64,000 bases of DNA from Bacteroidia bacterium (GTDB lineage Bacteria > Bacteroidota > Bacteroidia > SpSt-205): positions 48,396 through 112,395 of the forward strand of contig JBCNVG010000013.1 in the NCBI GenBank assembly GCA_039630325.1. The letters are read 5' to 3'. This document shows, piece by piece, positions 1-64,000 of the stretch (positions are counted from its first letter, which is position 1; each line of letters begins with the position of its first letter). The translations under genes were made by a program, and so were the position numbers. A model generated the notes under the pieces. It saw nothing but the letters and a program-made list of their open reading frames with translations. It made no database searches and had not been told where the DNA came from.

Positions 1-857
1 GGCTGGACATGCTGTAAGTATAGGCGCCAGGCTTCTTCTGCTCGATCGGGCAAAAGAGTCTGCATTTGCCTATGAAGCGCCTCGGGATCTGAAGGCGGCG
101 GGAGTTGAGCGAGTTTTTCAGCTTCTGGGGGTCGAAAAGCCAAAAGATGACCTATCTCGGCCGCCGAAAAGACCCTACTTTCTCGAATGTCTCGGGGAAG
201 CTCATGCCAAGCCAGTATTTCGGCGGGATTTCGGGGCTGCTTCATCCAAAATACCGAATCGGGAGTTATTCGAGCATACCAGAAGCCCCCCAGCCGAGCG
301 ATCACATCCATTTTGCGAGGATCGGGAAGGCCTTTGTCATTCAGGATGCTTTCGGCCAAGTGCAGGCGTAAGATATCCACCAAGATCAGTTGGCCAGCCC
401 CTGGTGTGTCTCCCAAGGAAATGATCTGACGAACTCGAGCTTCCATCTGTACAGGAGTACCAGCGATGCGAGGAGGACGCACCACCTCCGAAGGGAGCAC
501 CTCTAATCCCGCTCGCTCAATCTCATTCACGCCATGATCATACTCGCCCGTAGTGATATTCATGCGGGCCGCCAAGCTGTAAGGCACCAGATGGATAACA
601 CACTCTGGCACCTCTAAGAGGTTGAGATGGGTATCTTTGGGCTTGCCAGTGCGAGCACTGGTGCTTGGGGAAAAGGCTGCTACCGGCGGCTTGCTGCTAA
701 ATACATTGAAGTAGCTGAAGGGAGCAAGATTAAGGCGGCCTTCTTTGTCCATCGTAGTAACCCAAGCGATCGGACGAGGAATAACGCTACCTATCATGTA
801 GGGATGCCAATCAGGTAGCGAAAAATCAGCAGGATTAAGAGTGCGGTAGGTAGTCAT
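1..857 (-). CDS. Flavin reductase-like FMN-binding domain protein (partial, 3' end off-window)
   Basis: I translated the minus strand from an ATG at 857. The reading frame stays open to position 1 and gives MTTYRTLNPADF...PRPIAWVTTMDKEGRLNLAPFSYFNVFSSKPPVAAFSP, a flavin-reductase-like split-barrel signature. It is not in the ORF track because the stop lies off-window. The ATG overlaps the TGA of the downstream gene by 4 nt (ATGA). Confidence 0.5.
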   Translation of the reverse strand, partial: MTTYRTLNPADFSLPDWHPYMIGSVIPRPIAWVTTMDKEGRLNLAPFSYFNVFSSKPPVAAFSPSTSARTGKPKDTHLNLLEVPECVIHLVPYSLAARMNITTGEYDHGVNEIERAGLEVLPSEVVRPPRIAGTPVQMEARVRQIISLGDTPGAGQLILVDILRLHLAESILNDKGLPDPRKMDVIARLGGFWYARITPDSVFWMKQPRNPAEILAWHELPRDIRESRVFSAAEIGHLLAFRPPEAEKLAQLPPPSDPEALHRQMQTLLPDRAEEAWRLYLQHVQ

Positions 858-2065
858 ATGACTTGCAGGCGCAAACTTAAGACTCTTTTAGGTGTAGAAG
901 CCAAAACCTCCCACCGAAATCCATATGCCTCCCAGGTAGTCCCCTTAGGAGGAATGTACCCTAAAAAGTGCAGAGCTAATCCACCCAAAGTCACGGCCAG
1001 CTCCCGGGGTAATCCTAACGCATACTTTTCGTTCAAATAGTCAATCTCCAGCGAAGCGTCCAGCTCATACACGCCTGGGGCAGGTAGGCGCTCTAAATGG
1101 TTAGGCTGCTCTTCATGTTCATCTTGGATTTCGCCAAAAACCTCTTCCACCAAATCCTCAGTCGTGACAATCCCCGCCATCCCCCCCCGAGCATCCACGA
1201 CCACCGCCAAGGTAGCTTTTTCCCGAACAAGTTGTTCTAATAGGCGAGTAGCTGGCATACTTTCAGGCACAAAGCTGACGGGCTCTACCAGGTCTTGGAT
1301 AGACTTTGCTCGCTTCATCAGAGAGCGCACATACACATACCCCTTGATATGGTCTAAGTCTCCTTCGTACACCAGCACTCGCGATCGCTCAGATTTGATA
1401 AAAGTCTGGCGAAGCTCTTCCAAGGAGGCATCCAAACTGATTGCCACCACTTGGGGGCGCGGTACCATAAACTCGCGGACAGGCGTTTCATTGAGGGCCA
1501 GGGCTTTGGTTAGGACTTTTTGGAGATGGGGCTCGGGCGTCTCTACGAAATGAGATAAACCCTCGCGTGAAAGTGGCTTATAGAAAGCATGTTCACGAAG
1601 GCGGAATGCGGCATATAAACTTCGAGTCAGCCAGTAGACTATTTCCACCACGGGAAATAAGAGCGCGTACATCGCCCCGGTGAAAGGCACTACCGCTGGC
1701 AGCAGAGCGGCTTGCCAGCGACGAAATAATGTCTTGGGAAGGTATTCCCCAGCGATGAGGAGGAGTATCCCCCCTATGATCGTCTCAACCCAAAACCGTA
1801 CTTCGGCCCCCCATTCCCTCAGCGGAAAAAGGAACGCACTCAAAGCTGCTGAAAATCCTACCAAGGCGAGATTGTTAGCTATGAGCAGCGTGATGAGAAG
1901 TCGCTGAGGATGCCTGAGGAAGAACTGCACAATTTGCCAACGGCGAGGATGGCGAATTCGCCACATTTCCCAGTATAATGGATTAGCACTGATCCAAGCC
2001 ATTTCCCCGCCAGAAGCCCATGCACTCAAGAGCAGCGCCAAAAGGCCTAATAGGAGCCAGCTCAT
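854..2065 (-). CDS. gldE: CNNM-family membrane protein (DUF21 TM domain + tandem CBS + CorC_HlyC), GldE-like
   Basis: Hydrophobic N-terminal DUF21 region, a CBS pair (VREFMVPRPQVVAISLD...VLVYEGDLDHIKGYVYVRSL) and a CorC/HlyC C-terminus. The probable start is the internal ATG at 2065 (MSWLLLGLL), which overlaps the upstream gene's stop as ATGA. The track ORF extends to 2218. Confidence 0.7.
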   Translation of the reverse strand: MSWLLLGLLALLLSAWASGGEMAWISANPLYWEMWRIRHPRRWQIVQFFLRHPQRLLITLLIANNLALVGFSAALSAFLFPLREWGAEVRFWVETIIGGILLLIAGEYLPKTLFRRWQAALLPAVVPFTGAMYALLFPVVEIVYWLTRSLYAAFRLREHAFYKPLSREGLSHFVETPEPHLQKVLTKALALNETPVREFMVPRPQVVAISLDASLEELRQTFIKSERSRVLVYEGDLDHIKGYVYVRSLMKRAKSIQDLVEPVSFVPESMPATRLLEQLVREKATLAVVVDARGGMAGIVTTEDLVEEVFGEIQDEHEEQPNHLERLPAPGVYELDASLEIDYLNEKYALGLPRELAVTLGGLALHFLGYIPPKGTTWEAYGFRWEVLASTPKRVLSLRLQVI

Positions 2066-2619
2066 GGCACGGGGGATTGAATAGTTCCTCGTAGGCGTCG
2101 TAGCCGATAAGTACGAGCTTTTACATTGTATTCCAACTCCTCTCCGCGCAAAACTTCTTCCGGGGTTTCTAATCGTACCCAGCCCCGTGCTGTCATGAGA
2201 TCCTTGCCCTGTTCCCAAACCAAGTAGTCAGTCTGCAATCGAAGCCGATCTGCTGTCTCTAAGAGAACATTTTTCTCTGCCACATACACCTCGCGCTCAG
2301 GATAAGCCCGGGCGGCCTCGCTACGAAGCGTTTCTAAGGTCTCACCCCGAGCATTTTTATGGATAGCATAAACCTGACCTTTCAAAGCCCAGTAGGTAGA
2401 ATCGCCCTCTTTTACTTTCACTACCCGCTGGGCAGACACATATATGTATTCCCCAGCGGTATCTACCCATTCCAGCGTGTATCCCCGAACCTCGTAAGGA
2501 GGTATGCTTTGCCGCTGAAGTATCCACTCTGGGGAACGGGGATTCGCTTCTTTTTTGTGTGAACGGCACCCTGCACCGACCACTACAAGGACACAGAGCA
2601 TTATCGCACGACTATTCAT
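2062..2619 (-). CDS. LptC-like (OstA-family) periplasmic lipoprotein
   Basis: 185 aa with signal/lipobox-like MLCVLVVVGAGC. The beta-rich pattern (GYTLEWVD...YIYVSAQRVVKVKEGD...KGQVYAI...YVAEKNVLLETADRL) resembles the LptC/OstA fold. It sits immediately upstream of the CorC-like gene, a pairing typical in Bacteroidota. Confidence 0.45.
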   Translation of the reverse strand: MNSRAIMLCVLVVVGAGCRSHKKEANPRSPEWILQRQSIPPYEVRGYTLEWVDTAGEYIYVSAQRVVKVKEGDSTYWALKGQVYAIHKNARGETLETLRSEAARAYPEREVYVAEKNVLLETADRLRLQTDYLVWEQGKDLMTARGWVRLETPEEVLRGEELEYNVKARTYRLRRLRGTIQSPVP

Positions 2620-2730
2620 GTACTACTTGAAGGCTTCGCTCAGAGATCACCTCTCACACTGCCCAAAATAGGTAAATAGCATTCAAAACTTTACCCCCAA
2701 TCAAGATTTCTACCGTCGAGAAGTATAGCA

Positions 2731-3147
2731 TCATTGACGATGTCTTTTAGGAGGAGAGGAAGAATTGGCCTCAACTTTCTGGAGGGCATCTTCTCCAGTC
2801 CAGCAGCGGATCTCTAATCTGGCACCTTTTTGACACTCTATCTGGCGCGCTCTGATTTCTCCCTGAACATAAGCAGTCGAGGCGACTTCTATGCTCTCTT
2901 CCGCAATAATCTCCCCCGTAAAATGCCCTGCAACATGAATTTGCTTGGCGTGGATGATGCCATCTACGGTGGCGGAAGGAGCAATCACTAGGCGACCCTC
3001 CACGCGGAGCGTGCCTCGGTAGGTGCCTTCTATGCGAAGGTTACCCGGCGTATGAAGCTCTCCCCTCGTTTCACTGCCCTCTCCTAATAGAGAGAGAGCT
3101 TTTTCGTGAGCTGTACTGGTGCCAGAGTGATTTTTCCAAAAGCTCAC
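2731..3147 (-). CDS. Bactofilin (polymer-forming cytoskeletal protein, DUF583)
   Basis: 138 aa with a repetitive beta-helical core (LRIEGTYRGTLRVEGRLVIAPSATVDGIIHAKQIHVAGHFTGEIIAEESIEVASTAYVQGEIRAR) typical of bactofilins. Confidence 0.7.
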   Translation of the reverse strand: MSFWKNHSGTSTAHEKALSLLGEGSETRGELHTPGNLRIEGTYRGTLRVEGRLVIAPSATVDGIIHAKQIHVAGHFTGEIIAEESIEVASTAYVQGEIRARQIECQKGARLEIRCWTGEDALQKVEANSSSPPKRHRQ

Positions 3148-3206
3148 GCAGCAAATATACTTAGCTACTCTGATTTATTGCCTCAATCTTCTATAATCAC
3201 TGAGCC

Positions 3207-3983
3207 TTATTTTCGAGGAAAAATGCCGTAAATGCTGCTGCCACTCCCATTCATGCTGGCATATAAGGCCCCAGCGTCGTACAAGGCTTTTTTGAAAGTG
3301 AGGAGAGTCGGATAAAGCTGAAAGCTTACATTCTCAAGGTCATTGTGGAGATGCTCGCGCCACATTCCTATCCCACTACTAAGAATAGGCCGAATAGAGG
3401 TACGACTCCAATGGGAGCTTCGCAAACCGCGATACACGTGCTTAGTGGAGCAAGGTACAGGCGGAGTCAGCATAACAACCTCATAAGCGCTGAGGTCTAT
3501 GGAAAAAGGCGTAAGCCGGGTTCCTGTATCTGTGGCAAGCATGGGGCCCTCGTAGAGGAAAAAAGGCACATCACTACCCACTTGGGCTCCCACTTCATGC
3601 AAAAGGGAAGTTGGCAGCTCTAATATTTCTTGCATGATACGCAAAAACGCTCCACTATTACTTGAGCCGCCGCCTAAGCCAGCACTGATAGGTATCCTCT
3701 TGTGTAAGCGGACCGACATCGCTGGCAGGGGGCGCCCGAGTTTCTCGCGCAAGAGGCGGTAGGTGGTCTCCAGGTAATTTTCCTCTGAATCTGGTATTTC
3801 CATCCCAGTGATATGGAGCTCCAATCTGTCGTGCCCAGGCAAAAGACGCACTTCTAAGTCATCATACAACTCTGGATAGGGTACTAAGAGCGTCTCTAAA
3901 ATGTGGTATCCATCAGGCCATCGTCCGATGATATGAAGGCCAAGATTGAACTTAGCGATACTGGTAGCGTAGTAAGTAGTCAT
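3207..3983 (-). CDS. ispE: 4-diphosphocytidyl-2-C-methyl-D-erythritol kinase
   Basis: GHMP-kinase motif PISAGLGGGSSNSGA, length 258 aa, overall IspE architecture. Confidence 0.85.
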   Translation of the reverse strand: MTTYYATSIAKFNLGLHIIGRWPDGYHILETLLVPYPELYDDLEVRLLPGHDRLELHITGMEIPDSEENYLETTYRLLREKLGRPLPAMSVRLHKRIPISAGLGGGSSNSGAFLRIMQEILELPTSLLHEVGAQVGSDVPFFLYEGPMLATDTGTRLTPFSIDLSAYEVVMLTPPVPCSTKHVYRGLRSSHWSRTSIRPILSSGIGMWREHLHNDLENVSFQLYPTLLTFKKALYDAGALYASMNGSGSSIYGIFPRK

Positions 3984-4885
3984 AGCAGCTTCTGACGCTT
4001 CAAAAGATAGCGACGCAAAGGTTCAAAAAAGTCTGAGCCCATATCCACTTCTACCCAATCTATACGATGACCGATGCAAAAGGACTTCAAGCGATATTCC
4101 CACCGCTGGAAATGCATCTGATATAAAGCCTGCATTTCGAGGGGATGGATTTTTACCTCTCGGCGAGACTCCAGGTCGATCAAACGCAGAGGCTCTAAGG
4201 GAAGCTCAAAGCGCTTCTCGGTTCGCTCATCCCATATTCGGAAAAATATCACTTCATGCCCTTCGTAACGCAGACGAGCTAAGCTGCGCATGAACGCCTC
4301 CTCTGCTTCGGGAAGAACGAAACCGTCACTAAGGATTAAGACAAGGCTACGACGACGCAAACGCTCGGCTACTACCTTCAAAGCCTGAGGGAGCCTGGTC
4401 AAATGCCCCTCCCCTTTCTTTCTCCTCAGAGACTCTAACTCCAAGAGAACTTTTCGGAGCCAAGTTTGACGCGCCCGCGCCGGCAGTAGCTGATGAATCG
4501 TCTCATCAAATACATACAATCCCACCGCATCCCGCTGCTGAATAAGAAGGTAAGCCAAAGCCGCCCCCAGAAATAATGCATAGTCTAACTTCGTGTATGG
4601 GGCTTTTGGAGGATAGTTCATGGAACTGCTTGTATCTATGAGAAGATAAGCCCGAAGGTTCGTCTCTTCTTGATAACGGCGAGTATAGAGCTTCTCGCTA
4701 CGAGCGAATACTCGCCAATCTATCTTTTCAAGCCCTTCACCTGGCTGGTAGGGGCGATATTCTGAAAACTCTACCGAAAAACCCTGATAAGGACTACGAT
4801 GAAGCCCTACCAGGAATCCCTCCACAATCTGGCGGGCAATAATTTCCAGGTTCGCTAACTGAGCTGCCTGTTCTGGCCTAATCAC
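3980..4885 (-). CDS. DUF58 domain protein (vWA-like, usually MoxR-associated)
   Basis: N-terminal DUF58 signature (QGFSVEFSEYRPYQPGEGLEKIDWRVFARSEKLYTRRY...LIDTSSSM). Its 4-nt overlap with ispE links it to that gene. Confidence 0.75.
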   Translation of the reverse strand: MIRPEQAAQLANLEIIARQIVEGFLVGLHRSPYQGFSVEFSEYRPYQPGEGLEKIDWRVFARSEKLYTRRYQEETNLRAYLLIDTSSSMNYPPKAPYTKLDYALFLGAALAYLLIQQRDAVGLYVFDETIHQLLPARARQTWLRKVLLELESLRRKKGEGHLTRLPQALKVVAERLRRRSLVLILSDGFVLPEAEEAFMRSLARLRYEGHEVIFFRIWDERTEKRFELPLEPLRLIDLESRREVKIHPLEMQALYQMHFQRWEYRLKSFCIGHRIDWVEVDMGSDFFEPLRRYLLKRQKLL

Positions 4886-5604
4886 AACTCTTCCAAATCT
4901 ACACCCTCCAAGTCAATCTCCTCCTCTTCTTCCATACCTTCGGGAAAGTCCATTTGAAAATCATAATCATCTTCCAAGTCCAGTTCCTCCTCCGTTTCAA
5001 TGGAAGGAAGTGCTTCCTCTCTAAGCAGCTTGTCAGGAGGTATATCTATTTCACCCAAGTCAAGTCCCAGTCCTTCTGCCTCATTGGATGTAGTAGACTT
5101 CGTTGCATTAGAGCCTCCAGAAGCCCCAAGGGAAGGCGAAGATACCCGCCCAGACAGAACCTTCTGAGTATGAGAAGAAGGAGATGCTGGAAGAAGAGCT
5201 GACCTCAAAGCGCTGGGAGTAGGTAACTCAGCATCCGTGATATACACCCGAGTAAAGGCCAAAACGGGACGAGATTGACGGGGCGGATAAACAAAAACAT
5301 GGTAGATTCCTCTCTTGCGAAAAATCAGTCGGCCCCAGTAAAGATTACGATTAACCTTTGAGCGATACAAAGCAAAGACGGACGCTGATCTCTTGGAAGA
5401 ACGCACCACTGCCCAGAGCGTATCTGGAGCTGGTGATGCCACAAATCTGGCTTCCATCCAGAGGTATAGTGGCGCTACCCGCAGCTGAAAAACGGTATCC
5501 ACTTCTAAAAGCCGATCCTGTGGCCCTATACCTTTCCCTACCCGAAGCTTCCCCTGAGTATAAATGAAGGCAGGCAAGCAGAAAAGGGAAATGCACCAGC
5601 GCAT
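4882..5604 (-). CDS. Hypothetical protein with a strongly acidic C-terminal tail
   Basis: 240-aa ORF that overlaps the DUF58 gene by 4 nt. No recognisable domain. The C-terminus (EEELDLEDDYDFQMDFPEGMEEEEEIDLEGVDLEEL) is low-complexity acidic. Confidence 0.35.
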   Translation of the reverse strand: MRWCISLFCLPAFIYTQGKLRVGKGIGPQDRLLEVDTVFQLRVAPLYLWMEARFVASPAPDTLWAVVRSSKRSASVFALYRSKVNRNLYWGRLIFRKRGIYHVFVYPPRQSRPVLAFTRVYITDAELPTPSALRSALLPASPSSHTQKVLSGRVSSPSLGASGGSNATKSTTSNEAEGLGLDLGEIDIPPDKLLREEALPSIETEEELDLEDDYDFQMDFPEGMEEEEEIDLEGVDLEEL

Positions 5605-5657
5605 TTATTCAAATGTACAACCGCTTGGCCAGCCGTTGTGATATTTTTTTCATGTGA

Positions 5658-6434
5658 CTACTTGCGCACCAGGAGATATAACCCAATGAGAATAAGTGGC
5701 AAACTCAAAAGCTGCCCCATATTCAGCGGTAGACCTATATGAAAAGCTTCTTGCGGCTCCTTGACAAACTCTACAAGGAAGCGCGAGCCAAAAACCCATA
5801 GCAAAAATAATCCCAGAGGCTTACCTGGCTTCCACTGGAGAAAGCTCCCCCGCCAATAGAGGAAAAATAGCAGGAAAAAAAGCATGAGATAAATGAGGGA
5901 TTCATATAACTGCGTAGGATGCCGTGGATGAGGATCTACCCGCTCAAAAATAAACGCCCAAGGTACCGTGGTAATTTTTCCGAAGATTTCAGAGTTGAAT
6001 AGATTACCCAGTCGAATGAGAGAAGCCGTCAAAGCGGTCGGTATAGTTAGTCTATCAGCTAACCATAAAAAAGGCTGATTGGGCCGGCGGATCGCATATA
6101 AGTAGAGAGCAAGGAATACACCTATGGTTCCGCCATGACTGGCGAGTCCGCCTTCCCAAATTTTGAGTATTTCCATTGGATTAGCTAAGTAGTACTCTGG
6201 CTCGTAAAATAAGCAGTGTCCAAGCCGAGCCCCTACAATGGTACCCACCAAAATGTAGCCCAAAAGGGTATCTAAGTCTTTTTCAGGGCGAGCCTCTCGA
6301 CGATAAATGCGTTGCATAATGTAGAAGCCAAGCATAAATCCCGTCGCGAAGAGCAGGCCGTACCAGCGCAGCTGAATGGAGCCAATCGTGAGAAGCTCGG
6401 GACTCACATTCCATCGGATATACAAAGGGGTCAT
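5658..6434 (-). CDS. lgt: Prolipoprotein diacylglyceryl transferase
   Basis: Polytopic membrane protein with conserved Lgt motifs (YGLLFATGF..., GGLASHGG, RLGNLFNSE). Confidence 0.9.
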   Translation of the reverse strand: MTPLYIRWNVSPELLTIGSIQLRWYGLLFATGFMLGFYIMQRIYRREARPEKDLDTLLGYILVGTIVGARLGHCLFYEPEYYLANPMEILKIWEGGLASHGGTIGVFLALYLYAIRRPNQPFLWLADRLTIPTALTASLIRLGNLFNSEIFGKITTVPWAFIFERVDPHPRHPTQLYESLIYLMLFFLLFFLYWRGSFLQWKPGKPLGLFLLWVFGSRFLVEFVKEPQEAFHIGLPLNMGQLLSLPLILIGLYLLVRK

Positions 6435-7261
6435 AAACTATTGAGAAAAGTCAAAATGTCTTCGTAGACTTTTTCTCGGAAGGTCTCATGTAGTGGCTCA
6501 TGATAGGCATTTTCATAAGGAATAAGCTGCTTGTGAGCAGCAGGTAGGTGATGGAAAAATCGCTGAGTCGCTTCAGAATCGCATACTGGATCATCTTTGG
6601 GCAAAAGGAATAAATATCGACCCTCAGTCAGTCGGGGAAGGTCTTTCCACAATTCTACTTGCGCCCGCTGTACAGCCGCAAACCATCCAGCCGTCGCCGT
6701 ACGAAATACCATCGGATCCTGCGCATAAGCCAAGGCGGCTGCCTCATCATGCGTCAGGTGTTTGGGGTCTAACCCCGATGGCAGAGTTAAGGTAGGAAAA
6801 AAGCGCGCAGCCACCTGCCCTAAGGCTTTCTTCCAGGCAGGCACTTCTAAACGTAACTGAATAAGAGGTGCGCTAAGAATCACAGCCCTCGGTGACCATA
6901 GCTCAAAGTATTTCTGACAATAGCGTAGGCTGATAAGACCGCCTAAAGAATGTCCAACAAGTACCGTAGGTTCCACAAGCTTTTCTTGCCAGTGAGTACG
7001 TGTAGCCGTGAGATCATACAGATACTCCTCTAAGTCTGTGATAAAACCGCGCCTTCCCGTAGAACGGCCATGACCCCGTAAATCCCAAGCAACACTACCC
7101 CAGCCATTGGCAGATAGATATTTGATGACCGCCTCATAACGTCCGCTATGTTCCGCATAACCATGAACCCAAAGAATGCTCCCTCGCGACTTGGCAGTAG
7201 GTGGATACCAGACAGTATATAACCTCTCACCCTGATAGCCAGCGATAGTGTGAATGTGCAT
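6431..7261 (-). CDS. Alpha/beta hydrolase (lysophospholipase/monoacylglycerol-lipase-like)
   Basis: HGYAEHSGRY and the nucleophile elbow GHSLGG. The probable start is the internal ATG at 7261 (MHIHTIAG), since the track ORF N-terminus would overlap the upstream permease by about 118 nt. A 4-nt overlap with lgt follows. Confidence 0.7.
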   Translation of the reverse strand: MHIHTIAGYQGERLYTVWYPPTAKSRGSILWVHGYAEHSGRYEAVIKYLSANGWGSVAWDLRGHGRSTGRRGFITDLEEYLYDLTATRTHWQEKLVEPTVLVGHSLGGLISLRYCQKYFELWSPRAVILSAPLIQLRLEVPAWKKALGQVAARFFPTLTLPSGLDPKHLTHDEAAALAYAQDPMVFRTATAGWFAAVQRAQVELWKDLPRLTEGRYLFLLPKDDPVCDSEATQRFFHHLPAAHKQLIPYENAYHEPLHETFREKVYEDILTFLNSL

Positions 7262-7287
7262 CTCCACCTCGCAAAGGTAGAAACTCT

Positions 7288-8514
7288 TCACTCGTAGCGT
7301 AAAGCCTCTACTGGATGGAGACGAGAAGCCTCCAGAGCTGGTTGATACCCCGCCAAAATTCCTACAATGCCACTTAGAAGCACCGATAACAAGACCCATC
7401 GCCATGGCATCACGAAAGTACTCCCTATAAGTAATGCTACGACGTTCCCAATCAACAGCCCAACCAGAATGCCACCACCACCACCCAGCAAGGCAATGAC
7501 TACGGACTCCAATAGAAACTGTCGCCGAATCATCCCTCGCGTCGCTCCCAGAGCCATGCGTAAGCCTATTTCTTGGGTGCGCTCTTTGACCACCACCAGT
7601 AGAATGTTAGTAAGACTCAGGGCCGCACCAAAGAGGGTAATCAGACTGATTCCAATGGTAGCCAACGTAACGACGCGGAGCTGATCCAAAACAAAATCAG
7701 CAAGCTGCTCCCCTTGAACAATACTAAATGTATCCTGCTCTGCGGGACGCAGCCCTCTCACTACCCGCATAGCGAGACGGGCAGCTTGAATAACCTCTGG
7801 CACCTTTTCTACCGAAGGAGCACCAACATACAGCGAAACCGTGGGAAATCGGCTGTGATTTTGTGCCACCGTCCACGGCACAAAACATTCCCAGTCCAGA
7901 CTAAACCCGAATAAACTTCCCCTACGACTGAGAACACCTATTACTTTGTACAAACGCCCCTGAATGAGAACCCACCGGTGGAGCGGGGATTCATTTGGGA
8001 AAAGCTGTGCCACCAAGTTATCTCCAAGAACTATCACGGGCTGGCGGTGCAGAACCTCCGAATCAGTAAAAAATCGTCCAGAAGCCAATCTCAGTTCCTG
8101 AATACGAAAGTATTCTGGATCTACGCCGATAACTCGAACTTGAGCAGGCGTTTTGCGCGTGCCATGAAATGCTTGAGCACCGAAGCTAATCGGAATGTGC
8201 CGAGATACCTGTGCGCCTGGGTAGAAAAAAATCCGTTCAAAGCGAGCGATTTCCCATAAATGAATAGGCTCACCCTCCCCCCCCATCGAGAAGCGCCCCC
8301 GAGAGGTCCGAATGCGCACTTGAACCCCCCCACCACCCGATATGGAAAAAGCCTGGCTTCCCAACCCAGCCAGATTGCGAGCGATAAATGTACGCAGCGC
8401 CTCTAAAGAGGTCAAGATACCTACCAACGCAGTAGTACCGAATACCAATATACTCAGCGTGAGGGCGGCTCGTAAACGATATTCCCAAAGCGCCTTGAGA
8501 GCTTCGCGTATCAC
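7288..8514 (-). CDS. ABC transporter permease, MacB/LolCE (FtsX-like) family
   Basis: N-terminal TM helix, a large periplasmic domain, and a C-terminal FtsX 3-TM bundle (ERTQEIGLRMALGATRGMIRRQFLLESVVIALLGG...). No ATPase gene is adjacent. Confidence 0.75.
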   Translation of the reverse strand: MIREALKALWEYRLRAALTLSILVFGTTALVGILTSLEALRTFIARNLAGLGSQAFSISGGGGVQVRIRTSRGRFSMGGEGEPIHLWEIARFERIFFYPGAQVSRHIPISFGAQAFHGTRKTPAQVRVIGVDPEYFRIQELRLASGRFFTDSEVLHRQPVIVLGDNLVAQLFPNESPLHRWVLIQGRLYKVIGVLSRRGSLFGFSLDWECFVPWTVAQNHSRFPTVSLYVGAPSVEKVPEVIQAARLAMRVVRGLRPAEQDTFSIVQGEQLADFVLDQLRVVTLATIGISLITLFGAALSLTNILLVVVKERTQEIGLRMALGATRGMIRRQFLLESVVIALLGGGGGILVGLLIGNVVALLIGSTFVMPWRWVLLSVLLSGIVGILAGYQPALEASRLHPVEALRYE

Positions 8515-9782
8515 CCTTTAGCGATATCTGTGCGATAGTGACGCCCATCAAATGGGAGCTTTTCCAGTGCTGCATAGGCTCGAAGTCGAGCCTTCTCCAA
8601 AGTCTCATCAAATCCAACCGCAGTATAAACACGCCCACCAGTAGTACGAAGGTTATTTCCCTCCGCTGCCTCTACACCAGCCCAATATACATATGTATTT
8701 TCCCCCAAACGGCTCCCGCCTTCTTCCATAGGAGGAGGAGAGATGATATGTCCCTTCTGGGGAGCTTCAGGATACCCAGAAGTGGCAGCTACCACTCCCA
8801 CCGTGAAGCCTTGACGCAAACGAAGCTTCATCTCTCCTAACTTTTGAATGCTGTAGTAGTACAAAATCTCCTCCATAGAGTTTTCCACCAGAGGAAAAAT
8901 GAGCTGCGCTTCTGGATCTCCAAGCCGTACATTATACTCCAATACGTAGGGGTCCCCTTCTACCTTCATGAGACCAATAAATAAAAAACCATGGTACGGC
9001 GTACCTGCTTTGCGCAGGGCATGTAGGGTCGGTTCTATGACCTTCTCTTGTACAGACTCCAGCCACTGCGGCGTGTCGGCTGGGGCATAACCTCCCATAC
9101 CTCCTGTGTTAGGCCCATCATCTCCATCACCCAATCGCTTGTAGTCTCGAGCCGCAGGAAAAAGTACATATCCCTTCCCATCTGACAAAAGAATCACTGA
9201 ACGCTCTTCCCCACGAAGAAACTCTTCTACCACCACCGTGTGCCCAGAAGAACCAAACCGCCCCCCTGAAAAACATTCCCGCAGGAAAGTAATGGCCTCT
9301 TCTCGGGTTTGAGCAACGAGAACCCCCTTACCTCCCGCCAATCCACTAGCTTTCACTACGACAGGATAAGTAGCGCCATGAAGATAAGCCTCTGCATCGG
9401 CTTGCCGCAGCTTATCAAAGATCAGCGCAGAGGCGGTGGGTATACCTATCATCTCCATAAACTGCTTGGCTTTAGCCTTACTGCTTTCCAAAAACGCGAT
9501 CCTTTGTGGGGGAGCAATCACTGTAGCCAAATCATGGAGATCATCGTAAATTCCGCGAGCGATTGGCGCCTCAGGTCCGATGATGACATAGTTTATTTTG
9601 CTTCGGCGAATAAAGTCCCGCAAACGAGCGATCTCTGTCTCCTCTATAGCCACTCGCTGAATAGGTTCCTTCATTCCTGCGTTCCCTGGCGCTACGTAGA
9701 CTTCCATACCTTTGGACAATAAAGCCTTATGGGCGATAGCGTGCTCGCGTGCCCCCCGCCCTATAATCAGGAGCCGGGTCAT
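8511..9782 (-). CDS. purD: Phosphoribosylamine--glycine ligase
   Basis: MTRLLIIGRGAREHAIAHKA... and an ATP-grasp core. 423 aa. Confidence 0.9.
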   Translation of the reverse strand: MTRLLIIGRGAREHAIAHKALLSKGMEVYVAPGNAGMKEPIQRVAIEETEIARLRDFIRRSKINYVIIGPEAPIARGIYDDLHDLATVIAPPQRIAFLESSKAKAKQFMEMIGIPTASALIFDKLRQADAEAYLHGATYPVVVKASGLAGGKGVLVAQTREEAITFLRECFSGGRFGSSGHTVVVEEFLRGEERSVILLSDGKGYVLFPAARDYKRLGDGDDGPNTGGMGGYAPADTPQWLESVQEKVIEPTLHALRKAGTPYHGFLFIGLMKVEGDPYVLEYNVRLGDPEAQLIFPLVENSMEEILYYYSIQKLGEMKLRLRQGFTVGVVAATSGYPEAPQKGHIISPPPMEEGGSRLGENTYVYWAGVEAAEGNNLRTTGGRVYTAVGFDETLEKARLRAYAALEKLPFDGRHYRTDIAKG

Positions 9783-9832
9783 GTCTGCAAAAATACAGGC
9801 TCCAAATCACCCATAGTTTTCAGGGGACGGCC

Positions 9833-10531
9833 TTAGCTTCCCCTAATCAAGGAGCCGGGCCAGCGCCTCAGTAACCGCTCTAAGATCTCGATGGAATGCA
9901 AATCTTTCAGATCAGCCTGATAGTTTAGAATTTTTCCACTCTCGGGACCTGTTTCTCTAAGTTTCCACTTATCTACCTCCACCAGCCAATTCCATCCCGC
10001 CAGAGTGAAGTATACGCGACCTACAGTACGAAACGCTGTCCGTATTGCAGACCAAGGTGTTTGGCTAGTGTAACTCTGAAATGGCTCGGGCTCATGCATG
10101 ATCACCCATAAGATGATATCCACAGATTTAGTTTCCGAAAGCGTAAAAAGCTGCTTAGGTGTGATGCAGCGCCCCATGTCAAGCCAATATCGCTCAGCCC
10201 AGGTTTTTACCTCTACGCCCACGAAAAGACTTTGAGGCAGATGGAGGATAAAGTCGGGCTTGTGCCCTTCCACTTCCGGCTGACGAAAGTAAGGTATAAA
10301 GTCTACTCTACTCTCTGTGAGCCACTTTTCTACGGCAAGCTCCCCCAAAGCCCCACGCAAATGCGTCATAGGAAAGTTAGGATAATGGAACTCCTGGCGG
10401 TCTCTCCAGCGCTCAAAACGGCCCTGGGCAAGTGGAAGCCCCTGTTCCATGATCTCCGCCTGGGTGAGATATACCTGAACAGGCTTAGCTACGGGCTGAC
10501 TTGAGGGCTCTGAGAGAGTTCTTTTATCCAT
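9833..10531 (-). CDS. Hypothetical protein with a PD-(D/E)xK-like nuclease motif
   Basis: 232 aa. The KPDFILHL ... VGVEVKTW spacing fits a PD-(D/E)xK (D...E-x-K) active-site arrangement. I recognise no other domain. Confidence 0.35.
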   Translation of the reverse strand: MDKRTLSEPSSQPVAKPVQVYLTQAEIMEQGLPLAQGRFERWRDRQEFHYPNFPMTHLRGALGELAVEKWLTESRVDFIPYFRQPEVEGHKPDFILHLPQSLFVGVEVKTWAERYWLDMGRCITPKQLFTLSETKSVDIILWVIMHEPEPFQSYTSQTPWSAIRTAFRTVGRVYFTLAGWNWLVEVDKWKLRETGPESGKILNYQADLKDLHSIEILERLLRRWPGSLIRGS

Positions 10532-10565
10532 AAGAACTTCCGGCTCAAAGAATCGGTCAAACCGC

Positions 10566-12005
10566 TCAGTGTTCCAGGGCCTTATCCAGAAAGTCCTCTA
10601 CAAGCTTTTCAATAGAGCCTTGTTTGGGAATCGCAGCCATCATGCCATACAGGGCGGCCGTGCGGCGAGGTGGTCGGTCTGATTGAGCCGTCCGACTGAT
10701 AAGCCGGGCCATACCCCGTACCCACCGCTCTGGAAGGACAGCCAACCCGGTGCGCAGTAACGCTCTCCCGGCACGCCGCTGCCAACCACTTTTGCGCATC
10801 CGTTTTTTTTCCTCTTCTACAACTTCTGTTAGGTCTTGGATAAAGGTTTCCACCACTCGAGCATGGCCGGCTGTGACCGTCAAGTGCAAGCTGGCCGGAT
10901 TTTGCTGACGATCTAAGAACCACCCGCGCTGAGCGAGGCCATCCCCTATTCGATAGATATCCAGCGGAGAATGAGCCCCAATCGCAAGAATAGTAGATGA
11001 AGGGTTCCCCACAATATAAAGCTCTGGTATCGCTGCTACGGCCGAACGAATTCGCTGGGTCGTCTCCCAAGCGAGGCGCGCTGCTTCTTTGTACCCAGAT
11101 TCGCCAAGGTATTGAAGCACAGCCCAAGCCGCAGCGATAGCCCCAGCCGAACGGGTCCCAGAAAAAGTCGCCGAAGCATATATCCCTCCCGACCACCCTC
11201 CATAGATGAAGAACTGGGCTCGTCGCAAGCGCCTTTCTCGGTATATGACGACAGAGGCGCCCTTAGGTGTATAGCCATATTTGTGAAGGTCTGCCGATAT
11301 GCTGGTGACCCCCTCCACCCGAAAATCATACGGTGGTAGTTCTACGCCATTTTTCTCTAAAAAAGGCAGAATAAAGCCCCCCACACAAGCATCTACATGA
11401 TAGAGAAGTTGATACTTCTGAGCTAACGCTGCAATGTCCGAAATAGGGTCAATCACCCCATGCGGATATGAAGGCGCTGACCCAACAAGCATAATTGTCT
11501 GTTCAGAAATCGCCGCTTCCATAGCTTTTACGTCGGCTGCCCCCGTAGAATCTACGGGGGTATGCACTATTTTGAGACCAAGGTAATGGGCTGCCTTATC
11601 AAAAGCGGGATGAGCTGAGACAGGGACAATAATCTCGGGCTGAGAAAGATAAGGCTTCTGCTGGCGAGAATAATCTCGAGCTGTCTTGACCGCCAGGAAA
11701 ATACTCTCAGTACCTCCGCTGGTCAGCGTACCGGCCGCTTCAGGCGGGGCATGGAGGAGGGATTTCACTATCCCAAGTATCTCGTTTTCCATTCTGCGCA
11801 AGCTCGGAAACGCCATGGGATTGAGGGCATTCTCAGAGATGTAGTAGGCATAAGCCTGCTGAGCCAAGCGTAAAAGCTCTTCACTATGATAATATACCAG
11901 GCTCCACAAGCGGGCACTGCCGCTATCGGTATCTTGAGATTTACGAGTGCGTAGCTCCGACAAGATATCTTCAGCAGAACGGCCTACGGTGGGTAGCATA
12001 TGCAT
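10566..12005 (-). CDS. PLP-dependent group II decarboxylase-fold enzyme, sphingosine-1-phosphate-lyase-like
   Basis: The PLP-lysine region SADLHKYGYTPKGASVVIYR closely matches the SPL/GadB family, along with GGTESIFLAVKTARD. The start is set at the internal ATG (MHMLPTV) so it does not overlap divergent rbfA. The track ORF extends to 12041. Confidence 0.65.
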   Translation of the reverse strand: MHMLPTVGRSAEDILSELRTRKSQDTDSGSARLWSLVYYHSEELLRLAQQAYAYYISENALNPMAFPSLRRMENEILGIVKSLLHAPPEAAGTLTSGGTESIFLAVKTARDYSRQQKPYLSQPEIIVPVSAHPAFDKAAHYLGLKIVHTPVDSTGAADVKAMEAAISEQTIMLVGSAPSYPHGVIDPISDIAALAQKYQLLYHVDACVGGFILPFLEKNGVELPPYDFRVEGVTSISADLHKYGYTPKGASVVIYRERRLRRAQFFIYGGWSGGIYASATFSGTRSAGAIAAAWAVLQYLGESGYKEAARLAWETTQRIRSAVAAIPELYIVGNPSSTILAIGAHSPLDIYRIGDGLAQRGWFLDRQQNPASLHLTVTAGHARVVETFIQDLTEVVEEEKKRMRKSGWQRRAGRALLRTGLAVLPERWVRGMARLISRTAQSDRPPRRTAALYGMMAAIPKQGSIEKLVEDFLDKALEH

Positions 12006-12039
12006 AAATCTAAGGTACAAAATATGCGTACTTTTGGAC

Positions 12040-12429
12040 ATGGCACGCCCACCGAATCTCCGTCAGCAGCGTTTCGCCGCTGAAATGAAGCGTGTTTTAT
12101 CTGATATCATTCGGGAAGCGAGTGATGAGATCCCTGAGTTAGCTGGCTATCTTATAGAAGTGAGCGATATCCGAGTCACAGCAGACCTCCAGCAGATACG
12201 AGCTTATATCTTAGTATCTCCGCCAGAGAAGCAGGAGTTTGTGGTCCGACTTCTAAATCAGTATCAGAAAGCCATTCGATATCGCCTTGCACAGCAGATA
12301 CGCAATCAAGTAAAGGTCATGCCCACCGTTCAGTTTTTCACGGATGAAGTGGAGCTTCGTGCCCGTCGGATAGAAGAGATACTTAGAAATCTTCCCCCAC
12401 CTGCAAAGGATAGCTTTCCTGAAAGTTGA
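12040..12429 (+). CDS. rbfA: Ribosome-binding factor A
   Basis: KH-like RbfA core (QQRFAAEMKRVLSDIIREASDEIPELAGYLIEVSDIRVTADLQQIRAYI). The start is placed at the ATG at 12040 (MARPPNLRQQ). Confidence 0.75.
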   Translation: MARPPNLRQQRFAAEMKRVLSDIIREASDEIPELAGYLIEVSDIRVTADLQQIRAYILVSPPEKQEFVVRLLNQYQKAIRYRLAQQIRNQVKVMPTVQFFTDEVELRARRIEEILRNLPPPAKDSFPES

Positions 12430-13631
12430 GCCCCTATATGGGTGCTCTGATTTGGCGGTATCTACTTCGCAGTCCACGACCTGTCATTCGGTGGTTGCTA
12501 CGATTGAGCTTTGTCGGACTAGCTTTGTCTGCTTGGGCCTGGATAGTAGTAGCATCGGTTTTCAATGGATTCAGTACCTTTTTGGAGGAAGTTTTTCAGC
12601 GCGCAGATCCGCAGGTTCGCTTAGTTGGACAGGGATTGTCAGACTCTCTTCGTCAAGCGCTTGAACAGTACCCAGAGGTGGCGGCAGCTTCTGGTATTTT
12701 GGAGCGCATCGCCCTCCTGCGATATGGCGGCCGTCAGGCAGTGGTCAGACTGCGCATCGTAGATCAAAAGTTTGCTCAGGTGAGTCAGATTGGCTCTCAG
12801 CTTCTCTGGGGAGAGGCCTTTCCCCTGCGTCCCAAAGGTGTACTCATGGGAGCTGGTGTGGCCGCCCAGTTAGCCGTAGCAGATGTAGAAGAAATGCCTC
12901 TTTGGATTTATGTCATCCATTCGGGAAAAAAAATCGCTTTTACAGGCATAGAAGGGCTCCAACGGCAAAAGGGTATTATCCAGGGTATATTCAGCGTCCA
13001 GAAAGAGTACGATGAATCATGGGTAATCGCCCGACAGGAGGATTGGCCTACGCTGCGCTCCTCTACTTATGAAGCTATTGAGCTGAGGCTTCGCTCAGGC
13101 TACTCTATTGAGCCATTTATCAAACGACTCCGAGCCATTTTACCCGTGCAGATTCAGATCCAGGACCCTAAGCAGCAACATGAAGGTTTGTATAAAGTCC
13201 TTCTCCAAGAGAAATTTCTGGCCCGAATAGGTCTATTTTTTCTCATCATATTGACATTGACCGGTGTCATTAGCACCCTTTCGGCTTTCTTGCTACTTGG
13301 ACGGCGAGACTGGGCCTTGTATCAAGCATTGGGCGCCCCCCGAGATTGGATAGAGCGCTTGCTCCGGCGATTGAGTCTCACTTTACTCATCACGGCCGTC
13401 AGCACAGGTCTGCTGCTTGGCACTGTGACAGTCATCTTACAAGACCGATATCACTTGGTCAAACTACGAGGGGGCGAGGGTTTCTTGATTGAGCATTTCC
13501 CCGTTAGGCTTGCTGCAGAGGACTACCTTTGGTTGATTGGATTAGTCGGCGGAGCTTTTATCTTGCTATCCGCTTATTCTAAGTATCAACTGCGGCAAAT
13601 AGATTTGCGAGCATCTTTACAGGGAGATTAG
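12426..13631 (+). CDS. FtsX-like ABC-type permease family protein
   Basis: N-terminal TM segment, an extracytoplasmic domain, and a C-terminal FtsX-type TM bundle (LIILTLTGVISTLSAFLLLGRRDWALYQALGAPRDWIERLL...). It overlaps rbfA by 4 nt. Confidence 0.65.
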   Translation: MSPYMGALIWRYLLRSPRPVIRWLLRLSFVGLALSAWAWIVVASVFNGFSTFLEEVFQRADPQVRLVGQGLSDSLRQALEQYPEVAAASGILERIALLRYGGRQAVVRLRIVDQKFAQVSQIGSQLLWGEAFPLRPKGVLMGAGVAAQLAVADVEEMPLWIYVIHSGKKIAFTGIEGLQRQKGIIQGIFSVQKEYDESWVIARQEDWPTLRSSTYEAIELRLRSGYSIEPFIKRLRAILPVQIQIQDPKQQHEGLYKVLLQEKFLARIGLFFLIILTLTGVISTLSAFLLLGRRDWALYQALGAPRDWIERLLRRLSLTLLITAVSTGLLLGTVTVILQDRYHLVKLRGGEGFLIEHFPVRLAAEDYLWLIGLVGGAFILLSAYSKYQLRQIDLRASLQGD

Positions 13632-13633
13632 GT

Positions 13634-15943
13634 ATGGACTGCTTATTTGTACTCCTTCTATCAAGTGTACTATGGGCTCAGCTACCTTCTGATAGTCTAC
13701 GGCGACCTCGAGTAGGCTTAGTACTCTCTGGGGGTGGGGCTCGGGGCGCTGCTCATGTAGGCGTAATCCAAGCCCTGGAAGAAGCAGGCATACCGATTGA
13801 CTACATCACGGGTACCTCCATGGGCGCAATGGTAGGGGGATTCTATGCAGCTGGGTATTCCCCTGCTGAAATGTTCCTTCTCCTTATGCGTGAAAATCGT
13901 CAATGGCTTAGTCCTGGGCCTTTTTTTCGAGAGCATACCTATTACTCCCCCACTCGCCCCCATGATATCACCAGTTGGGAGATCCCATTGGAGTTTTTGT
14001 CAAAAGGAGACCTCCCTTTACCTGAGCAAGTTGTATCTGACTTTGAAATCAACCTTGGCCTAACTGAAAAGCTCAATAGCGTAAGCTTGGGAGTAAAGGG
14101 CAACTTCGATAGCCTCCTTGTGCCATACAGAGCTATTGGTGCTGACCTTTATCAACGGCGCCCTATTATTTTTCGCCGAGGAAGCTTGCCCTTAGCTGTG
14201 AGGGTTTCTATCTCAGTCCCCATATTTTTCTCCCCTCTCACCACCCGAGAATACACCAATTTAGTAGACGGCGGAGTCTACGATAACTTTCCCGTGGAGC
14301 CGATGAAAAGGGAATTCGCCCCTGATTACATCATTGGGGTTCATGTAGGCTCGCCTCCTATGACCTTAGAAGAGTTTAGAGAGAAAGGCTACTATATCCG
14401 ACTTTTTTCCCACTTGGCTGATCAAATGTCTTGGCAAAAGCTTCCTGCTACGAACAGCTTTTTCATTCAGCCTGATTTAGGTGAGATGAGCAGCACTGAC
14501 TTCTCTTCCAGCGCCCTATCTTTTGCGGTACGACGCGGATACGAAGCGGGCATAGCTTGTATAGACGAGCTAAGAGAACAGCTTGGGCCATGGCGGGCTG
14601 ATTCAGCCAAGATAGCCCTTCGTAGACGAGAGTTGCGTCAGCTTAGAAATAGACCCGTGACAATCAGCACTATAAGCTTTCATCCGGCCACCCCATCTCA
14701 GAGTTTCTTCTATAGGCAAGTCTTGGGAATAAAACCTGGGGAAACTCTGACTGGGGAGAGACTTCGACGCCGATTTTTCGCCCTACGACGCGCTGCATCG
14801 TTTTATAGCATTTTTCCTGAGTTTGTCCCTGACTCGCAGGAGGCTAATAAAGCTAAACTGACTGTTCTGGTTCGGCCTCAAGGTACAGCGTTTCTTCGGG
14901 TGGGATTAGGGGTATTTTCACCCTCGGGATATACCATTCAGGTGGGTACCCGCTTAGAGAAGGTCTGGTGGGCGGGATGGGAAGGAGAAGCCTTTCTTAC
15001 GCAGGGTTCCTTCGCTCAAGGCGTAGAGTTCAGAATGGGAATCCGTCCACCTCTGCCGATAGATGTACGATTTTTTGGCACGAGCCAAATCAACCGCCTT
15101 ATCTATCAAAAGCTGGGTGAGTATTGGCTACCCCTCCCCCGTCAAGCAGATGTGTTTACGAGCTTCGATTACTTAGGAATTGGGATGCAGTTTTCAATCA
15201 AACGCTTTGAAGCTCAGATCGGGCTGGGACGCTACTCCATATCCGAAAGTCATGGTAACCCGAGTACAGACACACGCATACGGGCCTTAACTAGTCATCT
15301 GCGCCTACTCATAGATACCGAAGACGATCGTCAGTATCCCATTCAAGGCACCCGCCTGTACGCAGCGGTATATCTGAATCACGCAGTAGAAAACCCTTTA
15401 TTTTCTCAGGCCCTTTACATTAAGGCTCAGCATTTTTGGCCGCAGCTTATTCTCCGGTATCGTCAGAATCTTCCCGTGCTACGAGCTCTCAGCATAGGAC
15501 TACGATTAGAAGGAGGGCTTTCCCTTCAAGCTCCATACGCTGACTCTGTCGCCAGCATCCTCGCTTCTCCCAGTTTTTATCCTTTTCCCGAAAGTGCAAC
15601 CCTATACCTACCACCGCTATATCAAAGAGGGTTTGCCGCTCTAGGTGGACATCTAACGATTCGCCTAAAACACAAACTCTTCCTCCGAGCAGAAGGATAT
15701 GCCCATCAGCCCTTTTTGAATCTAAGCTTTCCCACGCCAGACCAGCCACAAGGGCAAGTCAGATTTCCTCTAAGCTGGAGAGAAATTCCCCCTCTTCAAC
15801 GCTACTTTATGACTGGCATATTCTATCGGACGTTTATAGGTCCATTAGGAGCCTTCATTTCATATTACGAAAAGCAGCCTCAACCTTTGCGGATATTTAT
15901 TCATCTCGGCTATACACGCTTCTTAGAGCGGCCCTGGCAATAA
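13634..15943 (+). CDS. Patatin-like phospholipase fused to a C-terminal Omp85/surface-antigen-type beta-barrel (PlpD-like)
   Basis: Signal peptide followed by the patatin motifs GGGARG, GTSMG (GxSxG) and DGG. The long C-terminal half is rich in alternating aromatic beta-strands, consistent with an outer-membrane barrel. Confidence 0.75.
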   Translation: MDCLFVLLLSSVLWAQLPSDSLRRPRVGLVLSGGGARGAAHVGVIQALEEAGIPIDYITGTSMGAMVGGFYAAGYSPAEMFLLLMRENRQWLSPGPFFREHTYYSPTRPHDITSWEIPLEFLSKGDLPLPEQVVSDFEINLGLTEKLNSVSLGVKGNFDSLLVPYRAIGADLYQRRPIIFRRGSLPLAVRVSISVPIFFSPLTTREYTNLVDGGVYDNFPVEPMKREFAPDYIIGVHVGSPPMTLEEFREKGYYIRLFSHLADQMSWQKLPATNSFFIQPDLGEMSSTDFSSSALSFAVRRGYEAGIACIDELREQLGPWRADSAKIALRRRELRQLRNRPVTISTISFHPATPSQSFFYRQVLGIKPGETLTGERLRRRFFALRRAASFYSIFPEFVPDSQEANKAKLTVLVRPQGTAFLRVGLGVFSPSGYTIQVGTRLEKVWWAGWEGEAFLTQGSFAQGVEFRMGIRPPLPIDVRFFGTSQINRLIYQKLGEYWLPLPRQADVFTSFDYLGIGMQFSIKRFEAQIGLGRYSISESHGNPSTDTRIRALTSHLRLLIDTEDDRQYPIQGTRLYAAVYLNHAVENPLFSQALYIKAQHFWPQLILRYRQNLPVLRALSIGLRLEGGLSLQAPYADSVASILASPSFYPFPESATLYLPPLYQRGFAALGGHLTIRLKHKLFLRAEGYAHQPFLNLSFPTPDQPQGQVRFPLSWREIPPLQRYFMTGIFYRTFIGPLGAFISYYEKQPQPLRIFIHLGYTRFLERPWQ

Positions 15944-15967
15944 GCCCAACCCATTACCTTTGCAGAG

Positions 15968-16822
15968 ATGAAATCCATCCTACATCTTACGGACTTTTCA
16001 GAAGTCGCCCAGAATGCATACGCTTATGCTATAGCGATTGCCAAAAAGTACGGTGCTGAGCTGCATGTTGCCCATATCTATGATCGACCATATGCAAGTA
16101 TCGCTTATCAAGGAGGCCTATCCGCTGTGGTAGATGCTGAAATGGATGCTAAAATCCGCCGTGAACTTCTCAAACATTTAGAGAGTTATGTCACCTCTGC
16201 TCCATCCGATGGAGTGCGAGTGCTAATGCATTTATGGGGCGATCAGACTGTTTGGCGACCAGACCAGTACTTGAACAAGGTCCCAGGGACAGAGCTGATA
16301 GTGATGGGTACTCGCGGTGCCACAAGCTTATGGCATGGAGGGCTATTCGGAACAAATACAGCTCGCCTCATTCGGCACAGTCCTGTACCAGTTCTTGCAG
16401 TTCACGCGAAAAACACCTATACCGACTACCAAAAAGTCTTACTGCCCATAGATATTTTTGATGAGGCCACTATACCGCTGCTTCAAGCTGCGCTGCAGTT
16501 TTTGCATCCATGGCCGAATGCAAAGTTCATCCTCTTAGTGATTAACACGCCATATGTTTTCTACGACACCCCCTCCATAGATAAGTTCCTGGAAGAGGTC
16601 AAAGAGAAAGTCAGACGCCCCAACATAGAACTTCGGGTATATAATGATATCTCCGTAGAAGAAGGACTGCGACAAGCCATGGATGCAGAAAAAGCCGACC
16701 TCCTCGTGATGGGAACCCACGCTCGCAAAGGGCTGGCTCAGCTTCTATTTGGAAGCATCACCGAAAATGTAGCTCAGCATTTAGAATATCCTCTATTAGC
16801 TTTTCCTTTGAGTAAAAGCTGA
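15968..16822 (+). CDS. Universal stress protein, tandem UspA domains
   Basis: Two USP repeats (ILHLTDFSEVAQNAYAYAIAIAKKYGAELHVAH ... LLVMGTHARKGLAQLLFGSITENV). Confidence 0.8.
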   Translation: MKSILHLTDFSEVAQNAYAYAIAIAKKYGAELHVAHIYDRPYASIAYQGGLSAVVDAEMDAKIRRELLKHLESYVTSAPSDGVRVLMHLWGDQTVWRPDQYLNKVPGTELIVMGTRGATSLWHGGLFGTNTARLIRHSPVPVLAVHAKNTYTDYQKVLLPIDIFDEATIPLLQAALQFLHPWPNAKFILLVINTPYVFYDTPSIDKFLEEVKEKVRRPNIELRVYNDISVEEGLRQAMDAEKADLLVMGTHARKGLAQLLFGSITENVAQHLEYPLLAFPLSKS

Positions 16823-16895
16823 AACTGCGGGGGCAATCGTCCCTACACCCTCACCTGCAGCTAAGGAGGATATAAACTACGCCAGGGCGTTAGTT

Positions 16896-16950
16896 CCCAA
16901 ATAGCTACGGGGGTGCGTCTGCACCCCCGTAGCTATTTGGGAAAGATTTT
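16896..16950. terminator. Bidirectional rho-independent terminator (perfect 21-bp stem, 4-nt loop) between convergent genes
   Basis: cccaaatagctacgggggtgc-gtct-gcacccccgtagctatttggg followed by aaagattttt. It lies between the stop of the USP gene and the stop of the giant minus-strand gene. Confidence 0.6.
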
Positions 16951-16957
16951 TGCTTGC

Positions 16958-19900
16958 TCAGGGGACAAGTTTGAGTAGCTTGAGAGATATTTCCTCGCCA
17001 TCCTTGAAAAACTGAAGAGTGTAGATACCCGTTGCCCAGGAGCGAACATCTATCTGGACTTCGTGAAATCCAGCGGAATAACTCTGCGGTGTGATGTAAG
17101 AGACCAACGCACCCTTGGCATCATATACCCTCACCTCGACATACTTCTCCTCGGATAGACTAAACTGCACTGTGAGAAGCTCCGTCACTGGATTAGGGAA
17201 GGCCCTGACCAGCTCCTGGATAGGCCCTGAGACCTCTCGAGGGAATCTAACTTCTGCTAAGTTACTGTACGCCACCTCCCCTCCCAAGTGTTCGCTCACT
17301 ACTCGGTAGAGGTTAGTTTGCTCGAAGCTAGGGAAGCTGTCTATCCAACTAAATGAGGTGGATCCTTGAACGGGATATCTGTATACCTCCACCCACCCCG
17401 TATCCACACGCTTCTGCAAAAGCGCATACTGGATGGGGACATTCGTTTGCCATAAGAGGCGAATATGAGCCTCGGGCGTCGGATAAGCGGCCAATACACT
17501 TTGTATAGCAGGGAGGGGTGAGCAGTTAGTGACATTTACAGTCTGCTGGACAGTATCAGGGCAAGCACCAGGAGCACTCACCACCATAGTTATCGTCTTC
17601 GTGCCTGGTGTACTCCAAGTGCAAGATTGGGAACCGCCAGAACTCCAGGTTGAGCCATTATCACAGCTCCACTGGACATTCCCGCCAATCACTGGTGAAC
17701 TGGAATAAACCTGAAACTCCCCGAAAGTAGGAGCATTTGCCGCCTGCACATCAAATTCTAACCGCCATAGATGCGCAAAAATAACCTGGGTCTCCGTGAA
17801 AATGCCGCTGTCGTAGACATAACTACCTGGGGTAAAGGAGAAAGTTTTGGCCAACTTCCATCCCGAACCGTCATTGTAATAAAGACGAGCCCGTCTCGGA
17901 AGGCGCTGGGCCGCATTTGGACAGGACTGGCATGCCCAGAATACGATTCTATTCACGCTGCGCGGTATAGGGTACCGCCACATGGCCCATTGAGTGCTGG
18001 CTCCTGGGTTATTGGCTGTCCAGGCGGTACCGTTTTGATAGATACCATCTCCAAGCTGAGCAAAGTTAGCTGTTTGGACAGAGGAAAAAGTGAGCTGACT
18101 CATGTTGGGGACAGTTCCATGGATACCGAATCCAGTGATTAGGGTACCGAAGCTCGGTTGGCTCGGCCCTGAAACGAGGGTTTGATTGGTAAAGGTTACT
18201 GGCTGTCCTGTGCAATAAGGAATAGGGCTAATAGAAAACTGCCCATCTATCCGAGGCAGAGCAATAGCGGCTATCGGCACTCGCTCTGCGGAGCAGGAAT
18301 TTTCCACCCAATATAGCTGAGACTGCGTCAGAGATGATATGACGAGGGTAGGCGTATTTGAAGCGATAGGTGTCCCGCTAGAAGGGGTGAGATACCAGTT
18401 AGAGGGAACGCCGGCTTGGAGCGTGAGGGAGCTCCCTGCACATACGGCGGTATCTTTTTCCTGAGCTAAAAAGTTGGTCGTGTATGCCGTTGCCGCCCCA
18501 TCATAAGGTCCGCCAGCGATGGGAAGAGGACATCCTGATAGAACTATCTGCGTTGCCGCCCCATCATGCGGCCCCCCCACATAACTAAAAGTCGGACAAC
18601 TCGCTAACACCACCCCACTCGCAGACCCATCATAGGGACCTCCCGCAATTGGCATCGGGCAGCTCGCTACAATCACCTGCGTCGCAGACCCATCATACGG
18701 ACCTCCTACATAACTAAATGTCGGACAGCTCGCTAACACCACCCCACTCGCTGACCCATCATAGGGACCTCCGGCGTACGGAAGCTCAGGAAGGGGACAG
18801 TTTATTATCGCAGCGACGGCAGCCCCATCATAAGGACCACCAGTGTATTCCGTGATATCCCAACAAATAGCCCCTACAAACGCTGTCGCCGCCCCATCAT
18901 ACGGCCCCCCTGCATAGCTCAGTGTCGGACAGTTCGCAAGGAGTACTTCACTCGCAGACCCATCATACGGCCCGCCAGCAATCGGCATCGGACAACTTGC
19001 CACAATCACCTGCGTCGCAGAGCCATCATACGGACCGCCTACATAACTAAAAGTAGGACAGCTAGCTACCACCACTTCCGTAGCAGACCCATCATACGGC
19101 CCACCCGCAATCGGCATCGGACAGCTCGCCACAATCACCTGCGTCGCAGACCCATCATATGGGCCCCCTATATAACTCAATGTAGAACAACTAGCCAAAA
19201 CTACCGCCGTAGCTGAGCCGTCATAGGGACCACCAGCTCTTGCAGGCCATATCACATCAAACTCTATGCAGAAGGTAGAGTCGCATAAAGTGCCATTTGT
19301 CACCGTAACGCATACACGCTTTCGCCCCGGTATAGTGTAGCTCACAGGAGGAGGTACAGGGCCGCTATAGTCTATTTGCGAGGCGCCACACCCAGCACTG
19401 CCATTTGCACAGAAGTTCCAGTAAATATTTGCCCCCGTTCCATTTACAGTATCTACATAAGTGGGCGAAAAGGTAATAGGAATCCCAAGCCAAACTGGTG
19501 AAGGAGGACTCATGGTAACACTCACCCCTGGCATCGGATAGATGATCAAGTAGCGACATGCTGTATCCGCCTGGGTACCATTACTCACCCGCAGACATAC
19601 CAAGTATGTATCTGCCACTGTATAAGTATGTTGCGGCTGAAAATGGGTAGAAGTATTTCCATCCCCAAATAGCCAATAGTACTGAATCCCAGGACCCACT
19701 GAGGAATAGTTTAGAAACTGGATGGACTGTCCTGAGCAAGAGCCTACAAAATCAAAGTTAGCTCTTGGTCTATCAGGATCAGGCGGAATGCACGTTTGCT
19801 GGATAGGATTTGCTGTAACATGCACAGTGATATCTCCTGTGGCCCATTCCGGCATCACGACTTGTATCCAGAAACTTTTGAGCGGAGGGCGGCATTTCAG

Positions 19901-22900
19901 ATGCAGCGTAACATACGTCCCCTCAGCGACACACTCCTCCTGGTTCATGGTGTTACAATCCCCCGTAAGTACCCGATAGAGCACCTGACTACCCAAGGCA
20001 GTTGTATTTTCCACGATCTGCACGTCAAAATCCATCGTATCAGGCGTGAGGTTATTCACGAGCACCCAGGCAGACTTCTTCCCTACAGGGGTGCCAAAAC
20101 ATGCCATGATTGTGTCGGCCTCTCCAGCACCTTCACCGATAGTGAGGCAGTTTATGAGCAGATTGGTAGAATACGGCCCCCCCGCAGCAGCCACAGATAT
20201 AGTCACGGAGTCTTGACAGAAATCCCCTGGATGCCTTTGGAGCCATATGCGGGGGACCACTAATCCGAGATGATTACACCCTGTGAACATAATATAGTAC
20301 CGCCCTGGCCGAATACATCCTCTACCCCAATAGCGGTATCCCAAAGTAGGATGCGTCTCCCACACCCCCGTCAGAGGAACCCGAACCAACCCAGTGGAAG
20401 AGGAATCGCCAGGTACAGCTTGATAATAAAGCTGTATATCATCGGGATGGTAGTTATACTGATTCACGCCAGGACGGTCATAGTTGAGAAAGACATAGCC
20501 TGTGATTGCTGATTCAAAAGCATACCAAATGGTTCGAGTTCCGCAAGCATTTTGGTCTGTGGGGTCTTTGGTAGCACAGGTAAGGTCTCCTTGACAGCCC
20601 GTGTAGGTACCAGCTGAAAGTGCCGCCCAGGTGTAAGGCAAGTCACATTGAGTAGTCGGATTAGCAACTATGACATTAGCCTCAGAATAGTGGTCGTAGT
20701 TTACGCCCCCTCCCGGCAAAGGTTCCAAACGCACTCCAACTTCCACCTGTATATTCGGTTCTTTACCACAGGTATTACGATACACTACTACGTAATATCG
20801 CTTTGGAGGCTTGCAGGCATCTCGTTGAAAGCTCACAGTAGTGTACTGGTCACAACACCACCACCAACCTTGCGAAGAGGCAACCAATGTGAGTCCATTA
20901 GCTATTGTTGAATCCACACTCGTCGGGAATGCCCCCGGAGGGTCATCGCTTTCATACACAGCAAACGCCGGCTGCCATCCCGTACCAGGGGTCTGAGCAT
21001 AAACACTGACATGTACGCGAACATTGCCCCCGGCTACGAAAGTATACCACAGATTACGACGCCGATCAGGTAGGGTCGTGGGGGGAGAAGCAGAACCAGG
21101 GTTGGTATTAACTACCCCCAGAGGACAGTTGGCAGAGGGATCTGTGCTGAAGGCGTCTGTAGTGCAGAAAATAAAGTCTGTACTCCCAGGCCGCCCGTAA
21201 GGTCCCAGGGGATCTCCTGGTCGGGTTCTATACTCCGTATTGTCTGGGGGAAGCGTGCCAAAATCATACGCATGAACAGCGTAATTATGCAGAGAATACC
21301 CTACCGAGTCCACATAGATAGTCGGCGTGTAAGTGGATCCGATACACCCATCACCTGCAAAAGTTACCAGGGTATAAGTCCCAGGTGGCACCCAGCATAT
21401 GCGCCCAGTACCCGAGAAACAATCATGAATAATGGTGTAAGGGGGAGCGTTGGCTGTAATGTCACCCTGATACAGGCGAGAAGAGCCATAGCAACCATTC
21501 TGATAGATGACGAGGTAACTGGGACGAGTAACAGAAAATACCCGATAGCTCACTCTATTCTGGCCTCCGCTACACGGGGTGATGCCAGAAGGAAAAGGTA
21601 AATTATTAGCACAGCCCCAAAACTCCCAATCCAGTGTATAGCTACGATGCTGATTAGGTGCGTAGACATAGTGAGGTACCCAGTCTAAGTTGCCAGGTCG
21701 GTCAGCCGTGGCAAAGGTGCCGAACTTCTGAACCCTCGGATCACGAGAGATAGTAAACCATATGCGATTTCCTATGGCCCCGCCCCTTCCGCTGGTATAT
21801 GAAGGGTTAGTGTATGTACCTCCCACCGCATATGCTACGAAAGTGTACCAGCCAGGCTCCATACACACTGTATATCCCCCATGACAGTCCATGAAGAGAG
21901 AAGTAAGGGTATTATTACTTATCCGTCCCCGAAAGGTTCGCCAACCGGTAACGCCCAGCTCTGGCCAGGCTACATAGGCATACTGCGGAGAGAAGGTTAC
22001 CAAGCTCGGTTCAGCGATATAAACTTCCCAATAAAACTGCTTAGTGGCACCGCCACACGGAGCATACCCTAAGATGGTTAGAGGATTATCATGGCAAGTA
22101 ACACGAGTCCAAGTCGCCGTCAAAGAGTGCGTAGCCCCCCCTATCGTCCCAACCTCCTCCACATTCGGACGGGGATCCGGATTCCCCGGCAGGCTCACAG
22201 GGGCTGTGGGGGTGTAAAATCGCCGCTCTCCAGGCGGGAATACATGAAAGCGAAACCATGGACGATCCCTTTCCCCAATGTCCGAGTCGTCACCAAAGCT
22301 TACCAAGGTATAGTAGCCAGGAGTTACACACACCTTGACAGGGTAGTAAAGGTCCTGACACCCCACCTGGTCAATCAAGTTCTGAATACGACCTCCTACA
22401 ATAGGTTCTACACGAGCATCCCCGCGGTAGAGCCTATACCTAAATCGCCACCAGTTCCCCCCACCCACTTCTAAAATCCCCTCTTGATCTACTCGGATAA
22501 TCCGATAAATAGCGCGATTATTACCTCCACCGCATACATCCCCAGCTGGTAGAACGGTGGTTCGGCAGTCTAAGGTATCCCACTGAGCGTAGTAAGTTAC
22601 CCCCGGAGTCAGGGGAAGTCCATTATTGATAGAGTCAGCTTCTTGAGGACGGATGTGAAGACCGAAATTCTGCTCAGGCGTGGAGCCTAACTGTACATGG
22701 AAACTAACGGGCAACCCCATAGCAGAATAAGGTGACCTGCAAGCCCCCCACAGAGCTGAACGATTGATGCGAGCCAGCACCTGTACGGTATAAGTTCCAG
22801 CTGTGAGACAATTCACCCACCCATCATTATCCACGACGGCTTTGAGAGGGAGATTGCATCCATTTATCGCGGGCGTGCCTTCAAAAACCCTAAATCGCAC

Positions 22901-24151
22901 CGTACCCATGCAGTACCACCAATCCCAGGGCCAGGGATAAGAGTACCAAAATCGCACATGCGCCGCCCCTGTCAGAGTAAACGTGTAGTACAGGGCTAAA
23001 TCAAAATCTCCTATTGTATCATCTGGGGTAACGGCACTACCAAAGGTGCCACAGGGATTATCAACGATACGGCTCTGACATCCCCAAAAGTCGCTGACTG
23101 TAAAAGTTGGACCAAAGGATAAAGTTCCTAAGTGATGAGTGCCTGGAATACTAAGGGGATTGTAGGATATCGCAGCTTGGCTACCGCGCTCATACAAGCG
23201 CAACCGAACCCTATTGGCGTAATTGGTACGCCCTAAAATTTTTATGGAATAATAGGTATTCGGCTGAAGCTGACACAACCTGTCATAACGAGCACCCGTA
23301 CTGCTATTGTTCTGAACCATGGGAATGCAGCCTTGGATGAGTGTCAGGCCGGCTGCCGAGTCAGTTAGCGCATTGCCCTGGTAGATGAAGAGCCGCCATT
23401 CCCTTGGGGAGGGATTAGAACTATTCCAAGGGTCCTCCATGAGCTCTATACCTACCCAATCCACATAAGCGTCGGTTCGGAATACATGCCATGTGGATTT
23501 ACTCCAGCTTGAGTCATTATCACAAATCGTCTCACCTTGACTCACAGACTGACAAGCGTAGTCAAAAGTGACATCCTTGAGCAAAACGGAACTTGCAGAA
23601 GTATTAAGGACCCCGAGGTTTTGAGCTGTGGCCATATGGTCATATTCCGCCTCCGCTCCTGCACTGATTGAGGGAGCGGATACGATCAGTTCTAAAAATA
23701 TTTGACCACTGACTGCAAGGTTAGCTCCCACCTGCACCATATACCAGCCCCGTTGAAGGCAGGCGTGTGTGTATCCCTCCATGAGGACTATGGGCGGGTC
23801 TACCCGTTGAGCTGGACCGGGTAAGCAGGTATTGCCCCGATAAAGTGTCCAACCCACATGCGTAGGGTCAATAGAATTCCCCACTTGTCGAAGGATGATG
23901 CGTACTGTCCGCGTCGTGGGTAGGTAGAAACGATACCATACACTTTTTCCATTCGGAACTCCAGGGGGAATATACTCACCCGCTTGGAGTGTAGCATTAG
24001 TGATATTTACGGTATCGCTGTAGAAAGTACCCACCCCATATGGACTATGCGGATTGCCGAAAGCGACGAAGGATCCATTAGCGCAGTTATCGTTCGAGGG
24101 GGGCTGGGCAAGTACTATGCTTACCCAGCCTATGACCCACACATGGCGCAT
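16958..24151 (-). CDS. Giant secreted cell-surface protein (2397 aa) with T9SS C-terminal sorting domain, PKD and F5/8-type-C (discoidin)-like domains, and an internal tandem-repeat array
   Basis: N-terminal signal peptide. The C-terminal about 80 aa match the Por secretion tail (PNPVTELLTVQFSLSEEKYVEVRVYDAKGALV...GIYTLQFFKDGEEISLKLLKLVP). A PKD-like motif (YYWLFGDGNTSTHFQPQHTYTVADTYLVCLRVSNG) and a discoidin-like block (WAMWRYPIPRSVNRIVFWACQ...) are present. About 12 GGPYDG repeats are also present. Confidence 0.85.
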   Translation of the reverse strand: MRHVWVIGWVSIVLAQPPSNDNCANGSFVAFGNPHSPYGVGTFYSDTVNITNATLQAGEYIPPGVPNGKSVWYRFYLPTTRTVRIILRQVGNSIDPTHVGWTLYRGNTCLPGPAQRVDPPIVLMEGYTHACLQRGWYMVQVGANLAVSGQIFLELIVSAPSISAGAEAEYDHMATAQNLGVLNTSASSVLLKDVTFDYACQSVSQGETICDNDSSWSKSTWHVFRTDAYVDWVGIELMEDPWNSSNPSPREWRLFIYQGNALTDSAAGLTLIQGCIPMVQNNSSTGARYDRLCQLQPNTYYSIKILGRTNYANRVRLRLYERGSQAAISYNPLSIPGTHHLGTLSFGPTFTVSDFWGCQSRIVDNPCGTFGSAVTPDDTIGDFDLALYYTFTLTGAAHVRFWYSYPWPWDWWYCMGTVRFRVFEGTPAINGCNLPLKAVVDNDGWVNCLTAGTYTVQVLARINRSALWGACRSPYSAMGLPVSFHVQLGSTPEQNFGLHIRPQEADSINNGLPLTPGVTYYAQWDTLDCRTTVLPAGDVCGGGNNRAIYRIIRVDQEGILEVGGGNWWRFRYRLYRGDARVEPIVGGRIQNLIDQVGCQDLYYPVKVCVTPGYYTLVSFGDDSDIGERDRPWFRFHVFPPGERRFYTPTAPVSLPGNPDPRPNVEEVGTIGGATHSLTATWTRVTCHDNPLTILGYAPCGGATKQFYWEVYIAEPSLVTFSPQYAYVAWPELGVTGWRTFRGRISNNTLTSLFMDCHGGYTVCMEPGWYTFVAYAVGGTYTNPSYTSGRGGAIGNRIWFTISRDPRVQKFGTFATADRPGNLDWVPHYVYAPNQHRSYTLDWEFWGCANNLPFPSGITPCSGGQNRVSYRVFSVTRPSYLVIYQNGCYGSSRLYQGDITANAPPYTIIHDCFSGTGRICWVPPGTYTLVTFAGDGCIGSTYTPTIYVDSVGYSLHNYAVHAYDFGTLPPDNTEYRTRPGDPLGPYGRPGSTDFIFCTTDAFSTDPSANCPLGVVNTNPGSASPPTTLPDRRRNLWYTFVAGGNVRVHVSVYAQTPGTGWQPAFAVYESDDPPGAFPTSVDSTIANGLTLVASSQGWWWCCDQYTTVSFQRDACKPPKRYYVVVYRNTCGKEPNIQVEVGVRLEPLPGGGVNYDHYSEANVIVANPTTQCDLPYTWAALSAGTYTGCQGDLTCATKDPTDQNACGTRTIWYAFESAITGYVFLNYDRPGVNQYNYHPDDIQLYYQAVPGDSSSTGLVRVPLTGVWETHPTLGYRYWGRGCIRPGRYYIMFTGCNHLGLVVPRIWLQRHPGDFCQDSVTISVAAAGGPYSTNLLINCLTIGEGAGEADTIMACFGTPVGKKSAWVLVNNLTPDTMDFDVQIVENTTALGSQVLYRVLTGDCNTMNQEECVAEGTYVTLHLKCRPPLKSFWIQVVMPEWATGDITVHVTANPIQQTCIPPDPDRPRANFDFVGSCSGQSIQFLNYSSVGPGIQYYWLFGDGNTSTHFQPQHTYTVADTYLVCLRVSNGTQADTACRYLIIYPMPGVSVTMSPPSPVWLGIPITFSPTYVDTVNGTGANIYWNFCANGSAGCGASQIDYSGPVPPPVSYTIPGRKRVCVTVTNGTLCDSTFCIEFDVIWPARAGGPYDGSATAVVLASCSTLSYIGGPYDGSATQVIVASCPMPIAGGPYDGSATEVVVASCPTFSYVGGPYDGSATQVIVASCPMPIAGGPYDGSASEVLLANCPTLSYAGGPYDGAATAFVGAICWDITEYTGGPYDGAAVAAIINCPLPELPYAGGPYDGSASGVVLASCPTFSYVGGPYDGSATQVIVASCPMPIAGGPYDGSASGVVLASCPTFSYVGGPHDGAATQIVLSGCPLPIAGGPYDGAATAYTTNFLAQEKDTAVCAGSSLTLQAGVPSNWYLTPSSGTPIASNTPTLVISSLTQSQLYWVENSCSAERVPIAAIALPRIDGQFSISPIPYCTGQPVTFTNQTLVSGPSQPSFGTLITGFGIHGTVPNMSQLTFSSVQTANFAQLGDGIYQNGTAWTANNPGASTQWAMWRYPIPRSVNRIVFWACQSCPNAAQRLPRRARLYYNDGSGWKLAKTFSFTPGSYVYDSGIFTETQVIFAHLWRLEFDVQAANAPTFGEFQVYSSSPVIGGNVQWSCDNGSTWSSGGSQSCTWSTPGTKTITMVVSAPGACPDTVQQTVNVTNCSPLPAIQSVLAAYPTPEAHIRLLWQTNVPIQYALLQKRVDTGWVEVYRYPVQGSTSFSWIDSFPSFEQTNLYRVVSEHLGGEVAYSNLAEVRFPREVSGPIQELVRAFPNPVTELLTVQFSLSEEKYVEVRVYDAKGALVSYITPQSYSAGFHEVQIDVRSWATGIYTLQFFKDGEEISLKLLKLVP
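18481..19248 (-). repeat. In-frame tandem repeat array (about 12 units of 63-66 nt, i.e. 21-22 aa) inside the giant gene
   Basis: The DNA motif gacccatcatacggacc recurs about every 60-70 nt. It encodes GGPYDGSATQVIVASCPMPIA alternating with GGPYDGSASGVVLASCPTFSYV. Several units are identical at the protein level. Confidence 0.8.
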
Positions 24152-24186
24152 AATATTTCTAAGGTTTCAAGCCGCAAGACGCTGAA

Positions 24187-25689
24187 TTATCGGGCACCTC
24201 GGCCACCAACATGGTGATGTCTATGAGAAGGATTGCGATTATTTGAACACCCATGGTTAGGGAACGAGCAGTTCCGAGCGGAAACCCTATGCTCGCGCCA
24301 GTCATTACCCCATGAGCCTCCTCTGAGCCCAAATCCCGCAGGGTTTCCTAAGGGCCAGGAGGGTTGATTAGCCGCTCCGGTCCCCCAATCCAACACTCCG
24401 TCTCCCCAATTGCCTGTATAAGTAGGCGAGCCTACTGTCCCATCGGGTGCCGAAACCATTACCACCATCTCCCACACGTTTCCGCTCATATCCATAACTC
24501 CATAGTACGAGGCGCCGCTGGCTTCCCTATTGGGAGAACCTGGCTTAGCATGAATCCCCACCCGAACAGGTCCTTGGCCGCCATCTCCACCACTGTAGTT
24601 CCCCCCAATCCACCCCGTACAGTTAGCATTTGAGGGAGCACTAAAAACCTCGGTTCCGTTTTCCGGTGTAATGCTCAAAGTAGTGCCGAAATTAATGTTC
24701 GTAGAGCCCCATGCATATTCCCCCCTAACTTCAGGGAGCGCCCCCCTGCATATTTTCTCGTATTCCATTTCCGTGATAGGGCGTAGAGCCGCCCAATCCA
24801 GATAAGCACAGAGATCATGCCAGGATAGGTAGTTTTGTGCTCTATCCTCTCTATCAGAAAAGTACTGAGAGGGATAGACCCCAGTATTAGCTAACCTGTT
24901 ACGATAGCTATTGAATGACCCTAAATATCTTAGTGAGGCGGCACCTGCGGGTAAAGTGTTCAAAAAAGCTGCATACTGACCTTGCGATATTTCATATTTC
25001 ATTACGTGGAAAGCCTTATAACCCTTCGGGAAACTGGTAGGAACATTTATGGAAGTAGAGCCTGAACCAGCCCATTTGAGAGAAATAGCTGCTTCTGAGG
25101 TAATGTTATAGGGTATGTGAGGATTACCACTATTCCCATTCTGATCAAAAGCACGGGCTGCTTCATCGCTCCAATCATGCCACCCATCTAAAGTACCTAA
25201 GACGTAAGCTCCCTCGGGTATAAACACCATCTCTATCCCAAAAATCCTAAAGTCATACTGTCCAGTCGTAGGCAAATTCGTTACCTTAAGAGTAACGCTG
25301 TGAGGTCCGAATGTCGCATAGGTACCCGCATTTGCCGGGCGGAGCATGATGCCCAGATTATTCGGCGCAGGATCTACCCCTACTCCACTCCCATCAGCTA
25401 AAACTGGCTCTAACGCGGCGGGTATCGTGTGATCGCTCAGCGTTGTACTTATCTGTCCATGAGTCCATGGGTCAACAAACTGATTACACGCCCTAAACTT
25501 TACAAAAATCCAAACGGCATCCCAGTTAGCTGGGGGTGTGGTGAGACGCCAGGCATTCTGCCAGCTTACTTGAAAGGAAACGGTCTGGTTAGCTTGGTTT
25601 ACAGTAAAATTCGTTATTTGCAGGTTATTCGCCAGCAGAGAAAGGCTACTCAGTAGCCCGACAGCTATATAGTAGCAGCTCCGTGTCAT
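24187..25689 (-). CDS. Secreted FGE-sulfatase (SUMF1/EgtB/PvdO) domain protein with an N-terminal beta-rich extension
   Basis: Signal peptide (MTRSCYYIAVGLLSSLSLLA). The FGE-domain motifs are IEMVFIPEGAYVLG, YEISQGQYAAFL, GNVWEM and RGGSWGNDW. It lies 35 bp upstream of the giant T9SS cargo gene in the same direction. Confidence 0.75.
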   Translation of the reverse strand: MTRSCYYIAVGLLSSLSLLANNLQITNFTVNQANQTVSFQVSWQNAWRLTTPPANWDAVWIFVKFRACNQFVDPWTHGQISTTLSDHTIPAALEPVLADGSGVGVDPAPNNLGIMLRPANAGTYATFGPHSVTLKVTNLPTTGQYDFRIFGIEMVFIPEGAYVLGTLDGWHDWSDEAARAFDQNGNSGNPHIPYNITSEAAISLKWAGSGSTSINVPTSFPKGYKAFHVMKYEISQGQYAAFLNTLPAGAASLRYLGSFNSYRNRLANTGVYPSQYFSDREDRAQNYLSWHDLCAYLDWAALRPITEMEYEKICRGALPEVRGEYAWGSTNINFGTTLSITPENGTEVFSAPSNANCTGWIGGNYSGGDGGQGPVRVGIHAKPGSPNREASGASYYGVMDMSGNVWEMVVMVSAPDGTVGSPTYTGNWGDGVLDWGTGAANQPSWPLGNPAGFGLRGGSWGNDWREHRVSARNCSFPNHGCSNNRNPSHRHHHVGGRGAR

Positions 25690-25814
25690 ATCAATGCAAA
25701 CCTAAGATAGAAAATGTACTTCGGCGAAACCACATTTTTACCCTTGGTAAACAACTTGAAGTTCATATTATCTTTACAAGATCAGCACATGACTCAGAAA
25801 CAGGTAAACAAATG

Positions 25815-27239
25815 GGACGACTTCAAAGATACCTACGAAGCCTCACCCCTTCAGAATGGGAATCGCTTTACACCGAAGCCCAGAAGGAACTAAGAGGTCA
25901 CAAGATGCGCTCCCTACTGGAGCGTTTACGCCGCACCAGCGCCCCCCAAGTTCTAAACCCAACGGAAAAAGAACTCGCTAAACGCATAGAGCGTTGGATA
26001 TGGAAGCATGCCTTTATTCAGGCGCACAAGTCTCATCCCATATACGCTTCCCCTCCGATAGAATGGATTAGTAAAGGGGCTCTCCTCTATCATGCCAAGG
26101 GATTGTCCACAGATGCCCTTGCCTTACTGCGCGGTGAGGTCCATTTACCCCTGGAAAAATTGACACTCCTTTTCCTCAGACTCAAAATTCAAATAGAATC
26201 CGGCGCCGCTAAGAAGGCATCTAAAACTCTGAGGGAAATAGAGCACATCAGCGACCATTTGAGAAGATCTATCCAGCGCGAACGGCTCCAGCTTACCCTT
26301 TGGCGTCTCCTAAATGAATATGGGGGCTCCTACACTGAAATCGGTCAGCGCTTTTTGAGAAGATTAGAAAAGCACCCTTATTGGAAGCACACTCATGGTA
26401 CAGCCTCAGAAGAGAGTGTGGCAGATACTAACCTTCGGATATTATATGCCTTAGCGAAAGGAAACCCCATGGAAGCATATAAGCTGTGCCTTGATAAAAC
26501 CGCTCAATCCCATCCCAGCATCCTCCTCAACCGATGGCTATGTAGTATCATGCTAAAACATCCTCTAAGTGAATATCTATCCTACGACACCTTGTATACA
26601 ACCAAGCTCTCAGAATATGACAAAGCCACTCTCTTAAATCGCGTACTCTTAACCCTCCTGATTTACGGGTCGCCAGCTTACTTGACCTCTAAGCTATCTC
26701 TATTGGAGCATTGGTATTTGAGCTCCGGTTTCCTTCCAGAAAATGGTCTCGTGTGGCTACAACTGCTTTGGCTCTGCGGAAAGTCTGAAGAAGCTATCAA
26801 GCTATCAGAGAACCTATTAGAGAAAGTAGAAGGCAAACCCTTCACTTACATTCAAGTGGCACTTATGCTTCTGTTGATTTATGCTGAAAATCACAAATGG
26901 AATAAGCTCGTACAACATCTTCGGAGATTGCTTTACTGGCTAAAGAGAGTAGAGAAGTTCATCGCTTCAGCACCCGTAATGCATAAACTGCTCAGGCAGC
27001 TCTATCAGGCTCGATTGCGCCCACAGGTCCTTTCAGCAGTGGCTGAGAGGTGGAAAAAACATCTTGCCTCATACCCTACCGAACGCTACTTCTGGGAAAT
27101 TACCCTATTACCAGATTGGATTGAAGCCCGTCTCAGCCATCAAGGAATCATCGGATATCGCCAAAACGCCCACCGGGCTTCAGTCACCGATCTTGAAGCT
27201 TTGATTCAAAAAGCAACCCGGGTATTTCCTCCCTTGTGA
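25815..27239 (+). CDS. Hypothetical alpha-helical protein
   Basis: Long ORF with good coding character but no recognisable motif. The start is set at MGRLQRY (25815) because the track start at 25683 would overlap the divergent FGE gene start. Confidence 0.4.
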   Translation, partial: GRLQRYLRSLTPSEWESLYTEAQKELRGHKMRSLLERLRRTSAPQVLNPTEKELAKRIERWIWKHAFIQAHKSHPIYASPPIEWISKGALLYHAKGLSTDALALLRGEVHLPLEKLTLLFLRLKIQIESGAAKKASKTLREIEHISDHLRRSIQRERLQLTLWRLLNEYGGSYTEIGQRFLRRLEKHPYWKHTHGTASEESVADTNLRILYALAKGNPMEAYKLCLDKTAQSHPSILLNRWLCSIMLKHPLSEYLSYDTLYTTKLSEYDKATLLNRVLLTLLIYGSPAYLTSKLSLLEHWYLSSGFLPENGLVWLQLLWLCGKSEEAIKLSENLLEKVEGKPFTYIQVALMLLLIYAENHKWNKLVQHLRRLLYWLKRVEKFIASAPVMHKLLRQLYQARLRPQVLSAVAERWKKHLASYPTERYFWEITLLPDWIEARLSHQGIIGYRQNAHRASVTDLEALIQKATRVFPPL

Positions 27240-27385
27240 TATATATAAATGCCACTCCCCCTGCTTGCCTCAGAACTGTCCCTTCTCGGGAAAGCAAGCC
27301 GACCCATACTTGGCTGCAAGGGAGTAGATTAGCTTCAATCGTAACCTAAGCTCCTCATATCGGGGCTTCCCAAATCTAAATACAT

Positions 27386-30352
27386 TTGCGTCTCATGAAG
27401 AGTGTTTTGCTTTTCGTAGGAACTGTACTGCCCCTTTTAGCCCAAGAAATTCTTCTGAGAAGGGTTCAGAAAGCTTCAAATCCAGCTTCTCAAACTCCTC
27501 CAGTTGAGAGCCAAGCCCCCCTTTATCTCAAAGGAAAAGTGGTTGACGCAAATACTCGCGAACCCCTAATGGGAGCGTATATTAGAATTCCTGGCAGTGT
27601 CGTGGGAGCTATAACCGATTCTCACGGGGAGTTTCGTATCCCCACGACTCTCACAAGCCCAATATCAGTAGAGGTTCAATACCTCGGATATCAGACGCAG
27701 CAGGTACTCCTCCATCCAGCAAAAGAAAATGCTGCTTCAACTGAGATTGCTCTAAAAGAAGAAGAAATCGTTGGTCAAGAGGTGGTAATCTCAGCTTCTC
27801 GGATAGAAGAGCAATTCATGAAAACCCCTGTCCAAATCGCTCAGCTATCAAGCTTGGCGCTACGAACAAGTCCCAGCCTCCTATCAGCTCAAACTTTATC
27901 CTTTCTACCTGGGATAGATGTGGTGCACACCAGTCTTACCTTCCCGGTGGTAAATAGTAGGGGGTTCAACTTTACTCAGAATCCTCGCTTCATCAACCGC
28001 GTAGATGGAATAGAAATGCAATCTACAGCTCTAAATGTACCTGTTCTCACCTTCACAGCACCTCCTGAAATAGATATAGCGAATGTAGAAGTAGTCGCTG
28101 GCCCTGCTTCTGCTCTATACGGCCCCAATGCGTTCAATGGAGCGATGATAACGACCCTAAAAGACCCTTTCCAATATCCAGGCCTGTCTGCCCATGTGAG
28201 ATTAGGTATAAACCACGTAGGAAACTCTCAACGAGGTAACGCAGCCCCTTTATATGACTTTCAAGCTCGATATGCTCGGAGTTGGAATAATCGACTGGGT
28301 GTCAAGGTGGCTTTACATGGACTTTCAGGAGAGGATTGGTGGGCCACAGACCGTTCCGATCGCGGCATATATGCTGGTGCGTCCTATCCCTACGACATAC
28401 CTGGGCCCCATAACCCTGGCTATGTACCTCTCAACGGATATGGGTATGATGCCCGAGTACTTTTACGCAACTTTCCTTTGCCCTTCTTCGATGGCACTCG
28501 CATGCCTGACTTCTATCTGAGTCGGACAGGCTACATGGAAACCGAGTTGGTCTCTAACAAAGTTCAAATTGCGAAGATTACGGGGGGCCTATTTTACCGG
28601 TTTTCTGACCAGCTCATGGGTCAGCTAACCTTTCATGTAGCGAATGGCCGCACCGTTTATCAAGCTAATACCCGATATTCTTTAGAAAACTTTCTTTTCC
28701 ATGCCTATAAAGCGGAAATAACCCACTCCAGGGGATTTTTACGGCTTTATACGATACAGGAGAATGGAGGACGCTCTATACCTCTTGGCCTCTTAGGGGT
28801 GAATCTTCTGCAAGCTGTCAAACCGCATTCGGACTGGTTTCCGCAGTATTTAGTCACCTATGCAGGTTTCTTAGATGGAATGATCTCTGCCCAAGACCGA
28901 GCGGCGTTTGAAGCCTACTATGGCCGTCCTGTTCCACAAATGGGAGATCACGCAGGGGCTCGATGGCTTGCGGACAGCGACACCCGGTTTTTAGCGACCC
29001 TTCCGTCTGCGGCTCCGGTAGTAGCTATCCTTGGCGGACGATGGGATGTAGGGCGAGCCCGTCCTGCCCCCAATAGCCCTGAACTGCGCCGCCTTGTAGA
29101 TTCTCTGAGTCGCATACCCATCACGCAAGGAGGGGCTCTCCTTGTAGATAGGTGCGCCTTACATCACGCAGAAGCTCAGTATGAGTTGCCCTCTATTTGG
29201 AATCTGCAAACCGTAGTTGGTGGCAGCTTCCGTCTATTTGAGATAAACTCTCGCGGCACCATTTTTGCTGATACCCTCGGAAGGCCCATTTACAACTGGG
29301 AAACCGGGGCTTACATTCAAACTCGGCGCCACCTTTGGGATGAGAGGCTTCAACTCACCCTGGGGCTACGATATGATTACAGACAATATTTGATTGGACA
29401 AATCACTCCTCGCACTGCCCTCAGTTGGAGCTGGGACCGAAAGAATAACCACATTCTCCGTCTGACCTATCAAATGGGCTTTCGTAATCCAACAAGTGAA
29501 GCCCTATTTATCCATCTCCAAACAGATGCCCTCCTGATCGGAGCGCTTCCTCAAACAGATAGAGCGTTGGGCATCGCAGGATTGAATAACTACACCAAGT
29601 CGTCCGTAGAAGCTTTTCGAGCGGCTCGAGCCCAAGGTGTCCCAATCGATGAAGCTGCGAAGCTCCTTCGCAGCCTCCCCATAAATGGTATTCGGCCCGA
29701 AAAAGTCCAGAGTTTAGAAGTAGGCTCACGCCATCTTCTTTTTGACCAGAAACTTCTCATAGATGTAACTTACGCTTATCAGCGATATAGAGATTTTCAT
29801 GGAAACGTCCGAATATATGGGCCAGCCGATAAGGTCAGCCAACTTTCACCGCAAGATGTTGAAAATGATCGTCTTTCTCCCCTCTATGGTCGTTACTTCA
29901 ACATTCCAGGAACCCCCCAAGCCCAGTTCTTTACTATTGCCCTCCAGTACCGAATCAACCGTTATCTCCTAGCCAATGCCAACTATACCTATGCCCAAGC
30001 TTGGGGATTAGAGGAGACAAAGAGTCTAGACCCTGGCCTAAACATGTTCTTCAACACCTCTCCTCATCGGGCCAATGCAGGTATCTGGATACAAAATCTG
30101 GGTCGCTGGAATGCCCAGTTATGGTATCAGTGGGTACATGCGTATCTTTTTGAGTTTCCCAACTATAAGGGTATTGTCCCGACTTACAACCTTCTCCATG
30201 CCCAGGTCAGTTATCGTCTGCCGCGATGGCATAGTGAAATACGGCTTGGGGCCCAAAACTTGTTGAACTTTTATCACATTCAGGTGCCTGGCGGCCCTCG
30301 CATCGGTGCTGTCTATTACATTCAGTACAGCTTTGATAGTTTGAGCCTGTGA
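27386..30352 (+). CDS. TonB-dependent outer-membrane receptor (carboxypeptidase-regulatory-like domain + plug + barrel)
   Basis: Signal peptide, then CarbopepD_reg signature (LKGKVVDANTREPLMGAYIRIPGSVVGAITDSHGEFRIP). Plug motifs follow (NSRGFN, VDGIEM, IANVEVVAGPASALYGPNAFNG), then a long beta-barrel region. Confidence 0.7.
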   Translation: MRLMKSVLLFVGTVLPLLAQEILLRRVQKASNPASQTPPVESQAPLYLKGKVVDANTREPLMGAYIRIPGSVVGAITDSHGEFRIPTTLTSPISVEVQYLGYQTQQVLLHPAKENAASTEIALKEEEIVGQEVVISASRIEEQFMKTPVQIAQLSSLALRTSPSLLSAQTLSFLPGIDVVHTSLTFPVVNSRGFNFTQNPRFINRVDGIEMQSTALNVPVLTFTAPPEIDIANVEVVAGPASALYGPNAFNGAMITTLKDPFQYPGLSAHVRLGINHVGNSQRGNAAPLYDFQARYARSWNNRLGVKVALHGLSGEDWWATDRSDRGIYAGASYPYDIPGPHNPGYVPLNGYGYDARVLLRNFPLPFFDGTRMPDFYLSRTGYMETELVSNKVQIAKITGGLFYRFSDQLMGQLTFHVANGRTVYQANTRYSLENFLFHAYKAEITHSRGFLRLYTIQENGGRSIPLGLLGVNLLQAVKPHSDWFPQYLVTYAGFLDGMISAQDRAAFEAYYGRPVPQMGDHAGARWLADSDTRFLATLPSAAPVVAILGGRWDVGRARPAPNSPELRRLVDSLSRIPITQGGALLVDRCALHHAEAQYELPSIWNLQTVVGGSFRLFEINSRGTIFADTLGRPIYNWETGAYIQTRRHLWDERLQLTLGLRYDYRQYLIGQITPRTALSWSWDRKNNHILRLTYQMGFRNPTSEALFIHLQTDALLIGALPQTDRALGIAGLNNYTKSSVEAFRAARAQGVPIDEAAKLLRSLPINGIRPEKVQSLEVGSRHLLFDQKLLIDVTYAYQRYRDFHGNVRIYGPADKVSQLSPQDVENDRLSPLYGRYFNIPGTPQAQFFTIALQYRINRYLLANANYTYAQAWGLEETKSLDPGLNMFFNTSPHRANAGIWIQNLGRWNAQLWYQWVHAYLFEFPNYKGIVPTYNLLHAQVSYRLPRWHSEIRLGAQNLLNFYHIQVPGGPRIGAVYYIQYSFDSLSL

Positions 30353-32442
30353 AAAAGGTATTTCTATATCTCACAGGGATAAGTATAGGATGGGGGGGGC
30401 CTTGCGAATCCTGTCAGGATGACGTTCTTTGTCTAAGTCGCTGCGCATATCAAGCCCTCTCTAATGCCCAGTCTAAGGAAGAGCTGCATGAGGCCACCCT
30501 TCTCTTGGCTTATAGCTGGCTTAGAGGTGATTTCGTGGAGGGGGTGCCTCGCCTGGTTTTCCCAGTTTTAGATGATCCGAAAGCCTCGGATTCCCTCCGC
30601 TTACAGGCCATATTGTTTTTAGCTCAAGCGCATTACAAGCTGGGACGACTCGACTCAGCAACTGTGTGGTATGAGCGAATAATTGAACGCAGCCAAGCTT
30701 ATCCTTTTCTAAAAGCACGAGCGCATTTGGGGTTAGCTGCCCTCTTAGCCAAGCGCAATCTCATGCAGGCTCTTAGCCAAGCGTCGGAAGCCAGCGAGAT
30801 CGCTGACCGAATCCAGTATCCTCTCCTGGTCGCTGTTGCTTACACCCAGTTAGCCTATCTCATGGCAGAGCAACGCAACCGGTCCCTCGCTCTTCAATAT
30901 GCTGAAAAAGCCGTTCAGGCCGCTCAAGTCGCACTTGATCAAAATCAACGCCACCTCCTTCTAAGCTCTCCGATGGAGACTTACCTAGCAGCGGTGGCTA
31001 ATTTAGCCTCATTATATGCTGAAGTCGGACGACAAAAAGAGGCGGAGTCGCTGTATCGTCGCATTTTATCTGAGGCTAAAAGCGATAGCCTTGCTATAGG
31101 CCAAGCTGTGATTGGATTAGCTTTACTTCACCTTCAAAATCGTTCATATGGAGAAGTAGAGCGCCTTCTGACATCTTATCATCCCCTTTTTAGCGCCTTG
31201 CCTTACGAACTTCGTAGGGAAGCCTTACGATTACAAGCCCAGCTTTACGTAGCCCAAAACCGCTTGGCCGCCGCTTTGTCTATCTATGAAAAGCTTTTAG
31301 AACAAGCCGAAACACAGGGCATGCAAGCACAGACCAATCGTATTGAGCAGCTTCGGACCTTAGCGGGCATAGAAGCTCAAGAAGCTCAACTGCGCAGTAT
31401 GGAGAATGCTCGCCGTAAAGAAAGGCTGCTGTACCTTAGCTTAGGAGGAATCGGAGTTCTGCTATTAGCTGTCATGGGATGGGCTACTTACATAGCCAGG
31501 AAACGAGCTTCTGAAGAGCGAAGCTTCCGAGATGTTATCGCTACTCAAGCTCAAAAGATACAAGAACAGACTCGGATGTTAGAGCAGCAAAATGCCGAGC
31601 TAATCCGAATCTCAGAGGTAATGACAGAGGCGCTGACCACAGTACAAGAATCTTACGCGGCCGCCCGACGGTTGCAAAGGGCTATCATGCCAGACATAGA
31701 AAAACTGATATCAGGTTCAGCCCTCTATTATCATCCCATGCAAGAAGTAAGTGGAGATTTTTATGTGCTTGCTTACGATCCCTCCACTGCACGCATTCTC
31801 GTCGCAGTTGGAGACGCAACCGGTCATGGAATCAGCGGAGCAATATTGGCGGGTATTTTTTCCTCTACCATACAAAATCTTTTTTATCGTAACCCTTCCC
31901 AATCTCCTCAATCTCTATTGAAGGGCCTACTAAAATCAATGCAAAGTTTTCTGAACTTAGATCCAGGGAGCAGAGCTGCTCCGTTGCGCGAGGGAGCAGA
32001 TTTAGCTGTTGGAATTGCTGACTTCCGCTATAAAAAACTGTATCTGGGATTAGCTGGAAGACCTGTTTGGCTACTCACACCAGAGGGATTGAAAGAGTTT
32101 GAAGGAGGGCGGCGTGGCATAGATAGTTACACGCCGCTTGATTACGAGTTTCGTGAGTATGAAGAGTCTTTGAATGAAGAGAGCTCTATTTTCCTTTTCA
32201 CAGATGGTATTTCTGATGCTCTTAGCCCAGATGGAAAGAAACTTGGTATCAAAGCTTTACGTGCTCAAGTAGAATCTGAAAGCTTTCTCACATCCACCGC
32301 AGGAGAGCAGCGAGATAAGATTGTTACTTTCCTGAATGAGTGGACCCAAGGAAGGCCTCCGAACGACGATGTCACTATGATTATTTTACCAATTCGATCA
32401 CTGTATGAATATGCCCAGGCTCGACTCTTGAAACAATCTTAG
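30349..32442 (+). CDS. TPR-repeat sensor fused to a PP2C/SpoIIE-family serine phosphatase, single TM
   Basis: N-terminal TPR region, a TM helix (LLYLSLGGIGVLLLAVMGWATYIA) and a C-terminal SpoIIE/PP2C domain (SGDFYVLAYD...VAVGDATGHGISGAILA...NDDVTMIIL). The GTG start overlaps the TonB-receptor stop (GTGA). Confidence 0.8.
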   Translation: MKKVFLYLTGISIGWGGPCESCQDDVLCLSRCAYQALSNAQSKEELHEATLLLAYSWLRGDFVEGVPRLVFPVLDDPKASDSLRLQAILFLAQAHYKLGRLDSATVWYERIIERSQAYPFLKARAHLGLAALLAKRNLMQALSQASEASEIADRIQYPLLVAVAYTQLAYLMAEQRNRSLALQYAEKAVQAAQVALDQNQRHLLLSSPMETYLAAVANLASLYAEVGRQKEAESLYRRILSEAKSDSLAIGQAVIGLALLHLQNRSYGEVERLLTSYHPLFSALPYELRREALRLQAQLYVAQNRLAAALSIYEKLLEQAETQGMQAQTNRIEQLRTLAGIEAQEAQLRSMENARRKERLLYLSLGGIGVLLLAVMGWATYIARKRASEERSFRDVIATQAQKIQEQTRMLEQQNAELIRISEVMTEALTTVQESYAAARRLQRAIMPDIEKLISGSALYYHPMQEVSGDFYVLAYDPSTARILVAVGDATGHGISGAILAGIFSSTIQNLFYRNPSQSPQSLLKGLLKSMQSFLNLDPGSRAAPLREGADLAVGIADFRYKKLYLGLAGRPVWLLTPEGLKEFEGGRRGIDSYTPLDYEFREYEESLNEESSIFLFTDGISDALSPDGKKLGIKALRAQVESESFLTSTAGEQRDKIVTFLNEWTQGRPPNDDVTMIILPIRSLYEYAQARLLKQS

Positions 32443-32533
32443 ATGAAAATGTGTGAAATTGCCGAATATCCTCATTCAAAAGCAGATAGCCTCGACAGCA
32501 AAATAGAGAGTGGGCAGAAGCCCTTTCCAAGTT

Positions 32534-33091
32534 TCAGTTCTGACCTCTATTCATGATAGGTCTCTGTGCAGGTGCGCGTGACGGCACGGTCGCAGGGCGC
32601 CTATCAGCAGTAGTGTAAGAACACTCAGATTCTCCTTCGTAGGAGAAGTTATCGTCTTTCACAGAGACTCGCATCCGAATGATGAGCTTACCTCCCTGCA
32701 AGACGCCTGTACCCTCCTGTGTCTGACCAAGAACGCCCGTTTGCGAAGGAAACCGTAGCTCGGTAGAAGAGACCACATCGGCTACAAGGGAGTCTTCCAT
32801 GGATGCAGAAGCGGTACCACCAGGACCGCTTGAGCTGGCCTGCGCACGACTGAGTAAAATAAGACGCTTAGGATTTTGTGGATCCTTTCGGATACTCAAG
32901 ATTCCACTTGCAGTGTGTTGACTACCTGTATCATCCATGGGCTGAGAGGACTTGATAACCCGATTCTTACAGGGACCTTCCAATCGCCAAGTGCCCACAA
33001 AGGCATCGCGCAGATCCTGCTGCGCCCACAGAGCCGCTGCACCGAGTGCCACGGCATACAAACCGAATCGAACGATGGAATGATGTATCAT
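32534..33091 (-). CDS. Hypothetical secreted protein
   Basis: Clear signal peptide (MIHHSIVRFGLYAVALGAAALWAQ). No recognisable domain. Confidence 0.4.
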   Translation of the reverse strand: MIHHSIVRFGLYAVALGAAALWAQQDLRDAFVGTWRLEGPCKNRVIKSSQPMDDTGSQHTASGILSIRKDPQNPKRLILLSRAQASSSGPGGTASASMEDSLVADVVSSTELRFPSQTGVLGQTQEGTGVLQGGKLIIRMRVSVKDDNFSYEGESECSYTTADRRPATVPSRAPAQRPIMNRGQN

Positions 33092-33890
33092 AGGCTTGTA
33101 GATTTACCATTTCTACGAGGTAATATTGAGTCGAATTGGACTGGACCTTTGGATCATTTGAATAGCCGTCGCTACGCACTTCTAAGAGACAAGCATTTGA
33201 GCGTCCCGGCACGCTCCGCAAACTGAATGTCCCACAGAAATACAGGCCATTTTTGGCATCTTCTCGAAGGACTCCCGCTTTCCGCAGCATCATTCCGACT
33301 CCTTGGTCAGCTCGCTTAGATCTATCAAACCAGCCCTGATCTAAGTTAGCGATTATGATTGGCTCCTTAGGATTGGGTACGAGGACCATGATTTCGCGAC
33401 TGGGGCCAGAGAAATAACTAACTGAGGTTCCACGGGGATGTTCTATTTCCAGACGGAATCCTCCATCCCTGCATAAAGTACTCCTTCGCTTCACTTTATC
33501 CCCTTCACAACCGCGATCATAATAAAGCCCCTGAGCTAAGATTAGCTCAATTCCATTCACCCTACCTATATGAAAGCTCTCGTACTTGTTAGCCACATGA
33601 GGTACAGGAGGGGGGGAGGGATCATTGACCAAATGCTCATCTTCAGGAAAACCGAATTCGATGGTAGAGGACTTGACTACATACTCCCTTTTGGGTTGTC
33701 CAGCTAAACAGCGGATGGCAAAGGTTCCGGTAGTTTTCTGGATGGGCGTTACGGGGGTGAAAGAAATACGCTGCCACATCGTACCAGAGAGCTGCTGGAG
33801 TTCCGACACACTCACTGACCGAATACGCACCTGGGCATGAATAAGAGCTATGATAGCTCCCCCATAGCGCATGAAGTAAACGAAGCGCAT
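32967..33890 (-). CDS. Hypothetical protein
   Basis: 307-aa ORF. Its 3' end overlaps the downstream ORF by 125 nt in another frame, so the boundaries or integrity are uncertain. Confidence 0.3.
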   Translation of the reverse strand: MRFVYFMRYGGAIIALIHAQVRIRSVSVSELQQLSGTMWQRISFTPVTPIQKTTGTFAIRCLAGQPKREYVVKSSTIEFGFPEDEHLVNDPSPPPVPHVANKYESFHIGRVNGIELILAQGLYYDRGCEGDKVKRRSTLCRDGGFRLEIEHPRGTSVSYFSGPSREIMVLVPNPKEPIIIANLDQGWFDRSKRADQGVGMMLRKAGVLREDAKNGLYFCGTFSLRSVPGRSNACLLEVRSDGYSNDPKVQSNSTQYYLVEMVNLQAYDTSFHRSIRFVCRGTRCSGSVGAAGSARCLCGHLAIGRSL

Positions 33891-33915
33891 GATCTGGAGG
33901 CTGCATTGAGGTTGT

Positions 33916-34464
33916 TTACTGGAACGTAACCTTGAAGCTTCCTTCGGTTACTCGAACTGAGTCTGTGGGATTGAAAGCGCTGCCTTGTCCTAATCCCCCG
34001 TACAACATACCGCTAAAAGTTCCTTCTGCTCGATTGCCTCGGACATTGACGGTGAGAGTGAGATTAGCACCAGAAGCAGTCGGATGAGGGGCAGAATATC
34101 CGCGTCTCCCTTGTGGTCCATGATGAGTGTAAAGAAGCTGAGGGGTTCTATCTGAGCCGGAATCTCTACCTGTGAAAGTATAGGAGGTATCAGAACCCGT
34201 AGTCGGAAGAGGAAGATCCGTGATAGTGATAGAGAATGTATCTCTGCCTTCATATAATATCCCTATCAAACCCCCATAGTTGTCTCTTTGCATCGCCGAT
34301 ACCATGGGGAACTGCTTCAAAGTTCCTTGGATTTTGGCTTGAAGGGAGTTGTCCCCTAACATGCCTCCGCCAGTCGGGGAGTTGGGGTCTTTTTTATCCT
34401 TCTTACAGGCAGAGAAAGTCAGCAAGCTGACCACCGCCACTATGTTCGTAATACGCCTTCTCAT
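33916..34464 (-). CDS. Hypothetical lipoprotein, member of a tandem paralogous triplet (A)
   Basis: Lipobox at internal start MRRRITNIVAVVSLLTFSAC-KKDKKD. C-terminal motifs AEGTFSGMLYG and TDSVRVTEGSFKVTF are shared with the two upstream genes. Confidence 0.55.
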   Translation of the reverse strand: MRRRITNIVAVVSLLTFSACKKDKKDPNSPTGGGMLGDNSLQAKIQGTLKQFPMVSAMQRDNYGGLIGILYEGRDTFSITITDLPLPTTGSDTSYTFTGRDSGSDRTPQLLYTHHGPQGRRGYSAPHPTASGANLTLTVNVRGNRAEGTFSGMLYGGLGQGSAFNPTDSVRVTEGSFKVTFQ

Positions 34465-34465
34465 A

Positions 34466-35032
34466 TCAAAATCGGATTTGGAACTCTCCATCTGTGATTT
34501 GGAGCGAGTCAGTAGGCTCTGCGGCATCGTAGACCCAACCTGAAAAACTGCCTTGAGCTGTATTGTTAGATACCGACACCTGCATGGTAAAGCGAGGCGG
34601 CTTGGAGGCTGTATGCGAGGCGTAAATGGAGTCACCTCTGGAGCGGACGATAGAAAGGATAAAAACGAATGTACTAGTTTGGGCAGGCGTAATATTTACA
34701 GTGTAGTTGGTATCAGGACGACTTTGGGGATAGGCAAAAGAAATGGTGCATTCAAGCGTATCGGTGGGGCGATTTAGCCTGTGGGAGAATGCGTGAGCGC
34801 GACCATACATATACCCAGACTCCTCCACATAAAACTTGAGCAGTTCGCCGCGCAGCCTAAACTGGATCGTACCCAAGGAGGGGTCTCCGCCACTACCGCC
34901 TCCCCCTCCACCACCGCCACCAGAGTTCTGTCCAGAGCCTGGATCATCTTTATCCTTCTTCTTGCATGCGGGGCTACTTACTACAAAAAGTCCAAACAGC
35001 CCCCATAGAAGCATTTTCGAATATCGCCTCAT
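34466..35032 (-). CDS. Hypothetical lipoprotein, tandem paralog (B) with poly-Gly linker
   Basis: SSPAC-KKKDKDDP lipobox, a G9SGG linker, and the shared motifs PQSRPDTNYT, AQGSFSGWVYD and TDSLQITDGEFQIRF. Confidence 0.55.
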   Translation of the reverse strand: MRRYSKMLLWGLFGLFVVSSPACKKKDKDDPGSGQNSGGGGGGGGGSGGDPSLGTIQFRLRGELLKFYVEESGYMYGRAHAFSHRLNRPTDTLECTISFAYPQSRPDTNYTVNITPAQTSTFVFILSIVRSRGDSIYASHTASKPPRFTMQVSVSNNTAQGSFSGWVYDAAEPTDSLQITDGEFQIRF

Positions 35033-35046
35033 AAGAATTAGAGCTT

Positions 35047-35580
35047 TCAAAATCGTAAGCGAAACTCTCCATTTGTAATGCGCACTGAATCAGACGCCTC
35101 CCAATAGTTGTACAACAACCCACTAAAAGTTCCCTGAGCTATATTACCTGATGAGATTCTAAGCTGCACATCTAAACGAGAATAACGATTCCCATGACGA
35201 GCACTGGTGATGTAATACTTGCGCGCTGGATACAAAACTACTCGGAACTCCCCTCCCACTACGTCATTTCGGGCATTAAGTTGATAAGAAGTATCTGTGC
35301 GACTGGTCGGAAGAGGGAAATCAAGGACGAACTCAATCGTATCGCTGCCTACGATTAGGGTGTCTGTAGAGTGAATATACTCCGGTCCAAACCCCGCTGC
35401 CTTGTAGCTTAGAAAGGGAGTATAGGTAAAGGTTCGGCCATTCGCTTGGAAGCTTACCCGATTATCCGTATAAAGCCCTGATCCAGTCCCTCCACTCGCC
35501 GGCTCATCTTTCTCCTTCTTCTTACAGGCCAAGCTCCCTATCATAAGGAACCCAAGAAGGTAGACCTGATAGTGCCTCAT
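35047..35580 (-). CDS. Hypothetical lipoprotein, tandem paralog (C)
   Basis: GSLAC-KKKEKDEP lipobox and the shared motifs PLPTSRTDTSYQ, AQGTFSGLLYN and SDSVRITNGEFRLRF. Confidence 0.55.
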   Translation of the reverse strand: MRHYQVYLLGFLMIGSLACKKKEKDEPASGGTGSGLYTDNRVSFQANGRTFTYTPFLSYKAAGFGPEYIHSTDTLIVGSDTIEFVLDFPLPTSRTDTSYQLNARNDVVGGEFRVVLYPARKYYITSARHGNRYSRLDVQLRISSGNIAQGTFSGLLYNYWEASDSVRITNGEFRLRF

Positions 35581-35638
35581 AGCCCAGCGAGGCAAGTGGC
35601 TACAAAGGGTTACTGGTGAGAGACGCATACATCGAGCT

Positions 35639-36166
35639 CTATTTTAGGTTTTTGCCAGAGGAGCCACACTCTCCCACATATTCTCCTATCATTCGATAGC
35701 TCATGACCTCCGCTTCACCACGCCAAAGCTTGTATTCGCCCTCAAACTTTGTTTCGGAGAAAGTAATGTCTATCTCCCCTCGCATATTAGGGCAGACCAG
35801 ATCATAACGCATACGACCATCCTGAATGCGCAGATTTTCAAACTTGCAGTCAGGAATAGGGGACTGACCGTCAGAAGGTACCCCACCAAATGGAGCCCGC
35901 TTTGCTTGCGCCATCATTTCATCCATGCAGAACTCTGTCTGCATTTCTGGGAGCATTACCTTTAGCCTCATTTTCTCAAAGCTCTCTATGCGCGTGCGCA
36001 CTCGCCAGAGGCCCGTCTTGAAGAACATCGATGCTCCCTTGGAAGTATTGATTTCTGCTAACGAGGAAGATTCGTCTCTCTTGTACTCGTTGGCCTTTTC
36101 CGAAGAGGAACAGGCCCCTGCTAAGAGCAAAATACCCAAAAATCCTGTCAACTTAGCCCAGCTCAT
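35639..36166 (-). CDS. Small Cys-containing lipoprotein (DUF3617-like)
   Basis: Lipobox LLLAGAC-SSS with conserved Cys spacing (FCMDEMM...PDCKFENL...DLVCPNMRGEIDITF). Confidence 0.45.
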   Translation of the reverse strand: MSWAKLTGFLGILLLAGACSSSEKANEYKRDESSSLAEINTSKGASMFFKTGLWRVRTRIESFEKMRLKVMLPEMQTEFCMDEMMAQAKRAPFGGVPSDGQSPIPDCKFENLRIQDGRMRYDLVCPNMRGEIDITFSETKFEGEYKLWRGEAEVMSYRMIGEYVGECGSSGKNLK

Positions 36167-36169
36167 ATC

Positions 36170-37279
36170 TCAATAGGTTCTTTTTTCTTTCGGAAGCTGA
36201 GCATTTAGGTTTTGACAAAGGGGACGACGCTCACGACCCCATTTTTCATATTCTGCACTGCCTAAACCCGCTGCAACGGCTCGCTTATACCACTCCTCGG
36301 CTTTGTCTACTTCGCAGAGCGCATCATACAGCACGGCAAGATTATAAGCGGCGCGTTTGGCAGGGGTCTTTTTACCAGAGTTCGCTTCCTGTTCCCATAT
36401 ACGGATAGCTTCATTCCAGTGGCGTCCAACAACGGCAGCCTTCGCTTGCTCCAGCGCAGGAGAGCCTTTCACAAAAAACCGCACCGTCATGTCTTCGTAA
36501 AATGGGAAGCAAGGACAGATGCGGTGGATATATTCCTCTACTGCGTAAGTATGGGCTTGGGAGGCAGCCCCTGAATAGCCATAATAACTACCCCGAGCAC
36601 TACCCGTAGTGGTAGCTTCATCTATTACCTTGCCTGTCTTAGGATCATACAGACGAAACCCAGCCAAAACCTCTGGTCTTTGAGGGGAGCCCCCAGGGAG
36701 CAGACTTTCTAAGACCAAAATGGCTTGAACATCAGGAACCTTCTTGTGAATCTTTTTGAGACTATCTAAGGGCAAGGGAGGCGGAAGGGAGCCTTCAGTG
36801 CTGCCGGCCCATTTGAGCTCTTGGCCCGCCATGAGAGGCTCGAAGCGCCCACAAGCTTTGAGTCGATCGTGAAGCTGCTGGAGGGCCAGTTGAGGCGCTC
36901 GCTCCAGCCACTTTTCATCTAATATGCCGGTCAACGCTCCACTCGTCGCCCCATAAGCTGCTCCTGTCACTCCTCCCGTAAGAGCCCCATATACAGCTCC
37001 CTGGGCTACCCCTCGGTTTTTGTATTCCTCCATGATGCGCTTGCGCTCAGCTTCAGGTATCGTGCTGCGATTGACCAAAGCAATCTTCTTGATATCCTTA
37101 GGAAGCTCTATCTCAGAAGGTCGCCACTCTCGAATACGCGCAGAATAGTACGGATTGCACCCCCCCATCATCCATATTAGTCCTACAAGGAATACCCGAG
37201 CCTTTCTACTTCTACTCAATCCAGACTTGATGCTATCAGTGGGATTAGCTATCGCTGAGACAGGTACATATGGTAACAT
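36170..37279 (-). CDS. Hypothetical lipoprotein with glycine-zipper segment and C-terminal TPR-like helices
   Basis: MMGGC lipobox-like site, a GAVYGALTGGVTGAAYGATSGALTG glycine zipper, and a C-terminal helical repeat (AAYNLAVLYDALCEVDKAEEWYKRAV). Confidence 0.45.
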   Translation of the reverse strand: MLPYVPVSAIANPTDSIKSGLSRSRKARVFLVGLIWMMGGCNPYYSARIREWRPSEIELPKDIKKIALVNRSTIPEAERKRIMEEYKNRGVAQGAVYGALTGGVTGAAYGATSGALTGILDEKWLERAPQLALQQLHDRLKACGRFEPLMAGQELKWAGSTEGSLPPPLPLDSLKKIHKKVPDVQAILVLESLLPGGSPQRPEVLAGFRLYDPKTGKVIDEATTTGSARGSYYGYSGAASQAHTYAVEEYIHRICPCFPFYEDMTVRFFVKGSPALEQAKAAVVGRHWNEAIRIWEQEANSGKKTPAKRAAYNLAVLYDALCEVDKAEEWYKRAVAAGLGSAEYEKWGRERRPLCQNLNAQLPKEKRTY

Positions 37280-37562
37280 ACCGTGGTCAAAGTTAGAAGG
37301 CTATGAAGGCCAATGATGCATGCATTTTGAATGCACTGTGAAGCTCAGGAAACAAACTACTTTATCACAATAAACTGTTTTTCAGCATTTTGCAATGAAA
37401 ACTTGTTGATTCAGTCATGGGCTAACCTACTCGCTAATTCCTGCGCTTATATCCAAATAGCTCAGCGTGCAGAGAAGAAGCTGGCTTTCAACCGTAGCCA
37501 GCTGGTATTTCTGCTATCAGGTCTGTAAGTCTGATTGCGATTCAGGCTGTTCTAAAAAGCAG

Positions 37563-37943
37563 TCAAAGAGAAGCGGAACGCTGCTCTTCTTTGTATTTAG
37601 ACGGGCATTTCATGAGAATTTTTTCTGCATAAAAGGCAGTATCCTGATAACGCCCTATCAGTACCACCCGCTGAGCTGCATCGAAGTTTATAGGCTTAGG
37701 ATCTGGGTAATGCACCCATCGTACCGTTCCGAGCGTATCTTTGGCTTGAAAGGAAAAGAGGTCCTTCTGGGGATCGTAGTAACTCTGCTCTCTATTTACC
37801 CATTCAGCGACAATATGGTAGGATTTGGAAGGGTTCTTTTCCGCAGTGCGAAAGTCTGAGTATATCGTAAGCTCATCTCCCAAACTCATGAGAAGGAAAA
37901 CGAGCACTCCAGCCACAGCGATGGCCCCTATCAGAAGCCGCAT
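37563..37943 (-). CDS. CcmE-like OB-fold protein (cytochrome c maturation heme chaperone family), CxxxY variant
   Basis: 126 aa with an N-terminal TM anchor, a soluble OB-like domain, and a C-terminal ...KILMKCPSKYKEE in which CPSKY takes the place of the canonical HxxxY heme-binding motif. Confidence 0.4.
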   Translation of the reverse strand: MRLLIGAIAVAGVLVFLLMSLGDELTIYSDFRTAEKNPSKSYHIVAEWVNREQSYYDPQKDLFSFQAKDTLGTVRWVHYPDPKPINFDAAQRVVLIGRYQDTAFYAEKILMKCPSKYKEEQRSASL

Positions 37944-37994
37944 GACGCGAAGTAAAACATTATTGAGGCTGAGTGTGTACCTTTGTTCAAAGTA

Positions 37995-38078
37995 GCCCAG
38001 ATGGCGGAACAGGTAGACGCGCCAGTCTCAAAAACTGGTGGAGGCAACTCCGTGCCGGTTCGAGTCCGGCTCTGGGCA
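37995..38078 (+). tRNA. tRNA-Leu (anticodon CAA)
   Basis: The sequence folds as a cloverleaf by hand. Acceptor GCCCAGA/TCTGGGC+A, anticodon stem CCAGT/ACTGG with loop CTCAAAA, a long variable arm, and a TTCGAGT T-loop. Confidence 0.85.
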
Positions 38079-38135
38079 CGAGCCCTCCGAGGACTAAAAA
38101 AAACTCTCGTCAGAGCCCTCCTACTAATAGGCATT

Positions 38136-41100
38136 TTGTGGGCTACTCTACTGGTAGGGATTTACCTCCTTCTCTCCACCGAGACGGGGCATAATATCAT
38201 TCGCCAGCAAGTCGTCCGCTCTATTTCAGAAGCGCTTGATACGGAAGTAGAAATACAGAGCCTTCGCCTCTCTGGGATAGCCAGTATTTCCATAGAGGGT
38301 TTTGTCCTCTACGATAAAGCCTGTCAGCCCTTCATCCGTGCGCCTGAGCTGCGAATAACTTGGTATCCATTCGCATTTTGGCAAGGTCTGTGGGTAGGAC
38401 GAAAGCGAATTCCATTTTCAGCCATAGAACTGATTAGGCCCCAAGTGTATATATACACTGAACGCGCTTCTAAGCTAACGAATGTAAATCGCTTATTCGC
38501 TACCTCCGATACTACCCCCTCTAAGCCGAGTGAGTGGAAAGTGAGCCTTCCCTCGGTGGAGCTCCACAATGGACAGTTCATATGGATAGATTCCACCCTA
38601 CCTGCCTTGGAACTCACCCCCAGGCCAGGTTTTCTGCGATACGGCCACCTGCGAATGGATTCAATATTTTTAGAAGCCAAAGTAGAATGGAGTGGAAAGG
38701 GTATCCTTTTTACCCACATAAAAAGCCTTCAGCTCATAGAATCCAACTCTGGTATGCCCCTTCACCAGCTTAGCCTTACCCTTCAAGCTTATCCAGACAG
38801 CGTCCGAATCCCGCATTTATTCATTCAGCTACCGAAGAGTAAGATAACAGGCAAGGGGTATTTCCCCTATGAAGGTTTAGACAAACTCTTCAAGAGCACC
38901 GAGACTAAGCTATTTTATGCCGAGCTTACTGGCCAAGTAGACTGGTCAGAGATAGCTGCTTTGGTGGGAAATTCTCTACCCTTACGGGGGGTGTGGGAAA
39001 CTCACATCCATCTCCATGGAGATCTATACCGATTTCACGCAGACAGCTTTTATGCTCGCATCTCCTCCCAAACTTTCCTAAGAGGAAGCGGGGAAATAAC
39101 CCGCTATGCTAAACCCAACCTGATGCGATGGAATGTTTTTACCATGGAAGCAGAATTCACATGGAATGATCTCGCTGCGTCTATTCCTGAAATTGGTCCT
39201 CCTTTACCCGATTGGCAGGGAAGTCATGTGTGGAAAATCCGAGGCAGTCATGAGGGACGGCTTGACTATTACACAGCCGATGTGTACAGCTTAGGCGCCC
39301 ACATTCAGGGTGCGCTTCGTAGGGACACGGCATGGAACTATGATCTGCATGCAGAATTCAATCATTGGCAGCTACCCCCTATCTTAGAAACGCCCATCAC
39401 GACGATTGCCAATGGCACCATCCATCTTCAGGGTACAGGATTCAGCTTAGAAAACCTCCAATCTGAACTCCGCTCTGATCTTACTCTCTTGGACACCGCG
39501 GGAAAAGCCTGGGCCGTACAAATCCAAGCTGACCTTCGAGAGGGCACGGCAGATGGAAAATTTTCTCTGCATACCCCCTATGGAAAACTTAACTATGCAG
39601 GACAACTGCCTCTAAGCGTCTCAGGGACCTATCAGGGCTCAGGTACTTTCGCTGACATTTCAGGCTCCTTATGGGGAGGCAAAGGCACCCTTAGTGGCAA
39701 CTTCAAGGTAGAAGGGAAAGACATACCATGGAAAAATGGAGCTGCCCAACTTTATCTCAAAGACTTGCTCTGGCAGCAAATAGACACTACCTACGAACTG
39801 GGAGCAGGCTCATTGTCTGTACGCAATGGCAATGCTTATGATCTCCAGGCAGAGGGGCTCTCCCTGTCAGCGAAAACAAATGGCGCTTGGCTCAAAGCGC
39901 TATCCCAATGGCTAAGCTATTGGATTCTGAACGATACGATCCACCTTGACTCCCTACCGTCCTCATGGGCGATCCAAGGCAACTTTCATCTAAGAAATCC
40001 AGCCTGGATAGCGGTCTTTGGACTGCCTCCTGAACTTCGCCTACACAACTTATCTGTCTCTATCGCTATACAAGCAGAGGCTACCTTCCCCGCAGGAGAG
40101 CTTCAGGCCACAATTGACAGCCTAAGGTACGCAGACTTGATATTCCACTCGCCCCATCTCTCAGCGCATCTGAGAGGAGATTCCCTAAATGTACAGTTTG
40201 GCTCAATTCATGGAAAGGCTTATCTTGAGTACAAAAGTCTGCACGGTAGCTTGACGGGGACATGGCGCAAGGGTAGTCTTACTATCGGTACTCACTTCCA
40301 TGAATGGAATGACTCAGCAAGACTGGCGTTGGAATGGGATTACTCCCCTCCCATGCTCAGCGTACAGCTAAATAAAGAAGCCTCTGCCTTGATGCTTGGA
40401 GGGTACCCTTGGCAATTTATTGAAGCATTTCCTCTACTCTTCAATACCGAAAATGGAGAATGGGAGCTCAAAAGCCTACGATTAGAAGGACTCCAAGCCC
40501 AAGTAAACCTTTATCGTTTAGAGCGACGGTTATTTTTAAACATATCACGATTTCCCTTATCAGTAGGTGGAGAACTTCTGGGACTAAAGGCTTCCATCGG
40601 AGGGGACCTTTCCCTTCTCTGGGAAGCCTACGAAAGAGGTGCACGATTTGCCCTGGAGATAGACTCGCTTCAGTATGAGCAGCAGCAGTATCCACACATT
40701 CAAGTGGTAGGCGTGCCTTCAAACGATTCCATTCCCTTTCAACTTTTTATACGTGATGAGAATAGCACGTGGATGACAGGGCAAGGCATTTACAAGCTGA
40801 ACGATACTGTATCCCCAATATACGCAGAGCTCCGTTCTATACGAATACCTGTGCGTTGGTTTGATCCTTTCATAGGAGAGTACATTCAAAATATCAAAGG
40901 CACTTTACTTTCTCAGCGGCTCATTCTACAAGGGAAGCCCAATAGTCCCAATATCTACGGTGAGCTTTTTTGCAATAATGTCAGTTTCTACCTGCCTATC
41001 ACAAGAGTAAGCTACACGGTGGAGGGAGTGCTTCGTTTACGAAAAGATACGATATTTTTTCCGAATGTAGAGCTGCGTGAAGCTCAGGGTAAACGAAGTT

Positions 41101-42413
41101 ACATCAACGGTACCATCAACTTGCGCAGCTGGCAATCACCCTATTTAGAGCTTACGCTTCGACTTAAGGACAGGCCGTTTCTCATGGCTGCCTCTTCAGC
41201 AACAACCGATGCCTATTTATATGGCCGCGCTGAGTTGGAAAACGGCTATCTCTCCATCACAGGCCCTTGGAACAAACCTTTCCTTCGGGGGGAGATTACA
41301 TTTTCCGGTAGTACTGAACTTACCCTCCCTTTACGCACCTATGAGAGAAATATAGGAGCCGAACATGTGCGATTTGTAGCCTCTAAAGATACTACAGACA
41401 CTACCCTCATTCCCCCATCTCCCACAGCGCCATCAGGTTTAGATATCCGAGTAGCCATTCGATCAGTCCCAGAAGCTAAGTTTAGATTGCTCTTTGACGA
41501 ACGAACGGGTGATGAAATTATAGCTCGAGGGGCATCCAATTTGCTATTCTCCATCGATCGAATGGGCCAAATAAGCCTATCAGGGGCTTATGAAATTCAA
41601 GATGGGGAGTACCGAATCAACCTGCAAGGCATCGTTTCTAAACGGCTGCAACTGGAACCCGGGAGCCGAATAAGCTGGGATGGCGACCTCTACCAAGGCC
41701 AAATGAATATCACAGCCACCTATCGAACCTTCTCCTCTCTGCGAATGATCGATACTACTTTTACTCAGACTATTCCAGTAGAGCTGAGAGTAATTTTGAG
41801 GGGTAGTTTACTCTCTCCAGTGATGAACTTTCAGATTGATATACCCTCACTCTCTGGCACGCCCACCCCTATGGTGAATCTTTTTCTCCAAAGGTTAGCT
41901 ACGGACGAGCAGGAGCGTAACCGCCAAGTCTTCGCCCTACTTGTCCTGGGGACTTTCGTACCATTAGAACAAGGTTTTGGTTCTCAGCAGGTAAGGTCAG
42001 GGGTAAGCTCTACTTTGGCTGAGTTTATTTCTGCTCAACTTGCTAGCTGGGTTGGGCAAATGTTGGGAAGCCAAGTAGGAGTAGCATTTGCTCTTGGGGA
42101 GTGGAATGAGCTATCCGCCCAGCTGCGCATCTCCCTGGGTCAGCGCCTCACGATAGAAAGAGATGGCGTGCTGATTTCTCCTGGCCAAAGTGCCGCCAAC
42201 ATAGGTAATCTTTCCGCCCGCTATCGCCTAATACCTAAGAGAGTCACCCAACCCACCCAGTGGCAGCTGGAAGCCGAGGGATTCAGCCGACAAAGCTTTA
42301 TGTGGGGAGCAGCGGGAGCTACCAGCCAAGGGGCCGGACTGCGTCTGCGAAAAAGCTTCTATCTACCTCCTCGCCGGCAGAACCGAATAGGCCAAGAAGA
42401 AAAGAGAAAATAA
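38136..42413 (+). CDS. TamB/AsmA-like translocation-and-assembly module protein (DUF490 C-terminus)
   Basis: About 1450 aa, beta-rich, with an N-terminal signal-anchor helix (LIGILWATLLVGIYLLLS) and a C-terminal DUF490-like region. The start is uncertain. The track ORF begins at a TTG inside the tRNA. The candidate starts are a GTG at 38052 (inside the tRNA) or the TTG at 38136. An A8 run lies at 38096-38103. Confidence 0.6.
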   Translation: MWATLLVGIYLLLSTETGHNIIRQQVVRSISEALDTEVEIQSLRLSGIASISIEGFVLYDKACQPFIRAPELRITWYPFAFWQGLWVGRKRIPFSAIELIRPQVYIYTERASKLTNVNRLFATSDTTPSKPSEWKVSLPSVELHNGQFIWIDSTLPALELTPRPGFLRYGHLRMDSIFLEAKVEWSGKGILFTHIKSLQLIESNSGMPLHQLSLTLQAYPDSVRIPHLFIQLPKSKITGKGYFPYEGLDKLFKSTETKLFYAELTGQVDWSEIAALVGNSLPLRGVWETHIHLHGDLYRFHADSFYARISSQTFLRGSGEITRYAKPNLMRWNVFTMEAEFTWNDLAASIPEIGPPLPDWQGSHVWKIRGSHEGRLDYYTADVYSLGAHIQGALRRDTAWNYDLHAEFNHWQLPPILETPITTIANGTIHLQGTGFSLENLQSELRSDLTLLDTAGKAWAVQIQADLREGTADGKFSLHTPYGKLNYAGQLPLSVSGTYQGSGTFADISGSLWGGKGTLSGNFKVEGKDIPWKNGAAQLYLKDLLWQQIDTTYELGAGSLSVRNGNAYDLQAEGLSLSAKTNGAWLKALSQWLSYWILNDTIHLDSLPSSWAIQGNFHLRNPAWIAVFGLPPELRLHNLSVSIAIQAEATFPAGELQATIDSLRYADLIFHSPHLSAHLRGDSLNVQFGSIHGKAYLEYKSLHGSLTGTWRKGSLTIGTHFHEWNDSARLALEWDYSPPMLSVQLNKEASALMLGGYPWQFIEAFPLLFNTENGEWELKSLRLEGLQAQVNLYRLERRLFLNISRFPLSVGGELLGLKASIGGDLSLLWEAYERGARFALEIDSLQYEQQQYPHIQVVGVPSNDSIPFQLFIRDENSTWMTGQGIYKLNDTVSPIYAELRSIRIPVRWFDPFIGEYIQNIKGTLLSQRLILQGKPNSPNIYGELFCNNVSFYLPITRVSYTVEGVLRLRKDTIFFPNVELREAQGKRSYINGTINLRSWQSPYLELTLRLKDRPFLMAASSATTDAYLYGRAELENGYLSITGPWNKPFLRGEITFSGSTELTLPLRTYERNIGAEHVRFVASKDTTDTTLIPPSPTAPSGLDIRVAIRSVPEAKFRLLFDERTGDEIIARGASNLLFSIDRMGQISLSGAYEIQDGEYRINLQGIVSKRLQLEPGSRISWDGDLYQGQMNITATYRTFSSLRMIDTTFTQTIPVELRVILRGSLLSPVMNFQIDIPSLSGTPTPMVNLFLQRLATDEQERNRQVFALLVLGTFVPLEQGFGSQQVRSGVSSTLAEFISAQLASWVGQMLGSQVGVAFALGEWNELSAQLRISLGQRLTIERDGVLISPGQSAANIGNLSARYRLIPKRVTQPTQWQLEAEGFSRQSFMWGAAGATSQGAGLRLRKSFYLPPRRQNRIGQEEKRK

Positions 42414-42526
42414 CTACAGATAGGGGAGCTCAAACTTGATAGGCGGGCTTGAAGCATTGATGAGTATGAGACTGGTAGTTTTTTAGGCACTTATTTCATA
42501 GGATAAAAGCAGAAGGACGAGTTTAT

Positions 42527-43336
42527 TCAGCTCCTATGCCTTATTTTCTCTATTGCGGCACGCAGACTTTGCGTTTCTCGGAGAAGGGTTTCGGCCTCTG
42601 CCTCAGGGAGCTGAGCCGCTTCACAGAGATAGCGAATAGCTCGCTGCCAGAGCTTTTTATTCACCAGTTGAAGGTCTATCATGCGCCCGCCCCGCACGCG
42701 TCCCAAGCGAGCAAAGGCACTCGTGGTTATCATATTCAAAACAAGCTTGGTAGCGGTACCAGCTTTGAGCCGAGTACTCCCCGTGAGTACCTCAGGGCCA
42801 GTAAGCACCACAATCGGATACTCCACTAAGGCCTCTAATGGCGTATCTGGATTAGCAGTAAATCCGCCGGTGAGAGCACCAATTTGACGAGCATAGTGCA
42901 GCGCAGCTAATACATATGGCGTTCGGCCACTGGCGCTGATACCAAAAACAGCGTCCTTTTCCTTGAGGTTCAACTCTCCGAGGTCTTTTTCTGCGGCGGA
43001 TTCATCATCTTCGGCAGCTTCTACGGGTCGCCGCAAGGCTGGTTCTCCCCCAGCTATTAGTCCGATTACCTGCGTCGTTCCGAATGTAGGAAGGCACTCC
43101 GCAGCATCTAAGACGCCGAGCCGGCCACTTGTCCCTGCCCCTACATAAATCAAACGCCCTCCGGCGCTGAGCTTAGGAATAAGCGCTTCTACAAAGGCTG
43201 CTATTTGAGGTAGTGCTTTCCCGACAGCCTCCACCGCTTTTTTATCCTCCGCATGCATTACCTCTAAAAGCGCCAAAGTCTCCCACTCCTCTATCGCCCC
43301 ATATCCAGCATCTTCTTCGGTGAGCCAGCGGCTCAT
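42527..43336 (-). CDS. murQ: N-acetylmuramic acid 6-phosphate etherase
   Basis: SIS domain (LIYVGAGTSGRLGVLDAAECLPTFG), length and termini typical of MurQ. Confidence 0.85.
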   Translation of the reverse strand: MSRWLTEEDAGYGAIEEWETLALLEVMHAEDKKAVEAVGKALPQIAAFVEALIPKLSAGGRLIYVGAGTSGRLGVLDAAECLPTFGTTQVIGLIAGGEPALRRPVEAAEDDESAAEKDLGELNLKEKDAVFGISASGRTPYVLAALHYARQIGALTGGFTANPDTPLEALVEYPIVVLTGPEVLTGSTRLKAGTATKLVLNMITTSAFARLGRVRGGRMIDLQLVNKKLWQRAIRYLCEAAQLPEAEAETLLRETQSLRAAIEKIRHRS

Positions 43337-45195
43337 ACCGGGCTTCGTTCGTATGAGCGGCTGACCAGTTTGCCTTCGTAGAACTGCATAAAGGAAAGGT
43401 TCACCAGCCGATAGCCGCCTGGCGTCGGATAGTTGCCGGTGAAATACCAGTCTCCCCGATGATTAGGCAAAGCTTTCGCTAAATTTTCAACAGGCTGATA
43501 GACAATCGTCAGAGGGATATCCATTTCCACTGGCCGAACTAACTCTGCGACTTTGGCGGCTATTTGCGCCTCAGTGAAGGGGGCATATAAAGCTTTGACG
43601 AAATTATTACGCGAAAACTCTTCTGTCCCATAGCTACGCTGGCACAGCGCATAGGTATGGTCTATGACTTCCGTCATGTTGTATTCTTTGAGAAGGGCAA
43701 TCGCTGCTTGAAATGCTATGAGATCGTGAAGAGAAGCCATGTCTATCCCGTAAAAGTCTGGATACCGAATCTGTGGAGCTGAAGAAGCAATAATTAGACG
43801 AGCAGGTCGTAGGTGGCCCAAGGTGCGCAACAAAGTCTCGCGCAGGGTTGTACCTCGTACGATGGAGTCATCCAAACAGACCAGCGTATCTTTCCCAGGT
43901 TGGACGATATTGTAGATCACATCGTAAGTGCGTCGAGACATCTCTCGGCGTAGCTCAGGTGAGGAAATGAAAGTCCGGCTCTGGGTGTCTTTCCACACGA
44001 GGTATTCAGCTCGGATACGTTGTTGAAGAAGGGCGCGCAGTTCTTCTTCTGACAGTTTTTGAGATTGGATTTGACGGAACTGCCTCAGGATGAGAATGTT
44101 TTCCAGCTCTTTGAGCAGTCCCCAGAAGGCTGCCTGAGAGGTATTGGGGATGTAAGTGAATATGGTGCGTTCGAAGTTGTAATCTAGCTGTCGAGCGATT
44201 TCATGGGCCAGGAGGGCACCCAGCGTCTTGCGCTCCGTATAGATATGGGGAGAGTTGCCACGAGAGAAATAAATACGCTCGAAGCTACAACGAGCTGGCT
44301 TAGGCGCTGGCGTAGTGAAAGGTTCGATGCGCCACTGCCCCTCTGGCGACACAATCAAGGCATGACCAGGGGGAAGCTCTTGAACCTTCTCGGGCGGCGT
44401 CTCAAAGACATTATGCAAGGCGGCTGCCTCGGAGGCCACAGCCAGTGCCTCCTCAGTCGCCAAGTAATACGCCGGACGAATCCCTAAAGGATCCCGCATG
44501 ACAAATCCCCATCCATTCCCGATCCACCCTGCAATCACATACCCGCCATCCCATCGACGAGCACTCCGACCAAGCCACTCTGGAATCGATAGATGAGTAC
44601 GGATATAATCACTGGCTTCTCGTTTAGAAAGCCCCTGGGCTTTGGCTTGCTGATAGGTCGCCTCTACATATTCATCCAGAAAATGGCCCATCCGTTCGAG
44701 CATAGTATAAGTGTCACCATGATGGAGTGGATGCTGCCCCATCTCAGTCAACCGATCAAAAAGCTCTTGGGTATTAGTGAGGTTAAAGTTGCCTGCAATA
44801 GCTAAACTGCGACTGGGCCAGCTATTAAGGCGAAGCACTGGATGCGTATCCTCTAAGCCGTATCCACTAAATGTACCATAGCGTAGATGAGCCAAATACC
44901 CTTCTCCGATGTACGGAAACTCATACGTAGGGGCTTGATGCTTTTGCCAAGCATCCCATTCAGCCCAAATTTCTTCCAAGAGAAACTTCCAGGGAGGGAC
45001 TGGTCGAACGCGTTTTTTCACATAAAAGTACGGCTTGCCTGGCGCCACATGCGCTTTATAACATAGTAAGCCCGCGCCATCTTGGCCTCGGTTGCGCTGC
45101 TTCTGCATGAGTAGCCCCACCTTTTGAAGCCCCCAGACGGGGGTGGGATACGCCTCAATCGGACGAAGTAGCCGCAACCACACAACTCCACACAT
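43333..45195 (-). CDS. purF: Amidophosphoribosyltransferase-like class-II (Ntn) glutamine amidotransferase, long Bacteroidota type
   Basis: Catalytic N-terminal Cys after the internal start MCGVVWL. C-terminal PRTase motif VCLDDSIVRGTTLRE. The track ORF carries an upstream extension to 45387. Confidence 0.7.
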   Translation of the reverse strand: MCGVVWLRLLRPIEAYPTPVWGLQKVGLLMQKQRNRGQDGAGLLCYKAHVAPGKPYFYVKKRVRPVPPWKFLLEEIWAEWDAWQKHQAPTYEFPYIGEGYLAHLRYGTFSGYGLEDTHPVLRLNSWPSRSLAIAGNFNLTNTQELFDRLTEMGQHPLHHGDTYTMLERMGHFLDEYVEATYQQAKAQGLSKREASDYIRTHLSIPEWLGRSARRWDGGYVIAGWIGNGWGFVMRDPLGIRPAYYLATEEALAVASEAAALHNVFETPPEKVQELPPGHALIVSPEGQWRIEPFTTPAPKPARCSFERIYFSRGNSPHIYTERKTLGALLAHEIARQLDYNFERTIFTYIPNTSQAAFWGLLKELENILILRQFRQIQSQKLSEEELRALLQQRIRAEYLVWKDTQSRTFISSPELRREMSRRTYDVIYNIVQPGKDTLVCLDDSIVRGTTLRETLLRTLGHLRPARLIIASSAPQIRYPDFYGIDMASLHDLIAFQAAIALLKEYNMTEVIDHTYALCQRSYGTEEFSRNNFVKALYAPFTEAQIAAKVAELVRPVEMDIPLTIVYQPVENLAKALPNHRGDWYFTGNYPTPGGYRLVNLSFMQFYEGKLVSRSYERSPV

Positions 45196-45264
45196 GAAGC
45201 AAAGATAGAAAGGAGTGCATCGTCGCTTCGGATTTTGGAGCGCTATAGCCATTGAGAAAGTCCG

Positions 45265-47367
45265 ATGGCAAGCGTAAAATTGAGGGTAGTGAGATGGGGC
45301 TTTTTTGTATGCATGAGCCTCCTTTGGGCTCAGATTTTGCCCGATACGATGGAGGCTGGTCTGTGGGAGCTTCAACTGGAAGATCAAGCTGAAAGCAGTC
45401 CAGAGGGCGTAGACTGGACGCAGCTCGCTGACCTTTATGAAGAGCTGGTGCGTCGCCCTCTTAACCTCAACTCAGCTTCGGATGAGGCCCTTTTACGAGT
45501 GCCTGGCATGACCCCCCAGCTAGTACGAGCTTTGAGACAACATCAAGCTCGTTATGGTCCCCTTCTCTCTATTTACGAGCTGCAGGCAATCCCAGGCTTT
45601 ACCGAACAAGTCTTCCGAACGATCCGTCCCTATGTGACCGTTCGCCCAGCCACGGAACTGGACATTGGCGAGGGACCGACCCAACTTCCCACTCTTGCCC
45701 AGATTAGGGCCAGCAGTAGACTTACTTATATCCAGCGCATCCAGCGATCGTGGCGGTCGATCTATGAAGGAAATTCCTGGCAACAGCAAACTTTCCCGCA
45801 GGCTACTGGCGACCCTTATAGGTTGTACACCCGGCTGTGGTTTCAATCCTCGCCCTACCTATCCGCTGCGATCATCGGAGAAAAGGACGCTTATGAGGCT
45901 CTGTCATGGCAGCCCGCTAAGCGGTATTACGGCTATGACTTTGTAAGCGGACACTTAGCCATCGGCCAAATAGGACCTCTTCGGCGCCTGATCGTAGGAG
46001 ACTACATCATCCAAGTAGGACAAGGATTAGTTTTCGCTCGGGGGCTGGGCTTCGGTAAAGGAGGAGATCCCATCTTGACGCTCAAGCAGCCCAGCTACGG
46101 CCTCCAACCTTACACCTCGGTGAATGAATACCAATTTTGGCGAGGTATCGCAGCGAGCGTGCGCTTCTCTGAGAGGTGGTCATTCACTGCCATGCGGGCT
46201 CGCCTATACCAAGACGGCACATCGGATACGACAATAGCTGACTTGAACAGCGAGGAAGTGATATTCATTCAGACGCTCCTCACTTCTGGACTTCACCGCA
46301 CCCCCAGCGAACTGGCCCGCAGACGCAAGCTCAGGCAGGATGCATGGGGAGGCGTTCTGACTTGGCAGAAAAAGTGGTATACCGTTGGCGCCACCCTCCT
46401 ATACCAGACCTTCTCGCCGCCGCTGAACTTAGCAGGTAGCGAACCCTATCGCTACTTTGGCTTTGTAGGTAAAGCGAATCTTCTCGGCAGCGCCTTTTGG
46501 GACATTACCGCAGGGAATGTCAATCTCTTCGGAGAGGTGGCCCGCAGCCGCTTAGGCGGTACAGCGCTTACAGTCAGTACCATCGCTGCCCTTCACCCTA
46601 AGTTAGATGTGGCTGTGCAACTCAGGCATTTCGCCCCTGACTTTCATTCCTTCTACAGCTACACTTTTGCGGAGCGCCCCTTCTCTCCTGAGAACGAACA
46701 GGGAGTCTATTTAGGCCTTCGCTTGCGCCCCAGGTCGCGCTGGGAAATCTGGGCCTTCCAGGATATTTACCGTTTTCCTTGGTATCGGTACCGAGCCCAT
46801 GCTCCTACGGAGGGACATGAAAGCCTCTTGCAAGTCAGCTATACTATTCGACGGCGACTCCAAGTCTATTGTCGAATCCGATACGAGACTAAGCCATACA
46901 ACATAAGTTCCAATTTCACCCAGGCCTATATCTACGAGCTCATCCCCCATACGCGCCTATACTGGCGCTTACACGGCGCTTATGAGATAGGGCCTACCTG
47001 GCGGTATCAAGCCCGCATAGAAATAAGCCGCTATTGGCGTGAGACCAAAAGCGCCGGAGTTCTTTTGTATCAGGATATTCGGTGGCAGCCGAGTTTTGAG
47101 TGGAGTATCAGCGTGCGGTGGGTAGTATACCGAATCAGCAGCTATGATGCCCGCATATACACTTACGAAGCGATGCCGCCGACGACATTTTTCATCCCAG
47201 GTTACTACGGAAATGGCCAACGCTTTTATGCCATGGTGCGTTGGCGCCTTGGTCGGCACTGGACTGTATGGCTGCGAGCAGGACGCAATCTTTTTCGTCC
47301 TCCGGGAGAAAAAGGGATTCGCCGAGACTTAGAGGGGCTTCTCCAGATTCGGTATCAGTTCTCCTGA
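45265..47367 (+). CDS. Helix-hairpin-helix (ComEA-like) domain protein with a large C-terminal beta-rich, probable outer-membrane domain
   Basis: Signal-like N-terminus, an HhH pair (LNLNSASDEALLRVPGMTPQLVRALRQHQ...LQAIPGFTEQVFRTI), then about 550 aa rich in aromatic beta-strand residues. Confidence 0.5.
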   Translation: MASVKLRVVRWGFFVCMSLLWAQILPDTMEAGLWELQLEDQAESSPEGVDWTQLADLYEELVRRPLNLNSASDEALLRVPGMTPQLVRALRQHQARYGPLLSIYELQAIPGFTEQVFRTIRPYVTVRPATELDIGEGPTQLPTLAQIRASSRLTYIQRIQRSWRSIYEGNSWQQQTFPQATGDPYRLYTRLWFQSSPYLSAAIIGEKDAYEALSWQPAKRYYGYDFVSGHLAIGQIGPLRRLIVGDYIIQVGQGLVFARGLGFGKGGDPILTLKQPSYGLQPYTSVNEYQFWRGIAASVRFSERWSFTAMRARLYQDGTSDTTIADLNSEEVIFIQTLLTSGLHRTPSELARRRKLRQDAWGGVLTWQKKWYTVGATLLYQTFSPPLNLAGSEPYRYFGFVGKANLLGSAFWDITAGNVNLFGEVARSRLGGTALTVSTIAALHPKLDVAVQLRHFAPDFHSFYSYTFAERPFSPENEQGVYLGLRLRPRSRWEIWAFQDIYRFPWYRYRAHAPTEGHESLLQVSYTIRRRLQVYCRIRYETKPYNISSNFTQAYIYELIPHTRLYWRLHGAYEIGPTWRYQARIEISRYWRETKSAGVLLYQDIRWQPSFEWSISVRWVVYRISSYDARIYTYEAMPPTTFFIPGYYGNGQRFYAMVRWRLGRHWTVWLRAGRNLFRPPGEKGIRRDLEGLLQIRYQFS

Positions 47368-48480
47368 GGCGGTGTAAGTCCTTCCTTTCCACTGAAAAGG
47401 GGGACGTCTGAGCGCTAAAATCCCCACATACACTTGGTAGATCGGATATAGTACCAAAGCGAATAGCCAGCGCGGCCAGGGAGGCGGAGAGCTCTGAGTG
47501 TAGTAAAAGCCGCGCCAGGCGATGCCCACTTGCAGGGCCCATATGATTAGCCAAGCAAGCAGAATGCTCGGTGGCGCCCAAATCACAGACAGAATCAGAG
47601 ATAGATGAGCCAATCCCACCACCATGAGCCCCCATCGGGTTCGAGCTACAGGATACAAGTGCCGTTTAGAAAGCCAGCGGAGCCGCTGCTGAATGAAAGC
47701 ATGGAAAGTAGGGACGGGTGCTGTCTCAACTACTGCCCTACTGAAAGCCAGTGCTTGAGAGCCGAAGTATAAGCTAATGCGCTGCACCAGGAGGTCATCA
47801 TCTCCACTGGGGTGATATTCAGCGTCACCCCAGCCGCCAACCGCCTCAAATGCTTGGCGGCGGTAAGCCAGCAAAGCGCCATTCGCCGTGATAGGCTCGC
47901 CTCGCATCCAGCTGCCAGCGGTGAGCGTAAGCAGCCCAGCTACTTCTATTCTCTGGAAATCTGTCAGCCACTTGCCATCCTGAGAAAGCCGAATCCACCC
48001 CCCCACCACTTGAATTTCAGGCCGCCTAAATGGCCGAATCATGTGCTCAATCGTATACGGAGGATGCCACGTGTCGGCATCGGTCGTTAGGATGATTTCC
48101 CCGCTGGCACACCTAATCCCAAGCCGAAGGGCAGCTTTCTTGCCCCGCTCGCCGGGAGAAAGAGAGGCTACTCGGATGTGAGGATGCTGCTGAGCATAGG
48201 CTTTTGCCACTTCGACGGTGCCGTCTTCGCTGTGGTCATTGATGACCCATATTTCATCAGGCTGATAAGTCTGAGATAAAAGAGACTCTAAGCACCGCGG
48301 CAGCGTGCGAGCTTCATTGCGCGCAGGGATGAGTACCGAAACTTTCAAACGGGGAAAGTCTGCTTGATCACCTTCTTGAAAGCCTCCCATAGAGAAAAAT
48401 CCCCAGCGCCACAGAATGTATCCATACCCCCCCCATAGAACGCATAATAGAACTACTAAAAGCCCTTCCCCATATGCCAT
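47329..48480 (-). CDS. Family 2 glycosyltransferase, membrane-integrated
   Basis: VSVLIPARNEARTLPRCLESLLSQTY, a DAD-type motif, and C-terminal TM helices. Confidence 0.75.
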   Translation of the reverse strand: MAYGEGLLVVLLCVLWGGYGYILWRWGFFSMGGFQEGDQADFPRLKVSVLIPARNEARTLPRCLESLLSQTYQPDEIWVINDHSEDGTVEVAKAYAQQHPHIRVASLSPGERGKKAALRLGIRCASGEIILTTDADTWHPPYTIEHMIRPFRRPEIQVVGGWIRLSQDGKWLTDFQRIEVAGLLTLTAGSWMRGEPITANGALLAYRRQAFEAVGGWGDAEYHPSGDDDLLVQRISLYFGSQALAFSRAVVETAPVPTFHAFIQQRLRWLSKRHLYPVARTRWGLMVVGLAHLSLILSVIWAPPSILLAWLIIWALQVGIAWRGFYYTQSSPPPWPRWLFALVLYPIYQVYVGILALRRPPFQWKGRTYTASGELIPNLEKPL

Positions 48481-48535
48481 CTACCAGCTCTCAAAAAAGG
48501 CACCCTATGATAAAAGGAGACACAGAGACTCAGAC

Positions 48536-49918
48536 TTATCTAAGGGCAGAGCGTGAGGGTATTTCAGCGACTTTTTCATAGAACCGAATGGCTGCATGGA
48601 TGCCTTTGCGAAGTTGGCTCAATCGGAAGTGTTCGTTTGGACTATGGACTGCATCGGAGGGGAGCCCAAATCCCATCAGGATCGCCGGAGCCCCCCCTAT
48701 GCTCCGCTGGAGAGCGGAGAGGATGGGAATAGAGCCTCCTTCTCTGGTAGGTATGGGGCGCCGGCCGAAAGCCTCCTGGACTGCCTCCTCTGCCGCCCGA
48801 TAATAAGGAGAGCTGATGGGCGTTTCAAAAGCAGGAGCGGGCTCATGAAGCAGGCGAACCTCAACCGTAAATCCAGGGGGCGTGACGCTTTCTACATAAC
48901 TCTTGAAGAGATGCCAAATCTCCATAGGCTCTTGATCTGGCACTAAACGCATAGACACTTTGGCCACAGCTACGGCGGGTATGATAGTCTCAGAGCCTTC
49001 ACCGATATAGCCACTGTACATGCCATTTACATCGAGGGTAGGACGACTCCCTATGCGTTCCAGGGGAGAAAAGCCAACCTCCCCTACTGCTGCCGAAGCT
49101 CCCATAAGCCGAACATAATGGGCGTCATCTGCTGGAAGGGAACGCCAAAGTTGACGCTCAGTAGAGTCTACGGGTCGAACTTTATCATAGAAGCCTGGAA
49201 TCCGAATACGCTGGTCAGGCCCCTTCAGGGCGGTGAGAATAGCAGCCAAGCCAAAGGCAGGATTAGGAGCTACGCCTCCAAAGCTACCTGAATGAAGGTC
49301 TCGCGCAGGCCCCCGAACCGTGATCTCTCCATATACAATGCCACGCAAACCTACTGTAAGAGTGGGGATTTCCTCTGAAAAAAACGCGGTGTCAGAGACT
49401 ACCACTACATCACTTTGCCACTCAGAGCCGCGAGCCGCCAAAACTTCATACAGCGTCTCACTTCCAGTTTCCTCCTGCCCCTCTATCACGACACGAAGGG
49501 AAATAGGCAATCGGCCATGAGTTTGAATGAGATATTTCCAGGCCGCTAAATGGGCAAATACTTGACCTTTATCATCGCATGCGCCCCGAGCGTAAATCGC
49601 GTCATCTACTACCTCCGGAGAAAATGGGGGAGATTTCCATAGTTCCAAAGGGTCAGGGGGCTGAACGTCATAGTGCCCGTAAAAAAGGGCTGTCGGAGCT
49701 CCCATAGGCCCTTGATAGTACCCATACACTACGGGCGGCTCTCCAATCAGCTCCACTGAAAATCCTAAGCCTTCTAAATAGGCTTTGAGCCAGTTCGCTG
49801 TAGCTTGCAGTTGCGCTTTGTATTCGGACTGCGCACTAATGCTGGGAAACCTTAGAAACTCTATAAGCTGCCCCAAAAGCTCCGTGTAGTTTTGAGATAT
49901 CCACTCGCTGGGCTGCAT
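48536..49918 (-). CDS. M20 family metallopeptidase (dipeptidase/DapE-ArgE-like)
   Basis: HYDVQPPDP...ARGACDDKGQ, metal-binding Glu/His pattern, and a dimerisation domain. The start is set at MQPSEW (49918). Confidence 0.8.
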   Translation of the reverse strand: MQPSEWISQNYTELLGQLIEFLRFPSISAQSEYKAQLQATANWLKAYLEGLGFSVELIGEPPVVYGYYQGPMGAPTALFYGHYDVQPPDPLELWKSPPFSPEVVDDAIYARGACDDKGQVFAHLAAWKYLIQTHGRLPISLRVVIEGQEETGSETLYEVLAARGSEWQSDVVVVSDTAFFSEEIPTLTVGLRGIVYGEITVRGPARDLHSGSFGGVAPNPAFGLAAILTALKGPDQRIRIPGFYDKVRPVDSTERQLWRSLPADDAHYVRLMGASAAVGEVGFSPLERIGSRPTLDVNGMYSGYIGEGSETIIPAVAVAKVSMRLVPDQEPMEIWHLFKSYVESVTPPGFTVEVRLLHEPAPAFETPISSPYYRAAEEAVQEAFGRRPIPTREGGSIPILSALQRSIGGAPAILMGFGLPSDAVHSPNEHFRLSQLRKGIHAAIRFYEKVAEIPSRSALR

Positions 49919-49937
49919 TGTCTCAAAAGTAGGATTT

Positions 49938-50552
49938 CTAAGGGGCTGCATAGAGCCGACGAAGCTGGGCGATATCACCCTCCGCTACCCATCCCGTCTG
50001 TTCCAAGAAGCTGATTATAGCCCGTAGTACCTCGGATGAGTATCGGCGCTTGTAAAGTTCGGCGTTTCTTAGCAGGAGGCTGGTAAGGGTAGTCAGGTCG
50101 TCTCGAGCCTCTTTTCGCTTCCCTAAAAAGAAAGGGAGGTAGTAGTAAAAGCTTCCCCTAATAAACCGCACTTCGGGCTCTTGAGGATACTGCTTCACTA
50201 TGGCATCCATTTCATCGACTGCCTGAAAGAAGTAGTCTTTTTTGTCAAATGGATTGAAAGTATATCGTGCTTTCAACGCAGTGATGCCGGAGAGGTATAT
50301 CTGCAGAGCAGGATGCGGCCCATATTTACGAATGAGGTTCTTGAAGGCATTCTCGGCATCAGATAGAAAGACCTCTGATTGCACGGCGAAAAAGTACAGC
50401 TTCTGAGCCTGCCTGTAGGCAGGGTCAGCATACATATCGGCGGCTGACTGCGCCTGCACGACCATATTAAGGAGGAAAACAAAACTACCCCGCCAACCGC
50501 CTAAGAAGGTAATGAAAGCGTATCTAATAAGTCTCTGGAAGTCAAATGCCAT
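49938..50552 (-). CDS. Hypothetical protein (possible signal peptide)
   Basis: ORF wedged between the M20 and epimerase genes. No recognisable domain. The start is ambiguous (50465-50600). Confidence 0.3.
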   Translation of the reverse strand: MAFDFQRLIRYAFITFLGGWRGSFVFLLNMVVQAQSAADMYADPAYRQAQKLYFFAVQSEVFLSDAENAFKNLIRKYGPHPALQIYLSGITALKARYTFNPFDKKDYFFQAVDEMDAIVKQYPQEPEVRFIRGSFYYYLPFFLGKRKEARDDLTTLTSLLLRNAELYKRRYSSEVLRAIISFLEQTGWVAEGDIAQLRRLYAAP

Positions 50553-51478
50553 TCGATCGTACGATCTAAACCTGTCCAAAAATCTACTTGTGGTGTCCAA
50601 CCTAAATAAGTCTGCGCCTTCCGAATCTCCGCCTGCGTATGCATGAGATCAGCCTTGGGGAAAGGGTGCCTGAGGATTTGAGCTTTTTTACCTACTCGCT
50701 TTTCGATATGAGCTATGACTTCTATCAGCGAAGTGGGAGCTTGTCCCCCCCCAATGTTGAAGATTTCGTAACCCTCTACGGAAAGGGCAGCCGCAGTAGC
50801 AGCGGCCACATCCTCTACATAAGTGAAGTCCCTCGACTGACTCCCATCTCCATACAAGTGAAGCGGCTCACCTCTGTACACCCATTCTATGAACCGAAAG
50901 ATGCTCATGTCCGGCCTACCCGCAGGACCATATACCGTAAAATAACGCAAGATAGCTGTGTGAATCCCGAAATGGTAGTGATAGGTATAAGCGTACATTT
51001 CAGCCGCTTTCTTAGAAGCGGCGTAGGGGGAGATGGGTGTATTTACCGGACGATCTTCCGTGAAAGGAAGAGGAGTACCTGCATATAAGGACGAAGTTGA
51101 GGCCAAAATGTACCGAGGAACGCCATATCGGCGTATAAGCTCTAATAGATACAAGCTACCCGTGACATTTGTGTGGTGGTAAACGCTGGGGTCTTGCAAG
51201 CTGGCTCTCACCCCAGCCCGAGCCGCCAGATTAATCACCGCATCAATCGGCATAACCAGCTCAAAAAGTCCAGATAAACTGAGCCAATCTGAAATATCTA
51301 CGGCATGAAAGGAAAACCTTTCATACTCATGTAGCCGTTTTAGACGATATTTTTTTAGAGCGGGGGCATAGTAGTCATTAAGGTTATCTATTCCAATGAC
51401 CTCGTGTCCATCCTTCAAGAGCCGCTCAGCGGTGTAACTGCCGATAAAGCCTGCCGCTCCTGTGAGTAGAATACGCAT
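50501..51478 (-). CDS. NAD-dependent epimerase/dehydratase (UDP-glucuronate 4-epimerase-like, SDR family)
   Basis: MRILLTGAAGFIGS Rossmann start and YxxxK catalytic region. Confidence 0.85.
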   Translation of the reverse strand: MRILLTGAAGFIGSYTAERLLKDGHEVIGIDNLNDYYAPALKKYRLKRLHEYERFSFHAVDISDWLSLSGLFELVMPIDAVINLAARAGVRASLQDPSVYHHTNVTGSLYLLELIRRYGVPRYILASTSSLYAGTPLPFTEDRPVNTPISPYAASKKAAEMYAYTYHYHFGIHTAILRYFTVYGPAGRPDMSIFRFIEWVYRGEPLHLYGDGSQSRDFTYVEDVAAATAAALSVEGYEIFNIGGGQAPTSLIEVIAHIEKRVGKKAQILRHPFPKADLMHTQAEIRKAQTYLGWTPQVDFWTGLDRTIEWHLTSRDLLDTLSLPS

Positions 51479-51501
51479 ATTTGTGGCCAAATGTATCACA
51501 A

Positions 51502-52419
51502 ATGCACGGCACCGTAGTCAGGACAGCGGGGGAACACGTGTATATCCGCACAGAAACAGGAAGTACACTACCTGCTACCTTACGAGGAAAGTTCAGGTTA
51601 GAGGAACACAACTTCACTACACCTGTAGCGGTAGGTGATGTGGTGAAAATCCGCATAGAAGAGGGCATTGCGGTGATAGAAGAAATCCTCCCCCGACGAA
51701 ACTGGCTTGTTCGTGTAGATCCCAGCAATCCTTACAAACGGCAAATCTTAGCGGCGAATATAGATCAGGCGTTGCTATTGGTCACCGTAGAGTCACCTTT
51801 TACACCCTTGCGTTACATAGACGGATTCTTAGTACTCTGTGAGGCCTACGATGTTCAGGCGGCTCTGGCTTTCACCAAAGCTGACCTTAGACTCAAACCC
51901 CGCGATCAGAAAAAACGAGCGGACTTCATACAACTGTATCAATGCATTGGATACCCCGTCTTTTCAGTCTCCGCTCATACAGGCGAAGGCATAGATGCCC
52001 TGCGAGCCCATCTGAAAGACAAGCGTACCTTCGTTACAGGTCTGAGCGGAGTAGGCAAAAGCTCCCTCATCAACTACCTCATCCCTGGTCTTAACCTCGC
52101 TACCCAACCCTTAGTACGTCTGACGCAGCGTGGCAGGCACACTACCACCTACACTGCCCTTTATGACCTGAGAGAAGGAGGAGAGATTATAGACTCGCCC
52201 GGCTTCGGTGAGTTTAGAGCAGGAGATATAGAACCTGCCGAGCTCTCACACTACTTCCGCGAGATGCGCGAGCGCCTGCCTCAGTGCCGATTCAATAACT
52301 GCCTTCATGTGGACGAACCCGGCTGCGCCGTCATAGAGGGAGTTCAGCGGGGTGAGATTCCCCTTTCTCGGTACCACACCTACCTGGCCCTATTAGAAGA
52401 GCTCAAAAGTACCGATTGA
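51502..52419 (+). CDS. rsgA: Ribosome small-subunit-dependent GTPase A
   Basis: Circularly permuted GTPase motifs (GLSGVGKSSLINYL, DSPGF) and a C-terminal zinc-finger Cys cluster (CRFNNCLHVDEPGCAV). Confidence 0.85.
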   Translation: MHGTVVRTAGEHVYIRTETGSTLPATLRGKFRLEEHNFTTPVAVGDVVKIRIEEGIAVIEEILPRRNWLVRVDPSNPYKRQILAANIDQALLLVTVESPFTPLRYIDGFLVLCEAYDVQAALAFTKADLRLKPRDQKKRADFIQLYQCIGYPVFSVSAHTGEGIDALRAHLKDKRTFVTGLSGVGKSSLINYLIPGLNLATQPLVRLTQRGRHTTTYTALYDLREGGEIIDSPGFGEFRAGDIEPAELSHYFREMRERLPQCRFNNCLHVDEPGCAVIEGVQRGEIPLSRYHTYLALLEELKSTD

Positions 52420-52422
52420 GGG

Positions 52423-52866
52423 ATGCGATTGCTTATTCAGCGGGTATCTCGTGCCTCCGTAGAAGTCGAGCATGAGATAGTAGGGGCCATACATCGCGGC
52501 CTTTTAGTGTTAGTAGGTTTTCACCACGCTGATACCATAGACAAACTTCCTAAAGCGGCTCACAAGCTTCTGAATTTGAGGGTATTTCCAGATGAAACAG
52601 GCAAAATGAATCGCTCTGTTCGCGAAATAGGCGGGGGACTTCTCATTGTGTCGCAGTTTACGCTATATGGACGCCTGGAAAAAGGATTTCGTCCTTCTTT
52701 CATAGAGGCGGCTCCTGGGGTCGAAGCGCTAAGGTTATACGAGGCTTTCTTAGAGGAGCTGCGAAAGCAGGCTAAAGAAGTCCCAGTGGCTTCGGGAAAG
52801 TTCGGTGCCATGATGCAGGTCAGCTTGATAAATGATGGTCCAGTTACCCTGCTCTTAGAGTTTTGA
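52423..52866 (+). CDS. dtd: D-aminoacyl-tRNA deacylase
   Basis: 147 aa: MRLLIQRVSRASVEV...SGKFGAMMQVSLINDGPVTL. Confidence 0.9.
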   Translation: MRLLIQRVSRASVEVEHEIVGAIHRGLLVLVGFHHADTIDKLPKAAHKLLNLRVFPDETGKMNRSVREIGGGLLIVSQFTLYGRLEKGFRPSFIEAAPGVEALRLYEAFLEELRKQAKEVPVASGKFGAMMQVSLINDGPVTLLLEF

Positions 52867-52953
52867 TCGCTCTGGCAATTTTTCGTCGCTTACTGAAAGC
52901 GTTTGACTGTGGCAGTCTGTTCCTTTTCTCGGAGCATCCGTTGGATAGCCGTT

Positions 52954-53649
52954 CTAATACTTCCACTGGGCTTTGAGTACGCTGAGGAAAAAGATAGCAG
53001 CTGTCTCAGCCCGCAAACGCAAGTGCCCAAGGGAAACCCCCTGTACTTGACGCTCCTTTAGGAGACGAAGCTCTTTCTCGCTAAAATCACCCTCCGGCCC
53101 TACGATCCACAGCGTAGGCGCAGGGGTGAGCGGCAGCGCTTCTTCTAGAAAAACTGTGGCTCCTATCTCGCCCATCAGATGATGGACATACCCCTGCCAG
53201 GGGACAGCCTCCCATGAGTGTAGAAGTCTGATTTCTGGTAAAGTGCTTCGCAGATTCTGCTTTAGGGCGGCAATAGCCACTCGCTCTAAGCGAGAAACAT
53301 CTACGCGCCGCGACACAGACCGCTCCATGGGTAGAAGGTAAATAGCCGTCACGCCAAGCTCTACGGCTTTCTCTACGAGCCAATCTAAGCGAGCTGGCTG
53401 CCGAAGGGGCGGAACTACCACGCCCACAGGGGCGGGCGGCTCCCCCGGCCTTTCCAGTCGCTGAATCACCTTTACCTCTGCTACCCCCCGGGAGATCCAC
53501 TGCACTTCTCCAAGGGCCAAAAGACCCTTTCCATCTGTGAGCCAAACCCTTTCTCCTACTCGTATCCGCAGACTCCGAGTAAGATGATGGTACTCCTCAC
53601 CCCTAATCTCTACCACATCGCTGAGATAGGGAGCATATACAGCGCTCAT
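52954..53649 (-). CDS. rsmE: 16S rRNA (uracil1498-N3)-methyltransferase
   Basis: RsmE C-terminal SPOUT motifs (LWIVGPEGDFSEKE...SLGHLRLRAETAA). Confidence 0.85.
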   Translation of the reverse strand: MSAVYAPYLSDVVEIRGEEYHHLTRSLRIRVGERVWLTDGKGLLALGEVQWISRGVAEVKVIQRLERPGEPPAPVGVVVPPLRQPARLDWLVEKAVELGVTAIYLLPMERSVSRRVDVSRLERVAIAALKQNLRSTLPEIRLLHSWEAVPWQGYVHHLMGEIGATVFLEEALPLTPAPTLWIVGPEGDFSEKELRLLKERQVQGVSLGHLRLRAETAAIFFLSVLKAQWKY

Positions 53650-53663
53650 ACCCCCCCAAGTTA

Positions 53664-55052
53664 TTGTTACCTTTGCAGAGTATGGCGTACAAAATGGACA
53701 TCTCTCCTTTGATGGTGGATTCCATCCTCCAAAGGCGGATCTTGCGCGATGGGCTGGATATGGTCATGGACTTAGAGAAAAGCCGCGGTGTCTGGATATA
53801 TGATAGCAAGCATAAACGCGAAATATTGGACTTTTTCGGCTGCTACGCGACTATCCCGCTGGGCTACAATCACCCCAAGATGGTAGAAGATGAGAGCTTT
53901 CTTCAGCATCTTTTGCGCGCGGCGATTATCAACCCTACGAATGCCGATATTTATACCCAGGAGTATGCCCACTTCATAGAGACATTTGAAAGAGTTGCAA
54001 TTCCATCCTACCTGAAATATGCATTTTTCATCACAGGAGGGGCTTTGGCTGTAGAAAATGCCATAAAAGTTGCTATGGACTGGAAAGTTCAGAAAAACTT
54101 TGCCAAAGGCTACCGGCGAGAGGTGGGTACTAAGGTCATTCATTTCAGAGAGGCTTTTCACGGCCGCTCAGGCTATACCATGAGCCTCACCAATACGGAT
54201 CCTTTGAAGGTCCAGTATTTTGCCAAGTTTTCAGACTGGCCTCGCATTCTGAATCCCAAGCTCCGCTTTCCCTTGACCCCAGAAAACCTATCCAAAACCA
54301 TAGCAGATGAGGAGTTAGCGATTCGCCAGATCAAGCAAGCTTTCGTGGAGCATCGTGATGATATTTGCGCGATTATTATAGAGCCCATTCAATCAGAGGG
54401 CGGAGACAATCACTTCCGTCCTGAGTTTATGCGGGCGCTGCGTCAGTTGGCGGATGAGAATGATGTGATGCTCATTTACGATGAGGTACAGACGGGAGTG
54501 GGGGCGACGGGCCGCTTCTGGGCTCATGAACACTTCGGGCCAGATGCTCTCCCAGACATTATCGCCTTTGGCAAAAAGATGCAGGTGTGCGGTATTCTCG
54601 TTGGCCCTAAGGTAGATGAGGTTCCTACCAATGTATTCCGAGTGCCCTCTCGCATCAATTCCACTTGGGGCGGAAACCTCGTAGATATGGTGCGGGCTGA
54701 CAAAATCTTATCCATCATGGAGGAGGACAGAGTCGTAGAGCATGTAGAGAAAGTCGGCTTACACCTCAAGATGAGAGTGGAAGAGCTGAGTCAAGAGTTT
54801 CCGGAGCTAATCAGCGGCGTACGAGGTCAAGGCCTCATGGTAGCTTTTGACCTACCTACCAAGGAGCTGCGAGACAAGCTGGTCAAAGACGCCTTAGAAA
54901 AAGAAAACCTTTTGCTTCTCAAGGCAGGTGAGCGATCTATCCGGTCTCGCTCGCCTCTGATTATCACTGCGGAAGAAATAGATGAGGGCATAGAACGCCT
55001 CCACCGCCTTTTAGCTTCCTATAAGGTCTCTCAAGCCATCGCGCTCTCGTGA
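53664..55052 (+). CDS. lat: Class III aminotransferase, L-lysine 6-transaminase-like
   Basis: Class-III PLP fold with DEVQTGVGATGRFWA and FGKKMQVCG, which is similar to Lat-family enzymes. The stop overlaps the hisG GTG start (GTGA). Confidence 0.6.
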   Translation: MLPLQSMAYKMDISPLMVDSILQRRILRDGLDMVMDLEKSRGVWIYDSKHKREILDFFGCYATIPLGYNHPKMVEDESFLQHLLRAAIINPTNADIYTQEYAHFIETFERVAIPSYLKYAFFITGGALAVENAIKVAMDWKVQKNFAKGYRREVGTKVIHFREAFHGRSGYTMSLTNTDPLKVQYFAKFSDWPRILNPKLRFPLTPENLSKTIADEELAIRQIKQAFVEHRDDICAIIIEPIQSEGGDNHFRPEFMRALRQLADENDVMLIYDEVQTGVGATGRFWAHEHFGPDALPDIIAFGKKMQVCGILVGPKVDEVPTNVFRVPSRINSTWGGNLVDMVRADKILSIMEEDRVVEHVEKVGLHLKMRVEELSQEFPELISGVRGQGLMVAFDLPTKELRDKLVKDALEKENLLLLKAGERSIRSRSPLIITAEEIDEGIERLHRLLASYKVSQAIALS

Positions 55053-55894
55053 AGCCTATTCGGATCGCCCTGCAAAGAAAGGGGCGATTAGCCGAGGACT
55101 CGCTACGGCTGCTCTCCGAAGCCGGCATAGTGATTCCGAATGCAGGGGAGCGCCTACGGGTGCCAGCGATGAACTATCCCATAGAGGCTTACTTGCTGCG
55201 CGATGACGACATACCCGCTTACGTAGCTGACGGAGTGGCAGATTTAGGGATTGTCGGGGAAAACGTAGTTCAAGAGTCCGAACAGCCAGTAGAGAGCATT
55301 CGCAAACTGGGCTTTGGGCGCTGCCGTCTTTCTCTTGCGGTTCCGCGAGATAGCGCTATCCAACAGGTGGAAGATTTGCAGGGTAAGCGCATAGCTACGG
55401 GCTATCCCCGTTTGGCTCATCGATACCTCTCCCAAGCAGGGGTAGAGGCCACGATACATACGCTCCACGGCTCCACTGAAATCGCTCCCAGTTTGGGTTT
55501 AGCGGAGGCTATTATAGACATAGTCGCCACTGGCAGTACTCTTCTGCTTCATGGCCTGCGGGAAGTACATACCTTTCTGCACAGCGAAGCGGTGCTCATA
55601 AGGCGTCGGGGGGACACAGAGAGCTATGAGGACTTTCTCTTCCGAATAGATGCGGTACTTGCCGCCCGCCAGCAAAAGTACATTCTATTCAATCTGCCAG
55701 AAAGTGCCCTCCCCGAAGTTCTCAAATTGCTCCCAGGTCTCAAAAGTCCCACTGTCATGCCGCTGGCTGAAGCGGGATGGATCTCAGTTCATACAGTGGT
55801 GGAAGAGAAGCTATTCTGGGAGATAGCCCAGCAGCTCCAGCTATTAGGCGCGCAAGGGCTTTTGGTAATGAACATAGAAAAGCTAATCCGATGA
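55049..55894 (+). CDS. hisG: ATP phosphoribosyltransferase (long form)
   Basis: MKPIRIALQRKGRLAEDSLRLL..., length 281 aa with the C-terminal regulatory domain. Confidence 0.9.
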   Translation: MKPIRIALQRKGRLAEDSLRLLSEAGIVIPNAGERLRVPAMNYPIEAYLLRDDDIPAYVADGVADLGIVGENVVQESEQPVESIRKLGFGRCRLSLAVPRDSAIQQVEDLQGKRIATGYPRLAHRYLSQAGVEATIHTLHGSTEIAPSLGLAEAIIDIVATGSTLLLHGLREVHTFLHSEAVLIRRRGDTESYEDFLFRIDAVLAARQQKYILFNLPESALPEVLKLLPGLKSPTVMPLAEAGWISVHTVVEEKLFWEIAQQLQLLGAQGLLVMNIEKLIR

Positions 55895-57156
55895 AATGGC
55901 GCCATTATCGATGGGCTCCTGGATTTCCCGCCGAGGAGCTGCGAGCGGCTCAGCCGCCCCTGCCCTCCGTAGAAGCGATTTTTCAACTCGTGGAGGAGAA
56001 AGGGGACGCCGCTCTATACGAACTCACCCAGCAATATGACGGCGTTCAACTTTCTACCCTCCGTATACCTGAAGAGGAAATCCAAAAAGCCCAAGTCCCC
56101 CCTGCACTGGCTGAAGCGATTCAAACCGCCTACGAGAATATTTGGAGTTTCCACCTGCGCCAGCGCCCCCAGGAAATCGTAGTAGAGACCCAAAAAGGGG
56201 TATTATGCGGGCTTCGCTATGTGCCTCTTCAGCGCGTAGGTCTATACATACCAGGTGGCACAGCACCACTTATCTCGACTGTGCTTATGCTGAGCATACC
56301 AGCGAAGGTGGCAGGGGTACCTCAAATAGCTTTGGCTACTCCCCCTACCTCTAATGGCCGTGTACCCGAAGCACTCCTTTACGCAGCGAAGGTATGCGAA
56401 GTCTCAGAGGTATATTGCGTAGGCGGTGCTCAGGCCATAGCAGCTTTTGCCATAGGGACTCCCAGCATTCCTTCTGTACATAAAATTGCTGGCCCTGGGA
56501 ACCGTTTCGTGCAGGCTGCTAAGTTGGAGGCAGCTCGCCGAGGAGTGGCCATAGATATGCCAGCTGGGCCTTCGGAGGTCATCGTGCTGGCAGATGACAG
56601 CGCTTCTCCTGAATGGGTGGCAGCTGATCTCTTAGCTCAAGCAGAACATGGCTCGGACAGCCTCGTGGGGCTTATTACGACGCATGAGCCTCTCGTCCCC
56701 GCCGTAGAGGCGGCTATTGCCAGCCAGCTCTCACGCAATCCTCGCCGTCCGTTCATAGAAGATACCCTCAGCCGAAGTTGGACTTTGACTGTGCCAGACC
56801 TCCTGACTGGCATAGAAGTGATTAATGCGATTGCTCCCGAACACCTCATCCTGGCTTGTGAGCAGGCTGAGACTTACCTTTCCTACCTCTACCATGTAGG
56901 CTCAGTCTTTTTAGGGCATCTCACGCCTGAAAGCGCTGGCGATTATGCCTCTGGCACTAATCACGTACTGCCTACGGGGGGGATGGCACGCAGCTTTGGC
57001 AGCTTAACGGTACTAAGCTTCATGCGCAGCTTCACTTACCAACAGCTCACTCCGGAGGGAATCAAAATCCTTACGCCTGCGGTTCTTCGTCTCGCCGAAG
57101 CCGAGGGATTACCCGCTCACGCCGAAGCTATGCGCCTTCGCTATGCGGCGATTTAG
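55891..57156 (+). CDS. hisD: Histidinol dehydrogenase
   Basis: HisD motifs (GGAQAIAAFAIGT, AGPSEV, HLTPESAGDYASGTNHVLPT). The start is placed at the ATG at 55891, which overlaps the hisG stop (ATGA). Confidence 0.9.
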   Translation: MKWRHYRWAPGFPAEELRAAQPPLPSVEAIFQLVEEKGDAALYELTQQYDGVQLSTLRIPEEEIQKAQVPPALAEAIQTAYENIWSFHLRQRPQEIVVETQKGVLCGLRYVPLQRVGLYIPGGTAPLISTVLMLSIPAKVAGVPQIALATPPTSNGRVPEALLYAAKVCEVSEVYCVGGAQAIAAFAIGTPSIPSVHKIAGPGNRFVQAAKLEAARRGVAIDMPAGPSEVIVLADDSASPEWVAADLLAQAEHGSDSLVGLITTHEPLVPAVEAAIASQLSRNPRRPFIEDTLSRSWTLTVPDLLTGIEVINAIAPEHLILACEQAETYLSYLYHVGSVFLGHLTPESAGDYASGTNHVLPTGGMARSFGSLTVLSFMRSFTYQQLTPEGIKILTPAVLRLAEAEGLPAHAEAMRLRYAAI

Positions 57157-58219
57157 GCCTCACCTCCTGAATGTTCCACCTTATACCAGCGCTCGTGATG
57201 AATACGCTGGGACGGCCGAGATTTTCTTAGACGCTAACGAAAATGCCTTTGCTTCTCAGTGGAGTGCCCCCTACCATCGCTATCCAGACCCTCACCATAC
57301 CGAACTGAGGGCTGCACTGGGAGCATACTTAGGCGTCTCTCCCGACTCCATTATGTGCGGTGCAGGTAGCGATGAGCTGATAGACTGGCTCCTGCGCGCG
57401 GTGTGCGAGCCAGGTCAGGACGAACTGCTCACTATCACCCCAACTTACGGCGTGTATGCCACCTATGCCCGAATTCATGGGATTCACATCCGAGAAATCC
57501 AGTTAGGAGAAGGGTTCTCTCTGCCCGTAGATACTCTTCTCCGGGCTGCAGGCCCCCGCACACCAATAGCGATTCTCTGTCGCCCTAATAACCCTACTGG
57601 TACCCTATGGCCCGCCGAGGAAGTTCAGAGATTCATAGATCAGTTTGACGGCTGGATTGTACTGGATGAGGCCTACATAGAATTCTCTGACGAGCCCGCT
57701 GGATGGCTACCCCGACGGAGCTCAGGAACAGTCATTCTGCGTACTTTCTCTAAGGCATGGGGGCTGGCTGGCTGGCGAATCGGATACGCCGTAGCAGAGC
57801 CCGAGGTGGTTTCTCTCTTTTATCGCACTAAGCTCCCTTACAACCTCAGCGGTCCCGCTCAGGCGGCGGCTATCGCAGCGCTCCGAGATCAGGAGCGTAT
57901 CCGCCAGTCTATAGAAGAGGTGCGTCGAGAGCGCCACCGAGTATCGGAAACTCTTCGGAATCTCCCAATCGTAGAAGAGGTTTTCCCCTCACAAGCTAAC
58001 TTTATCCTGGTTCGGTTTCAAGCAGCGAAGTCTATCTACCAGGCCTTGGCAGAACGGGGTATCATCGTACGCTATAGAGGCAATCTCCCTCTATGCGAAA
58101 ATACCCTGCGTATCACAATAGGGACCCCTGAGGAAAATGACAAACTCATACATGCCCTACGAGAACTGTCTGCACAGGCAGCCAGAGGGAAAATACTCAA
58201 AACGGAATCGCAGCATTAG
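57143..58219 (+). CDS. hisC: Histidinol-phosphate aminotransferase
   Basis: Class-II aminotransferase with the HisC N-terminus (VPPYTSARDEY...) and a PLP-lysine region (FSKAWGLAGWRIGY). Confidence 0.85.
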   Translation: MRRFRPHLLNVPPYTSARDEYAGTAEIFLDANENAFASQWSAPYHRYPDPHHTELRAALGAYLGVSPDSIMCGAGSDELIDWLLRAVCEPGQDELLTITPTYGVYATYARIHGIHIREIQLGEGFSLPVDTLLRAAGPRTPIAILCRPNNPTGTLWPAEEVQRFIDQFDGWIVLDEAYIEFSDEPAGWLPRRSSGTVILRTFSKAWGLAGWRIGYAVAEPEVVSLFYRTKLPYNLSGPAQAAAIAALRDQERIRQSIEEVRRERHRVSETLRNLPIVEEVFPSQANFILVRFQAAKSIYQALAERGIIVRYRGNLPLCENTLRITIGTPEENDKLIHALRELSAQAARGKILKTESQH

Positions 58220-58234
58220 CGCTAAATTTGGGGC

Positions 58235-58324
58235 GGAGAGATGCCGGAGTGGTCGAACGGGCCTGACTCGAAATCAGGTAGCTCGCAACAAGCGGGCTCG
58301 GGGGTTCGAATCCCCCTCTCTCCG
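58235..58324 (+). tRNA. tRNA-Ser (anticodon CGA)
   Basis: Acceptor GGAGAGA/TCTCTCC+G, anticodon loop CTCGAAA, a long type-II variable arm, and a GGGGG-TTCGAAT-CCCCC T-arm. Confidence 0.8.
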
Positions 58325-58416
58325 CACCGAAGCATCCCTCTTTCCAAAGTCTAAGCCCATTTCCTCAGCCTACGCTCCCTGATTGGAGTCTGAGCGATGC
58401 AGAAGGCTGCCTCGGC

Positions 58417-58953
58417 TTACCGTGGGTAGGAGACAATCTGAATAATCGGTGCGCCGAAGGGTTCTAAGGCTTTCCTCCCTCCCAGCTCTTCCAAAGTGAT
58501 GAGGAAACCGAAGCCAGCCACTCTCGCTCCTATTTGCTGGACTAACTTCGCTGCTGCGGCCGCTGTCCCCCCCGTCGCCAGCAAATCATCATGAATCAAT
58601 ACTTCATCCCCTGGGAAAATCGTATCCCTTGCAATCTCCACTGTAGATGAGCCATACTCCAGCTCGTAAGAGACGCTCGCAGCGACCTCTGGGAGCTTTC
58701 CTTTCTTACGCACAATCACAAATCCTGCATTGAGCTGCTGGGCTATCATTGGACCCAACAAGAACCCCCTACTTTCTATTCCTACCACTTTATTCACATC
58801 TCGCACTCGGAAGTGGCGCGCTATCTCTTCTACGCAGCGCTCCACCAAACGAGGCCTCAAAAGCACGGGAGTAATATCTTTGAAGAGAACACCTTTTTGG
58901 GGAAAGTCAGGAATCTCACGAATAGTCTGGCGCAGCTCATACTCTAAAAGCAT
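58417..58953 (-). CDS. apt: Adenine phosphoribosyltransferase
   Basis: PRTase motif (VLIHDDLLATGGTA) and typical Apt length. Confidence 0.9.
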   Translation of the reverse strand: MLLEYELRQTIREIPDFPQKGVLFKDITPVLLRPRLVERCVEEIARHFRVRDVNKVVGIESRGFLLGPMIAQQLNAGFVIVRKKGKLPEVAASVSYELEYGSSTVEIARDTIFPGDEVLIHDDLLATGGTAAAAAKLVQQIGARVAGFGFLITLEELGGRKALEPFGAPIIQIVSYPR

Positions 58954-58962
58954 GGGGCAAAG

Positions 58963-59964
58963 TTATTCGCTCGTGAGATACGGAATAAGCTTTGAACGCA
59001 CCGAGTCAGGCAGCCAAGCCGACCATACTTCGGTCGGGATCGGCTGTTCGCCCCATGCCTGCCGTTTTCGAACCAGATACCGAGCCAATCGCCACGATAT
59101 ATAAGGATGGGCAGCCAGCTCTTCCACAGAAGCTTGTCTCAGTGACAGCTTGGGTTTAGGCCGATGACGAATATACAGATATGGGAGAGCTTTTTCAATA
59201 TTTTCTGAGCGAATGCCCCAGATCTCTCGAAGCTGTTCCACAGAAACGAAATAACCGCCCAACTTCTCTCGGTAGGAAAGGATGCGTTCAGCGGATTTGC
59301 GCCCAATCCCAGGCAACTTTTCCAGCTCTTCAGCAGTCGCCAGATTGAGATCTATCAGCGCATATGGGGGAGATAAAGAGCGAGATGGGTCTACCACCTT
59401 CTCCCCTAAATATCCATAGGTCCTGAGTCGATATCGCTCTATGGGATGTAAGCTGCGGAAAGAGTCTATTTGGGCCCAAGAGCGGAAACCTCTCACTTTA
59501 TACCGATACCGAATCAAGCTTCGGGCTACACTTGGACGACAAAGCATAGACTGAGCAAGGCTAAGGCTATCAATAGTGTTCAGGTCTACTCGCTCCACGG
59601 AATCCCGCAGTTTGCGCACAAATACCTCTGAGGCGAGGCGAGCCCAGTCGGCACTATCTAAGGCCAAACGCACCTCATTGGTATCCCAGAAACCTCCCAT
59701 GCCTTGACGCAGAGCCAGGAGACGATTCACCTTCCCGGGCGAGAGTCCAGGAAGGGCCAAAAGAGTCAGACTATCAGCGCTATTGATGTCAATCGGCTCA
59801 GGCGGAAGGGCCCCCCCGGCCGAATCCCAATGCAGGCTAAATCTGCCCAGCGTGAAGAGCATGACTATACTACCCCAGCCCAGGAAGCTCCACCAGGAAG
59901 GTGACCTTCGCAGACGCAGTCGAAGCGAAGCCCGCTGCGCTGGGGACTGATAGTCTGACATGGC
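58963..59964 (-). CDS. ComEA-family DNA-binding protein with three helix-hairpin-helix modules
   Basis: Three HhH units: IDINSADSLTLLALPGLSPGKVNRLL, IDLNLATAEELEKLPGIGRKSAERIL and LSLRQASVEELAAHPYISWRLARYL. The N-terminal TM segment follows the internal start MSDYQ. Confidence 0.55.
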   Translation of the reverse strand, partial: AMSDYQSPAQRASLRLRLRRSPSWWSFLGWGSIVMLFTLGRFSLHWDSAGGALPPEPIDINSADSLTLLALPGLSPGKVNRLLALRQGMGGFWDTNEVRLALDSADWARLASEVFVRKLRDSVERVDLNTIDSLSLAQSMLCRPSVARSLIRYRYKVRGFRSWAQIDSFRSLHPIERYRLRTYGYLGEKVVDPSRSLSPPYALIDLNLATAEELEKLPGIGRKSAERILSYREKLGGYFVSVEQLREIWGIRSENIEKALPYLYIRHRPKPKLSLRQASVEELAAHPYISWRLARYLVRKRQAWGEQPIPTEVWSAWLPDSVRSKLIPYLTSE

Positions 59965-60031
59965 AAAGATTTCTCCCAAGTATAAGCAAAAAGCTGCCTC
60001 ATCAAGTAGCGCCCCGAGCAGGCCGATGAAC

Positions 60032-61069
60032 TCAACTTGGCACTTCTTCAAATAGGTTTGCCTGCCCCCCCCGACGAAATAGAGTGAGATTGAAGGGGGG
60101 CATGGGTGGAGCGTGTCTCAGATAGCGAGCCACACCTGCTTGAAAGGTCCGTTCAATCGTAAGGGCTACGGTACCAGCTCCTCTTATGCGCCGCCCCCAG
60201 CGAGTATCATTGAGATGGCCATCGTGGCACTGAGCGATGAGATGGAGAATCCGCTCGGCCCTATCGGGAAGCTTTTCACGCAGCCAGGTTTCAAAGATTT
60301 CAGCCAGTGCTCCATTCAAGCGAACTATGGTATAAGCAGCTGCTTGGGCCCCGGCCTCACCTGCGGCTTTGAGTATGGGCAGGATTTCGTTGTCGGTGAG
60401 GCCAGGAATTATCGGTGCTACCATCACGCCGGTGGGAATCCCAGCCGCACGAAGCCGACGAATCACTTCTATCCGGCGGGCCCCAGCCGCCGTTCTCGGT
60501 TCTAAAATCTGCCGAATCTCCTCCCGCAGCGTCGTTACAGTAATGTACACATGAATCAGATCTAGACGGGCCAACTCGGAGAGTAAGTCTAAGTCGCGCA
60601 AGATGAGTGCATTTTTAGTGATGATGCTCACAGGATGCCGATAAGCCAGTAAGACTTCCAAGAGCTGGCGAGTCAGCCGATATTCTCGCTCAATAGGCTG
60701 ATAGCAGTCCGTATTTCCAGCCAACATGATAGGATAGGGTCGCCAGCTTGGATGACTAAGCTGCTCCCTTAGTAGCTGGGGGGCATTTTTTTTGACGAGT
60801 AGCTTCGTCTCGAAGTCAATCCCCGCCGAAAACCCCCAGTATTCGTGACTATTGCGAGCATAGCAGTAAATACAGCCATGTTCGCAGCCCGCATAAGGAT
60901 TCATAGAGTAGACAATCGGGAGATCAGGGCTCTCTATTTGATTGACTATGGAGCGCGCCTGTACAGGGATAATTTGCAGACGGGCTTGGTCAGGTGTCAG
61001 CTTTACTTCATACTCGTAGGCCAAAGGATCAAACCGAATATCAGGATTGTGCCGGGCACCGCGACGCAT
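60032..61069 (-). CDS. Radical SAM protein, spore-photoproduct-lyase (SPL/'DNA repair photolyase') family
   Basis: CxxxCxxC cluster motif NPYAGCEHGCIYCYARN. The size and context are typical of the SplB-like family. Confidence 0.65.
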   Translation of the reverse strand: MRRGARHNPDIRFDPLAYEYEVKLTPDQARLQIIPVQARSIVNQIESPDLPIVYSMNPYAGCEHGCIYCYARNSHEYWGFSAGIDFETKLLVKKNAPQLLREQLSHPSWRPYPIMLAGNTDCYQPIEREYRLTRQLLEVLLAYRHPVSIITKNALILRDLDLLSELARLDLIHVYITVTTLREEIRQILEPRTAAGARRIEVIRRLRAAGIPTGVMVAPIIPGLTDNEILPILKAAGEAGAQAAAYTIVRLNGALAEIFETWLREKLPDRAERILHLIAQCHDGHLNDTRWGRRIRGAGTVALTIERTFQAGVARYLRHAPPMPPFNLTLFRRGGQANLFEEVPS

Positions 61070-61124
61070 AAGTGTAATAAGCGAAAAGCTCGCCGACAGG
61101 CTGTGGATAAAATGTGTAGAACTC

Positions 61125-62210
61125 TTATTGGGCGAAGGCTGTCCGAAAGGCTTCTACGTACTGACTAGCATTAGCTCGTACGGAATATCGGGCTTCTACC
61201 GTGTAGCGCGCCGCCTGACCCAGTTGCGCTCGTAGAGTGGGCGATTCAATGAGGAGGGAGAGCTTATCTACCCACTCCTTGAGTGTGCGAGCCCATAGCC
61301 CATTGACGCCATCCTGCACCACTTCTCTATTCATTCCGATGGGGGAGACCACGGCGGGAATGCCCATAGCCATGTAGAGGAGGGCTTTTAGGGCGCATTT
61401 CCCCAGACTCCATTCGGTGTCGGGGAGAGGCATGATTCCGATGTGCATCCGCCGAAGGTGAGAGACCTCAGTCCGCGGCGTCCACGGCAGAACCTCGGCT
61501 GGAAAAGGCGGACGATAATTCGGCGCTCCCACGAAAAGAAATCGAATCTGATCCCCATACTTAGCATGCAGAGACCCCAGGGCTTCTTCCACAGTCAGTA
61601 GATGGGCTAAAGTCGTAGGACTACCACTCCACCCAATGACTATGGGAGATGAGGCTCTGAATGCGGGAGGTTTATACACTTCTGTATTTACAGTGGTGGG
61701 TATAATCCATACCTCCTTAGCGTACTGCCTCGCATAGGAGGCTAAGTATTCATTGCAGACCGTAACCAGCCGCGCCCGTCTCAGAAGAAGGGCGGTTTTC
61801 CTTCGACTCTTCAGCCAAGCAAACCTCCTAAACTGCTCAGATGTATCTAGTAGCCATATCGCATCATCAAAGTCCATCAGGACAGGCAGACGCCGCATCC
61901 ACAGAAGCTCTACTATCGGTAAACCCAAGAAGGTTGCTTCTCGGTACAGATAGACTCCGTCTACTTTGTCTCTCATCAAAGCTTTGATCAGCAGTTTGAA
62001 AAACCCCGCCGAGAAAATGGCCCCTTTCCTCCACAGGGAAGTTTGAGGAGATAAAAAGCGCTCATAAGCATGCAAGGAGAAAAGGCTATGCCATTCTACC
62101 TCAAATCCAGCCTCATGCAGAATCGGCAAGTAAGACTCTATTCGGTAGCGAGTACCTGGTATTCGATTAGGCGGATATACGGTGAGGAGGGCTATTTTCA
62201 CGCAGTGCAA
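61125..62210 (-). CDS. Family 1 (GT4-like) glycosyltransferase
   Basis: C-terminal GT-B motif (MGIPAVVSPIGMNREVVQDGVNGLWAR...). Confidence 0.75.
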   Translation of the reverse strand: MHCVKIALLTVYPPNRIPGTRYRIESYLPILHEAGFEVEWHSLFSLHAYERFLSPQTSLWRKGAIFSAGFFKLLIKALMRDKVDGVYLYREATFLGLPIVELLWMRRLPVLMDFDDAIWLLDTSEQFRRFAWLKSRRKTALLLRRARLVTVCNEYLASYARQYAKEVWIIPTTVNTEVYKPPAFRASSPIVIGWSGSPTTLAHLLTVEEALGSLHAKYGDQIRFLFVGAPNYRPPFPAEVLPWTPRTEVSHLRRMHIGIMPLPDTEWSLGKCALKALLYMAMGIPAVVSPIGMNREVVQDGVNGLWARTLKEWVDKLSLLIESPTLRAQLGQAARYTVEARYSVRANASQYVEAFRTAFAQ

Positions 62211-62320
62211 AGCAAAGGGGAATAGGCAAGAGAGAAGTGGCCAAACCCTTTTTCAGACACGCTCACCTTTACCGCAGTCTACTGCTTGGCCGCAGAATCT
62301 TATGAGTAATACCAGCACCC

Positions 62321-63754
62321 TCAGTTTCCCAAAGATGAAGGAGAACCTGAAGCTTTGGATACCCTAGCTTTACGACTGAGAAAACGCTTCCAAAACTCTA
62401 CCCCATTAGCGAAGCAAAACCGATAAGTAAGCTCCACCGGAGAAAGTCCTGTATCTGCAAAGGTAGCGTACTCGCGCTCAAAAAACTTTTCCAGCCCAGG
62501 CCATAACACCTTGGGATATTCTAAGGTGGTGGGAATAGCGTCAATGGGATCTATAAATCCATCAAAGTCGCTCCCGATACACAAGGTAGAGAAGGCCTCA
62601 AGCGGAGATAGGCCAGCCTCTACCAATGTCGTATAGATGTAACGAATCTGCTGAAAAAGGGGCTCTAAGGGATGCACCTGACCAGCCCGAACCGCCTGCA
62701 AAAGCTTCTCTCCTGCCAAGATTCGCTCGTCCATGATAATACCGATGAGTCCATGACTTTGAGCGATAGCTATTAGGTCTTCATCGTGGAGGTTTATATC
62801 CCACGGATTGAAGGTATTGCTTTGAAGGCGATGCTTAGGAAGGTCCACACTAACCCTTCTGGTACGGCGAGCGTGACCCGAGGCGGCTACATGCGAAGCC
62901 AGTACTGGCATTTCATATTCCCGGGCGATCTCATAGACTTGCTGGCGCGTGGAGAAGTCACAATGCTTTACATCGATCAAAATATGACGGCGATAGGCTT
63001 CCTCCACAAAATAAGCCCCAAAAGCCGTAAGCCCGCGAAATCGCCCAACTTCCCTGAGACTGCGTATGGGATTAGGAAGGAGGCGCAGAGCCCCCCGCTG
63101 TTCTATCGCCTTGGCAGGAGTGCCCAAATGATTATATACCATGTGAAGAAGGGTAATCAGGTGAATGCCGCGTTCGGCTGCCCATTGCAACCGCTCGCGT
63201 ATGGCCTCTCGCGCCAGAGGCAAAAACTTCTCGTAAACGAAGCCCCGAATCGCAGGCAACTTATATCCACGATATTCAAACCCCAACGCATGAGCCCCCT
63301 CAATCGAGAGAATAGCCGCAATCTTATGAGGAGAAGCCAGCGCTCTATCTATATCCTCTGGCGAGCGAACAATAATCACTTCCCCTTCTCCATCTGGCTG
63401 GCGCAGATAAGCAGAGAGCAGATTGTATTCCTGCTGCAGAATCACAAAAGGATTTCGTTGTAGCACCTGCCTGACTCGCTCTAATCGCATCCGAAAAACA
63501 AGCGCATACATTACTGGACGGGTGACGAGAGAGGCTATCAAGTAGCGTTCTATGGGGTGCAAGGCAATCGTGACGACTCGGGTACCTGAACGCAGTAGTT
63601 TAGAAAAGTCACTCGCCGTGAGACGAGGGGTACGCCGCACTCTTTCTTCTGGGGTGGCCTGGTCATAATCTTCCCAGGGTGAGTCCACCGCGCTGAGCAT
63701 ATAAGGCTTCAGCGTACTGTGAACATGCAGATCAAAAAAGAGAGGAGTGGTCAT
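62321..63754 (-). CDS. Amidohydrolase-superfamily protein, M19 membrane-dipeptidase-like
   Basis: N-terminal metal-binding FFDLHVHS and a C-terminal CIGSDFDG motif characteristic of M19 dipeptidases. 477 aa. Confidence 0.45.
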   Translation of the reverse strand: MTTPLFFDLHVHSTLKPYMLSAVDSPWEDYDQATPEERVRRTPRLTASDFSKLLRSGTRVVTIALHPIERYLIASLVTRPVMYALVFRMRLERVRQVLQRNPFVILQQEYNLLSAYLRQPDGEGEVIIVRSPEDIDRALASPHKIAAILSIEGAHALGFEYRGYKLPAIRGFVYEKFLPLAREAIRERLQWAAERGIHLITLLHMVYNHLGTPAKAIEQRGALRLLPNPIRSLREVGRFRGLTAFGAYFVEEAYRRHILIDVKHCDFSTRQQVYEIAREYEMPVLASHVAASGHARRTRRVSVDLPKHRLQSNTFNPWDINLHDEDLIAIAQSHGLIGIIMDERILAGEKLLQAVRAGQVHPLEPLFQQIRYIYTTLVEAGLSPLEAFSTLCIGSDFDGFIDPIDAIPTTLEYPKVLWPGLEKFFEREYATFADTGLSPVELTYRFCFANGVEFWKRFLSRKARVSKASGSPSSLGN

Positions 63755-64000
63755 CGGTATCGATTGAAAAGAACTTCTTGCGGATTGTCAGAGAGTGGAA
63801 CCTCCCTCCCTTCCAGCCAGAGCCGTAGCACACGAGAGGAAGCTACATCCGTAATATCTCCCTCACATAGAACCAGAGAGGCCTTATACCCCGGGGCAAT
63901 CAAACCGACTCGATCCAATCCAAGCCACCGAGCCGGCACACTGGTAAGCATAGCCACCGCCTGCTCAGAAAACACCCCATAAGCCGAAGCAGTACCTGCT
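63751..64000 (-). CDS. Amidohydrolase family protein (partial, 5' end off-window)
   Basis: The frame is open through to position 64000 upstream of the tracked GTG. The C-terminal motif ...LTSVPARWLGLDRVGLIAPGYKASLVL is typical of amidohydrolase C-termini. It overlaps the downstream gene by 4 nt. Confidence 0.4.
   Translation of the reverse strand, partial: AGTASAYGVFSEQAVAMLTSVPARWLGLDRVGLIAPGYKASLVLCEGDITDVASSRVLRLWLEGREVPLSDNPQEVLFNRYR

What the first reader, a model, noticed from the sequence alone, without database searches (positions are those of the whole stretch)
27386..32442. TonB-dependent receptor translationally coupled to a TPR-TM-PP2C/SpoIIE phosphatase
The TonB-dependent receptor gene ends in ...SLSL-TGA. 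The next gene starts at a GTG that overlaps this stop (ctGTGAaa). That implies translational coupling and co-transcription with the TPR-transmembrane-PP2C protein. PP2C/SpoIIE phosphatases with extracytoplasmic sensor domains usually control partner-switching or anti-sigma-antagonist cascades. A fixed pairing with an outer-membrane TonB-dependent protein suggests a trans-envelope signalling module, with OM ligand binding relayed to an inner-membrane phosphatase. This is analogous in logic to TonB-dependent transducers and anti-sigma factors but uses a different inner-membrane component. A TAnnTTTG-like -7 element (TACATTTG, 27369-27376) lies just upstream of the receptor ATG.
Basis: partly seen in the sequence, partly recalled or inferred. 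Interest (0 to 1): 0.6.

Follow-up and report, generated by a model that had tools for sequence, protein, structure and literature searches.

The report
Outer-membrane transporter paired with sensor phosphatase
A TonB-dependent outer-membrane transporter gene is fused, stop-to-start, to a gene for an inner-membrane phosphatase with a periplasmic TPR sensor domain; the same pairing recurs in a second, unrelated gene family, so it may be an undescribed way for Bacteroidota to signal across the cell envelope.

Summary
A 985-aa TonB-dependent transporter (27395-30352) ends in a GTGA that is also the start of a 697-aa protein (30349-32442). That protein has a signal peptide, a near-invariant four-cysteine motif, about 8 TPRs, one membrane helix and an intact PP2C/SpoIIE domain.

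The pair has one Bacteroidota-type promoter box (TACATTTG, at 27381-27388, not 27369-27376). The stop/start overlap is kept in 10 of 13 sampled lineages, down to 35-38% phosphatase identity, while flanking genes change. The three unpaired phosphatase genes each have their own promoter box.

A second, non-orthologous pair (an 800-aa TBDR plus an 850-aa TPR-TM-SpoIIE protein, from a large Bacteroidales family) has the same layout in 3 of 3 loci.

The system is not a classical TonB-dependent transducer: there is no STN domain, no FecR and no ECF sigma factor. No STAS or RsbW partner lies in the window ORFs scanned (46 of 49) or in the gene tables of the relatives' flanks. The TBDR carries recent nonsense or frameshift mutations in three lineages whose phosphatase is intact.

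Functional coupling is well supported. Direct relay versus sensing of imported cargo remains open. I rate it a new variant of envelope-spanning signalling, known from genomic evidence only.

The parts
27381..27388 (+). Bacteroidota-type -7 promoter box TACATTTG, 6 nt before the TBDR ATG. It implies a leaderless or very short-leader mRNA and is the only such box for the two-gene unit.
   Evidence: The same motif lies 5-15 nt upstream of the TBDR start in L001, L004, L007 and L020. It also lies 4-9 nt upstream of both tRNA genes of the window. No + strand TAnnTTTG occurs between 27389 and 32442.
27395..30352 (+). TonB-dependent outer-membrane transporter, 985 aa. It comprises a signal peptide, a disordered N-terminal peptide, an NTE domain, a TonB box, a plug and a 22-strand-type barrel.
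   Evidence: Pfam finds CarboxypepD_reg and Plug. The AlphaFold model matches Cir, PfeA, BtuB, FepA and OprC at E about 1e-20, TM 0.55-0.64. Orthologues are 70-80% identical.
27395..27442 (+). TBDR signal peptide (res 1-16), cleaved before the invariant Gln17.
   Evidence: Sequence MKSVLLFVGTVLPLLA|QE. Q17 is invariant in alignment A2.
27443..27526 (+). Mature N-terminal peptide QEILLRRVQ plus a roughly 20-aa linker (res 17-44). It is periplasmic and predicted disordered. The motif is specific to the 56-80% TBDR clade.
   Evidence: Alignment. pLDDT is about 30 for res 1-40.
27527..27790 (+). N-terminal extension domain (CarboxypepD_reg-like beta-sandwich, res 45-132).
   Evidence: PF13715, E = 9.5e-17. 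It matches the solved NTE domains 9hfj and 6ytc. AF2 strands span res 43-120.
27779..27799 (+). TonB-box-like segment EVVISAS (res 129-135).
   Evidence: Read by inspection. Conserved as QEVVISASR across the family.
27818..28144 (+). Plug domain (res 142-250).
   Evidence: PF07715, E = 4.7e-9, above the gathering score.
28145..30349 (+). Beta-barrel (res 251-985), with a confidently predicted alpha-helical insert at res 464-571 (28784-29107).
   Evidence: AF2 secondary structure and pLDDT. Foldseek matches to TBDT barrels. PF00593 is not hit in this protein but is in the 40%-identity relatives.
30349..30352 (+). GTGA: the start codon of the phosphatase overlaps the TGA stop of the TBDR.
   Evidence: ATGA occupies the same place in L001-L007, L093 and L173. 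L020 has the same 4-nt coordinate overlap.
30349..32442 (+). Bitopic inner-membrane sensor phosphatase, 697 aa.
30349..30399 (+). Signal peptide of the phosphatase (res 1-17).
   Evidence: A positively charged n-region and a hydrophobic h-region are present in the full-length orthologues, with AxA or AQ cleavage-type sites.
30403..30444 (+). Four-cysteine motif C19-x2-C22-x5-C28-x3-C32 (PCExCxxxxxCLGxCAY), at the mature periplasmic N-terminus.
   Evidence: All four Cys are at least 90% conserved and are kept in the 38-40% identical orthologues. Mean pairwise identity of the segment is 61%, against 48% for the TPR region.
30454..31263 (+). Periplasmic TPR superhelix (res 36-305, about 15 helices, roughly 7-8 repeats).
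   Evidence: Pfam TPR hits. AF2 pLDDT is 85-96. It resembles the peptide-binding TPRs of LGN/Pins and kinesin light chain.
31264..31422 (+). Periplasmic stalk: the first part of one continuous helix (res 306-382) leading into the membrane.
   Evidence: AF2.
31423..31491 (+). The single transmembrane helix (res 359-381).
   Evidence: It is the only internal 19-residue window with a Kyte-Doolittle score above 1.5. It is present in all orthologues and is followed by ARRRAxEE.
31492..31689 (+). Cytoplasmic linker helix (res 382-447), the most conserved segment of the protein.
   Evidence: Mean pairwise identity is 70.5%. AF2 predicts a helix at res 394-446.
31690..32418 (+). PP2C/SpoIIE phosphatase domain (res 448-690) with its catalytic motifs intact.
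   Evidence: PF07228. Invariant D470 (GDFY), D489 (GDxTGHG), D619 (TDG) and N672-D673-D674. These align with the same motifs in SiaA-PP2C 6k4e. Foldseek TM is 0.84-0.86 to 6k4e.

Best explanation
Shown: the two genes form one transcription unit. A single TAnnTTTG box lies 6 nt before the TBDR start, and the start of the second gene overlaps the stop of the first. The unit encodes (i) a TonB-dependent outer-membrane transporter and (ii) a bitopic inner-membrane protein. The second protein's N-terminal 340 residues (four-Cys motif plus about 8 TPRs) lie in the periplasm, and its catalytically intact PP2C/SpoIIE domain lies in the cytoplasm.

Inferred: the two proteins work together as an envelope-spanning sensor. 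The mechanism I commit to is direct monitoring. Ligand loading of a TonB-dependent transporter releases its N-terminal and TonB-box segment into the periplasm. The TPR superhelix, a fold that binds extended peptides, captures that segment of its cognate transporter (the QEILLRRVQ tail, NTE and TonB-box region). The signal passes down the continuous stalk/TM helix and the highly conserved cytoplasmic linker helix, and switches the PP2C domain. The PP2C domain then dephosphorylates a phospho-Ser/Thr protein encoded elsewhere, most likely a STAS- or SiaC-type partner-switching protein. The logic is that of FecA-FecR cell-surface signalling, with a phosphatase in place of the anti-sigma factor.
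For: Operon structure:
- GTGA or ATGA overlap is conserved in 10 lineages.
- A promoter box precedes the TBDR only, and 6 of 10 paired loci have no box within 400 nt of the phosphatase start. All three unpaired phosphatase genes have their own box 5-27 nt upstream.

Selection for adjacency:
- The pair is kept down to 35-38% phosphatase identity (L020, L173) while the flanks differ.
- Paired lineages sit on both sides of the midpoint root of the phosphatase tree.

Independent recurrence:
- A non-orthologous 800-aa TBDR (no NTE) is followed by an 850-865-aa SP-TPR-TM-SpoIIE protein in L146, L144 and L098. Two of these have a TGATG overlap. Between L146 and L098 the phosphatase is 34% and the TBDR 46% identical.
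- Other TPR-TM-SpoIIE families follow housekeeping genes, so the adjacency is not generic.

Topology and competence.

TPR as a protein or peptide reader:
- The structural neighbours are the peptide-binding TPRs of LGN/Pins and kinesin light chain.
- The periplasmic 8-TPR sensor of P. gingivalis FimS is thought to bind a polypeptide (PMC11053733).
- The TBDR N-terminus is disordered and carries a clade-specific conserved peptide.
- A sister TBDR subclade sits next to another secreted TPR protein, TPR-CHAT.
Against: - No physical interaction has been shown or modelled.
- The TBDR has no STN signalling domain.
- Three phosphatase lineages (P0018/L008, L095, P0149/L174) are unlinked from any TBDR yet keep the whole sensor domain.
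- TBDR paralogues with the same N-terminal peptide (L011, L016, L018) have no adjacent TPR gene.
- The TBDR carries a frameshift or in-frame TAG codons in three lineages whose phosphatase is intact.
- The family-2 TBDR has no NTE and no QEILLRRV peptide. The only common periplasmic element would be the TonB-box region and the plug face.
- No substrate (STAS, SiaC or RsbW) was found nearby.
Confidence: 0.38

Rival explanations
1. Import-coupled sensing without contact. The TBDR brings a substrate into the periplasm. The four-Cys/TPR domain binds that substrate, or a product of it, and sets PP2C activity. This is how hybrid two-component sensors of Bacteroides PULs read oligosaccharides imported by SusC/D.
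For: The operon evidence is the same as for the main explanation. The TBDR has no signalling domain. Unlinked but retained phosphatase and TBDR genes occur in one genome, DT_Bin_56 (L010 and L174), which suits a diffusible signal. In Bacteroidota the HTCS-type periplasmic sensor (Reg_prop/Y_Y_Y) is also found fused to SpoIIE, as in L137.
Against: TPR superhelices are typically protein or peptide binders, not small-molecule sensors. The substrate is unknown: there is no riboswitch, no SusD, and no metabolic genes are conserved beside the pair.
Confidence: 0.3
2. Periplasmic thiol/copper stress sensor. The CxxC...CxxxC motif at the mature N-terminus senses copper or disulfide stress. The TBDR is a metal or chelate importer, and the divergent CopA-type exporter belongs to the same circuit.
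For: The four Cys are nearly invariant and form the most conserved periplasmic segment. A Cu(I) P1B-type ATPase (TIGR01511, above cutoff) is divergently adjacent to the TBDR in L001-L006. In the P0018 lineage the phosphatase lies near DsbD, thioredoxin reductase and thioredoxin genes.
Against: CopA is absent beside the pair in the window, L007, L020 and L093. The redox neighbours occur in one lineage only, not in L095 or L174. The TBDR alignment has no invariant Cys or Met like the OprC copper site. Family 2 lacks the Cys motif. The cysteines may simply be structural disulfides.
Confidence: 0.12
3. Co-expression only. The two proteins share a promoter because both are needed under the same condition, or because of inherited gene order, and no information passes between them.
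For: The pair is uncoupled in three lineages. The TBDR is recently inactivated in three lineages while the phosphatase stays intact. Family 1 is confined to a small clade, with about 10 clusters among 1.84 billion representatives.
Against: The overlap is kept across 35-69% phosphatase identity with unrelated flanks. The same architecture recurs in a non-orthologous family. Only those 3 of 77 other SpoIIE loci have any TBDR nearby.
Confidence: 0.15
4. Reverse direction. The phosphatase regulates the transporter, for example by controlling its expression or the TonB/ExbBD energising complex, rather than reading it.
For: Co-transcription would allow autoregulation. PP2C sensors commonly control sigma factors that could drive this operon. 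This is inference only.
Against: No tool result bears on it. The large conserved periplasmic domain argues for an input role.
Confidence: 0.05

Closest known systems
TonB-dependent transducer / cell-surface signalling (FecA-FecR-FecI; SusC-like transducers with anti-sigma/ECF-sigma in Bacteroides)
   Same: An outer-membrane TonB-dependent protein is co-encoded with a bitopic inner-membrane protein that has a periplasmic reader and a cytoplasmic effector. The proposed logic is OM ligand occupancy leading to a cytoplasmic response (background: PMC11637429, PMC5411451).
   Different: There is no STN signalling domain on the TBDR, no FecR-type anti-sigma factor and no ECF sigma factor nearby. The inner-membrane partner is a TPR-PP2C phosphatase, so the output would be Ser/Thr dephosphorylation rather than regulated proteolysis.
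SiaA of the P. aeruginosa SiaABCD pathway, and RsbU/SpoIIE-type partner-switching phosphatases (including Chlamydia RsbU with a periplasmic sensor domain)
   Same: The PP2C domain is closest to SiaA-PP2C (6k4e: sequence E = 3.5e-29, Foldseek TM 0.84-0.86). Next come RssB, Rv1364c-RsbU, RsbX and SpoIIE. It is a membrane-anchored sensor phosphatase with an extracytoplasmic input domain (PMC7647112, PMC11619594).
   Different: No SiaB/SiaC/SiaD or RsbV/RsbW genes are adjacent. The NCBIfam SiaA model scores 67.7 bits against a cutoff of 700. The sensor domain is four-Cys plus TPR. None of the known systems is paired with a TonB-dependent receptor.
P. gingivalis FimS (sensor kinase with a periplasmic 8-TPR domain)
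   Same: It is a Bacteroidota inner-membrane signalling protein whose roughly 370-aa periplasmic sensor is a cluster of about 8 TPRs. Its ligand is unknown and thought to be a polypeptide (PMC11053733).
   Different: FimS has two TM helices and a histidine-kinase output. No sequence relationship was detected, and no four-Cys motif or TBDR partner is known for it.
SusC/SusD transporters with hybrid two-component sensors
   Same: It is a Bacteroidota TBDT with an N-terminal CarboxypepD_reg-like extension (NTE). A dedicated inner-membrane sensor with a periplasmic domain is encoded in the same locus.
   Different: There is no SusD-like gene. TIGR04056 scores 72.6 against a cutoff of 368, and only over the NTE and plug. 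The sensor is a phosphatase, not an HTCS.
PorA-PorXY signalling of the type IX secretion system
   Same: It offers a Bacteroidota precedent for a protein of the outer envelope acting as ligand of an inner-membrane sensor. This comes from the title and abstract of PMC12152298 as listed.
   Different: The components are different (T9SS cargo-like PorA and histidine kinase PorY). It is an analogy only and was not tested here.

Membership tests
TonB-dependent transporter (TBDT) | Plug domain (PF07715) | tested here: met
   E = 4.7e-9, 37.1 bits against a cutoff of 23.9, res 142-250.
TonB-dependent transporter (TBDT) | 22-strand beta-barrel | tested here: met
   PF00593 is not hit in this protein. 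The AlphaFold model has about 22 strands and matches Cir, PfeA, BtuB, FepA and OprC at E = 1e-20 to 1e-16, TM 0.55-0.64. Full-length homologues at 40% identity carry PF00593.
TonB-dependent transporter (TBDT) | TonB box N-terminal to the plug | tested here: inconclusive
   EVVISAS at res 129-135 is conserved in the family and resembles BtuB's DTLVVTA, which I cite from memory. It was identified by inspection only.
TonB-dependent transducer / cell-surface signalling | N-terminal STN signalling domain (PF07660) on the receptor | tested here: not met
   The Pfam and NCBIfam scans show only CarboxypepD_reg and Plug. The same holds for the family-2 TBDRs.
TonB-dependent transducer / cell-surface signalling | Adjacent FecR-type anti-sigma factor and ECF sigma factor | tested here: not met
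   None among the 46 window ORFs scanned, nor in the gene tables of L001-L009.
SusC/RagA-type transporter | Full-length match to TIGR04056, and a SusD-like gene downstream | tested here: not met
   TIGR04056 scores 72.6 bits against a cutoff of 368.25, over res 45-257 only. The downstream gene is the phosphatase.
PP2C / SpoIIE phosphatase (PF07228) | Domain match above the gathering score | tested here: met
   69.5 bits against a cutoff of 25. Fold match to SiaA, RssB, RsbU, RsbX and SpoIIE.
PP2C / SpoIIE phosphatase (PF07228) | Metal-binding Asp motifs (GDxx, DxxGHG, TDG, DD) | tested here: met
   D470, D489, G492-H493-G494, D619-G620 and N672-D673-D674 are invariant in 17 sequences. They align with the same motifs of SiaA.
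Partner-switching module (RsbU-RsbV-RsbW / SiaABC) | STAS/SiaC-type substrate and HATPase-type kinase/anti-sigma encoded with the phosphatase | tested here: not met
   No STAS, DUF1987 or HATPase_c_2 hit appears in the 46 window ORFs scanned or in the relatives' gene tables. The rest of the genome could not be searched.
SiaA equivalog (NF038263) | Score above the curated cutoff | tested here: not met
   67.7 bits against a cutoff of 700, over the C-terminal half only.
   There is a signal peptide with AxA or AQ sites, and one internal TM helix at res 359-381. The four conserved cysteines all lie within the first 32 residues. Basic residues (ARRRAxEE) follow the TM helix. No dedicated SignalP or TMHMM run was available.

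The most novel reading that the evidence does not exclude
This is a previously unrecognised class of TonB-dependent cell-surface signalling in Bacteroidota. The periplasmic TPR domain of an inner-membrane PP2C phosphatase reads the ligand-dependent exposure of its cognate transporter's N-terminal and TonB-box segment. It converts that into Ser/Thr dephosphorylation of a partner-switching protein. The arrangement either arose twice or is ancient enough that two families have lost all sequence similarity. The window family adds a periplasmic four-cysteine redox or metal module.
Probability: 0.25. Interest if true: 0.8.

Novelty: new variant of a known kind. Interest (0 to 1): 0.62.

Why it matters
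Trans-envelope signalling from TonB-dependent receptors is known essentially in one form: an STN domain, a FecR-type anti-sigma factor and an ECF sigma factor. Bacteroidota carry very many TonB-dependent receptors and many orphan SpoIIE-type sensor phosphatases whose inputs are unknown.

A conserved, translationally coupled TBDR-(TPR-TM-PP2C) unit, seen in two unrelated families, gives a concrete and testable input for one class of these phosphatases. It would link outer-membrane nutrient or ligand detection to Ser/Thr phospho-signalling.

It also offers a candidate ligand type, a transporter's exposed peptide, for periplasmic TPR sensors such as FimS, whose signal is still unknown. Family 2 is common in Bacteroidales (more than 110 sequence clusters), so a culturable host for experiments may exist.

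Tried and rejected
1. Classical transducer. I looked for STN, FecR and ECF sigma. None is present in the receptor or its neighbours.
2. Local partner-switching genes. No STAS or RsbW appears in the 46 window ORFs scanned or in the relatives' flanks (same calls, plus 13-19).
3. SusC/D reading. There is no SusD, and the TIGR04056 score is far below cutoff.
4. Riboswitch that would reveal the substrate. Rfam finds only two tRNAs in the window.
5. OprC-like copper site. The TBDR alignment has no invariant Cys or Met. CopA adjacency is not universal.
6. Redox-gene neighbourhood (DsbD, TrxB). It occurs in one unpaired lineage only.
7. A broader TBDR-PP2C link through two other arrangements: a small soluble PP2C directly upstream of the 40%-identity TBDR paralogue (6 loci), and PAS-SpoIIE upstream of the 35% paralogue. 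I judged both to be inherited synteny within one clade. PAS-SpoIIE is followed by LolA and PyrF in L001-L003 and by ORFs of matching size in L031 and L034. They are not independent evidence.
8. TAG-as-Trp recoding, to explain three in-frame TAGs at conserved Trp codons of the TBDR. I rejected this because neighbouring genes are intact. L004, 99.5% identical to L019, has TGG at that codon.
9. PP2C-specific features in the TBDR N-terminus. The QEILLRRV peptide is shared with unpaired paralogues.
10. Fused-chain AlphaFold model of the TBDR N-terminus plus the TPR domain with a paired alignment.
11. Literature. No paper combines a TonB-dependent receptor with a PP2C/SpoIIE/RsbU partner.
12. Sigma-70 promoter and terminator scan. 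Hits were at background level and uninformative for this phylum.


Full report
OBSERVATION. The window holds two same-strand ORFs, 27386..30352 and 30349..32442. The first ends ...SLSL-TGA. The second begins at a GTG inside ctGTGAaa, so start and stop share 4 nt at 30349-30352. Two details of the finding need correction. TACATTTG lies at 27381-27388, not 27369-27376. The TTG at 27386 is the tail of that motif, and the real start is the ATG at 27395 (MKSVLLFVGTVLPLLA|QE...), as in every orthologue.

THE TWO PROTEINS.
Protein 1 (985 aa) has these parts:
- A signal peptide.
- A disordered mature N-terminus, QEILLRRVQ plus a linker (pLDDT about 30).
- A CarboxypepD_reg-like N-terminal extension (PF13715, E = 9.5e-17).
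- A TonB-box-like EVVISAS segment.
- A Plug domain (PF07715, above cutoff).
- A barrel that Pfam's PF00593 misses. The AlphaFold model of the barrel matches Cir, PfeA, BtuB, FepA and OprC at E about 1e-20. It carries a confidently predicted helical insert at residues 464-571.

It is not a SusC: TIGR04056 scores 72.6 against a cutoff of 368, and there is no SusD. It has no STN domain.

Protein 2 (697 aa) has these parts:
- A signal peptide.
- A near-invariant motif, PC19ExC22xxxxxC28LGxC32AY.
- About 15 TPR-type helices (res 26-302, pLDDT 85-96).
- One continuous helix, res 306-382, that contains the only internal hydrophobic segment (res 359-381).
- A cytoplasmic helix, res 394-446.
- A PP2C/SpoIIE domain (PF07228, 69.5 bits).

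The catalytic motifs GD470FY, GD489xTGHG, TD619G and ND673D674 are invariant, and they align with those of SiaA-PP2C. SiaA-PP2C (6k4e) is the closest solved structure, with sequence E = 3.5e-29 and Foldseek TM 0.84-0.86. RssB, Rv1364c-RsbU, RsbX and SpoIIE follow. The TPR part resembles the peptide-binding TPRs of LGN/Pins and kinesin light chain.

These are the signal peptide, the four conserved cysteines all lying within the first 32 residues, and the single TM helix. The most conserved segments are the cytoplasmic linker helix (70.5% mean pairwise identity) and the Cys motif (61%). The TPR region is at 48% and the PP2C domain at 52%.

ONE TRANSCRIPTION UNIT. TAnnTTTG is enriched in the window (46 against about 30 expected). 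It sits 3-14 nt before an in-frame start codon for 15 of 49 genes, and 4-9 nt before the 5' ends of both tRNA genes. It therefore behaves as the Bacteroidota -7 promoter box, with very short or absent leaders. The TBDR has such a box 6 nt before its ATG, and the orthologues L001, L004, L007 and L020 have one 5-15 nt upstream. No box lies on the + strand between 27389 and 32442. Six of ten paired loci have none within 400 nt of the phosphatase start. All three unpaired phosphatase genes carry their own box 5-27 nt before the ATG. Co-transcription is thus well supported. Translational coupling is a reasonable inference from the overlap.

CONSERVATION OF THE PAIR. The phosphatase family is small. 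The word-indexed search found about 19 sequences. Only about 10 clusters among 1.84 billion representatives match the whole periplasmic domain, and all have the same 690-706-aa architecture. All named members come from uncultured 'Bacteroidia bacterium' MAGs.

A TBDR orthologue ends in an ATGA or GTGA overlap with the phosphatase start in the window and in nine other lineages: L001, L002/L003, L004/L019, L005, L006, L007, L020, L093 and L173. That makes ten lineages, with phosphatase identity down to 35-38%. The flanking genes differ among them.

Three lineages are unpaired: P0018 (L008, L009, L094), L095, and P0149 (L174). P0149 is in the same MAG that holds a related TBDR elsewhere, at L010. 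In a neighbour-joining tree of the phosphatases, paired lineages lie on both sides of the midpoint root. Pairing therefore looks ancestral and was lost at least twice.

The paired TBDRs of the main group form one clade. L020 lies in a neighbouring subclade, whose other members (L010, L017) instead follow a secreted TPR-CHAT protein. The TBDR is more conserved (70-80% identity) than the phosphatase (45-69%).

A SECOND, NON-ORTHOLOGOUS PAIR. I screened 77 metagenome loci that had been fetched through the SpoIIE motifs. Three of them (L146, L144, L098) have an 800-aa TBDR directly followed by an 850-865-aa protein. The TBDR has Plug and PF00593 domains but no NTE and no STN. The second protein has a signal peptide, TPRs, a coiled coil, a TM helix, another coiled coil and a SpoIIE domain. 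L146 and L144 have a TGATG overlap, and L098 has a 23-nt gap.

L146 and L098 share only 34% (phosphatase) and 46% (TBDR) identity, yet they keep the arrangement. Against the window pair, similarity is limited to the PP2C domain (24%) and the plug. This family has more than 110 sequence clusters, named as Bacteroidales MAG proteins.

Other TPR-TM-SpoIIE families in the same sample follow MurF-Alr, ArgS, GltX or a TPR-cyclase gene. TBDR adjacency is therefore specific, not generic. This recurrence is the strongest argument that the pairing is functional.

WHAT IS ABSENT. The TBDR has no STN domain, and no FecR or ECF sigma gene is nearby, so this is not a classical TonB-dependent transducer. No STAS, SiaC or RsbW gene appears among the 46 window ORFs scanned or in the relatives' gene tables, so the phosphatase substrate is encoded elsewhere. 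There is no riboswitch.

COMPLICATIONS. The TBDR is disrupted in three paired lineages while the phosphatase stays intact.
- The P0013 lineage (L002/L003) has a frameshift. About 20 contigs carry this phosphatase, and their neighbouring genes are mostly the same proteins.
- L005 has two in-frame TAGs at Trp codons.
- L019 has one TAG at the invariant W913. Its 99.5%-identical relative L004 has TGG there.

These are recent, strain-level events. They show that the receptor is often lost, perhaps under phage pressure; that cause is inference. They say little about long-term dependence.

MECHANISM.
Shown: a two-gene operon, its topology, an intact catalytic site, and selection for adjacency in two families.
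Inferred: the two proteins form an envelope-spanning sensor.

I commit, at about 0.38, to direct monitoring. The TPR groove binds the periplasmic N-terminal and TonB-box segment that a TBDT exposes on ligand loading. The stalk/TM helix and the conserved linker helix switch the PP2C domain. This would be the logic of FecA-FecR with a phosphatase in place of the anti-sigma factor.

The main rival, at about 0.30, is import-coupled sensing, as in SusC/D-HTCS systems. A copper or thiol-sensing variant (about 0.12) rests on the four-Cys motif and on a divergent CopA-type ATPase in L001-L006. That ATPase is missing beside the pair in the window, L007, L020 and L093, and family 2 has no Cys motif. Pure co-expression (about 0.15) is hard to reconcile with the second family.

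COMPARISON AND NOVELTY. The closest known systems are listed below.
- TonB-dependent transducers: same logic, but the defining features were tested and not met.
- SiaA/RsbU-type sensor phosphatases: same catalytic domain, but no local partners and no receptor partner.
- FimS: the same kind of periplasmic TPR sensor, with a kinase output (PMC11053733).
- SusC/D with HTCS.

Full-text searches found no paper linking a TonB-dependent receptor to a PP2C/SpoIIE partner. I class the finding as a new variant of a known kind (envelope-spanning, receptor-linked signalling). It rests on comparative genomics only. I rate interest at 0.62. The idea is testable and could assign inputs to a large class of orphan Bacteroidota phosphatases, but no interaction, ligand or output has yet been shown.

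Noticed in passing
L146:66-5020; L144:3-2974; L098:39-5044: A second, non-orthologous TBDR + SP-TPR-TM-SpoIIE gene pair. L146 and L144 have a TGATG overlap. It belongs to a large family of Bacteroidales MAG proteins (more than 110 clusters). L098 also has a convergent second TPR-TM-SpoIIE paralogue at 5052-7346 (-).
   Followed up: partly
L005:7047-10004; L019:7659-10946; L002/L003:6979-10004: The TBDR is disrupted in three paired lineages while the phosphatase is intact. L005 has two in-frame TAGs and L019 has one, all at conserved Trp codons (TGG to TAG). L004, 99.5% identical to L019, has TGG at that codon. The P0013 lineage has a frameshift.
   Followed up: partly
L001:4759-6945(-), L002, L004, L005, L006 (same position): A Cu(I)-type P1B ATPase (CopA-like, with an HMA domain) is divergently transcribed about 100 bp upstream of the TBDR in five lineages. 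It is absent beside the pair in the window, L007, L020 and L093. A link to the periplasmic four-Cys motif is possible but untested.
   Followed up: partly
L010:5138-7954 and L017:5096-7912, upstream of TBDR paralogues: A secreted TPR-CHAT (caspase-like) protein sits 8-40 nt upstream of a sister TBDR subclade. It is split by a stop or frameshift in L017. This is another periplasmic TPR protein next to this TBDR family.
   Followed up: partly
L012:7237-7980, and L021, L026, L028, L030, L036: A 247-aa soluble PP2C (PP2C_2/SpoIIE) lies directly upstream (about 20 nt in L012) of the 40%-identity TBDR paralogue in six loci of the same bacterial group. It is probably conserved synteny, but it is a third TBDR-PP2C adjacency.
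   Followed up: partly
L037-L092 (Cytophagales genomes): The 31-34%-identity TBDR relatives sit in a conserved three-gene arrangement in about 39 of 54 loci: a GldC-like protein (166 aa), the TBDR, then a GDSL-lipase-like protein (about 490 aa). This hints that the wider TBDR family has a housekeeping or gliding-related role rather than a nutrient-specific one.
   Followed up: partly
window, e.g. 3152-3159(-), 5610-5617(-), 9788-9795(-), 15955-15962(+), 37978-37985(+), 58223-58230(+), 58958-58965(-): TAnnTTTG lies 3-14 nt upstream of the start codon of 15 of 49 genes, and 4-9 nt upstream of tRNA-Leu (37995) and tRNA-Ser (58235). This organism seems to use leaderless or very short-leader transcripts widely.
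   Followed up: partly
window 37983-42413 (+) and 37995-38079 (+): The longest ORF of the TamB-like gene (TTG at 37983) overlaps tRNA-Leu(CAA). The true TamB start must lie downstream of the tRNA.
   Followed up: no
window 28784-29107 (TBDR res 464-571): A roughly 110-residue alpha-helical insert in a barrel loop is the most confidently predicted part of the TBDR model (pLDDT above 90). A second, shorter helical insert lies at res 719-757. Their function is unknown. They may explain why PF00593 does not match.
   Followed up: no
window 16958-24151 (-): A 2397-aa protein with PKD/Ig-like domains and a Por_Secre_tail (type IX secretion C-terminal sorting domain). Next to it lies an FGE-sulfatase-domain gene (24187-25689, -).
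   Followed up: no
window 27371-27388: The TBDR promoter box is half of a near-palindrome, CAAATCTAaaTACATTTG. A second TAnnTTTG (TAGATTTG) therefore faces the opposite way at 27371-27378 (-), with no minus-strand ORF of 80 aa or more behind it. The palindrome is not visible in the upstream sequences of the orthologues printed.
   Followed up: partly
L137:1655-4837: A Reg_prop/Y_Y_Y periplasmic sensor, the type found in hybrid two-component systems, is fused through one TM helix to a SpoIIE phosphatase. This shows that Bacteroidota swap kinase and PP2C outputs on the same sensor types.
   Followed up: no
L173:872-3183: In this old metagenome contig the paired phosphatase gene has a frameshift near residue 60. 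The N-terminal 60 residues lie in another frame. This is either a sequencing error or a pseudogene.
   Followed up: no

Follow-up and report, generated by a model that had tools for sequence, protein, structure and literature searches.

Three consecutive genes on the minus strand of a Bacteroidia MAG encode diverged paralogues, here called A, B, and C, whose similarity to each other is far above chance and all of which are under purifying selection. Sequence comparisons place their products, with some qualification as to distance, in a divergent and lineage-restricted branch of the Riean_0653 / DUF5025 / DUF6252-like Bacteroidota lipoproteins (~160–190 aa). The grouping of their orthologues shows that the triplication took place before at least three MAG lineages diverged. 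The genes lie in a stretch of 64,000 nucleotides, hereafter the window, taken from an uncultured hot-spring-type MAG labelled "Bacteroidia bacterium".

Gene structure and predicted proteins

A preliminary description of this DNA had reported three consecutive minus-strand genes with gaps of 14 and 1 nt between them, and the list of open reading frames together with the reading of the sequence gives exactly these spacers (14 nt between A and B, 1 nt between B and C). Paralogue A runs on the minus strand from an ATG at 35580 to a TGA at 35047 (35047–35580, 177 aa) and encodes a signal peptide, Cys19, a KKKEKDEP/Gly-Ser tether, and a predicted all-beta domain of ~140 aa. The GenBank version of this gene, ABDH66_02130, has 182 aa from a TTG start at 35595, and the longest frame in the six-frame list extends to 35628. 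Paralogue B (34466–35032, minus strand, ATG at 35032 to TGA at 34466, 188 aa) has its Cys at position 23, a Pro at −2 that makes its lipobox atypical, a KKKDKDDP tether extended by a G9SG2 linker, and the same predicted beta domain. Paralogue C (33916–34464, minus strand, ATG at 34464 to TAA at 33916, 182 aa) combines an FSAC lipobox and a KKDKKDP tether with this domain, to which it adds a GGLGQGSAF loop ahead of the last strand. In the window, all three frames are intact, start with ATG, and keep every family-invariant residue; the GC content of the array is that of the remaining window.

Each of the three proteins opens with basic residues that lead into a hydrophobic stretch up to the Cys, followed by a Lys/Asp/Glu segment (CKKKEKDEP in A, CKKKDKDDP in B, CKKDKKDP in C) and then by a Gly/Ser-rich stretch. 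We assessed the lipobox with a rule of the PROSITE PS51257 type, which asks for a basic N-terminal region, then a hydrophobic stretch free of charged residues, and finally a lipobox whose Cys falls among the first ~35 residues. The three lipobox signal peptides of the preliminary description hold up under this rule for A (GSLA before the Cys) and C (TFSA before the Cys), whereas B (SSPA before the Cys) fails it, solely through the Pro at −2, a position at which the B orthologues carry Pro or Leu. Across the family, 50 of 57 members pass, and the lipobox Cys is nearly invariant in all alignments. A, B, and C are thus probably lipidated lipoproteins.

Where the lipidated proteins would reside depends on the segment that follows the Cys. 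The known export signals of surface lipoproteins (LES) are of the type C-X-K-(D/E)2-X or S-D-D-D-D and require an overall negative charge (PMC5080379). No canonical LES was found in A, B, or C: the residues from +2 to +9 carry a net charge of +1 or +2, and Lys stands at +2 to +4 (with Lys at +4 in A and B). By the known rules they are therefore not predicted to flip to the cell surface, although these rules were worked out in the mesophiles Capnocytophaga, Bacteroides, and Flavobacterium, and this lineage may follow others. Since the segment lacks a canonical surface-export signal, the domains probably face the periplasm. The conserved K/D-rich residues after the Cys could themselves be a lineage-specific sorting signal.

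The tether of B includes the flexible Gly9-Ser-Gly2 linker, which is encoded at 34885–34920 (minus strand) by mixed GGN codons. Tandem Repeats Finder (TRF) detects there a weak and imperfect 9-nt repeat (34887–34922, 74% matches, score 44). The linker of the sister-lineage B is G12, i.e., 12 residues as in the window despite saturated synonymous sites, and that of the third lineage is GGSGGSG, shorter and different. It had been proposed that this run could slip, and the comparison lends the idea no support: we rejected slippage in view of the mixed Gly codons and of the equally long run in the sister lineage.

The structure of the domain was modelled with AF2 from alignments of 25 and 52 sequences (pLDDT 79 and 81, pTM 0.69 and 0.76). 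In these models the first 35–40 residues are disordered and are followed by 9–11 beta strands, mostly in tight hairpins. The predicted fold is hence a ~140-aa all-beta domain on a Lys/Asp- and Gly-rich tether. Searching the PDB sequences with three family profiles gave nothing significant. Foldseek found nothing in the PDB at E ≤ 0.001 (best E for the full-length model, 0.2) and no match in the viral BFVD. Matches to catalytic families were absent in Pfam, NCBIfam, and the PDB.

Age and distribution of the array

We compared the three proteins after removal of signal peptides and tethers. BLASTP aligned A with B at an E value of 2e-17 (35% identity over 100 aa), A with C at 4e-13 (33% over 161 aa), and B with C at 2e-10 (37% over 57 aa); over their full length, the three are 30–36% identical. 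The MAFFT alignment places in register a first common motif (PLPTSRTDTSYQ in A, YPQSRPDTNYT in B, PLPTTGSDTSYT in C), a second one (AQGTFSGLLY, AQGSFSGWVY, and AEGTFSGMLY, respectively), and the C-terminal (S/T)DS..(I/V)T.G.F...F. The shared motifs from which the paralogy had been proposed are thus collinear in this alignment, even if the regular expressions first given for them were slightly too strict for B, which lacks the second Pro, and for C, which has AEG and KKDKKD. An HMM scan of all open reading frames in the window revealed no family members other than A, B, and C. The 307-aa and 185-aa proteins encoded downstream and the DUF3617 protein were considered as additional paralogues and rejected, as none matched the HMM.

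At the DNA level, the likeness between the three copies is left only in patches of 20–55 nt with 60–83% identity, spaced 523–581 nt apart (double that between the outer copies A and C). Such short and imperfect patches point to an old duplication, and they led us to reject recent gene conversion among the paralogues. The orthologues tell the same story, because those of A, B, and C cluster apart by copy across three lineages. Identity is 62% between A and its orthologue A', 76% between B and B' (65% in the third lineage), and 68% between C and C' (56% in the third lineage). These values exceed the identity between paralogues, which stays at 28–35%, and the triplication is therefore older than the split of these lineages. 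The old duplication kept in tandem, at ~30% identity, that had been proposed from the window agrees with this grouping.

The Nei–Gojobori comparison of orthologue pairs gave pN of 0.15–0.30 versus pS of 0.63–0.77, the latter saturated, and a dN/dS of ~0.08–0.15 where it could be computed. One copy has nevertheless been lost: in the lineage represented by L005 and L010, A is a pseudogene in which the lipobox Cys has become Trp, the ATG is missing, and a frameshift precedes the last strand. A is therefore dispensable in that lineage, and the trio is not obligate.

The same three genes occur in the same order in other Bacteroidia MAGs, namely L001, L008, and L009, which belong to one lineage, and L005/L010, which belong to another. 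At all of these loci the order is DUF6340-DUF3617-A-B-C, followed by a gene for a protein of 260 aa and one for a protein of 181/185 aa; L005/L010 have this order without the 260/307-aa gene. Outside this lineage, the members of the family are mostly single-copy and lie among unrelated housekeeping genes (L002/L003/L012, L004/L011, L013, L018–L022). One other locus, on the metagenomic contig L007, has a tandem pair. To the question of whether the homologues are always arrayed, the answer is thus negative, and the single-copy homologues imply that the tandem array is not a trait of the family. Four further loci (L014–L017), from a scan with an alignment of C-type proteins, were not counted as established members, since their match is essentially restricted to the signal peptide and lipobox and their subsequent HMM scores are weak (E values of 5e-7 to 1.5e-5).

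Three of the arrayed loci form a mosaic. L001, L008, and L009 share a cassette of ~3.3 kb, which takes in the 3' two-thirds of DUF3617 and then A, B, C, and the genes for the 260-aa and 181-aa proteins. Among the three loci, identity reaches ~99–100% over DUF3617-A-B-C and the greater part of the 260-aa gene, and over the last ~750 nt of the cassette L008 and L009 are 93–99% identical. Compared with L001, L009 shows ~100% identity downstream of position 5472, which lies inside DUF3617, versus 65–70% upstream; compared with L008, it is 93–100% identical up to ~8800 and unrelated beyond. The flanks of L009 are syntenic with the window, with 92% protein identity for DUF6340 and 86% for the CcmE-like protein, whereas its cassette proteins are only 58–80% identical to those of the window. 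The breaks of two of these three contigs fall within the cassette or at its edge, so that the mosaic could have arisen as a chimera during metagenome assembly.

Envelope context and possible functions

In the window, the array is part of a compact cluster on the minus strand. Its first gene (36170–37279) encodes a DUF6340 lipoprotein of 369 aa with a Gly-zipper and a C-terminal TPR. It is followed by a gene for a DUF3617 lipoprotein of 175 aa (35639–36166), which ends 58 nt before A and adjoins the array in all arrayed loci. Downstream of the array, a gene for a secreted protein of 307 aa (32967–33890; 260 aa in orthologues) starts 25 nt after C; it has no family match and is missing in the L005/L010 lineage. 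The last gene (32534–33091) encodes another secreted protein, of 185 aa, with a signal peptide and a GTW motif but no family match, which is kept after C in L005/L010, L008, and L009. The gaps from DUF6340 to the 307-aa gene are 3, 58, 14, 1, and 25 nt, and this gene then overlaps with the 185-aa one. Spacing, taken by itself, suggests that the seven genes are co-transcribed. Because every product carries a signal peptide or a lipobox, and is hence secreted or lipidated, the cluster looks like an envelope operon. The consensus of the Bacteroidota −7 promoter element is TAnnTTTG. The candidate element TAACTTTG (37288–37295, minus strand), which was identified by reading the sequence 9 nt upstream of the DUF6340 start, matches this consensus and may be a promoter element of this type. 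A scan for sigma-70 promoters and terminators returned background levels only.

The reading that we favour, with a confidence somewhat above even, is that A, B, and C are functional, tethered, non-enzymatic, outer-membrane-anchored beta modules of this envelope operon that specialised after the old triplication. Each protein would have a signal peptide of the signal peptidase II type and a Cys that is lipidated, from which a charged Lys/Asp tether, lengthened by Gly/Ser, leads to one all-beta domain of ~140 aa. The three would be expressed within the seven-gene operon, together with DUF6340, DUF3617, and the two secreted proteins. Anchored in the outer membrane by flexible tethers, they may act as binding or scaffolding modules, and each copy may have specialised since the triplication for a partner or ligand of its own.

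The array could instead encode envelope proteins that are exposed on the surface and evolve fast, for instance receptors, adhesins, or shields. The cassette would then be diversified and swapped by homologous recombination under pressure from phages, predators, or competitors, with the paralogues serving as antigenic or functional variants. The near-identical cassette with divergent flanks in L001, L008, and L009 is what one would expect from such swaps, and so are the faster evolution of the cassette proteins relative to their neighbours (L009 versus the window) and the loss of A in one lineage. The conserved K/D-rich segment after the Cys could moreover be a non-canonical export signal. However, the segment departs from the canonical LES, the orthologues are under overall purifying rather than diversifying selection, the mosaic may be an assembly chimera, and we found no phage or defence context. 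We therefore regard this explanation as unlikely. In a bolder version, to which we give only a slim chance, a self-contained envelope cassette would begin in the 3' part of DUF3617, include A, B, and C, and end with the two genes for secreted proteins, and it would be swapped whole by homologous recombination between divergent lineages of this Bacteroidia clade. The paralogues would form a heteromeric tethered assembly with the DUF6340 TPR as scaffold, which would serve as a variable envelope device, e.g., to mask receptors or capture ligands. If true, a heteromeric cassette exchanged in this way would represent an envelope module of a type new to Bacteroidota.

A role as accessory haem or iron lipoproteins, e.g., as modules that bind haem or a metal and pass it on to a TonB-dependent transporter or to a haem chaperone of the CcmE type, appears very improbable to us. 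It is suggested by work on Riemerella anatipestifer, where transposon mutants of Riean_0653 lose haemolytic activity and regain it upon complementation, in a screen in which 7 of 24 genes were iron-related (PMC7881567); this loss of haemolysis is the sole phenotype reported within the group. Yet the recombinant Riean_0653 protein has no haemolytic activity (PMC7881567), and the best score of the array proteins on Riean_0653_fam is far under the cut-off (27.7 versus 57 bits). In the window and in L009, the cluster is directly preceded by a CcmE-domain gene of the same orientation, but in L001 and L005 no such gene is beside the cluster. A phmmer search of the PDB with the product of the CcmE-like gene gave no match. 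A gene for a TonB-dependent receptor-like protein lies 3.6 kb from the array, but together with a SpoIIE gene it forms an insertion of ~5 kb on the opposite strand of the window that is missing in L009. Finally, a Tyr (DTSY / GTYT) is conserved throughout the family, but neither a motif for haem binding nor a matching fold turned up. That one or more of the copies are decaying duplicates without a function of their own is hardly credible. The pseudogene in L005/L010 and the atypical lipobox of B would fit such decay, but the frames, starts, and invariant residues of the window copies are intact and each copy has an orthologue with a dN/dS of ~0.1. We thus retain functional beta modules of an envelope operon as our working interpretation.

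Relationship to known families

A, B, and C score below the cut-off of every Pfam and NCBIfam model, and the family had gone unrecognised in the preliminary description. Some of these sub-threshold matches are nonetheless significant. On the NCBIfam model NF052634 (Riean_0653_fam), A scores 27.7, B 14.8, and C 15.1 bits versus a cut-off of 57. The match of A is collinear and end-to-end (E = 4.5e-6, residues 1–176 on positions 1–175 of 176), residues 8–179 of C align to positions 5–174, and B aligns at its C-terminus only. On Pfam PF16428 (DUF5025), A and B score 22.2 and 17.0 bits, below the gathering threshold of 26.8, and C has no match; the alignment is limited to profile positions 118–158. 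Pfam PF19765 (DUF6252) has no direct match to A, B, or C at E ≤ 1, so that its link to them is transitive only.

To place the proteins more broadly, we built an HMMER profile from the three mature domains and one orthologue and searched it exhaustively against 1.84 billion representatives. This resulted in 26 proteins at E ≤ 1e-3 and eight clusters at E ≤ 1e-10. Three of the 26 (P0010, P0012, and P0013) were discarded as artefacts, being long repeat proteins in which many weak matches, generally of ~5–12 bits each, add up. The remaining matches are lipoproteins of 156–233 aa with a GTFSGxLY...DSxxITxGxF C-terminus. Riean_0653_fam is matched by 16 of 25 family members (best E = 3.1e-11), the C-terminus of DUF5025 by 12 of 25, with a best score of 26.5 that falls just below the threshold of 26.8, and DUF6252, weakly, by 1 of 25. 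The relatives form a graded series on Riean_0653_fam, topped by P0044 with 54.2 bits (cut-off 57). When 5.8 billion proteins were searched with a word-seeded profile method, 37 matches resulted, all unnamed or labelled "hypothetical" or "Lipoprotein", four of them annotated with PF19765 (DUF6252). Profile–profile comparison with hhalign aligned the tight family to ten Riean_0653-like relatives over 151 columns, with 99.4% probability and an E value of 1e-21. The profile–profile homology is thus clear, and these comparisons identify Riean_0653_fam, DUF5025, and DUF6252 as families to which A, B, and C are distantly related, below the curated thresholds. None of the matches is to a well-characterised lipoprotein family, the nearest ones being curated but uncharacterised; our literature search found DUF6252, DUF5025, DUF6340, and DUF3617 nowhere mentioned.

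Small lipoproteins without an assigned function are very numerous in Bacteroidota, and the Riean_0653 / DUF5025 / DUF6252-like group is one without known biochemistry. The array is real but a fairly ordinary finding: it leaves current understanding unchanged and makes no long-standing question testable. What the locus adds is a divergent branch with a motif of its own, PxSRxDTSY. It is also one of the few cases in which members of the group lie in a conserved envelope operon, which provides a handle for guilt-by-association and complex prediction. If lineages do exchange the cassette as a whole, this would suggest that the cell envelope is under selection.

Among known systems, a mere resemblance exists to mycobacterial LpqH, the 19-kDa lipoprotein, which is also small, all-beta, and lipid-anchored. 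It gave the best Foldseek match of the mature domain (PDB 4zjm, 4xin, and 7fds), at values that are not significant (E of 0.05–0.18, TM of 0.34–0.47, 6–12% identity), and we claim no homology; the other weak matches are up-and-down barrels (avidin, OmpX, lipocalins, FABP-like). DUF6252 shares with the array proteins the size class and the lipoprotein nature. DUF5025 resembles A, B, and 12 of 25 members in ~40 C-terminal residues, corresponding to the last two beta strands, but the C-terminus alone aligns and all scores are sub-threshold. The closest likeness is to Riean_0653_fam, which also consists of Bacteroidota lipoproteins of ~160–180 aa and has in common with A, B, and C the GTFSGxLY...DSxxITNGxF C-terminus and an N-terminal xxINGxxF strand. 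The array proteins differ from it by the PxSRxDTSY motif, which is specific to their branch, by their long Lys/Asp/Gly tether, and by their triple array in a DUF6340-DUF3617 operon.

A near-identical cassette in different MAGs

A cassette of approximately 3.3 kb is shared by three contigs from different MAGs, which are related loci of one lineage (L009:5472-8800, L001:7660-9652 and L008:1-3250). It comprises the 3' part of the DUF3617 gene, the orthologues of the three tandem lipoprotein genes of the window (A', B' and C'), and the genes of 260 and 181 aa. The copies are mostly ~99-100% identical, with identity between L008 and L009 going down to 93-99% across the final ~750 nt. Outside the cassette, the flanks of L001 and L009 on the left are only 65-70% identical, and those of L008 and L009 on the right are unrelated. 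L001 stops within the cassette and L008 begins at its left edge. This mosaic reflects either the recombination of the whole cassette between lineages or an assembly chimera.

Variation within the lipoprotein arrays and the adjacent gene

The A copy of another lineage is a pseudogene (L005:6196-6690, equivalent to L010:5838-6374): its lipobox Cys is replaced by Trp, the ATG start is missing, and a frameshift deletes the last strand. B and C are still intact in these loci. The sole other tandem case that we saw besides the A-B-C arrays is a pair of family members in a metagenomic contig outside the arrayed lineages (L007:1579-2762, Logan SRR27730022), where a 209-aa protein with a C-terminal EGTLYD...ITEGTFRI is followed by the family member P0011.

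Downstream of C, the 260-aa orthologues end at ...LIEW*, and the 307-aa ORF of the window continues for ~45 codons beyond this point (32967-33130, minus strand), its end sharing 125 nt with the beginning of the following gene. The extension results either from a lost stop codon or from a sequence error.

The wider neighbourhood and the CcmE-domain gene

Relative to L009, the window carries an insertion of ~5 kb (27386-32442, plus strand) encoding a TonB-dependent receptor-like protein (988 aa, CarboxypepD_reg and Plug domains) and a TPR-SpoIIE phosphatase (697 aa). The cluster of L009 is directly followed by orthologues of the window genes at 25683-27239 and 24187-25689. In the window, the latter gene, which has an FGE-sulfatase domain, comes after a giant ORF of 2397 aa (16958-24151, minus strand). 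On the other side, the CcmE-like gene and the lipoprotein cluster have a TamB-like gene (1476 aa, 37983-42413, plus strand) as their divergently transcribed neighbour, and this synteny holds in L009.

The CcmE-domain gene (126 aa, 37563-37943, minus strand, Pfam E-value 1.4e-10) directly adjoins the cluster on its upstream side in the window. It is kept in L009 and missing beside the cluster in L001 and L005. A phmmer search returned no PDB match for the window protein. Its KCPSKY sits at what we take to be the place of the haem-binding HxxxY motif of E. coli CcmE, and the protein is thus possibly a CcmE variant of the CxxxY type.
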